A DNA stretch of 34,619 bases from positions 1 through 34,619 of the forward strand of contig QHMQ01000097.1 of assembly GCA_003217835.1 (NCBI GenBank), in the 5' to 3' direction. Shown here one piece after another: positions 1 through 34,619 of this stretch; positions within the stretch are counted from its first letter, which is position 1; each line of letters starts with the position of its first letter. Both the position numbers and the translations under genes were made by a program. Under the pieces are notes generated by a model, which was given only the letters and a program-made list of their open reading frames with translations, ran no database searches and had not been told where the DNA came from. The DNA is from Verrucomicrobiota bacterium. GTDB taxonomy: Bacteria > Verrucomicrobiota > Verrucomicrobiia > Chthoniobacterales > UBA10450.

Positions 1-442
1 AATCTTCAATGATATTGCCGTTGCGATAAGGCAGGTCGCCCAATTCGAGTGGGAGGACGTAATTGTTCCAAACCAAGGCTGACCCAAGCCCGGTGCCGAG
101 CCCGAGAAAAAGCATTCGGCGGCCGTGATAACTGCCAAGCGCCTGCATGGCGGCGTCGTTGATGATGCGAACCGGTTTACCAAGCGCTTTCTCGAAGTTG
201 AAACCGACCCAGCCCCTGCCGAGATGTTTGGGATCACTCAGGATACGCCCATCCCGCACAGGGGATGGAAAACCAACGGATACGGCAGCGAAGCTCCACT
301 CCGCTAGGAGCGGTTTCATCTGCGTCACCATTTCACGCGGCGTCATTGTTAGACCCGAATTGAACTTCCGTTTTTCGGCGCGGGAAATCATGAGTTTGAC
401 GTGTGTCCCGCCAACGTCGATGACCAGGATCTTTCTCTTCAT
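1..442 (-). CDS. ROK-family kinase, polyphosphate-glucokinase-like (first ~147 codons; continues past the window start)
   Basis: Absent from the ORF track because it has no stop inside the window. Manual minus-strand translation from the ATG at 442..440 gives MKRKILVIDVGGTHVKLMIS...VSVGFPSPVRDGRILSDPKHLGRGWVGFNFEKALGKPVRIINDAAMQALGS...LFLGLGTGLGSALV. This follows the DxGGT / NDA / GxGxG pattern of ROK and PPGK kinases, compared from memory with mycobacterial PpgK. The start overlaps the ppk stop as ATGA at 439..442. Confidence 0.7.
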   Translation of the reverse strand, partial: MKRKILVIDVGGTHVKLMISRAEKRKFNSGLTMTPREMVTQMKPLLAEWSFAAVSVGFPSPVRDGRILSDPKHLGRGWVGFNFEKALGKPVRIINDAAMQALGSYHGRRMLFLGLGTGLGSALVWNNYVLPLELGDLPYRNGNIIED

Positions 443-2667
443 GATTTTTTGGCGTCGACGATTGACGTAATCGGAGTCAATTTCGCTGACGCTACGCGTT
501 TCGGTTTGCGACTTTTCTTTGCGAGGCGACGCGAACGTTCTCGGAATTGCAATTGGGCTTGCTCGCGGGGCTCCTTCCCTTCTGGTTTGAGACGGCGATA
601 ACTTCCGTCCGGCTGCAGTTCGCGCGCTTTCACCCGATCATGGACAAACTTCGGTAAGACTTCGTCGATGATTTCGTCGCGCAGCGACGGTTGCTCAACC
701 GGAAAAGCAATTTCCACTCGCCGGAAAAAATTACGCGGCATCCAATCGGCGCTGGAGAGAAAGACCTCGCGCTGACCGGCATTCTCAAAATACAAAATTC
801 GACTATGTTCTAGAAAGCGGCCCACAATGCTGAAGACGCGAATATTTTCGCTTAAACCGGGAATTTTTGGCCGCAGGCAGCAGATGCCGCGGACGATCAA
901 ATCAATTGTCACATCTGCGCAGGACGCTTCGTAAAGTTTCTCGATAATCTCTTGGTCGACGAGGGCATTGAGTTTCGCAATAATACGAGCCGGTTTGCGG
1001 GCCAGAGCGTGATCGCGTTCTCGCTCGATTAAGCCGACCAACCTCTTGTGGAGGTCGAACGGCGCAACCAGCAATTTCTTCAATCCAGGATACCCCGCCA
1101 GACCCGTCAATGTGTTGAAAACAACTGCCACCTCTTCAGTCAATTCCGGCTCGCAAGTAAAAAGACTGAAATCAGTGTAAATGCGGGCAGTACGCGGGTG
1201 ATAATTGCCGGTGCCTAGATGGACATAATGACGAAGCCGGTCGGCGTCGCGCCGCACGATGAGAAGGGCTTTGCAATGCGTTTTCAAACCGACCACGCCG
1301 TAGATAACGTGCGCCCCAGCTTCTTCGAGGCGACGCGCCCATTGAATATTGACCGCTTCATCAAACCGGGCGCGTAACTCAACCAGCGCGGTAACCTGCT
1401 TCCCCGCTACCGCGGCATTGATTAACGCCTCGACGATGGGCGAATCACCGCTCGTCCGATAAAGGGTGATCTTAATCGCGAGGACCTGGGGATCCTGCGC
1501 AGCCTCCTCGATAAGTTCGACAACGGGATCGAAACTCTCGTAGGGGTGATGGAGCAGCACATCCTGGCGGCGCAAGACCTCAAAAATATTCACGTGCGGA
1601 GGGAGCGCCGGATCACGGGAGGGTTGGAATGGCCGATCCCGTAGATTTGCGAAAGCGTCGTTCGCAATCAGAGGTGCGAGATGAGTCATGGAAAGCGGCC
1701 CATCCAGTTTATAAACGTCCGCTTCGGTCAGATTGAAAAACTGGAGTAATAGATCGCGGAAATCCTTCGGACAATCGACCTCCACTTCCAAACGCACGGC
1801 ATTGCCGCGGCTGGAGCGCCGGAGTTCCTGCTCGATTGTGCGCAAAAGATTTTCCGCTTCCTCTTCGTCAATATAGAGATCGCTGTTTCGCGTGACGCGG
1901 AAAGCGTGCACTCCGTCAAGGATAAGGCCGGGAAATAGTTCGCCAATATGGTGCTTGATCAGTGAAGCCAGGTAAATATAGATCCAAGGCTCGTCCTCAC
2001 CTTTGCTGCGCGGCATGGCGATCAGGCGGGGAAGCACGCGTGGCACCTGCACGATGGCGTGAAGCGGCTCTCCTCCGCGCTGAGTTTTGGCCCGAACCAG
2101 CAAATTGTGACTTTTGTTTAAAAGCTGCGGGAACGGGTGGCTCGCATCGACCGCCAGCGGCGTGAGCATGGGAAAAACTTCTTCCTGAAAATAGCGGTGT
2201 GCCCACGCAGCGCGTTTCGCTTTGAGTTCAGTCACGTTGGGGATGCGGATGCCGTTTTTCGTTAGCTGCGGAAGCAACTCCTCGTTCCAGAGTGAATATT
2301 GTGCCGCCACCAATTCGCGCACTATGCGCTGGATGCTGTTGAAAGTATCGGTGGGACTCAATCCGTCCGGACCAAGATGGCTCGTTTCGCTTTCAATCTG
2401 CTGCTTGATTCCAGCGACCCGAATCTCGAAGAACTCATCCAGGTTCGAGCTAAAAATGCTAAGGAACTTGACGCGCTCTATGAGTGGCTGCGTCGGATCC
2501 TGTGCTTCTTCGAGCACGCGACGATTGAACTCAAGCCAGCTCAACTCGCGGTTGATAAAATTTTTCGGATCGGAAAAACGATTTTCGGCGGGAACCTCCT
2601 TCCGAAGGATCTCGACGTCCGCGGAAGGCTGGTCGGCAACAGTGGCTTTCGCAGTAGCTGTCGGCAT
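439..2667 (-). CDS. ppk: polyphosphate kinase 1
   Basis: 742-aa ORF. It carries the N-terminal FINRELSWLEFNRRVLEEA, the phospho-His region GLKTHCKALLIVRR, and GTGNYHPRTARIYTDFSLFT. The overall PPK1 length is as expected. Confidence 0.95.
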   Translation of the reverse strand: MPTATAKATVADQPSADVEILRKEVPAENRFSDPKNFINRELSWLEFNRRVLEEAQDPTQPLIERVKFLSIFSSNLDEFFEIRVAGIKQQIESETSHLGPDGLSPTDTFNSIQRIVRELVAAQYSLWNEELLPQLTKNGIRIPNVTELKAKRAAWAHRYFQEEVFPMLTPLAVDASHPFPQLLNKSHNLLVRAKTQRGGEPLHAIVQVPRVLPRLIAMPRSKGEDEPWIYIYLASLIKHHIGELFPGLILDGVHAFRVTRNSDLYIDEEEAENLLRTIEQELRRSSRGNAVRLEVEVDCPKDFRDLLLQFFNLTEADVYKLDGPLSMTHLAPLIANDAFANLRDRPFQPSRDPALPPHVNIFEVLRRQDVLLHHPYESFDPVVELIEEAAQDPQVLAIKITLYRTSGDSPIVEALINAAVAGKQVTALVELRARFDEAVNIQWARRLEEAGAHVIYGVVGLKTHCKALLIVRRDADRLRHYVHLGTGNYHPRTARIYTDFSLFTCEPELTEEVAVVFNTLTGLAGYPGLKKLLVAPFDLHKRLVGLIERERDHALARKPARIIAKLNALVDQEIIEKLYEASCADVTIDLIVRGICCLRPKIPGLSENIRVFSIVGRFLEHSRILYFENAGQREVFLSSADWMPRNFFRRVEIAFPVEQPSLRDEIIDEVLPKFVHDRVKARELQPDGSYRRLKPEGKEPREQAQLQFRERSRRLAKKSRKPKRVASAKLTPITSIVDAKKS

Positions 2668-2680
2668 TTATTTCCTGTTG

Positions 2681-2711
2681 ATTCGCGGCTGGAAAAATTC
2701 AGCACGCGAAT
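2681..2711 (-). promoter_or_regulatory. Hairpin in the phoU-ppk spacer (11-bp stem with one bulge, 8-nt loop); function unknown
   Basis: The plus strand reads ATTCGCGGCTG-gaaaaatt-CAGCaCGCGAAT. No U-tract follows on the coding (minus) strand, so it is not a canonical intrinsic terminator. Confidence 0.3.
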
Positions 2712-2768
2712 TCAAACAATCACTGCTTGAAAAGTTAGGCAACAGCCAAAAGAGTGGTAATCGCCGCG

Positions 2769-3455
2769 TCAAGTCGAGGCCGCTACTCCTTGATGCCGGA
2801 TGTCTTCGGCGGCAGCAGCATAAACGGCGTCTTCGGCGATGTTGGTGGCATGATCCCCGACGCGCTCGAGATGACGGCCGATGAACATCAAATTGAGGTA
2901 GCCACGCAGCTGTTCGGGATCCTGCGCCATGCGTTCGATCAAACGACGGCTGGCAACGCGGTTTAGGTCATCGAGTTTTGCATCACGCGGCACGATGGCG
3001 CGACCGAGCTCGACATCTTCCCGGACGTAAGCGTCGACACTGTCCTTGAACATCGCCATCGCCTGTGCATTCATCGGCAGAATCAATTCTACTTCCGGCA
3101 GGGGCGGATGCTGGTTTAGCTTGCGGGCCCGGCGGGCAATGTTGGTCGCCTGATCGGCGATGCGTTCGAGGTTTGAGGAAAGCTTCATCGCCGAGACGAC
3201 GCGCCGCAGATCGGAAGCTACCGGTTGAAAACGCAGCAAAATATCTACGCCGTCCTTGTCGATTTGGATCTCAAGCTGATCGATCTCCTCGTCGTCGGCG
3301 ATCGCGTTGGCACAAATATCGTCGTCGCGCTCAGTCAAGCCTTTCATCGCACGTTCAAGGCTGCGCTCAGCCAGCCCCGCCATCATCAGCACATTATTCC
3401 GCAGCGAGCCCAGGGCTTCGTCGAAGGTTCCAAGAATATGTCTGTGTGCGATCAT
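2769..3455 (-). CDS. phoU: phosphate signalling regulator PhoU
   Basis: 228-aa ORF with the duplicated PhoU helical repeats (..LERIADQATNIA.. and ..LERVGDHATNIAE..). It sits directly downstream of pstB. Confidence 0.9.
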   Translation of the reverse strand: MIAHRHILGTFDEALGSLRNNVLMMAGLAERSLERAMKGLTERDDDICANAIADDEEIDQLEIQIDKDGVDILLRFQPVASDLRRVVSAMKLSSNLERIADQATNIARRARKLNQHPPLPEVELILPMNAQAMAMFKDSVDAYVREDVELGRAIVPRDAKLDDLNRVASRRLIERMAQDPEQLRGYLNLMFIGRHLERVGDHATNIAEDAVYAAAAEDIRHQGVAAST

Positions 3456-3504
3456 CGATTGTTCATTTCTATCTTACTCTTCCCAGGGTCTGCTTGAATT
3501 CGAA

Positions 3505-4323
3505 TTAACCAAATCGGCCAGTAATATAATCCTCCGTCTGTCGTTGGCTTGGATTTGTGAAAATTTTCGTGGTCGGCCCAAACTCGATCAGGCGTCCAAG
3601 ATAAAAGAAAGCGGTGTAATCAGAGACGCGCCCGGCCTGTTGCATGTTGTGGGTCACCGTCACGATCGTGTACTCGGCTTTGAGTTCGTGGATCAATTCT
3701 TCGATCTTGGCGGTAGCGATAGGATCGAGCGCCGAACAGGGTTCGTCCATGAGAAGCACCTCCGGTTCCACCGCGAGCGCACGCGCAATGCAAAGCCTCT
3801 GCTGATCGTCTTTTACCTCATCCCAGAGCGCTGCCATACGGAGCGATTTTTCCAGACGTTCGTTGAGAAATTTCTGATTCCGTACTCCGTTCAATCGCAA
3901 GCCGATTATAACGTTCTCGCCAATCGACATCGTCGGAAACGGATTCGACTTTTGAAAAACCATGCCGACGCGGCGGCGAACGATCGCTGGATCGACGGTG
4001 CTGGAATATAGATCTTCGCCTTGGAGAAGAACTGTCCCTTCGACACGCGTCTTCGGCACAAGCTCATGCATGCGATTGAGACAACGAAGAAAAGTGGATT
4101 TTCCGCAACCGCTTGGCCCAATGATCGCAGTCACGGCGTTCGATGCGATATCGAGGGTTACATCATCAATGGCGCGTTTCTCTCCGTACCAGACGGACAG
4201 ATTCTTTACCTGGAAAGTTAACGGCACCGCTGACTCGGACGTTGACGTCGAAATCGGCTCGGTCGCCCGTTCGGCACGCTCGATAACGGTTCGCTCCGGA
4301 GTTGCCATAACTAAATTAACCAT
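3505..4323 (-). CDS. pstB: phosphate ABC transporter ATP-binding protein PstB, with an in-frame loss of the ABC signature segment
   Basis: Walker [11 protein letters not shown]-loop VFQKSNPFP, Walker [13 protein letters not shown]-loop VTHNMQQA and the PstB-typical C-terminus [11 protein letters not shown] are all present. The LSGGQ segment is absent (see findings). I placed the start at the ATG at 4323, 13 nt after the pstA stop. The ATG at 4308 is an alternative. The track ORF extension to 4506 overlaps pstA. Confidence 0.85.
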
Positions 4324-4336
4324 TCGCAAAACAAAG

Positions 4337-5197
4337 CTAGACCACGGACGCCGTACGCCCGCGTGTAAGAATTCTAACCACAACGTTAACGCAAAAAATC
4401 CCGGTGACGAGGACGAGGGCGCCGGCCCAAGCCTGGCGATGCCAATCGTCGTACGGCGAGATGGCGTAAGTAAAAATCTGCAACGGCAGCGCGGCGATCG
4501 GCTCACTCAGGTTATGATTCCAAAATCGGTTCCCGAAAGCGGTGAAAAGGAGCGGCGCCGTTTCGCCGCCGACGCGCGCCAATGCCAGCAGAATGCCAGT
4601 AATGATCCCCTTGGACGCAGTCTTCATCACGACATGCACGATTGTTTTCCAACGGCTTACCCCGAGAGCAAGCGCGGCTTCGCGATATCCATTCGGCACT
4701 AGCAGAATAACTTCTTCGGTTGTGCGTATGATTAGCGGGATCATGATCAGCCCAAGCGCTAATCCGCCGGCGTAAGCCGAGAAGCCTTTAAAACGCAACA
4801 CGACCAGCCCGTAAACTACCACACCCCAGGTGATCGAAGGGACACCGTTGAGCACGTCAGCGATAAAACGCAGCATCGAATTCACCCGAGCCGAGCCGTA
4901 CTCAGCAAGGTAAACTCCGCCCAATACGCCGACCGGAATTCCGATCGCGGCGGCGAGCGCGAGCAGCTCGAGCGACCCGGCGATCGCGTTCACCATTCCG
5001 CCACCAACCACACCGACTGGCGTCGGCAATTTCGTGAAAAAGTCCCAGTTCACGGAACTGGCGCCGTTAGCGACAAGATGAAAAAACACGAGACCCAATG
5101 GCGCGATTACAAGAAGCGCAGAAACGAACGCGGCCGTCGATGCCAGTCCGCTTTTGGCCTTGCGCCAGGTATGATTGTCTGCTCGTTGCAAATGCAT
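4337..5197 (-). CDS. pstA: phosphate ABC transporter permease PstA
   Basis: 286-aa polytopic membrane ORF with the EAA-type loop ([14 protein letters not shown]). It is the second permease in pstSCAB order. Confidence 0.9.
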
Positions 5198-5199
5198 CG

Positions 5200-6192
5200 C
5201 TATTGCACCGCGCGTGTTGTGGACGTCGTGCTCATTGTTTGCAGAAGAAGCTGCGCGAGCAAATTGGCCAGAATCGTTGTTCCCAAAAGCACCAGTCCGA
5301 TCTCGAATAACGCCTGGAGATACATATCCGTGGTCGCTTCGGTAAACTCGTTCGCAATCACGCTGGCGAGCGTGTACCCAGGTTTGAAGAGCGACGCCGC
5401 GATCTGCGGTGTGTTGCCGATCACCATTGTGACCGCCATGGTTTCACCGAGCGCGCGTCCGAGGCCAAGAATGACCGCGCCGAACAAGCCTTTCTTCGCG
5501 TAACTAAGCACCGCAATCCGTGTTACTTCCCAGCGGGTCGCGCCGAGCGCGTAGGCGGCTTCGCGTTGCAAATTCGGTACACTGCGCAAAATCTCCCGGG
5601 AGACCGAAGTGATGATCGGCAGGATCATAATCGCGATAATGATCCCGCCGGCCAGCATGCTGGTGCCATAGATCGGGCCGGTGAAAAACGGCGTCCAACC
5701 GAAGAGGCGCTTCAGCAATGGAAACGGATAATCGCGCAGCCATGGGATCATTACAAAAATGCCCCACAACCCCAGGATCACGCTTGGAATCGCCGCCAAC
5801 ATTTCAATTAAGGAAACCAAAGGCTGCCGAATCCAGAGCGGCGCAAGCTCCGTCAGATACGCCGCTGTCGCGATGCTCAATGGCACGGCGATGAGTAACG
5901 CAATCAGGGAAGAAACCACCGTTCCGTAAATAAATGGTAGAGCCCCGAATTGATCTGCGACGGGGTCCCAAGTCGATGTGGTGAGGAAGTGAAATCCAAA
6001 TTTCTTGATGGCAAGTGAAGATCCACGCCACAGTTCCCAGCCGAGAAGAATGACGAGCACAACCACGGCCATCGCCATCGCCAGTGTGAGCCACTCGAAT
6101 GCTTTGTCGCCAAAGCGCGAGGGCGGCGCCATCGCGCGCCGCGCGGAGTGCGGCTCAACCGTTGCGACTGCTGGAGGTGTGGCAATCTCCAT
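5200..6192 (-). CDS. pstC: phosphate ABC transporter permease PstC
   Basis: 330-aa polytopic membrane ORF with the EAA-type loop (REAAYALGATRWE). It lies 2 nt upstream of pstA and 11 nt downstream of pstS. Confidence 0.9.
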   Translation of the reverse strand: MEIATPPAVATVEPHSARRAMAPPSRFGDKAFEWLTLAMAMAVVVLVILLGWELWRGSSLAIKKFGFHFLTTSTWDPVADQFGALPFIYGTVVSSLIALLIAVPLSIATAAYLTELAPLWIRQPLVSLIEMLAAIPSVILGLWGIFVMIPWLRDYPFPLLKRLFGWTPFFTGPIYGTSMLAGGIIIAIMILPIITSVSREILRSVPNLQREAAYALGATRWEVTRIAVLSYAKKGLFGAVILGLGRALGETMAVTMVIGNTPQIAASLFKPGYTLASVIANEFTEATTDMYLQALFEIGLVLLGTTILANLLAQLLLQTMSTTSTTRAVQ

Positions 6193-6203
6193 GCGATTTC
6201 ACA

Positions 6204-7223
6204 TTACATTTCGATCTCGTCGATTCGCTTCAGAACGCGTTGCTGAAGATTGTCCGGCATGGGCGCGTATTGGAGATCTTTGGCCATCTTCTCGCCGTCT
6301 TTGGCGGCCCATTTCAAAAATTCAACGAGCTTCTTTCCTTTGGCTGCGTCCTTCTGTTGCTGGTAAACGAGCAACCAAGTCGCGCCTGCAATCGGATAAG
6401 CATCCGCTCCCGGCGCGTTCGTGATGGAAAAGCGAAAATCGTCCGGGATATCGGCTGTGGCCAATGCCGTCGTGATCGACTCGATCGATGGCTTTACAAA
6501 ATTGCCCGCTGAATTTTTTACCTCGGCATACGGCATCTTGTTTTGGATCGCGTAGATCAGCTCCACGTACCCGAGCGCGCCCGGGGTTTGCTTGATTTGA
6601 CCGGCCACACCTTCATTGCCTTTGCCACCGATGCCAGTCGGCCAGTTGACCGAGGTATTTGTGCCCACTTTCGTCTTCCATTCTGGACTGATTTTGCTCA
6701 GGTAGTCGGTCCAAATGTAGGTCGTCCCGCTGCCATCGGATCGGTGGACGACTACGATCTCTTGATCGGGCAATGTGACTCCGGAATTTAGCCCCGTGAT
6801 CTTCGGGTCGTTCCACTTTTTGATTTGGCCGAGAAAGATGCCCGCGATTGTGTCAGCATCAAACTTGAGTGCCGGATTTCCCGGCAGGTTGTAGGCAACC
6901 ACATCCGCCCCGGCGACCGTTGGAATATGCAAGAGTTTGCCCGGCGCCTTCGACAGATTCTCATCGCTCATCGGACCATCCGATGCGCCGAAATCCACCG
7001 TCTGCGCGAGAATTTGCTTTTGGCCTCCGCCAGATCCAATCGACTGGTAATTAAATCGAACAGCGGGATCAATTTTCGCGTACTCATCGAACCATTTTGA
7101 GTAGATTGGATACGGGAAAGTTGCGCCTGCGCCGTTAATCATCATCTGCGCCGAGGCGGTCGTACTGATTCCGGCTAAGAGCACGAGATTGAAAATTTTG
7201 CGGGCAAATCTGGAAGATTTCAT
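6204..7223 (-). CDS. pstS: periplasmic phosphate-binding protein PstS
   Basis: 339-aa ORF with a signal peptide (..LLAGISTTASAQ). It then shows GAGATFPYPIYSKW, SIGSGGG and HRSDGSGTT, which are typical of PstS. Confidence 0.9.
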   Translation of the reverse strand: MKSSRFARKIFNLVLLAGISTTASAQMMINGAGATFPYPIYSKWFDEYAKIDPAVRFNYQSIGSGGGQKQILAQTVDFGASDGPMSDENLSKAPGKLLHIPTVAGADVVAYNLPGNPALKFDADTIAGIFLGQIKKWNDPKITGLNSGVTLPDQEIVVVHRSDGSGTTYIWTDYLSKISPEWKTKVGTNTSVNWPTGIGGKGNEGVAGQIKQTPGALGYVELIYAIQNKMPYAEVKNSAGNFVKPSIESITTALATADIPDDFRFSITNAPGADAYPIAGATWLLVYQQQKDAAKGKKLVEFLKWAAKDGEKMAKDLQYAPMPDNLQQRVLKRIDEIEM

Positions 7224-7271
7224 ATGTGTTCCCAGCCTGCCGCAGTGCGCGCGGAACGGTCAAAAAGTTTA

Positions 7272-7291
7272 GTGTTACTTTTGTGTGACAG
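7272..7291 (-). promoter_or_regulatory. candidate Pho box upstream of pstS
   Basis: The minus strand reads CTGTCACacaaAAGTAACac. That is two 7-nt units at 11-bp spacing, and the first matches the E. coli Pho-box half CTGTCA(C/T). It lies 49-68 nt upstream of the pstS ATG. The second unit is degenerate, and the spacing to a -10 (TAAACT at 7271..7266) is not canonical. Confidence 0.35.
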
Positions 7292-7338
7292 CTGCGCAGC
7301 TGACCCATTTGCAGGGACGACCTCAGTGTCGCCCTTTT

Positions 7339-8631
7339 TTAAGTGGACGGAACAGAGCTCGTCCCTCCAGGCAAAACCACGCGAATCGTCGTTCCGCAGC
7401 CAAGCTCGCTCTCGGCTTCCACACGTCCGCCGTGCAATTGGGCAATGTGTTTGACGATTGCCAGTCCAAGACCAGTCCCGCCGAGCTCCCGGCTGCGGGC
7501 TTTGTCGGCGCGGTAAAAGCGTTCAAAGATGCGGGGTAAATCATCCTTGCTGATTCCGAGTCCATCGTCACTGACGCTGAGGACGATTTCGGAATCGCGC
7601 CGCGCCGCTTGCAGACGAATCTCGCCGTTCTCGCGCGAATATTTCACCGCGTTCTCTAGTAAATTGTAGAGAACTTCCTGGAGTCGTGTTTCATCTGCGC
7701 GGATTGGCAGTGCATCCGGTGGAAGATCGACAACTACCTTTAAGTTTTTCTCGCCGAGTTTTTCTTTCCAATCGCGGAGAACGTGATCGAACAATTCTGG
7801 CAGCCGGACCTGGCCGATTTCCAAGTTGGTGTTTGCGGATTCCAATTGGGCAAGGCTCAGCAAATCATCGATCAGAAGCCCAAGCCGTTTGGAATGCCGT
7901 TCCATGACCTGAAGAATGCGTGCCAGTTCTTCGCGAGAAGTCTTCGGGTTTTCAACCAATGTCTCGATATATCCGCGCAAGATCGACAACGGCGTTCGCA
8001 GTTCATGCGAAACGTTCGCGACAAAATCGCTCCGGACCTGATCGAGTCGCTTCAATTGCGTGATATCGTGAAACAGAACGACCGCGCCAGTTGTTAGATG
8101 GACATCGTCCTTCATGGGGACTGCGCTGACCTCGACATGGCGCTCGGCGTTGGTTTTCGAGTCGGTCACGGTCAATTCGCTTTGCATCGGCTTGCCGGTA
8201 CGCAGCGTTTCCGCGATTAACCGATCCAGCGTCGCATGGCGGACGGTCTCAAGGAATGGAGCGCCTACGTTTGCCGCGTCTCGGAGCCCGAAGAGGTTTT
8301 CAAGAGTTCGATTCATCAGCGTAATGTGGCGGCGCGTGTCGACCACGAGCAGACCATCCTGCATCGCTCCAAGAATTGCTTGCGTCCCGGATTCGCGGCC
8401 TGCGATCTGCTGATCGAGTTGTTGCTGGCGGCGGAAAATATTTTCCAGCGCCAGCCCGACACGCTGCGCTAGCGTGCCACCATCGACAAGAAACGTGCGC
8501 GGCCGTTCGCCACCAGCTATTTGCCTAACGAGTTGCTCGATGTGTCGCCACGGTGCGATCCATTTTCGCCAGGCGACAAGCGCGATCGTCGCGAATACGA
8601 CAAAGATTACACCCAGAAATAGCCACGACAT
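7339..8631 (-). CDS. phoR: phosphate-regulon sensor histidine kinase
   Basis: 430-aa ORF with a single N-terminal TM segment and a PAS-like region. It has the H-box SHELRTPL and N/G boxes (LLENAVKY, DDGLGI, GGTGLGLAIVK). It starts 6 nt after phoB and lies next to pstS. Confidence 0.85.
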   Translation of the reverse strand: MSWLFLGVIFVVFATIALVAWRKWIAPWRHIEQLVRQIAGGERPRTFLVDGGTLAQRVGLALENIFRRQQQLDQQIAGRESGTQAILGAMQDGLLVVDTRRHITLMNRTLENLFGLRDAANVGAPFLETVRHATLDRLIAETLRTGKPMQSELTVTDSKTNAERHVEVSAVPMKDDVHLTTGAVVLFHDITQLKRLDQVRSDFVANVSHELRTPLSILRGYIETLVENPKTSREELARILQVMERHSKRLGLLIDDLLSLAQLESANTNLEIGQVRLPELFDHVLRDWKEKLGEKNLKVVVDLPPDALPIRADETRLQEVLYNLLENAVKYSRENGEIRLQAARRDSEIVLSVSDDGLGISKDDLPRIFERFYRADKARSRELGGTGLGLAIVKHIAQLHGGRVEAESELGCGTTIRVVLPGGTSSVPST

Positions 8632-8637
8632 TTCGCG

Positions 8638-9330
8638 TTAATTTTCCCGCAACCGATAACCAACGCCGCGCACACTTTCGATCACGTTGGCGGCTTTGCC
8701 GAGCTTTTTACGCAGCCGCCGCACATGGGTATCGACCGTGCGTGTGTCAATGATGCTCTCGTAGCCCCAAACATCGTTCAACAAACGGTCGCGCGCCTGG
8801 ACGCGGCCGCGTCGCTGCACAAGTGTGCGCAAGAGCTTGAATTCAAGGCTGGTGAGGTTGATCCGCTTGCCATCGACAGAAGCTTCATGACGCGCCGGAT
8901 CGATCATGATTGGACCGACCGCCAGACGTTCTTCCTCTTGTTTCGCGTCGCCTCGGCGCATTATCGCCCGGATTCGCAAAATGACTTCCCGAGGACTAAA
9001 TGGCTTTGTCACATAGTCATCGGCGCCAAATTCGAGGCCCACGATCCGGTCGATCTCCTCGGCTTTCGCGGTCAGCATCATGATTGGAATCTGGCGCGTC
9101 CCAGGATCGCTTTTTAGAATCTTACAAATCTCCAGTCCAGGCATTTTCGGCAGCATCAGATCGAGAATAATGAAAGCTGGCCTTTCGGTGCGCGCCTTAT
9201 GCAATCCAGCAGCGCCGTCGGTCGTCGACGAAATGGCGAAACCAGCTTTGCGTAAACTGAGCGTGAGAAGATCGACGACGTCCCGCTCGTCTTCGACGAT
9301 CAGAATTGTTTTGCCGGATGCCGCTTCCAT
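8638..9330 (-). CDS. phoB: OmpR-family response regulator, PhoB-like
   Basis: 230-aa ORF with a receiver domain (ILIVEDERD.., ILDLMLPKMPG, ..TAKAEE) and a winged-helix C-terminus (VDTHVRRLRKKL...GVGYRL). The assignment as PhoB is by context with phoR and pst. Confidence 0.85.
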   Translation of the reverse strand: MEAASGKTILIVEDERDVVDLLTLSLRKAGFAISSTTDGAAGLHKARTERPAFIILDLMLPKMPGLEICKILKSDPGTRQIPIMMLTAKAEEIDRIVGLEFGADDYVTKPFSPREVILRIRAIMRRGDAKQEEERLAVGPIMIDPARHEASVDGKRINLTSLEFKLLRTLVQRRGRVQARDRLLNDVWGYESIIDTRTVDTHVRRLRKKLGKAANVIESVRGVGYRLREN

Positions 9331-9513
9331 TCGCAGCAGCTTTATCGCCGAAACTACTTCGATTTGCCAGCGCCAGCTTCGTTGAAGCCGGATTTCTCAT
9401 TCGGGACTTGCGAGAATTTTCGCTAACTGGGTCATCTCGTTCATGGCCGGACAATTTCGCTGGAGAAAAAGGGCGGTTGTGCTTGACTAAAAAGTTCGAC
9501 GTTTCTCGTCAGA

Positions 9514-12447
9514 ATGCCTGCGCAAGTTATCAAAATCAGTGGTGCGCGCCAGCACAACCTAAAAAACCTCCACGTGGAGATCCCACGTGAAAAGTTGGTC
9601 GTCATTACCGGCTTGAGCGGCTCCGGAAAGTCTTCGCTCGCCTTTGACACACTTTATGCCGAGGGGCAACGGCGCTACGTCGAAAGTCTTTCCGCTTACG
9701 CGCGGCAATTTCTCGATCAAATGGAAAAGCCCAATGTCGATTTCATCGAAGGTCTCTCACCAGCGATCGCCATCGAGCAACGAAGCGCCGGAGCTAATCC
9801 GAGATCGACCATCGCGACCACGACCGAGGTTTACGATTATTTGCGCGTCCTCTTTTCAGCGATCGGTCAACCGCACGATCCGCTCACAGGGCGGCCGCTT
9901 AAGCGGCAAACGCCACAAGAAATTGTCGATCAAATTCTCGCATACGAGCCCGAGACAAAAATCATCGTGCTCGCACCGCTGATTCAAAACCAGCTGGGCG
10001 AATTCAGGGATGTGATCGAAAAAACGAAACGCGAAGGGTTCATTCGCGTTCGGATTGACGGCCAGATCGCCGAGCTCGATCGCCCGGAACCGATTCGGCT
10101 TAAAAAAAATGAGCGCCACACGATTGAGGCGGTGGTCGATCGCCTGGTCGTGCGCGATGGAATTCGCAGCCGCCTGACTGATTCGATTGAGACTGCGCTC
10201 AAATGGGGCGGAAACCGGGTGGTTGTGTTAAAACAAACGCTCAACGTCCAACGCCCAATGTCCAACGCCGAATCGAGCGAGCTTTTGGAAGAACTCCGCT
10301 ATTCGACCGATTACGGAAACGCAGAAACCGGGTTCACGCTAGGCGAGCTGACTCCGAAACATTTTTCGTTCAACAGTCATCTCGGAGCGTGTCCGGCATG
10401 TCACGGTCTTGGCACGCAATTGGCTTGCGATCCGGAGTTGATGATTTCCGATCCCGGCAAGACACTCGCCGAAGGGGCGATCACGCCATGGCGGCGCGGG
10501 ACGAAGCGAATGCAGGCATATTACCGTCACTTGCAAGGCGCGCTCGTGAAACATTTTCAGGTTGATGAAAACATGCCTTTTGCCGAATTGCCCGAGCATT
10601 TTAAGGAAGCGCTTTACTTCGGGACCGGCGATCAACCAATCGAGATGAGTTTCAGCGGTAACGGCCGTTCCAGCAAAACGACCCGCCCGTTTGAAGGACT
10701 CGTTCCCCAGATGCAGCGGCTCTATGCAGAAACTCAGAGCGAGTTCACTCGCAATCGCATCCGCGCGTTCATGACGCGCGAGCCGTGCAAAGTGTGTGGC
10801 GGCGCCAGGCTCAAGCCGGAGATTCTCGCCGTCACACTTAAAGATCGACATGCGCGCGAATTGAATATTCATCAAATCAGCGAACAAACGATCGAGGCGG
10901 CCGGGCGCTACGTCGAGAACCTCGACTTATCCGAGCAGCAACGACTGATCGTGAATGAAGTCGTGCACGAAATTCAATCGCGCCTGCAATTTCTCGTCGA
11001 AGTCGGCCTTGGATATCTCACCCTAAATCGCGAGAGCGGCACGCTTTCCGGCGGCGAAGCGCAACGCATCCGACTGGCAACGCAGATTGGGTCTGGCCTG
11101 GCCGGGGTTCTTTACGTTTTGGATGAGCCGAGCATCGGTTTGCATCAGCGCGACAATGCGCGTTTACTCGGGACTCTGCGACGCCTGCGCGATCTCGGCA
11201 ATTCCGTGATTGTGGTTGAGCACGATGAAGAAACCATCCGCGCGGCGGACCACATTCTTGATCTCGGCCCTGGCGCGGGTCCGCGGGGCGGTGAGATCGT
11301 TGCTCAAGGGAGCATCGACGACATTCTTCGCGCGAAAAATTCTTTGACTGGAGACTATCTCTCCGGACGCGTGCGCATCCCGATTCCAAAACAGCGCGTC
11401 AAGCCGCAATCAATTAACCATCAGGTATCAACCGACAACCATTGTGATGGCTGGCTCATAGTTGTAGGCGCAGCCGAGAACAACCTCAAAAAAATCGACG
11501 CTTCTTTCCCTCTCGGTTGTCTCACCTGTGTAACGGGCGTGTCTGGCAGCGGTAAGTCGACGCTGGTGGATGATATTCTACGCCGCGCTCTCTTTCGACA
11601 TTTTTACAATTCAAGAGAAAAACCCGGCACTTATCAGGCGATTCGCGGAGTCGAACAGATCGACAAAGCGATCGTGATCGATCAAAGTGCGATCGGCCGG
11701 ACGCCCCGCTCCAATCCGGTGACCTACACCGGCGCCTTCGCGCCTATCCGCGAGTTATTCAGTCAATTGCCCGCGGCGCGGGTGCGCGGTTACGATGCTG
11801 GGCGGTTTAGCTTTAATGTCAAAGGCGGCCGTTGCGAAAATTGCGAAGGCGGGGGGTTGATTAAGATCGAGATGCATTTTTTGCCGGACGTTTACGTGGA
11901 ATGCGAAGTGTGCCACGGTAAGCGCTACAATCGCGAGACGCTCGAGATCACGTACAAAGGCAAGAACATTGCCGACGTTCTCGATCTGACGGTGGATGAA
12001 GCAGCGCGCTTTTTCCGCAATGTGCCGAGCGTTTCCGAAAAGTTAAATTCTTTGCTGGATGTAGGCCTCGGTTATCTGCGACTTGGTCAAGCCGGGACCA
12101 CCCTTTCCGGAGGGGAAGCGCAACGCGTCAAACTCGCTACGGAGCTCGCGAAAAGAGCGACCGGCCGGACGGTCTACATTCTCGATGAGCCAACGACTGG
12201 GTTGCACTTCGCCGATATCGAGAAATTGCTGCAAGTATTGATGAAGCTGCGCAACGCGGGTAACACGGTGATTGTGATCGAGCAGAATCTAGAAATGATT
12301 AAATGCGCAGATTGGATTATTGATCTCGGGCCTGAAGGCGGCGAACGCGGCGGCGAGATCGTCGGGACTGGTCCGCCGGAACAAATTGTCGACCTTCCAG
12401 ATAGTCTTACAGGTAGATATCTGCGACCAATGTTGAAACTGCCATGA
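9514..12447 (+). CDS. uvrA: excinuclease ABC subunit A
   Basis: 977-aa ORF with two ABC modules: Walker [10 protein letters not shown] and GVSGSGKST, signatures [12 protein letters not shown] and [12 protein letters not shown]. It has Cys pairs typical of the UvrA zinc modules (CPACHG, CKVCGG, CENCEG, CEVCHG). Confidence 0.97.
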
Positions 12448-14945
12448 GGAAGTCCAGCGCCGACCACGAGAGGGTTAGCCAACAATGTAAGAGACCGGTG
12501 CGGAGAATCGCTTTGATCGGATTGTCGATTTGGTTTTCCCAGTCATTGCGCGCAGAAATCTCGCCGGAGTGGACGGAGGCAACGAAGCCGTTACTGGAAG
12601 GCGTACCGGAGGTGGCCGTTGTCCGTCTGGGAGCCCTCGTCGACGGCAGTCTGGCGGATAAAGAGTGGTGCGCGGTTGCCGCAAAGCTTGCCGAAGCTCA
12701 GGTGACCGCGAGACAGCCAGAGGACGCGCTGGTGTTGCTCGCGGATTCCAGGCTGCGCGATCTTTCAGCGGCAAAGTTCTGGCGCGCGCAAGCCTTTGCC
12801 AGCTTGCATCTATGGGCCGACGCACTGCCGCTCTACGAGGAACTGGCTGCGGAGCAAGGTTCATCATTTCGCGAAGCAGCCACTTTTGGAGCGGCCGAAA
12901 TGTTGCGTGCCTTGGGAAGACGGGATGAAGCGCTGGCGAAGATATTGGTTCTCCTTCGCGACAAACAGTGGGGGATCCAGGCGCAATTGCGATCGGCCGA
13001 ATTGTATATCGACAGGGCCGACGCCGCCAACGCGCGGCGCATCCTTGATGAGATTCAACCCAAGTCGGTCGCGGAGCGGAAGGAGCGACGGCTTCTGCGT
13101 GGGCGCTTGGAGCTGATTTTGCAGCGCCCCGAGAGAGCAATCGGTGCGTTTGAAGCGCTTCTAAAAAGACCGGAGGGGGCGACCCATGCCACCCTGATCG
13201 CGGCACTCTTCGGAATCGCCGACTCGCACTTGCAATTAAAAACGCCAGAAGCCGGGGACGATGTCCTTGAGCGATTTATCGATCGTCGTCCAGCGGATCC
13301 GGACCTACCCGCTCTCTTTGCAAAGCTGGACGAGCTCTATCGCGCGGAGCGCAAAGCATCACGGAGCGAACTGGAAAAATGGGTGCGCAATCCGGAACAA
13401 CCGCGACGGACATTCGCCCGATGGCATCTTGCTCTCCTTGAAGTTCGCGTCGGGCACCGAGATCGAGCTCGGCAATTGTTCAACGATCTGCGCCACAGCG
13501 AGGTAAAATCTCCTGCGCTCGCGCCGGCTCTGTTGGAGTTTGCACAACTGGAATTGGAAGATCGACATTTCGAAGAGGCGATTGCGATTTTGGATGATGC
13601 GCGCGTGCTTCATCCGGAAGCGCAATTGCTCGATCAAATCAATCTTCTCTCCGCGCAAGCGCAATATCTCGCGAAGCGCTTTGAGGTGGCAACCGCAGCC
13701 TTTGAACAAATCGGGCGTTCCACTTCACCATGGGCGAACCTTGCACTTTTCAACGCATCCACGGGATGGCTGCAACTCGGCGATCACGCCCGTTTTTTGG
13801 CCGATTATAATGCACTTGAAAAACAGGGCGGCGATGAAGAATCGCGGGCCAGTTTGCGACTGGAGGAAGGATTGATGCAAGCCGCGAAAGGGGATAAGAA
13901 AGCAACAGAATCGCTGCAACAATTTGTTCGCGATTTTCCTAAGAATCCCCGCGTCTCAGAAGCCTGGGTTGGTTTGGCCGAGCTGGCCTTCCATTCCACG
14001 CCGCCCCGTCTCGATGAAGCGCGGAAGAATCTAGCTCGCGCGGCCGATTCAAGCCCAACGACAGCGGCGGCGGAGCGGGCCGATTATCTCATGATCTGGA
14101 TTGAGGATTCAGCTGATCTCAAGGAGACGAAAGTCATCGAACTTGCGAATCGTTTTCTTCAACAACATGCCGCCTCGTCATTTGCCCCGGAGGTTCGAAT
14201 GAAATTAGCGGAGATTTATTACCGGCGCCAGGATTTCGCAAACGCACAGACGCAGTTTGAAATTCTGGCGCAGCAGAATCAAGACGGCCCACTTGGCGAG
14301 AAAGCGCTCTTTTTCGCGGCGGAATCGGCCATGTCGAGCATGGGTAAGCATGCGCTCGACCAAGCGATTGTGCTGTTTGATCAGGTAGTTCAGTTAAATG
14401 GCGACCTGAAATGGGCCGCGCGCAACGAACAAGCTGTTATCGAACGCAAGCTGGGAAAGCCGCAGGATGCACTCTTATTATACGACGAGGTCTTAAAAGG
14501 CGAGGCTGGAGCATCCGAAAAGCAAGAGGCACTTTGCGGCAAGGGCGACATCTTTTTCGAGATGGGCGGAAGCAACTCGACCAATTACCAGCGCGCGATC
14601 GAAGTCTATGACCAGTTGGCGTCCGACAAAAGTGAGCCAATTCACTGGCGCAACCAAGCGCTCTTCAAAAAGGGCCTGTGCTTGGAAAAGAAAAGCGACC
14701 GGGCTGGCGCCCTTGCGACGTTTTACAAAGTCTTGGAAGATGAGGCGCGCCCGGATCGGAGACGTGAACTGTTTTGGTATTACAAAGCGGGATTCAATGC
14801 CGCGCGGCTGTTGGAAGACGATTCAAAATGGGAATCTGCTGCTGCTATCTACCAGAAACTGGCCGCATCCAGCGGCACCCGGAGCGAAGAAGCAAAGGCG
14901 CGTCTTAACCGTCTGCGTTTGGAACATTTTCTTTGGGCGGATTGA
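12444..14945 (+). CDS. large TPR-like helical-repeat protein, probably exported
   Basis: 833-aa ORF with a hydrophobic N-terminal segment (IALIGLSIWFSQSLRA). The rest is A/L/E/R-rich helical repeats with TPR-like spacing. I recognised no catalytic motif. The start overlaps the uvrA stop (ATGA, 12444..12447). Confidence 0.75.
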   Translation: MRKSSADHERVSQQCKRPVRRIALIGLSIWFSQSLRAEISPEWTEATKPLLEGVPEVAVVRLGALVDGSLADKEWCAVAAKLAEAQVTARQPEDALVLLADSRLRDLSAAKFWRAQAFASLHLWADALPLYEELAAEQGSSFREAATFGAAEMLRALGRRDEALAKILVLLRDKQWGIQAQLRSAELYIDRADAANARRILDEIQPKSVAERKERRLLRGRLELILQRPERAIGAFEALLKRPEGATHATLIAALFGIADSHLQLKTPEAGDDVLERFIDRRPADPDLPALFAKLDELYRAERKASRSELEKWVRNPEQPRRTFARWHLALLEVRVGHRDRARQLFNDLRHSEVKSPALAPALLEFAQLELEDRHFEEAIAILDDARVLHPEAQLLDQINLLSAQAQYLAKRFEVATAAFEQIGRSTSPWANLALFNASTGWLQLGDHARFLADYNALEKQGGDEESRASLRLEEGLMQAAKGDKKATESLQQFVRDFPKNPRVSEAWVGLAELAFHSTPPRLDEARKNLARAADSSPTTAAAERADYLMIWIEDSADLKETKVIELANRFLQQHAASSFAPEVRMKLAEIYYRRQDFANAQTQFEILAQQNQDGPLGEKALFFAAESAMSSMGKHALDQAIVLFDQVVQLNGDLKWAARNEQAVIERKLGKPQDALLLYDEVLKGEAGASEKQEALCGKGDIFFEMGGSNSTNYQRAIEVYDQLASDKSEPIHWRNQALFKKGLCLEKKSDRAGALATFYKVLEDEARPDRRRELFWYYKAGFNAARLLEDDSKWESAAAIYQKLAASSGTRSEEAKARLNRLRLEHFLWAD

Positions 14946-15065
14946 GGCCGGGCGCTCGCGAGTTGACCGCAGCAGTATTCACGACGGCTGGAAACGTCTT
15001 TTTTTTGTCCTAAATGCACTCCGAATAGGCTTGCACAAAATTCGGAACGGGATCACAATTCGGGC

Positions 15066-15341
15066 ATGAAAACAAAAAGCAGGTTCAGTCGCCTGTGCGG
15101 CTGGTCGGCTCGATGTGCAAGTGGCGTGTTCGCTCTCGCATTTTGCGCATCGGCATTTGCAGATCCGAACAAAAACGTAGTTGTGGCGCCAAATCAGCAG
15201 ATCGCCCAGAAAAGGGTCATCAAAATCTGCTACATGAAGACCATAGCGTCTGGCATTCCACAAGTATGCACTCGGTTCGAGGGGTTAGATCCGACCACCG
15301 AAAGCCCGATGGAAGTTATCGGGCGCATGGCGCAGAAATAA
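15066..15341 (+). CDS. small hypothetical secreted protein (91 aa)
   Basis: Signal-peptide-like N-terminus (..GVFALAFCASAFA/DP) followed by a ~55-aa mature part with two Cys. I recognised no homologue and saw no clear RBS. It occupies an otherwise empty 450-bp gap. Confidence 0.4.
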   Translation: MKTKSRFSRLCGWSARCASGVFALAFCASAFADPNKNVVVAPNQQIAQKRVIKICYMKTIASGIPQVCTRFEGLDPTTESPMEVIGRMAQK

Positions 15342-15374
15342 TAATTTCGGGAAGACCGCGTTCGCCGAAAGTGG

Positions 15375-15398
15375 CGCGCTGCCAAGCGCGGCAGCGTG
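15375..15398. terminator. GC-rich hairpin between the convergent small ORF and ilvC
   Basis: CGCGCTGCC-aagcgc-GGCAGCGTG, a 9-bp stem including one G-U pair. There is no adjacent U-tract on the minus strand. A T-rich run begins 8 nt downstream on the plus strand. Confidence 0.3.
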
Positions 15399-15399
15399 G

Positions 15400-16407
15400 C
15401 TAATGGCTTTTTGTTTTCGTTTTCCAACTCATTAGTCCGCGAAGCCGCGCGCCTACTTTCTCGATCGGATGCTTTTCACTTTCCCGCAGCAGCTTCGCGG
15501 AACGCCGCCCGCCGGTTTTCATCTCCTGAATAAAATCGCGCGCGAATTTTCCTGAGCGGATTTCTCGCAGCGCCGCCATCATCCGCTTTTGCACTGCTTG
15601 ATCGACAATCTTCGGGCCGACCGTCAACTCACCCCATTTGGCGGTATCGGAAATTAATCTGCGCATTCCGGCAATTCCCGCTTCGTGGATGAGATCGACA
15701 ATGAACTTTAATTCGTGGAGACATTCGAAGTATGCGAGTTCGGCTGGATAGCCGGCGCGAACAAGTGTTTCAAAGCCAGCACGAATGAGTGCTGACGTGC
15801 CACCGCAGAGTACTGCTTGCTCGCCGAAAAGGTCTGTCTCCGTTTCCTCACGAAAAGTGGTCTCGAGCACGCCGGCACGCGTGCAGCCGATTCCTTTTGC
15901 CCAGGCCAGAGCTGTTTGCTTGGCGTGGCGGCTGGGATTCTGATGAATCGCGATCAGTCCGGGCGCACCACGGCCTCTCACAAATTCCCGGCGCACCATC
16001 GGTCCGAGGCCTTTGGGAGCGACCATCACAACATCGACATCCTTGCGTGGGACAATCGTGCGGTAATAAATTGCAAACCCATGCGCCAAAAGCAGGGTTT
16101 GGCCAGGACGTAAACTCGGAGCGATTTGTTCGGCATAGATTACTGGCATTTGCGTGTCCGAGAGCGCGAAAAAAATAATGTCTGCGCGCCGCGCGGCTTC
16201 TGCTGTGTCCAGTACTTCGAGACCACTCCGCCTGGCCCGCACCCGGGACTTGCTGCCAGGGTAAAGCCCGACAATGACGCTGATCTCGCTGTCCCTAAGG
16301 TTGAGTGCGTGCGCGCGGCCTTGCGCGCCGAAGCCGATCACCGCGCACGTTTTGCCCTTCAACCAGCGAAGATCCGCGTCTTTGTCGGTGTAAATGCGCG
16401 CGGCCAA
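15400..16407 (-). CDS. ilvC: ketol-acid reductoisomerase (class I)
   Basis: 335-aa ORF with YTDKDADLRWLKGKTCAVIGFGAQGRAHALNLRDS (Rossmann/NADPH site), LFGEQAVLCGG and YFECLHELK. The start is TTG at 16407..16405. The conserved N-terminus leaves no room for a downstream ATG. Confidence 0.92.
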   Translation of the reverse strand: MAARIYTDKDADLRWLKGKTCAVIGFGAQGRAHALNLRDSEISVIVGLYPGSKSRVRARRSGLEVLDTAEAARRADIIFFALSDTQMPVIYAEQIAPSLRPGQTLLLAHGFAIYYRTIVPRKDVDVVMVAPKGLGPMVRREFVRGRGAPGLIAIHQNPSRHAKQTALAWAKGIGCTRAGVLETTFREETETDLFGEQAVLCGGTSALIRAGFETLVRAGYPAELAYFECLHELKFIVDLIHEAGIAGMRRLISDTAKWGELTVGPKIVDQAVQKRMMAALREIRSGKFARDFIQEMKTGGRRSAKLLRESEKHPIEKVGARLRGLMSWKTKTKSH

Positions 16408-16409
16408 AT

Positions 16410-18188
16410 TTAGCTTCGTGGCTTGCCCAAAACTGACTTTGCTGCGGCGAGCAACGATTTGTCATCGTTATCCGTAAGCCCGCCGAGGAAGCCACGAATT
16501 CGACGGAACGATTGACGCAAAAAAAGATCGGCGGCGGAGTGATCGGCAGAGGCTGAGTCTCCATTCCGGCGCGCGAACTGAAGCTCAGCGTCCCAACGGC
16601 TGAGAACGCAAGTCGAGGCAAAAAGATCCATGGCCGCGTCAGCAATCCGCTCCTGGACAAGCTGCATGTCGAGGATCGGCTCGCGATAAGTGATCAACGC
16701 GCGATTCACGGCAAAGTTGAAGCGCCAAATCAAGCGGCCGAGTTGCCGCGCATTCGCACGAAGCTGCTCGCTTCGAACGGGCACATCAGGGATGCGAATG
16801 GCCGCGCCAAGCCTGTTCATCCCAGCAGCCCACGCTTTGCTGATTCGATCTCGCGACGGTTTCATCACGGTGTCGTAAATTTCCTTGAACTCCATTCCTG
16901 GACCGCGCATGCCGACAAGCGCGATAAACGAAGTGAGCACTTCGTTGCTGCCTTCGCCGATCTGATTGATGCGGGCATCGCGCAGCATTCGCTCTAGCGG
17001 AAGGTCGACAAAGTAGGCGGAGCCACCGTAAATCTGAAATGCATCATTGATTATTTCCCAAAGTCGCTCGGTCGTGAAGACCTTCAGCATGGCCGTTTCG
17101 ATCATGTAATCCTCAAGTCCGCGGTCGATTAACGATGCCGTTATTGTCGTCATCGCTTCCATCGCATAAGCGCCTGCCGCGATGCGCGCGATTTTCTTTT
17201 TGACGAGGTCACATTCACCGAGCGTTTTGTTGAACTGTTTGCGTGTGTTCGCGTGTTCGGTGGCCAGGCGCAAACAGGTTTTGGCAGCGCCAGTGCAACA
17301 CGCACCGAATGTCGTCCGCCCAAAATCGAGCACGGTCAGGGCCACTTTCAGTCCCTTGCCCATCGGCCCGAGAATATTTTCTTTTGGGACTTTGACGTCG
17401 CGCAGCGAAAAGCGGCCCGTTGCGGTGCCGCGGATTCCCATTTTCGGCATTCGGGCTTCCAATATCGTGAATCCCGGCATGTCCGGCGTAACCAGGAATG
17501 CCGTGATCGCCGTTTTATCTGACCCCGGCATCGGCGTGCGCGCCATCACTGTCAGAACCTGCGCAATTCCCGCGTTAGTGATGTAACGCTTTTCGCCGTT
17601 CAAAATAAAATGCGAGCCGTCCTGCGTCGGACGCGCCTGCATTTGCACGTTTGCCGCATCAGAGCCTGCTTCACGTTCGGTCAACGCAAACGCACCGAGC
17701 TGTTCGCCAGTCGATAATTTAGGAAGCCATCTCTGCTTTTGCTCGTGTGTTCCGAAAAGCAGCAGCGCGCGAATCCCGATGGAATGATGCGCGTTTACGA
17801 AAACCGATGTCGATGCGCAGCGATGGCCAATTTCTTCCAGAAGTTTGCAGTTAACCATCTGCGTAAAACCCCGTCCGCCATATTCCACTGGGGCGGTCGC
17901 ACCAAGCACCCCAACGCGTCCCAGCCCATCGATGACGTCGCGCGGGATATCTGCTTGTCGATCTATCTCGGCGGGGTCGAGATGTTCGTCGAGAAATTGG
18001 CGGAGCTCGACAAGAGTTCTATCCGACTCGGCTTGCTGCGTTGCCGGGATGCGCGGATAAGGCATCACCCAATTCGAGACGAAATGACCCTGGAAAAGAC
18101 CTTTCGCAAAGCCAAGCGCCTGGGGCCCCGCGAAGAGGAGCTCCTCCGCCTGCTGAATCTCTTTTTGCCGCGCTTCGACTTTGTTCAT
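16410..18188 (-). CDS. acyl-CoA dehydrogenase family protein with a C-terminal extension (long, VLCAD/ACAD9-like architecture)
   Basis: 592-aa ORF with ACAD N, middle and C domains (..FALTEREAGSDAANV.., ..GEKRYITNAG.., catalytic-base region INQIGEGSNEV). About 180 further C-terminal residues follow. Confidence 0.9.
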   Translation of the reverse strand: MNKVEARQKEIQQAEELLFAGPQALGFAKGLFQGHFVSNWVMPYPRIPATQQAESDRTLVELRQFLDEHLDPAEIDRQADIPRDVIDGLGRVGVLGATAPVEYGGRGFTQMVNCKLLEEIGHRCASTSVFVNAHHSIGIRALLLFGTHEQKQRWLPKLSTGEQLGAFALTEREAGSDAANVQMQARPTQDGSHFILNGEKRYITNAGIAQVLTVMARTPMPGSDKTAITAFLVTPDMPGFTILEARMPKMGIRGTATGRFSLRDVKVPKENILGPMGKGLKVALTVLDFGRTTFGACCTGAAKTCLRLATEHANTRKQFNKTLGECDLVKKKIARIAAGAYAMEAMTTITASLIDRGLEDYMIETAMLKVFTTERLWEIINDAFQIYGGSAYFVDLPLERMLRDARINQIGEGSNEVLTSFIALVGMRGPGMEFKEIYDTVMKPSRDRISKAWAAGMNRLGAAIRIPDVPVRSEQLRANARQLGRLIWRFNFAVNRALITYREPILDMQLVQERIADAAMDLFASTCVLSRWDAELQFARRNGDSASADHSAADLFLRQSFRRIRGFLGGLTDNDDKSLLAAAKSVLGKPRS

Positions 18189-18397
18189 AAAAAATTTTGC
18201 CGCCGAAGATGGCGGTCACGCATTGTAGCGAACACGTCCGCTCTGTCCACTCACGCGGATTACGCGGTCGTCAAACACTCGACTCTCAACATTGCCGCGA
18301 AAAAACACCGATCGTCTAACTGCACATTATGCGGATCGCTGCGTCGGTTGGAACTGGTAAATTGGAGCCGTTGAAGCTTCGGTCTTGGAACTTCTCC

Positions 18398-21300
18398 TTA
18401 GCTGCATCCCTGGCTTGTTCCGCATTCAGTGCAAACGCCGCAGGCGCCGGCGCGGATCACTTTGTCACTGCCGCAATGCGAACAGACGATGTCCATGAAC
18501 ATATTTCCAAGCGCCTCTTGCACTCGGTCGGCATGGCTGCTGCCGTTGCCCACTACCTGCGGCGAGCCATCGTTCGGTGAATGACTTATGATTACGTCGA
18601 TCAGCTCCTTTTCGCCTGTCCGCGCCAGATCGGAGACGGGTCGATTGAGCGCCTTTTTCTCCATCTCCGGAATTTCTTTCAACGGCAATTCCGTTTGTCC
18701 GCGTGTTGGTGAGGTGGCTTCCTTGTAACCTTTGATGAACTGGCAGGCGAGCCAGCGAAAAACATAGTCAGTGATGCTAGTTGCGTTTCGAATGTCGGGA
18801 TTCTTTGTGAAGCCGCTCGGTTCAAATCGTTGGTAAGCGAATTTTTTCACGAGGCTCTCGAGCGGCACGCCATACTGCAGGGCAATCGAGGTGAGAGTGC
18901 CGACGGTATCCATCAATCCGCCGATCGTGCTTCCCTCCTTTGACATTGTGATGAAGAGTTCACCCGGCTGACCATCCTCGTACAGGCCAACCGTGATGTA
19001 ACCTTCATGTCCGGCGATCTCGAACCGGTGCGTGAGCGACATTCGCGTGTCCGGCATGCGATGCCTGATTGGCTTGTCAAGTTTGCCCCGCAGCATGCCG
19101 AGTTCTTCCTCCAGCTCGAGAATGCGCTTCTCAAATTGATCGCGCCCGATCGTAGTGGCATCCAACGCAACATCGACGTCTTCTACCGCGCCCATGTGTT
19201 TTGTTTTGCGTGTATTAAGAGGCGCGGAACGCTTTGAGCTGTCGCGATAAATCGCGATCGATTTCAATCCGAGTCGCCACCCTTCCACGTAGGTGTTCAT
19301 GATGTCGTCGACCGTGGCCGTTTCGGGCATGTTCACCGTTTTCGAAATCGCACCGCTAAGGAACGGCTGCGCCGCAGCCATCATCCGCAGGTGTGCCATG
19401 TAATTGAGGCTGCGTTCGCCTTTAAATGGCTTGAACGCACAATCGAACTCGATTGTATCGAACGCGTCGATGTGTGCGATGATCCGTTCGATTTCTTCGG
19501 AATTGTAACCCAGTTTCTCCAGGGCGGGTTTCACCGTCTGATTGACAATTTTGAGCATTCCGCCGCCTGCGAGCAGCTTGTATTTTACGAGCGCGATGTC
19601 CGGCTCAATCCCGGTCGTATCGCAATCCATCAGGAAACTGATTGTGCCCGTCGGGGCAAGAACGGTGACCTGCGCGTTACGATAGCCGTAGCGCTTCCCG
19701 AGCTCCGCTGCACTTTCCCAAACTTTCGCCGCTTCCTCTTTCAAATGCGCGAACTCTTCCGCGTCCGAAATTTCCCTCACCGCGCAACGGTGCAAATCAA
19801 TGACTTCCGACATTGACGCGACGTTGTCTTTGGCCACTGGCTTGGGCACCCCGCTGGCGCGCGCATCATGATAACCGGGGAACGGCCCAATCGACTGCGC
19901 CAACCGTGCGCTTTGCTCGTATGCTTCGCCGGTCATGATTGCGGTGATCGCGCCGCAGAGCGCCCGGCCCTCCACGCTGTCATAACCGAAACCGTAGCTC
20001 ATAACAAGCGAGCCAAGATTCGCGTAGCCAAGCCCAAGCGTACGGAAAATATGCGAATTTTCCGCGATTTCTTTTATCGGGTAACTTGCGTTGTCCACGA
20101 TGATTTCCTGCGCGGTAATAAAAATGCGCACGGCCGCCTTGAATCGCTCGACATCAAAGTCGCCGTCCGCTGCCTTGAACTTCATCAAGTTGAGCGACGC
20201 AAGATTGCAGGCAGTGTTATCGAGAAAGAGATATTCCGAGCAGGGGTTGGTGGAATTTTGCCGATCCGTGCCTTTGCACGTGTGCCACTTGTGGATCGTG
20301 GAATCGAATTGCATTCCGGGATCGCCGCAGACATGCGTTCCTTCGGCGATCTTGCGCAACAGCGTGCGAGCATCTTTGCGCTCGCACGGTTTGCCGTCGC
20401 GCACCCGTCGCGTCCACCACTCACGACCTTCGAGCGCTGCTTCCATGAACTCGTCGCTTACGCGCACGCTTAGGTTTTCGTTTTGATACATGACCGAGCC
20501 GTACGCGTCGCCGTTATAACTGCCGTCGTAACCTTGCTCGACCAGCGCCCAGGCTTTTTTTTCCTCTTTCTGCTTCGCGTCGATGAACTCCTCGATGTCG
20601 GGATGCCAATCTTTCAGGGTATTCATCTTCGCGGCGCGCCGCGTTTTGCCGCCGCTCTTCACCACGTTCGCGACCTGATCGTAAACTTTAAGAAACGAAA
20701 GCGGCCCGCTCGGCTTGCCGCCGCCGCTCAACTTTTCTCTTGTCGATCTTAGCGAAGAAAGATCAGTGCCCGTGCCGCTGCCATACTTGAAGAGCATCGC
20801 CTCGCTCATCGCCAGCCGCATGATGTCTTCCATCGTGTCGTCCACCCTTTGAATGAAACAGGCACTTCCTTGCGGGTATTCGTACTGTGACGTGGCCCGC
20901 TCAGCTTTGCCGATCTCGCGATTATAAAAATAATTGCCGGCTCCCCCACCTCTGCCCACGCCGTATTGGTGGTACAAGCCAACGTTGAACCAGACCGGCG
21001 AATTAAACGCTCCGTGCTGATTCAGACAAAGCCAGGTCAGGTCGTCGTGAAAAGTTTCCGCGGCCTCTGTATCCGCGAAGTAACCATCTGCAATTCCCCA
21101 GTCGGTAATCGTGCGCGTGACACGATGAATCAATTGCCGCACCGAAGTTTCTCTTCCGCCTTTATGCGGATCGGTGCCGTTCCCGATGTCGCCGTAGAAA
21201 TATTTTGAGACCGCTATCTTGGTTGCCAGCGCGCTCCAGCTTTTCGGGACCTCGATATTCTCCTGCTTGAAGATAACCTTGCCACTGTCATCATTGATCT

Positions 21301-21478
21301 CCGCTGTGCGCCGTTCCCATTCGATTTGATCGAAGGGCGAAACGGTAGCATCACTGAACATGCGCTTAAAACGCAGACCGGTATTTTTCTTCTTTTCAGC
21401 CCTGTTTTTTTGGCGCCCGGCCAGCTTAGACGGTTCATTAAGTGAAGCAGGCGGAATTCCGGGTCTTAGTTGAATCAT
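18398..21478 (-). CDS. nrdJ: class II (adenosylcobalamin-dependent) ribonucleotide reductase
   Basis: 1026-aa ORF with the active-site loop TNPCSEYLFLDNTACNLASLNL, plus GLGYANLG and ISKTVNMP. It has the long C-terminal region of large NrdJ proteins, ending in a Cys-rich tail CSHCGS...CGVCTECG. Confidence 0.95.
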   Translation of the reverse strand: MIQLRPGIPPASLNEPSKLAGRQKNRAEKKKNTGLRFKRMFSDATVSPFDQIEWERRTAEINDDSGKVIFKQENIEVPKSWSALATKIAVSKYFYGDIGNGTDPHKGGRETSVRQLIHRVTRTITDWGIADGYFADTEAAETFHDDLTWLCLNQHGAFNSPVWFNVGLYHQYGVGRGGGAGNYFYNREIGKAERATSQYEYPQGSACFIQRVDDTMEDIMRLAMSEAMLFKYGSGTGTDLSSLRSTREKLSGGGKPSGPLSFLKVYDQVANVVKSGGKTRRAAKMNTLKDWHPDIEEFIDAKQKEEKKAWALVEQGYDGSYNGDAYGSVMYQNENLSVRVSDEFMEAALEGREWWTRRVRDGKPCERKDARTLLRKIAEGTHVCGDPGMQFDSTIHKWHTCKGTDRQNSTNPCSEYLFLDNTACNLASLNLMKFKAADGDFDVERFKAAVRIFITAQEIIVDNASYPIKEIAENSHIFRTLGLGYANLGSLVMSYGFGYDSVEGRALCGAITAIMTGEAYEQSARLAQSIGPFPGYHDARASGVPKPVAKDNVASMSEVIDLHRCAVREISDAEEFAHLKEEAAKVWESAAELGKRYGYRNAQVTVLAPTGTISFLMDCDTTGIEPDIALVKYKLLAGGGMLKIVNQTVKPALEKLGYNSEEIERIIAHIDAFDTIEFDCAFKPFKGERSLNYMAHLRMMAAAQPFLSGAISKTVNMPETATVDDIMNTYVEGWRLGLKSIAIYRDSSKRSAPLNTRKTKHMGAVEDVDVALDATTIGRDQFEKRILELEEELGMLRGKLDKPIRHRMPDTRMSLTHRFEIAGHEGYITVGLYEDGQPGELFITMSKEGSTIGGLMDTVGTLTSIALQYGVPLESLVKKFAYQRFEPSGFTKNPDIRNATSITDYVFRWLACQFIKGYKEATSPTRGQTELPLKEIPEMEKKALNRPVSDLARTGEKELIDVIISHSPNDGSPQVVGNGSSHADRVQEALGNMFMDIVCSHCGSDKVIRAGACGVCTECGTSQGCS

Positions 21479-21591
21479 GGCGGTGAAGCGGGTTGAGGTT
21501 GTGAATTAGGTGCGAATAATCGTGAACAGCGGTGCTAATAACCTGTGAAATCGAGTCAACAACAAGTAATAGCGGGCGTTGCCCAGCGGAC

Positions 21592-21607
21592 ACACAATAT
21601 GCAGTAC
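21592..21607. promoter_or_regulatory. possible NrdR-box-like element in the nrdJ leader
   Basis: ACACAATATgcagtac. The left 9 nt match one arm of the NrdR palindrome consensus acaCwAtATaTwGtgt (recalled from the literature) perfectly, and the other arm matches poorly. No convincing second tandem box is present. Confidence 0.25.
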
Positions 21608-21672
21608 CAAAAGCACCCGAGGCAAGCCTAAAATTGTAACATTTTTGTATCCCCGTTTTGCGGAGACCGGAG

Positions 21673-21701
21673 TTTACAATAACACCCGTGCAATTGATAA
21701 T
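21673..21701 (+). promoter_or_regulatory. sigma70-like promoter for tRNA-Ser
   Basis: TTTACA, a 17-nt spacer, then GATAAT, each matching its consensus at 5 of 6 positions. A GC-rich discriminator (cagcgctggg) follows. The -10 ends 31 nt before the mature tRNA 5' end. Confidence 0.45.
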
Positions 21702-21732
21702 CAGCGCTGGGAACCGGCGATTTGCGAAAAAG

Positions 21733-21822
21733 GGAAGGGTGGCTGAGTCCGGTTTAAGGCACTCGACTCGAAATCGAGCGTGGGGTAACCCACCGTGGGT
21801 TCGAATCCCACCCCTTCCGCCA
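21733..21822 (+). tRNA. tRNA-Ser (anticodon CGA), CCA encoded
   Basis: I folded the cloverleaf by hand. Acceptor stem GGAAGGG/CCCTTCC. Anticodon stem CTCGA/TCGAG with loop CT-CGA-AA. Long variable arm GTGGG-gtaa-CCCAC. T arm GTGGG-TTCGAAT-CCCAC. Discriminator G followed by CCA. Confidence 0.93.
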
Positions 21823-22001
21823 TCTTGATTCTTGGGAACGTTGAGATTCTCATCGACGCAAAATTGGAGACACTATTTTTTATGGAAAACAAACTCGATC
21901 GCCTCGAGCGGGAAACACGCGCCGCGGCGTCGAGAAGCGAAATCACAAAGGAGGATTCCTCCCGCGCCTCGAAGAATCTATAAAAAAACGGGAAAGGCCG
22001 C

Positions 22002-22655
22002 ATGGAAAGAGCTTTTCCAAATCGAACAGCAGCCGGGCGTTTGCTCGCAGAAAAGCTCATTAAGTATGCCGGTCGCGATGACGTGATTGTTCTTGGTCTC
22101 CCGCGAGGCGGTGTGCCGGTTGCCTACGAGGTGGCGAAGCGATTGAACGTGCCTCTCGATGTTTTCATCGTGCGCAAATTGGGTGTCCCCGGCTTTGAAG
22201 AACTCGCCGCCGGTGCGATCGCCTCCGGCGGCGTGCGCGTTTTGAACGAAGACGTCATGCGCGCCTTGCCTAACGCGGATGAAGCCATTGAATCGGTAAC
22301 GGCGAGAGAAACCGCCGAGCTGGAACGGCGCGAGCAAAGTTATCGCGAGGGGCACCCCGCACCGGAGCTGCGCGATCGTGTTGTCATTCTGGTGGATGAC
22401 GGTCTGGCGACCGGGGCAACCATGCGCGCTGCGATCAAGGGGTTGCGGCAGCGCGGTGTCGCGAAAATCGTCGTAGGAGTGCCGGTTGGTCCGCCGGATA
22501 CTTGTCGCGAATTCGAGGAAGAAGCCGACGAAACGATTTGCGCGACCGCGCCCGAATTTTTTCAGGCAGTCGCTCAGTATTACGAAGATTTTCCCCAAAC
22601 GAGCGACGAAGAAGTGCGCGACCTGCTCGCACGCGCTGCGCAGAGGAATGAATGA
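22002..22655 (+). CDS. predicted phosphoribosyltransferase (type I PRTase fold, COG1926-like), substrate unknown
   Basis: 217-aa ORF with FxNRxxAGRxLA..., VLGLPRGGVPVA and the PRPP-binding loop VVILVDDGLATGATMRAA. Confidence 0.85.
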   Translation: MERAFPNRTAAGRLLAEKLIKYAGRDDVIVLGLPRGGVPVAYEVAKRLNVPLDVFIVRKLGVPGFEELAAGAIASGGVRVLNEDVMRALPNADEAIESVTARETAELERREQSYREGHPAPELRDRVVILVDDGLATGATMRAAIKGLRQRGVAKIVVGVPVGPPDTCREFEEEADETICATAPEFFQAVAQYYEDFPQTSDEEVRDLLARAAQRNE

Positions 22656-23314
22656 TGCACCTGGAAGAAGTGCAAATTCAGGCTGGACCTGCGGCTCTCT
22701 CTGGGAATTTGAGCATTCCCGAGAAGGCCACCGCGCTGGTTCTTTTCGTTCACGGCAGCGGCAGCAGCCGGCACAGTCCGCGGAATCAATTCGTCGCGCG
22801 CACTTTGAACAATGCCGGACTAGGGACACTCCTGTTCGATCTGCTTACGCCGGAAGAGGAAGCGATCGACGCACGCACTGCCGAACTTCGATTCAACATT
22901 AAACTGCTTGCGGAGCGGCTTGTTCACGCGACCAACTGGGCAAAGCAGCAGCAGGAAACTCGCAGTTTGCGGATTGGTTATTTTGGATCGAGCACGGGGG
23001 GCGGCGCGGCGCTGGTTGCAGCTGCGGAGGGGTCGCAAGATGTCGGAGCGGTGGTTTCGCGCGGAGGCCGCCCCGATTTGGCAGGCGAAGCGTTGCCGAA
23101 AGTGCAAGTGCCTACCTTGCTCATCGTCGGTGGAGACGACGATATCGTGATCGAACTAAACGAGCAGGCGCGCGATCGGATGCACTGCGAAGTGAAGCTC
23201 GAGATCGTTCCCGGCGCGACGCATCTCTTTGAAGAACCGGGCGCCCTCGAGCGAGTCGCGCACCTGGCGAGCAATTGGTTCGTCGATCACATTGGCGCGA
23301 AATCCGAACTGTAG
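22652..23314 (+). CDS. dienelactone-hydrolase-family alpha/beta hydrolase
   Basis: 220-aa ORF with VLFVHGSGSSRHSPRN and a nucleophile elbow GSSTGG. The C-terminal region LIVGGDD...PGATHLFEEPG supplies the Asp and His candidates. The start overlaps the PRTase stop (ATGA, 22652..22655). Confidence 0.85.
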   Translation: MMHLEEVQIQAGPAALSGNLSIPEKATALVLFVHGSGSSRHSPRNQFVARTLNNAGLGTLLFDLLTPEEEAIDARTAELRFNIKLLAERLVHATNWAKQQQETRSLRIGYFGSSTGGGAALVAAAEGSQDVGAVVSRGGRPDLAGEALPKVQVPTLLIVGGDDDIVIELNEQARDRMHCEVKLEIVPGATHLFEEPGALERVAHLASNWFVDHIGAKSEL

Positions 23315-23333
23315 CGGTGGTCTACGACCGCCG
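23315..23333. terminator. hairpin between the convergent hydrolase and comA-like genes
   Basis: CGGTGGTC-tac-GACCGCCG, 8 bp including one G-U pair. It starts immediately after the hydrolase stop. No U-tract follows on either strand, so terminator function is uncertain. Confidence 0.3.
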
Positions 23334-23348
23334 AACCGACAAAATTTG

Positions 23349-24194
23349 TCAGCGCGACTCTTTGTAAGTCACAACGCGTCCCCACAAGCTCTTGGTCCCC
23401 CAAATGCCGGCACGTAGGCATTCCAGCTGAACAATCTGACTGTGATCGACGAAGAGATTCACCTCCGCGCCATAGTTTTTAATATACCACGCGAACACAT
23501 CCGGATCGGCGGCTTCGAACATGAGTTTCTCCGTCCCGATCTCGTCTATCAATCGCGCGGGCACATCCGTCCGCCATGGATCGACATTCTCGGTGATGCC
23601 TTCACTCTCGATCATGATGATCTCAGCGCCCGCATCGAGAAATCGTTTTGCCTGTGTGATCGCCCAGCTCGGATCGCGCGTTCCTTCGGCCTCAAGTTCT
23701 GCGGCAGCGGTCGCGCCACCCGCCCCGAATTGAATCCCAACTTCGGGCTTCGCCTTCATTCCGGACTTGCGCACAAGTTCAATGAGTCGCAGCCAGTCGT
23801 CGGTCGGAATTGAGACAAAACCGGCCGAGATTTCGACAATATCAAAGTCGAGCTTCTTGCATTCGGTGACGTATTGCCGCACCGCGCCTCCGTCTTGCGC
23901 AAGCACGCGCTCGACGAAACCGCCGGTGGAAACGAGCACGTCATGCTTGTGGCAAAGATCGACAATATCCCGAACAGTTTGAGGAGACATCAGAGTGAAC
24001 GAACCGCCAGCGAATTTCAGCGAATCGACATAAGTGCCCATCATTTCAAACAAGTCTTCCAAGTAACGTCGACCGACGACTGAGTAATACGGACCGCGGA
24101 TTTCCGTTAGTCCGCGCTTGCGCGGCTTGGTTTCGCGCTCGTTGACGCGGAGAAATGGAAAACTGCGGTCGCCTTTGGTGTTGTTTGCTTTCAT
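23349..24194 (-). CDS. phosphosulfolactate synthase family protein (ComA/YitD-like)
   Basis: 281-aa ORF. The pattern ..ETKPRKRGLTEIRGPYY.., YVDSLKFAGGSFTLM, DVLVSTGGFVE, DIVEISAGFVSIP and KPEVGIQFG matches my recollection of the ComA (PF02679) TIM-barrel family. Confidence 0.8.
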   Translation of the reverse strand: MKANNTKGDRSFPFLRVNERETKPRKRGLTEIRGPYYSVVGRRYLEDLFEMMGTYVDSLKFAGGSFTLMSPQTVRDIVDLCHKHDVLVSTGGFVERVLAQDGGAVRQYVTECKKLDFDIVEISAGFVSIPTDDWLRLIELVRKSGMKAKPEVGIQFGAGGATAAAELEAEGTRDPSWAITQAKRFLDAGAEIIMIESEGITENVDPWRTDVPARLIDEIGTEKLMFEAADPDVFAWYIKNYGAEVNLFVDHSQIVQLECLRAGIWGTKSLWGRVVTYKESR

Positions 24195-24244
24195 CTACTC
24201 TCAACTAACGAACGTAGCCCGATGCTCAACCGGCCGCCTGGGTG

Positions 24245-24271
24245 GGTAGCGCACGCGTCTCGTGCGCTACC
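24245..24271. repeat. perfect inverted repeat (11-bp arms, 5-nt spacer) in the comA/pncB divergent spacer
   Basis: GGTAGCGCACG-cgtct-CGTGCGCTACC, read directly from the sequence. About 50 nt separate it from the comA-like ATG and about 47 nt from the pncB TTG. Confidence 0.6.
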
Positions 24272-24318
24272 GCGACACTCGCGTAAACAGCCCGCGTGCC
24301 TAAATTGCCCAGCTAGAA

Positions 24319-25638
24319 TTGAACCCGCCAGCATATAAGTTCTCCGCACTGACGACGGACCTTTATGAGGTCACGATGGCGTGTGGTTATTGGAAAGCCG
24401 GGGTGAGCGATCACGAAGCGGCATTTCACGTCATGTTTCGCGAAAATCCATTTGGTGGAGAATTCACCATCGCGTGCGGGCTCGCGACGGCTATCGATTT
24501 TGTACGACAATTCCAATTTCAAGAAAGTGAGATCGAGTATCTCGCCTCGCAATGCGGAAACGACGGCAACCCGCTGTTTGACGCCGGTTTTCTAGATTAT
24601 CTGCGCGCGCTGCGACCGAGCTGTGACATTGATGCGATGCCGGAGGGATCGCTTGTTTTCCCGAACGAGCCGCTCATTCGGGTCTGCGGTCCAATCATTC
24701 ACTGTCAACTGCTGGAAACCGCTTTGCTGACTATTTTAAATTTTCAAAGCCTGATCGCTACGAAAGCCGCGCGGGTTTGCATGGCTGCTGAAAATGACGC
24801 GGTGATCGAGTTTGGATTGCGCCGAGCTCAGGGAATGGACGGCGGTCTGAGCGCGGCGCGTGCTACTTACATCGGTGGATGCGCGGGAACATCGAACTTG
24901 CTCGCGGGTCAGCACTACGGCATTCCGGTGAGCGGCACGCAAGCGCACAGTTGGATCATGTTTTTTGAAAACGAGCGCGAAGCATTTCAAACTTACGCCC
25001 GAGCACTGCCGAACAACTGCGTCTTCCTGGTGGACACATACAACTCGCTCGACGGCGTACGTCGGGCGATCGCTGTGGCTAAAAAGTTGCAGAAAGATCA
25101 ACATGAAATCATCGGCGTGCGGCTCGATTCGGGTGATCGCGTAGCCTTGAGCATCGAAGCGCGAAAAATGCTCGATGAAGCCGATTTTCCGGATGCGAAG
25201 ATTGTTTGCTCGGGCGACTTGGATGAATTCGCAATCGCGGAACTGAAAAGGCGACGAGCGAAGATCGACATCTGGGGTGTGGGCACGAAGCTCAGCACCG
25301 GTCAACCAGACGCGGCGTTGGGTGGCGTTTATAAACTCGGCGCGGTGCGGCCTTCGGGCGAGCAATGGCGGTATCGGATCAAACTTTCCGATGAGGCGGC
25401 GAAAACGTCGTGCCCGGGTTTGTTGCAGGTACGCCGGTTCTATCAGTCGGGCGGCAGATTCATTGCTGACGCGATTTATGAAATCGATCACGCAATCAGC
25501 GAGCCTTCCGTAATTGTCGACGTTGGAACCGAGAGGCGGACTGAGATTCCCGCACGGACCGACTATGTCGATTTGCTCGTTCCGATTTTTCGCCAAGGCG
25601 AACTTGTTTATCGTGTCGCCGGAGATTTTGAAATTTGA
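24319..25638 (+). CDS. pncB: nicotinate phosphoribosyltransferase
   Basis: 439-aa ORF with SALTTDLYEVTMACGYW, GLRRAQG, GTSN, SGTQAHSW and GVRLDSGD. The TTG start at 24319 is needed to include the conserved N-terminus. Confidence 0.9.
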   Translation: MNPPAYKFSALTTDLYEVTMACGYWKAGVSDHEAAFHVMFRENPFGGEFTIACGLATAIDFVRQFQFQESEIEYLASQCGNDGNPLFDAGFLDYLRALRPSCDIDAMPEGSLVFPNEPLIRVCGPIIHCQLLETALLTILNFQSLIATKAARVCMAAENDAVIEFGLRRAQGMDGGLSAARATYIGGCAGTSNLLAGQHYGIPVSGTQAHSWIMFFENEREAFQTYARALPNNCVFLVDTYNSLDGVRRAIAVAKKLQKDQHEIIGVRLDSGDRVALSIEARKMLDEADFPDAKIVCSGDLDEFAIAELKRRRAKIDIWGVGTKLSTGQPDAALGGVYKLGAVRPSGEQWRYRIKLSDEAAKTSCPGLLQVRRFYQSGGRFIADAIYEIDHAISEPSVIVDVGTERRTEIPARTDYVDLLVPIFRQGELVYRVAGDFEI

Positions 25639-25734
25639 GAAGCCGCGCCGATACGATGTCGGCCTTGAAAACTCACTGCATGAATTAAGATCGAAATTGA
25701 TCTCGCGCGCAAAGAAGCAGCGCAATCGAGTCGA

Positions 25735-26367
25735 ATGAATGCCTTGATCATTGTCGATCTTCAGAATGATTTTTTGCCTGGCGGCGCGTTGCCGGTCCCG
25801 CGCGGCGACGAAGTTATTTCGCTCGCCAACGAATTGCAGCAACGCTTCGAGCTGGTTCTTGCCACGCAGGACTGGCATCCGCCAAACCACGGCAGCTTTG
25901 CCGCAAATCATCCGGGCAAAAAGCCCGGCGATCGCATCAAGCTCGATGGCATCGAGCAAATCCTCTGGCCAGTCCATTGCGTTCAAAATACGCACGGCGC
26001 TGAATTCGCTCCGTCATTCAACACAAGCAGAATCGCTCACATGTTTCACAAGGGAATCGATCCGCGTATCGACAGCTACAGCACGTTTTTTGACAATGCG
26101 CATCGTAGGGAAACGGGACTCGCCGACTATTTGAAGGAGCGCGCCATCCGGGACATTTATCTGCTCGGTCTGGCGCTGGACTATTGTGTGAAATACAGCG
26201 CACTCGATGCGCGGCAGCTCGGCCTCAACACACACGTGATCGCAGACGGGTGTCGTGGAATCGGCCTCGAACCGGGCGACGTGGATCGTGCGTTCGATGA
26301 TATGAAACGAGCGGGTGCGGTTCTCCTGGAAAGTCGCGAGCTGTCGTTAGGCGGGAAGCACGGTTGA
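25735..26367 (+). CDS. pncA: nicotinamidase/pyrazinamidase (isochorismatase family)
   Basis: 210-aa ORF with ALIIVDLQNDFLPGGAL, DWHP.NH, KG and the catalytic-Cys region LGLALDYCVKYSALDA. Confidence 0.9.
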   Translation: MNALIIVDLQNDFLPGGALPVPRGDEVISLANELQQRFELVLATQDWHPPNHGSFAANHPGKKPGDRIKLDGIEQILWPVHCVQNTHGAEFAPSFNTSRIAHMFHKGIDPRIDSYSTFFDNAHRRETGLADYLKERAIRDIYLLGLALDYCVKYSALDARQLGLNTHVIADGCRGIGLEPGDVDRAFDDMKRAGAVLLESRELSLGGKHG

Positions 26368-26607
26368 AAGCGTCACTTCGCTGTCGATCGTTTGGCTCAA
26401 GACGTTCTCGACGGTTGCTCCAATTTTCGATCCATCGCGATCGACGATCCAGCACTGCTGGCCTTCCGTGAATGGCCCCCGCGTCATCACTTTAAGCAAC
26501 ACACCCCCTGCCGTAGCCGGATCGTCGAGTACCTCGGCACAAATCGCTTCTGTCTTACCGAAGTCGGTCAGCAGCGTCAGCTTGTCGTCGATTTTAGGTT
26601 TTTGCAT
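26347..26607 (-). CDS. small hypothetical protein (86 aa from the internal ATG)
   Basis: Open frame MQKPKIDDKLTLLTDFGKTEAICAEVLDD...VENVLSQTIDSEVTLSTVLPA. I recognised no family. Its 3' end overlaps the pncA 3' end by 21 nt (convergent). The track ORF extension to 26688 would leave only 7 nt before treT. Confidence 0.4.
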   Translation of the reverse strand: MQKPKIDDKLTLLTDFGKTEAICAEVLDDPATAGGVLLKVMTRGPFTEGQQCWIVDRDGSKIGATVENVLSQTIDSEVTLSTVLPA

Positions 26608-26695
26608 TAGGGAGAAATCCAAACCCTGCAAAAAATTAATCGCCGCTCGCGCGATTGGCGAGCGTGTCTGCGACGGCGAACGAATCACTTAAACA

Positions 26696-27916
26696 ATGGC
26701 GCGTTATCGCATCACACAGATTGAAGACTACGAGCCGCTCATTGGAAGCGAAAAAGTCGAGCGTATCCGTGAGAAGGCCGGGAAGTTCAAAGATCTGCGC
26801 GTAGCCAATTTCAATTCGACCTATTACGGGGGCGGAGTGGCCGAGATGATTTCGTCGCTTACCCTGCTCATGAACAGCCTTGGTCTTCGTAGCGAGTGGC
26901 GCGTAATTCAGGGAACGGCTGACTTTTTCTCGATCACGAAGAAGATGCACAACGCGCTCCAAGGCGGCGAGATCGATCTCTCGGCCATCAAAAAAGAAAT
27001 CTACGAACAGGTCATTTACGAAAACAGCGTCCGCAATTTTCTAGAGCACGATTTCGTCATCGTCCACGATCCGCACCCGCTTCCGTTCATCGAGCACTAC
27101 GAAAAAAAATGCCCATGGATCTGGCGCTGCCATATCGATCTTTCACGGCCCGATGCAGAAATGTGGAAATATTTGCGCCATTGGATCGACAAATACGACG
27201 CCGTCATCGTGAGTTGTCCCGAATACAAGCAGGAGATGAAGCCGCCACAGCGCGTCTTCATGCCTGCGATCAACCCGTTCAGCATTAAAAACCGTGAGCT
27301 AGGCGACGACGAAATCCACGAGCGCCTCGCGCACTACAAAATTCCAACCGATTTGCCATTGGTAGTGCAAATTTCGCGTTTTGATCCGTGGAAAGATCCA
27401 GAGGGAGTAGTAGAAGCCTTCAAGCGCGCGCGTAAAGAAGTCGATGCCACACTTGTGTTGCTGGGCAACTTCGCGACTGACGATCCCGAAGGCCGGGAGA
27501 TTTTTGAGTCCCTCTGCGCCTGCCAGGATGAGCGCATATTGATTCTGACCAGCGGCGACGACACTGCGCTGGTGAACGCGTTGCAAACCCGCGCAGCGGT
27601 CGTTCTCCAAAAATCGCTCCGTGAAGGATTCGGGCTCACGGTTGCCGAAGCGATGTGGAAAGGGACACCTGTGATCGGCGGAAACGTCGGCGGAATTCGC
27701 TACCAGATCGAGAACGGGGTGAATGGTTTTCTCGTTTCGTCGGTCGAAGAAGCCGCCGAATGCATCGTTCGCCTACTGAAGGATGAGAAATTGCGCGACG
27801 AAATAGGACAGAAGGCTCGCGAAGCTGTACGCGAGAAATTTCTGCTCACCCGTTACGTCGAACAATATCTGGATCTCTTCGCCGCCTTCGACGAGGACTT
27901 TCGTTTGCAAGAATAA
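26696..27916 (+). CDS. treT: trehalose glycosyltransferring synthase (TreT-type GT4 glycosyltransferase)
   Basis: 406-aa ORF that is collinear with archaeal and thermophile TreT as I recall it. Shared segments are NSTYYGGGVAEM, FFSITKKMHNALQG, HDPHPLP, PWIWRCHIDLS, SRFDPWKDP, DDPEG and SLREGFGLTVAEAMWKGTPVIGGNVGGI. Confidence 0.85.
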   Translation: MARYRITQIEDYEPLIGSEKVERIREKAGKFKDLRVANFNSTYYGGGVAEMISSLTLLMNSLGLRSEWRVIQGTADFFSITKKMHNALQGGEIDLSAIKKEIYEQVIYENSVRNFLEHDFVIVHDPHPLPFIEHYEKKCPWIWRCHIDLSRPDAEMWKYLRHWIDKYDAVIVSCPEYKQEMKPPQRVFMPAINPFSIKNRELGDDEIHERLAHYKIPTDLPLVVQISRFDPWKDPEGVVEAFKRARKEVDATLVLLGNFATDDPEGREIFESLCACQDERILILTSGDDTALVNALQTRAAVVLQKSLREGFGLTVAEAMWKGTPVIGGNVGGIRYQIENGVNGFLVSSVEEAAECIVRLLKDEKLRDEIGQKAREAVREKFLLTRYVEQYLDLFAAFDEDFRLQE

Positions 27917-27985
27917 ATCGGACGTTCGCGACCGTTCCGGTCCCGGGCTGGGAGATGACTTTGCTTCTCAGTTGAATCGGTGGCG

Positions 27986-28537
27986 CTATTGGCTTTTCGC
28001 CCGTCCGATCACGCCACAGGCAACGCGCGCTCCCGAGTCACCGGCCGGTTGCGATTTGAGATCGTCCGCTTTCGCGTGGACAACGACAGAACGGCCAATG
28101 ATCGAACGGTCGTCGTTAGACAGCGACATGTTGTGATCCAGATAATCCAATTTTGCCGCACCCGAAGTATCCGCCTCGATGTTGCCCATGTCGCCAACAT
28201 GCCGGGCAGTCGCATCAGGGGCCGCGTGTGGCTGTTTCGTTGGATTAAAGTGAGCGCCGGCAGAATTTGCATCGGCCGCGGCGCAATCGCCAAATTCATG
28301 GACATGAAACCCATGTTTGCCCGGAGTAAGGCCGGTAATTTCCGCGTGGACTTGAACCCCGTCTGCGACCTCAGTGAACATGACGGTACCGCTAACCTTG
28401 TTGTCCTGTGTGGGGTGGAGCACGGCGATGGCCTTCAGCGGGACCAACGATTTCTCTTCCGGCGCCTCCGCTTGCGCGATGATCGCCGTGAGCGACAAAA
28501 AGATCAATGCAATTACAGAGATTGGAAACGACTTCAT
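27986..28537 (-). CDS. sodC: periplasmic Cu,Zn superoxide dismutase
   Basis: 183-aa ORF with a signal peptide (..LTAIIAQAEA). The metal-ligand motifs are HGFHVHEFGDC, GAHFNP, HVGDMGN and VVVHAKADD, and the conserved C-terminal ACGVIG is present. Confidence 0.93.
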   Translation of the reverse strand: MKSFPISVIALIFLSLTAIIAQAEAPEEKSLVPLKAIAVLHPTQDNKVSGTVMFTEVADGVQVHAEITGLTPGKHGFHVHEFGDCAAADANSAGAHFNPTKQPHAAPDATARHVGDMGNIEADTSGAAKLDYLDHNMSLSNDDRSIIGRSVVVHAKADDLKSQPAGDSGARVACGVIGRAKSQ

Positions 28538-28749
28538 ACAAAATACTTCGTCGCATCACGCTATTCCAGCTGCATGACTTTTGTCTACTCTACATCGACT
28601 CTTGTTCATCGCAGAATCAACTCCATCCCATCGTGGGCAATGCCCGCTTCGAGTTCGCGTTCGATGCCCATCTCGCGCGCGACGAAATTTGTGCTCCGCT
28701 TAGATAAGCTTTCGTCGAAACGCGTGGCAAAGGCAGAACATCCAAAGAA

Positions 28750-31422
28750 ATGACCTCGGAGCGAACATTGCAATCGGTCGTGGACTCGTTACGCGACCAC
28801 GGCAGGAAGACGGCGTTGGTGGTCTTTGGCAGGAAAGATCGATATCATTGGTCTTTTCAGGAACTGGCGGCTTGCGCACTCTCGTTCGCTAATGGGCTCG
28901 TTAAGCACGATTTCAAGCGCGGCGACACCATTGCGATTTTCTCGGAAAACAGCCCGGAATCGATCGCGGCTGTGCTGGGAATCATTCGCGCAGGGATGGT
29001 CGCTGTGCCCCTGGATGTCCAGCTTGACGACAAGACTCTGAGACACACGCTGCAAGACAGTGACGCGCGCGCGATCATCACGACAAGAAAGCGAGTGGAT
29101 CGGATCGAGAAACTCGATCTCAAAGAAAGGCCAAAGCTCATCCTGATCGACGCTGGCCAGAACGACGATCGAAGTTGGGAGCGATTTATAGAAACTGAGG
29201 AAACGGAACTTCCAGCGGTCAGCCGCGACGACGAAGCGGTTCTGTTTTACACGTCTGGAACGACCGGTCCTCCGAAGGGCGTGCCGTTGAGTCACGGCAA
29301 TATTATCTCGCAGCTCGACACGGCCGCCAAAGTGCAGCTCATCACCGGCGAGGATCGTGTGTTGCTCCCGCTGCCCTTGCATCATGTCTATCCATTTGTG
29401 ATCGGCATGCTGGCCCCGCTCGCCCTAGGTCTGCCGCTGATTTTGCCATTTTCACTGAGTGGCCAGCAATTGCTGCGCGCTTTACGGGAGGGCGAAACGA
29501 CGGCGATTGTAGGCGTTCCGCGGCTCTACAGCGCGCTCTATTCTGGAATTGAGGCGAGAGTAAAGTCTGCCGGCTGCATCGCGCGCAGATTGTTTAGCAT
29601 TTTTCTGGCCACAAGTGGATTTGTGCGAAAATCATTCGGCCTACGGGCCGGCAAGTTGCTGTTTCGCTCGTTGCACAAACGCTTTGGCAAAAATCTCAGG
29701 CTGCTTGCCTCTGGCGGCTCGGCGCTCGATCCCAAGCTAGGTTCGAAACTTGAAGCGCTCGGCTGGCAAGTCGCCATCGGCTACGGACTCACCGAGACTT
29801 CACCGCTTCTCACGGTAAACTTGCCTAACAAGTCATCGCGACTGGACACCGCGGGAAAACCCGTTGCGGACGTGGAGATTCGCATCGAACCGAGCGCGCT
29901 CGAAAAAGAAGAGCGCATCGATGGACACGAGGTCGGCGAGGTCGTTGCACGCGGGCCGAATGTCTTTGCCGGCTACCGGAATCTTCCAGACAAAACCGAC
30001 GAAGTCTTTGCCGAAAATCGATGGTTCCGCACTGGCGACATGGGTTATTTCGATAACGACGGGAATCTTCATCTGCTCGGACGCCTGTCGACGTTGATCA
30101 AAACCGAAAGCGGCGAGAAAATCCAAACCGAGGATGTCGAAACGGCGTATGCCGAGGAATCCGCCATTCGCGAGATCGGCGTGCTCGAGAAAAAAGGCAA
30201 GCTTGTCGCGCTCGTAGTGCCGAAGCAGACGGGAAGCGATGCAAAGGACGCTGTCCGCATAGCGATCGAGACAGCGTCAAAACGGTTGCCGAGTCATCAG
30301 CGCATTTCGGAGTACGCTATCACGCCCGATGCGTTGCCGCGCACGCGGCTCGGTAAAATCCAGCGTCATCGGCTGGCCGAACGTTACGACCAGGCAAAAG
30401 AAGGCGGCGAAAAGGCTCCCGCCGCGGGCCCGATGTCGATCGAAGAAATGTCGGGCGAAGATCGCGCACTGCTGGAGGATTCCGCCACGCAATCCGTGTG
30501 GGAAATGCTTGCGAAACGGTATCGCGGCAAGCGACTGACACCGGACACAAGTCCGCAGTTCGATCTCGGAATCGATTCGCTCGAGTGGTTAAATCTCACG
30601 CTGGAAATCGCCGAATCCAGCGGAGTGGAATTGACCGATGAAGCGATCGCGCGCATCGAGACCGTGCGCGATCTCCTGCACGAAGTGACAGAGAGCAGCG
30701 AAGGCGAATCGGTCGATCCGTTGGAAAAACCCGACGAAGTCCTCGACGAGAAGCAAAAACAATGGCTCGAGCCGCTCGGCCTGGTCGCCGCTACGACTGC
30801 GCGTTTTCTCTATGCGGTGAATCGCGTGTTGATGCGCGTGATCTTTCGGCTGCGCGTCGAGGGACTTGAACATTTGCCGGAAGACGAGCAATGGGTGATG
30901 ACACCAAACCATGCCAGTTACCTCGATCCGTTCGCGATTGCCGCATTGCTCGACTGGAACCAGTTGCGCAAAACCTATTGGGCTGGTTGGACCGGCATCG
31001 TTCTCGCGAATCCGGTGATGCGTTTCCTCAGCCGGCTGGGAAAGATTTTGCCGGTCGAGCCAATGCGCGCTGCGCGCTCAAGCCTGGCTTTTGGGGCCAC
31101 CATCCTGAAAAACAAAAAGAACCTCGTTTGGTTTCCCGAAGGCGGACTCTCGGCCAATGGAGAGTTGCAAGACTTCAAACCGGGCATAGGGATGCTACTG
31201 GAACATTTCCCAGCACGAGTCGTTCCCGTGTTTGTTCACGGCACGCACCAAGCTCTGCCACCGGGAAAGTTTTTTCCCAAGCCACATGCGATTTATGTCG
31301 TGTTCGGCAAGGCGCTCGACGCGCAACAACTGAAGCGTGAGGGCCGCGGCGAAAAACCGCAGCAAGAGATCACGAACGCCTTACACGATTACGTAGCGAA
31401 GCTCGCACAGGGCGTTTCCTGA
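28750..31422 (+). CDS. three-domain fusion: fatty-acid AMP ligase (acyl-CoA/acyl-ACP synthetase-like), acyl-carrier (PP-binding) domain, and PlsC-family acyltransferase
   Basis: 890-aa ORF. The adenylation motifs are YTSGTTGPPKGV (aa 167-178), GYGLTETSP, WFRTGDMGYFD and LGKIQRH (to about aa 545). The carrier motif is FDLGIDSLEWL, with Ser610 at nt 30577-30579. The acyltransferase has HX4D as NHASYLDP (His721, nt 30910) and a WFPEGGLS block. Confidence 0.9.
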   Translation: MTSERTLQSVVDSLRDHGRKTALVVFGRKDRYHWSFQELAACALSFANGLVKHDFKRGDTIAIFSENSPESIAAVLGIIRAGMVAVPLDVQLDDKTLRHTLQDSDARAIITTRKRVDRIEKLDLKERPKLILIDAGQNDDRSWERFIETEETELPAVSRDDEAVLFYTSGTTGPPKGVPLSHGNIISQLDTAAKVQLITGEDRVLLPLPLHHVYPFVIGMLAPLALGLPLILPFSLSGQQLLRALREGETTAIVGVPRLYSALYSGIEARVKSAGCIARRLFSIFLATSGFVRKSFGLRAGKLLFRSLHKRFGKNLRLLASGGSALDPKLGSKLEALGWQVAIGYGLTETSPLLTVNLPNKSSRLDTAGKPVADVEIRIEPSALEKEERIDGHEVGEVVARGPNVFAGYRNLPDKTDEVFAENRWFRTGDMGYFDNDGNLHLLGRLSTLIKTESGEKIQTEDVETAYAEESAIREIGVLEKKGKLVALVVPKQTGSDAKDAVRIAIETASKRLPSHQRISEYAITPDALPRTRLGKIQRHRLAERYDQAKEGGEKAPAAGPMSIEEMSGEDRALLEDSATQSVWEMLAKRYRGKRLTPDTSPQFDLGIDSLEWLNLTLEIAESSGVELTDEAIARIETVRDLLHEVTESSEGESVDPLEKPDEVLDEKQKQWLEPLGLVAATTARFLYAVNRVLMRVIFRLRVEGLEHLPEDEQWVMTPNHASYLDPFAIAALLDWNQLRKTYWAGWTGIVLANPVMRFLSRLGKILPVEPMRAARSSLAFGATILKNKKNLVWFPEGGLSANGELQDFKPGIGMLLEHFPARVVPVFVHGTHQALPPGKFFPKPHAIYVVFGKALDAQQLKREGRGEKPQQEITNALHDYVAKLAQGVS

Positions 31423-31473
31423 CATTCGACAATTTTCGAATTGCGAAGCCAGTTGGAAGCAAAATAATACCCG

Positions 31474-32910
31474 TCATCGCGGATTCTGTGCAGAATCACT
31501 TGGCGATCGCGATGCTGCCGCGAAAAACGAATTTACCCACGAGAACACGTTCTCGTTCGATATCAGCTGTCTCATGCGCTTCATGCGCATGCTGCGTTGC
31601 GCCTTGCTCATTCGGAATGCTTTCAAAATCGTGTCAGCCACCTGCTCGACATCGTAGGGATTCACCAGTAGCGCGCTGCGCTTCAGCTGCTCCGCCGCGC
31701 CGGCGAATTCGCTGAGAATCAGCACGCCGCTTTTGTCTATGCGACATGCGCAATATTCCTTGGCGACGAGGTTCATCCCATCTTTCAGCGGCGTGACCAG
31801 CGCGATTTCGCACGCCCGGTAGTGGGCCAGCAGATCGTCGCGATCGAGGCGGCGAAAGCGATAATGCACGGGCAGCCAGGTATCGGTCGAGAAGCGACCG
31901 TTGATGTCGCCGACTAAACGATCGATGCGATCCTTGAACTCGTGATATCTGGGAATTTCTACTCGACTCGGCACAACATTCTGGATCAGGACCACGCGAC
32001 CTCGCAGTTCCTCGTACCGCTCCAATCCATCGCGGAACGCGCGCAGGCGCTCGGGAATTCCCTTGCTGTAATCGAGCCGATCCACGCCGAGAACGAGCTG
32101 GCAGCCGGGAAAAGCGGCGCGCAGCTGTTCAGCCCGCTGCGCGACTTCCTGCGACGCCGCGCCTTTTTCAAACGACTCGAAATCGATGCCGATGGGGAAA
32201 CTGCCGACGCGGACCTCGCGCTTTTCGACGCGGATTAAATGGAGCCCCGCAATGGTATGAACGGCCGCGTCGGGCAGCACGCGCCGTACGCATTGCAGGA
32301 AGTTGCGGAGGTCGCGGCGTGTCTGGAACCCGAGAAGATCGAATTGGAGCAGAGCGCGCAATAGCCGTTGTTGTTGTGGCAGCTTGGCGAAGATGTCGTA
32401 GGCCGGAAATGGGATGTGCAGGAAGAACGTCAACGCCGCGCTTACGCCGCGCTCGCGCAGCGCTTGAGCAACATACATCAGGTGATAATCGTGCACCCAG
32501 ATGAAATCGTCGCGCTCGCAGTGTTGCGCGATGGTCTCGGCGTAACGCTGATTGACCGCCTTGTAAGTCTGCCAAAAGGCCGGCTCGAAGTTGCAGAAGT
32601 TTTGTAAGTCGTGAAACAGCGGCCAGATGACTTCGTTGGAATAGCCGTAGTAAAACTCGTCACGCTCCGCCTCACTCAACGCCACTGGTATGACTTGGTA
32701 ACCGGCGTTGCGCGAGGCGTCGGCGAGAGGCGCCTGCGGAATATCACCCGCCATGCCGATCCAGCCGATCCACGTCCCCGCGCGTTCGCGCAACACTGGC
32801 TCGATGGCTCTGACGAGTCCGCCGACAGAGGACGTCACGATCCATGGACCGCTTCCTACTCGCTCAAGGGCGAATGGCAACCGATTAGACACGAGGATAA
32901 GCCGATTCAT
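31474..32910 (-). CDS. otsA: alpha,alpha-trehalose-phosphate synthase (GT20)
   Basis: Motifs: [57 protein letters not shown] and [15 protein letters not shown] placed the start at the ATG at 32910 (478 aa), which matches the canonical OtsA N-terminus. The GTG at 33009 is the upstream limit in the track. Confidence 0.9.
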
Positions 32911-32986
32911 GGGCGCGGATTTCACAGATGAATCGTGCGCCGCTGTTGGGTTGCGCCCGCAGCTGGTGCGTCCATCATGTGCGAAG

Positions 32987-33817
32987 AATATGATGCGGAG
33001 ATCGCCCACTCACGACTCACTTGGGAACAAAATTCCTTCCGCGCTCGATCATGTCCACGAGATCGCGATTCGCGGACGGCAGCTTGCTGTTTTCCTCGAT
33101 TATGACGGGACGCTCACGCCGATCGTCAACCGACCGGAGGAAGCGGTACTCGCCGATTCAATGCGACAGGCGGTGCGGACGCTGGCTAATCGTGTGCCAG
33201 TCGCGATTCTTAGCGGTCGCGATCTGGAGGACATCCGGCGCCGCGTCGATATCGACGGAATCGTTTATGCCGGCAGTCACGGCTTCGACATCGCCGGGCC
33301 GCGCGGCCTGCACAAACAAATGGCTACAGAGTTTCTGTCAATTCTCGATGCTGCAGAAAAACAGCTTCATGAAAGACTCGCCGGCGTCTCTGGTGCTTTC
33401 CTAGAGCGGAAACGTTTCTCCATCGCCGCGCACTACCGGAATGTGGACGACAGCGATGTTTTCAAAGTCGAGCAAGCGGTGAATGAAGCGGCTGCGCACT
33501 GTCGCGAGCTGCGCGTGACCGTGGGTAAAAAAGTTTACGAGCTCCAGCCGAACATCGATTGGGACAAAGGCAAAGCCCTGATCTGGCTGCTGGATACGTT
33601 GGGCTTGAACCAGTCGAAAGCGCTTTCGCTTTACATTGGCGATGATCTCACCGACGAAAACGCCTTCCGCGCGCTGCGGCAACTTGGCATCAGCATCGTT
33701 GTAAGTGAGCAGCCGCGGTCGAGTGCCGCGCACTATGCGCTTAAGAGCCCGGCGGAAGTCGAGCGCTTCTTGCACGAACTCACCACGCGTGCCGAGAAAT
33801 GCGAGATTTATCGGTAA
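32987..33817 (+). CDS. otsB: trehalose-6-phosphate phosphatase (HAD family)
   Basis: HAD motif I FLDYDGTLTP, then ILSGR, then motif III/IV KGKAL...YIGDDLTDENAF. I chose the start at ATGATG 32987 (276 aa). The track ORF start at 32708 runs antisense through the otsA N-terminus. Confidence 0.85.
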   Translation, partial: NMMRRSPTHDSLGNKIPSALDHVHEIAIRGRQLAVFLDYDGTLTPIVNRPEEAVLADSMRQAVRTLANRVPVAILSGRDLEDIRRRVDIDGIVYAGSHGFDIAGPRGLHKQMATEFLSILDAAEKQLHERLAGVSGAFLERKRFSIAAHYRNVDDSDVFKVEQAVNEAAAHCRELRVTVGKKVYELQPNIDWDKGKALIWLLDTLGLNQSKALSLYIGDDLTDENAFRALRQLGISIVVSEQPRSSAAHYALKSPAEVERFLHELTTRAEKCEIYR

Positions 33818-33942
33818 AGATTGAATCGTTTTAGAGATTGATGCGATCCCGGACGCGCGGCGCCGAATTGCGGGCCATCAACGACACTTGCCAGGGCGTG
33901 ACGAGTTGCTACGGTCATCCTTTCTTGCACTGGAGGAACAGT

Positions 33943-34374
33943 ATGTCGTTATCGGAAAACAAAGATTTGGCCCGGCGGGCTATCGGCCTTTGGACACAGG
34001 GCAGCAAAGAAAGTCTCGAGCAGATTTTCGGGAGCGATTACGTGAACCATCAGCATCATCATCCGGACCGCGCTGAAGCAATTCGCGGACTCGACGCGTG
34101 GAGGCAGTTTATTACCACGTTCCATGAAGCGTTTCCCGATTTCGAGGACCGGATCGTCGCGCAGATCGCCAAAGGGGATATGGTTGCGACGCAGTTTGTT
34201 TCCACAGGTACGCAGAAAGGTGAAATGATGGGCATTCCGGCTACGGGCCGGCGTGCCAGTTGGACCGGCATCGTGATTGATCGCGTTGCGAATGGCAAGA
34301 TTGCCGAGAGTTGGGCCAATTGGGACATGTTCGGGATGCTCCAACAGTTGCGCGCGGTCAAAGCGCCGAAATAG
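33943..34374 (+). CDS. SnoaL-like / predicted ester cyclase family protein
   Basis: 143-aa ORF MSLSENKDLARRAIGLWTQG...DYVNH...FHEAFPDFEDRIVAQIAKGDMVATQF..GTQKGEMMGIPATGRRASWTGIVIDRVANGKIAESW. This pattern is typical of the SnoaL/ester-cyclase fold. A GGAGG at 33932-33936 lies 6 nt before the ATG. Confidence 0.8.
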   Translation: MSLSENKDLARRAIGLWTQGSKESLEQIFGSDYVNHQHHHPDRAEAIRGLDAWRQFITTFHEAFPDFEDRIVAQIAKGDMVATQFVSTGTQKGEMMGIPATGRRASWTGIVIDRVANGKIAESWANWDMFGMLQQLRAVKAPK

Positions 34375-34619
34375 CAACGGCTTGCTCGATTCCTCACGCG
34401 GTTCGAGGAAAGCAGTTATGCGCCGCGAGTAGGAAAAGAGCCTCGCCCACCACCGGACGGACTCGCTACGGGGAGCCTGCCGGATCGAAATCATCGAAAG
34501 CGTCGCACGCTTACTACCAATCGAGCGTCAGGCTATCATCTTCTCCCAGACGCATCTGGGTCGCGAGTGGCTTTCCAAGTTCGTTTAGAAGATTGCAGAG
34601 CCATTTGGCGTCGCTGGCC

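Follow-up and report, generated by a model that had tools for sequence, protein, structure and literature searches.

The 34,619-nucleotide stretch of DNA analysed here (the window) contains a gene whose single product joins an adenylation domain, an acyl carrier domain and an acyltransferase domain, and which lies among trehalose genes. This raises the question of which reaction such a polypeptide would carry out, on which acceptor, and whether the neighbouring genes have a bearing on it. A preliminary description of the locus had interpreted the protein as a permuted Aas-like enzyme with a built-in carrier, and had speculated that it acylates a trehalose-derived or other stress-related acceptor. 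Of this interpretation, the domains, their order, the carrier in cis and the conserved residues stand, whereas the implied rarity of the architecture, the dismissal of the ether-lipid enzyme ElbD, the trehalose acceptor and the independence of CoA are not supported.

The gene and its three domains

The gene occupies positions 28750-31422 of the forward strand, stop codon included, and encodes 890 aa from an ATG at 28750 that agrees with the N-termini of its homologs. Upstream, an intergenic region of 212 nt (28538-28749), which presumably contains the promoter, is shared with the divergent gene for the Cu/Zn superoxide dismutase SodC (27986-28537, reverse strand), beyond which lies that for TreT (26696-27916, forward strand). 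Downstream, where the transcription unit ends, a gap of 51 nt (31423-31473) separates it from the convergent otsA (31474-33009, reverse strand), and OtsB, the trehalose phosphatase paired with OtsA (PF02358, 2e-57), is encoded within 32708-33817 of the forward strand. All four neighbours are positioned as previously described. Given these orientations of sodC and otsA, the tri-domain gene forms a separate transcription unit. The sole match of an Rfam search was a tRNA, with no element in the 212-nt region, and a scan for consensus promoters and terminators around the gene was uninformative. The gene belongs to a soil bacterium, and the closest relatives of the window are Udaeobacter-like Verrucomicrobia.

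All three domains score above their Pfam cut-offs (PF00501, PF00550 and PF01553), and the motifs named in the preliminary description (YTSGTTGPPKG, GKIQR, Ser610, NHASYLD and FPEG) are located where it had placed them. The N-terminal subdomain of the adenylation domain (aa 14-409; 28789-29976, forward strand) matches the AMP-binding family PF00501 with 261 bits, and the C-terminal subdomain (aa 445-548; 30082-30393, forward strand) is covered by PF13193 and PF23562, the AMP-binding_C match spanning aa 463-536 with 26.9 bits versus a cut-off of 24.5. The features that characterise the ANL superfamily (PF00501) are all present: the A3 P-loop (YTSGTTGPPKG, aa 167-177), A5 GYGxTE (GYGLTE, aa 344-349), A7 (Y/F)RTGD (FRTGD, at aa 426), the A8 hinge (GR444-445, directly upstream of the C-terminal subdomain) and the A10 lysine (K536, codon 30355-30357, in the GKIQR at aa 535). 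G444, R445 and K536 are invariant in homologs.

Between A4 and A5, the adenylation domain contains a family-conserved insertion of about 45 aa that is predicted to be helical (aa 265-312; 29542-29685, forward strand; pLDDT about 70-84 in the AlphaFold2 model). Every solved ANL structure aligns to the protein in two pieces that break at this segment, a structure search found none that aligns across it, and it falls opposite a gap in the alignment with E. coli Aas. It may resemble the equivalent segment of the eukaryotic-type long-chain acyl-CoA synthetases (ACSL/COG1022); "long-chain acyl-CoA synthetase" is also the name that JGI uses for proteins of the family. Fatty acyl-AMP ligases (FAALs) are marked by an insertion or helix of their own, by a CoA pocket that is blocked, by being most similar to other FAALs and, usually, by a PKS/NRPS context. 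The best NCBIfam and PDB matches to the adenylation domain are acyl-CoA ligases (FadD13, FadD5, ttLC-FACS, and oxalate- and malonyl-CoA ligases), and FAAL structures are absent from its 60 best PDB matches. Judged by these matches, the domain appears to be acyl-CoA-ligase-like rather than FAAL-like, aa 265-312 being the only insertion seen in it. This likeness leaves room for the use of CoA, and the domain might also, or instead, make acyl-CoA, so that the earlier claim of a reaction without soluble CoA went too far.

A conserved linker motif, PMSIEEMSGEDRALLED (aa 561-577; 30430-30480, forward strand; alignments A1 and A3), stands just before the carrier domain, and the pattern EEMSG[ED]D[RQ] derived from it is selective enough for scanning genomes. 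The acyl carrier (phosphopantetheine-binding) domain (aa 595-644; 30532-30681, forward strand) matches PF00550 with 25.7 bits versus a cut-off of 20.8, and contains the D-S-L attachment serine, which in the four-helix fold of carrier proteins stands where helix II starts and is predicted here to be Ser610 (codon 30577-30579), in the GIDSL that starts at aa 607. NCBIfam ACP models also match this domain, and the family profile finds FAS-type ACPs of solved structure (about 5e-8), its DSL being aligned to theirs. No gene for a phosphopantetheinyl transferase was found in the 34.6-kb window.

The acyltransferase domain (aa 700-829; 30847-31236, forward strand) matches PF01553 with 66.6 bits versus a cut-off of 23, and has both blocks typical of the LPLAT/PlsC enzymes: the HX4D of block I (NHASYLD, aa 720-726, with His721 encoded at 30910-30912 and Asp726 at 30925-30927) and the FPEG of block III (aa 795-798; 31132-31143). 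Its core is preceded by a predicted long helix (aa 676-700; 30775-30849, forward strand; helical at 678-697 in the model, with a pLDDT of about 70-80), which aligns with the N-terminal 20 residues of E. coli Aas and is a candidate membrane-interface element. It should be noted that the AlphaFold2 prediction for the whole polypeptide, built from an 18-sequence alignment, has a mean pLDDT of 62.9, with values below 50 in the C-terminal subdomain of the adenylation domain and in the carrier. As described previously, no C, KS, TE or reductase domains were detected with Pfam; with none of these domains and no cluster context, a reading as an NRPS/PKS or as part of a biosynthetic cluster was rejected.

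A large family without conserved gene partners

The preliminary description implied that this architecture is rare, and we found the opposite. The carrier and acyltransferase module is shared by at least 376 clusters (50% identity level; E<=1e-30), most full-length members of which have about 870-930 aa and the same architecture as the query. They are distributed over the Verrucomicrobiota, Actinomycetota, Acidobacteriota, Planctomycetota, Proteobacteria and Fusobacteriota, and their annotation goes no further than "AMP-binding protein" or "long-chain acyl-CoA synthetase". A genome scan identified 70 loci across several phyla that carry a gene of this family; the scan used two peptide patterns taken from alignment A3, so that the 70 loci are biased to relatives with EEMSGxD or WAGWTG, and the very divergent C-terminal profile A2 offered no stretch conserved enough for a pattern. 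The fusion is intact in essentially every locus that is not cut by a contig end, with an open reading frame of about 889 aa in 65 loci. Cultured carriers include Rubrobacter radiotolerans and Thioalkalicoccus limnaeus, as well as Ilyobacter and Fusobacterium, which have distant tandem copies. A literature search gave no result for the combination of PF00501, PF00550 and PF01553, and one on Udaeobacter with trehalose and fatty acid gave nothing relevant. Fusions or contexts that combine FAAL-like and LPLAT domains have been recorded as uncharacterised in surveys (PMC8460268, PMC12820801). The family is thus large, already noticed in print and biochemically uncharacterised, and the gene studied here is one more member of it.

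The functional residues of all three domains are conserved together. Among 18 homologs with 58-91% identity, the A3, A5, A7 and A8 motifs, the A10 lysine, Ser610, His721, Asp726 and FPEG are invariant, and among 15 members with 35-51% identity the Asp-Ser of the carrier and the N-H-x-S-x-x-D and F-P of the acyltransferase are invariant, the E of F-P-E being nearly so. This co-conservation argues for joint selection on all three activities. The genes that surround the family show no comparable constancy: there is no neighbour conserved across the family, no neighbour family occurs in more than 6 of the 65 loci, and none accounts for more than 3 of the 93 immediate neighbours. The lack of a conserved neighbour fits a self-sufficient housekeeping enzyme.

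Relationship to Aas and a possible mechanism

The protein most readily compared with the query is E. coli Aas, which makes acyl-ACP and then uses it to acylate lysophospholipids (PMC11416262). Both proteins combine an LPLAT domain with an ANL domain that activates fatty acids, and both domains are homologous: aa 35-464 of the query align with residues 233-630 of Aas (E 6e-22), and aa 687-831 with residues 2-139 (E 2e-12). The two acyltransferases share the block II P-V/L-E/D-P, the HX4D and the FPEG, and the proposed reaction logic, in which a fatty acid becomes first a thioester on a carrier and then a lipid ester, would be the same. However, the acyltransferase of Aas is N-terminal and its acyl-ACP synthetase C-terminal, whereas in the query the adenylation domain comes first and the acyltransferase last; the carrier is built into the query, whereas Aas uses free holo-ACP; the query has the extra insertion of about 45 aa in its adenylation domain; and the identity between the two is only 24-26%. 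The permuted order and the carrier in cis were correctly recognised in the preliminary description. This combination has a precedent, as ElbD of Myxococcus xanthus already has the order ACS-ACP-acyltransferase.

That the query is an Aas orthologue is ruled out by the NCBIfam equivalog models (PRK08043, PRK08633 and PRK06814), as it remains far below every cut-off: the whole protein scores 228 bits versus 1221 (PRK08633) and 171 versus 1349, and the acyltransferase fragment, scanned alone, 48.7 bits versus 886 with the E. coli Aas model PRK08043. Aas is further characterised by its partnership with the lysophospholipid flippase LplT. A tblastn search with E. coli LplT gave no match in the window or in the fetched comparison loci, which weighs against an Aas-like role, and the MFS genes found next to the family gene at a few loci are of a generic type and do not match the LplT model (E. 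coli control, 579 bits).

With regard to the acyltransferase domain itself, its best NCBIfam scores are those with the three Aas models (76, 62 and 49 bits), followed by PlsC/AGP_acyltrn (37 bits) and OlsA (23 bits), and its block II, ILPVEP, is Aas-like. On profile ranking it is nearer to the acyltransferase of Aas than to PlsC or OlsA. Together, block II and the ranking point weakly to a lysophospholipid acceptor, and re-acylation of lysophospholipids with free fatty acid, which the preliminary description had offered as a conservative alternative, appears to be the most likely role and is the reading with the best support.

On balance, we lean towards the view that the protein is a working, self-contained Aas-like enzyme with a built-in ACP, whose architecture is that of ElbD's ACS-ACP-AT core, minus the reductase. 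As to the loading in cis, the acceptor and the physiological role, we infer the following. The adenylation domain, of a long-chain acyl-CoA-ligase-like type, would convert free fatty acid and ATP into acyl-AMP, whereupon its C-terminal subdomain would rotate and the acyl group would pass to the carrier in cis, held there as a thioester by the thiol of the phosphopantetheine that Ser610 bears. Such a transfer from an adenylating domain to a fused carrier would resemble that of FAAL-ACP didomains, from which the query differs in that its adenylation domain ranks with acyl-CoA ligases and is found without a PKS/NRPS context. The C-terminal LPLAT domain would then receive the acyl chain from the carrier and, by means of the His721/Asp726 dyad, pass it on to a hydroxyl group of a membrane lipid on the cytoplasmic side of the membrane. 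As with Aas, this acceptor would most likely be a lysophospholipid. Free fatty acids would in this way be salvaged into membrane lipid, or lysolipids repaired, without soluble acyl-ACP.

Alternative readings and implications

The alternatives concern the acceptor on the one hand and the role of the fused carrier on the other. The least probable acceptor is trehalose, trehalose-6-phosphate or another stress-related non-phospholipid compound, with the enzyme coupled to treT, otsA and otsB. The flanking TreT, SodC, OtsA and OtsB genes suggest this, and four close relatives (L001, L003, L004 and L006) also have trehalose genes at a distance of no more than 10 kb; however, this linkage is limited to a clade of at least 74% identity (the Udaeobacter clade), in which the positions and orientations vary, the genes belong to other transcription units, and three other informative loci (L005, L007 and L008) do not show it. 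Other lineages lack the linkage, except for one distant OtsB-like match, 7.5 kb away, in L032. PF01553 enzymes act on glycerolipid-type acceptors, and the closest profiles of the acyltransferase are Aas, PlsC and OlsA. Combined with the separate transcription unit and the scattered neighbour families, the comparative genomics speaks against the trehalose reading, which we regard as largely refuted. Hardly more credible is an OlsA-like step, in which a lyso-aminolipid (lyso-ornithine lipid, for instance) would be O-acylated: the matches to the OlsA equivalog models are weak (23 and 17 bits), lie far under the cut-off of 300 and under the scores of the Aas and PlsC models, and olsB-like genes do not occur in the families that recur in the set of 93 immediate neighbours. 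A stronger case, though an unlikely one, can be made for PlsC-like acylation of lysophosphatidic acid (LPA), or of glycerol-3-phosphate, with exogenous fatty acid, which would yield phosphatidic acid directly. The closest solved structure to the acyltransferase is Thermotoga maritima PlsC (5KYM, E 6e-24), whose HX4D and FPEG blocks align with those of the query, and the TIGR00530 model AGP_acyltrn matches; however, this match falls short of the model's cut-off (36.8 bits versus 103) and PlsC-type models score under the Aas-type ones. In PlsC, the block II arginine (x-x-I/L-D-R) binds the phosphate of LPA, and this "LIDR" segment is missing from the query, the family having PVEP there as in Aas. 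The residue after FPEG-x is Arg in many members and Leu here and in some close relatives, and is therefore not a fixed phosphate ligand. PlsC is a stand-alone enzyme that takes soluble acyl-ACP or acyl-CoA together with LPA.

Of similar standing, and to our mind also unlikely, is the view that the enzyme feeds an ether- or neutral-lipid pathway as ElbD does, with a GNPAT/AGPAT-like acyltransferase that would supply, for example, acyl-DHAP for AGPS, the reductase being located elsewhere or not needed. The preliminary description had dismissed the myxobacterial enzyme, yet ElbD (FAR-ACS-ACP-AGPAT) differs from the query in its domain order only by the N-terminal fatty-acyl reductase domain. For ElbD, according to a review, the ACS and ACP activities have been confirmed in vitro and loading of the ACP in cis has been shown, whereas acyltransferase activity could not be demonstrated for the isolated protein, and "ElbD-like homologues lacking the FAR domain" have been reported in other phyla (PMC9131029). 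Consistent with this view, split elbD variants exist in which the reductase and A-ACP-AT are separate parts (bioRxiv 10.64898/2026.06.23.733905), and homologues of ElbD and of agps were each found in 43 of 270 Verrucomicrobia MAGs from the Black Sea (PMC11868695). However, ether lipids were not detectable in isolates of the verrucomicrobial Pontiella with ElbD homologues (PMC11868695). We found no FAR1-like reductase in the protein, in the window or among the recurrent neighbour families, and neither AGPS nor the elb context (elbB HAD phosphatase, elbC, elbE epimerase/dehydratase) in the window or in any family that recurs in the set of 93 immediate neighbours. The acyltransferase, furthermore, ranks nearest to Aas-type models, ElbD being likened to the query here by its published domain order alone. 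We find it improbable that the carrier is only a linker or docking element, with the adenylation domain making acyl-CoA or loading free AcpP and the acyltransferase using a soluble donor. The adenylation domain, most like acyl-CoA ligases and without a FAAL signature, and the modest PP-binding score would agree with such a function, but the Asp-Ser is invariant even among members with 35-51% identity and the serine of the family profile lines up with that of genuine ACPs, features that a vestigial domain would not retain.

If the mechanism of an Aas-like enzyme with a built-in ACP is true, it would give many environmental bacteria, including Udaeobacter-like Verrucomicrobia, a compact means of converting free fatty acids directly into membrane lipids or of repairing lysolipids, with the acyl chain staying on the enzyme throughout. 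We put forward tentatively, as possible rather than probable, that the family allows fatty-acid salvage and membrane repair by one polypeptide without CoA or free ACP, replacing Aas and AcpP (and LplT) in many bacteria of soil and water, among them the abundant, genome-streamlined Udaeobacter lineage, or, alternatively, that in some lineages it acylates a not-yet-recognised lipid acceptor. The mechanism, if true, would also close a gap in the annotation of thousands of proteins called "AMP-binding protein", and would call for caution when loose homology to ElbD is taken to mark the capacity for ether lipids in metagenomes (compare PMC11868695). The window itself is ordinary, without a special link to trehalose, and the family is amenable to testing, as cultured carriers are available.

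Domain composition and conservation of the fusion protein

The fusion gene (ORF 28750-31422, + strand) encodes a protein of 890 aa, and its coordinates and length in the preliminary description agree exactly with the ORF list of the window. The adenylation (A), carrier and acyltransferase domains that had been read from the sequence all pass Pfam cut-offs, as four models exceed their curated thresholds: AMP-binding (aa 14-409, 261 bits), the AMP-binding C-terminal domain (aa 463-536), PP-binding (aa 595-644) and Acyltransferase PF01553 (aa 700-829, 66.6 bits). The carrier region, for which comparison with the PP-binding profile had been proposed as a check, matches that profile with 25.7 bits versus a cut-off of 20.8. 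The quoted motifs were likewise found at the positions given: YTSGTTGPPKG at 167, GKIQR at 535, GIDSL including Ser610, HASYLD at 721 and FPEG at 795. It had also been stated that condensation, ketosynthase, thioesterase and reductase domains are lacking, and the Pfam scan detected none of these in the fusion protein. A conserved motif, PMSIEEMSGEDRALLED (aa 561-577, window 30430-30480), lies in the linker that joins the A domain to the carrier; EEMSG[ED]D[RQ] is specific enough to be used as a pattern in genome scans. The motif could act in docking or form helix 0 of the carrier.

In an alignment of the fusion protein with 18 full-length homologs (58-91% identity), the A3, A5, A7 and A8 motifs and the A10 lysine K536 are invariant, as are D609-S610-L611, N720-H721, D726 and F795-P-E-G. 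When only the carrier and acyltransferase halves of 15 divergent members (35-51% identity) were aligned, no change was seen in the carrier's Asp-Ser, in N-H-x-S-x-x-D or in F-P, and the Glu of F-P-E was nearly invariant. The family profile matches solved FAS-type ACPs (~5e-8), its DSL aligning with their attachment serine, and also Thermotoga maritima PlsC (5KYM; 6e-24). Judged by these alignments, the carrier domain is no chance match, and the invariance of the motifs together with the profile matches suggests that the adenylation, carrier and acyltransferase activities are under joint selection.

FAS-type ACP models are also the closest to the carrier domain itself. The top NCBIfam and PDB matches of the A domain are acyl-CoA ligases (PRK06187, oxalate- and malonyl-CoA ligases, FadD13, FadD5 and ttLC-FACS), and there is no fatty acyl-AMP ligase (FAAL) structure among its 60 best PDB matches. 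By this comparison the A domain appears closer to acyl-CoA ligases than to FAALs, which makes it conceivable that it produces acyl-CoA. Every solved structure aligns with the A domain in two pieces, with the break at aa 265-314, and E. coli Aas has a gap opposite this segment. The homolog alignment and a predicted model place here a family-conserved helical insertion (aa 265-312, window 29542-29685) with the hydrophobic stretch AGCIARRLFSIFLATSGFV, and we found no solved structure that spans it. The insertion resembles the equivalent stretch of long-chain acyl-CoA synthetases of the ACSL/COG1022 type, a resemblance that serves as a lead only. It might make contact with the membrane or act as a gate.

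Distribution of the family and its published relatives

When 1.84 billion representative proteins were searched exhaustively with the C-terminal 335 aa as the sole query, 376 clusters at the 50% identity level reached E<=1e-30; the majority of full-length matches are ~870-930 aa long and match at their C-terminus, which corresponds to the same architecture. A word-indexed search gave at least 120 close homologs. Those listed that have a source name are annotated as 'AMP-binding protein', 'hypothetical protein' or 'long-chain acyl-CoA synthetase', with no other names, the organisms named being Verrucomicrobia or Chthoniobacterales MAGs. The GTDB species-genome scan identified 70 loci (designated with L numbers) with a family gene. 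Among the hosts are Verrucomicrobia from soil, with Candidatus Udaeobacter the closest at 79-83% identity, and the remaining hosts are other Chthoniobacterales, Rubrobacter, Bryobacteraceae, Gemmatimonadaceae, Planctomycetes, and Alpha-, Gamma- and Deltaproteobacteria. Cultured bacteria with a copy include Rubrobacter radiotolerans (orthologue WP_084264133.1; 911 aa, on plasmid 1) and Thioalkalicoccus limnaeus (L051). Cultured hosts of more distant relatives (23-27% identity) are Fusobacterium and Ilyobacter polytropus, whose two tandem copies (L074, 1664-6831) both have the A-ACP-AT order. The A domain is fused upstream in essentially all loci without contig-end truncation, and 65 loci contain an ORF of ~889 aa. 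One Pelovirga MAG has three copies (L045, L046 and L047), and in a Cellvibrionales MAG (L061, 4107-7027) the gene consists of two abutting ORFs, 4107-5666 and 5663-7027, which may reflect either a genuine split or a frameshift.

The architecture is already on record, and its order A-carrier-acyltransferase is not new. Myxococcus xanthus ElbD (Q1DC43) has the composition FAR-ACS-ACP-AGPAT; in vitro work confirmed the activities of its ACS and ACP, whereas acyltransferase activity was undetectable, and almost all 'ElbD-like homologues' in other phyla lack the FAR1 domain (PMC9131029). Poribacteria and Acidobacteria have split elbD genes, with the reductase separate from A-ACP-AT (bioRxiv 10.64898/2026.06.23.733905). 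Loose ElbD homologues have been reported in Verrucomicrobia, yet Pontiella isolates make no detectable ether lipids (PMC11868695). Lysophospholipid acyltransferases fused to FAAL-like domains, or found in their context, are mentioned as uncharacterised in surveys of these domains (PMC8460268; PMC12820801). The unusualness that had been attributed to the architecture therefore does not hold, given 376 clusters, 70 genome loci in several phyla and an order already in print: the fusion protein is another member of a large family that has been noticed before. As a target for biochemistry, this family is somewhat more interesting than the single copy in the window.

Gene neighbourhood and the proposed reaction

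The neighbours are as had been described, in the order TreT (+), Cu/Zn SodC (-), the fusion gene, OtsA (-) and OtsB (+). The fusion gene diverges from sodC over 212 nt and converges on otsA over 51 nt, and is a separate transcription unit. A tblastn comparison of the neighbour proteins with all 70 loci found TreT, SodC, OtsA or OtsB at L001, L003, L004 and L006, all of which fall in a clade with 74% identity or more, at differing distances and orientations; they are absent from three further loci of this clade (L005, L007 and L008) and from every more distant lineage, with the sole exception of an OtsB-like match 7.5 kb away at L032. In an unbiased clustering of all locus ORFs, neighbour families reach at most 6 of 65 loci, and no Pfam family recurs more than three times among the 93 immediate neighbours. 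FAR/NAD_binding_4, epimerase, HAD, AGPS and PKS/NRPS are not among the recurrent neighbour families, and the window contains no PPTase, reductase or further lipid genes. The patchy occurrence of the trehalose genes in a single clade and the lack of shared neighbours point to local synteny rather than to a conserved functional association, and the fusion gene behaves as a stand-alone unit.

In region 26696-34374, two adjoining trehalose routes, TreT and OtsA/OtsB (divergent), are grouped with a SnoaL-like protein and with Cu/Zn SodC, which gives the impression of a small neighbourhood for stress protection; parts of it recur, reshuffled, in Udaeobacter-clade loci. Related generic MFS transporters directly adjoin the family gene in a number of unrelated groups, namely Rubrobacter (L073, 9676-10965), L036 (6850-8115), Cellvibrionales (L061, 2783-4117), Pelovirga (L045-47; 3337-4635 in L046) and Phycisphaeraceae (L032, 6577-8049). 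They do not match the LplT model and might be lipid or fatty-acid transporter partners or a coincidence, a weak hint that we have not counted as evidence.

E. coli Aas converts holo-ACP to acyl-ACP, with which it then acylates lysophospholipids supplied by LplT (PMC11416262). BLASTP bears out the claim that its domain order is opposite: both Aas domains are homologous to the fusion protein (24% and 26% identity), in permuted order. A plain Aas orthologue is ruled out, since the fusion protein scores far under every equivalog cut-off. When the acyltransferase was scanned alone, the three Aas models were best (PRK08633, 76 bits; PRK06814, 62; PRK08043, 49), above AGP_acyltrn/PlsC (37) and OlsA (23). 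Aligned directly with the Aas and PlsC proteins of E. coli MG1655, the family has the block II 'P-V/L-E/D-P' in common with Aas, and neither the family nor Aas contains the 'LIDR'-bearing segment of PlsC.

We propose that the A domain would convert fatty acid and ATP to acyl-AMP, that the acyl group would pass as a thioester to the phosphopantetheine of Ser610 on the carrier in cis, and that the carrier would hand it to the LPLAT domain, where His721 and Asp726 would catalyse the acylation of a hydroxyl on a lipid acceptor. We consider this general scheme probable. Because of the Aas-like features of the acyltransferase, a lysophospholipid would be the likeliest acceptor. The conservative reading in the preliminary description, lysophospholipid re-acylation, is reasonable; the scheme including this acceptor has somewhat better than even chances. 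The lack of conserved partners would fit a self-sufficient salvage or repair enzyme.

Among the alternatives, a role in ether- or neutral-lipid synthesis like that of ElbD, whose A-carrier-AT core has the same order, is unlikely, as the fusion protein has neither the reductase nor the elb context. Slightly less probable is acylation of LPA as by PlsC: T. maritima PlsC is the closest structure, but block II of PlsC is missing. That the acyl group travels via CoA or free ACP, with the carrier not used, is improbable and contradicted by the invariant Asp-Ser. An OlsA-like role seems very improbable. The least probable acceptor is trehalose or another stress-related compound, as had been speculated, since the co-occurrence check across the 70 loci found the linkage unconserved and the gene stands on its own transcription unit.

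Other features of the window

The remainder of the window is ordinary chromosome, with uvrA, ilvC, an acyl-CoA dehydrogenase, tRNA-Ser, and NAD-salvage genes for NAPRTase and an isochorismatase-family (pncA-like) protein. A complete phosphate-regulon block (ppk1, phoU, pstB, pstA, pstC, pstS, phoR and phoB) occupies 439-9330 (-), and a class II (B12-dependent) ribonucleotide reductase of 1026 aa with a C-terminal TSCPD domain is encoded at 18398-21478 (-). Two ORFs are most likely spurious, one of 257 aa antisense to sodC (27980-28753, +) and one of 283 aa antisense to a phosphoribosyltransferase gene (21978-22829, -), the latter without a match in the Pfam scan. At 23349-24194 (-), this Verrucomicrobium encodes a ComA/(2R)-phospho-3-sulfolactate synthase (PF02679, E 1e-82), which might have a role in making sulfolactate or a sulfonate-type metabolite; at L001 and L003, too, the family gene has ComA-like sequences in its vicinity.
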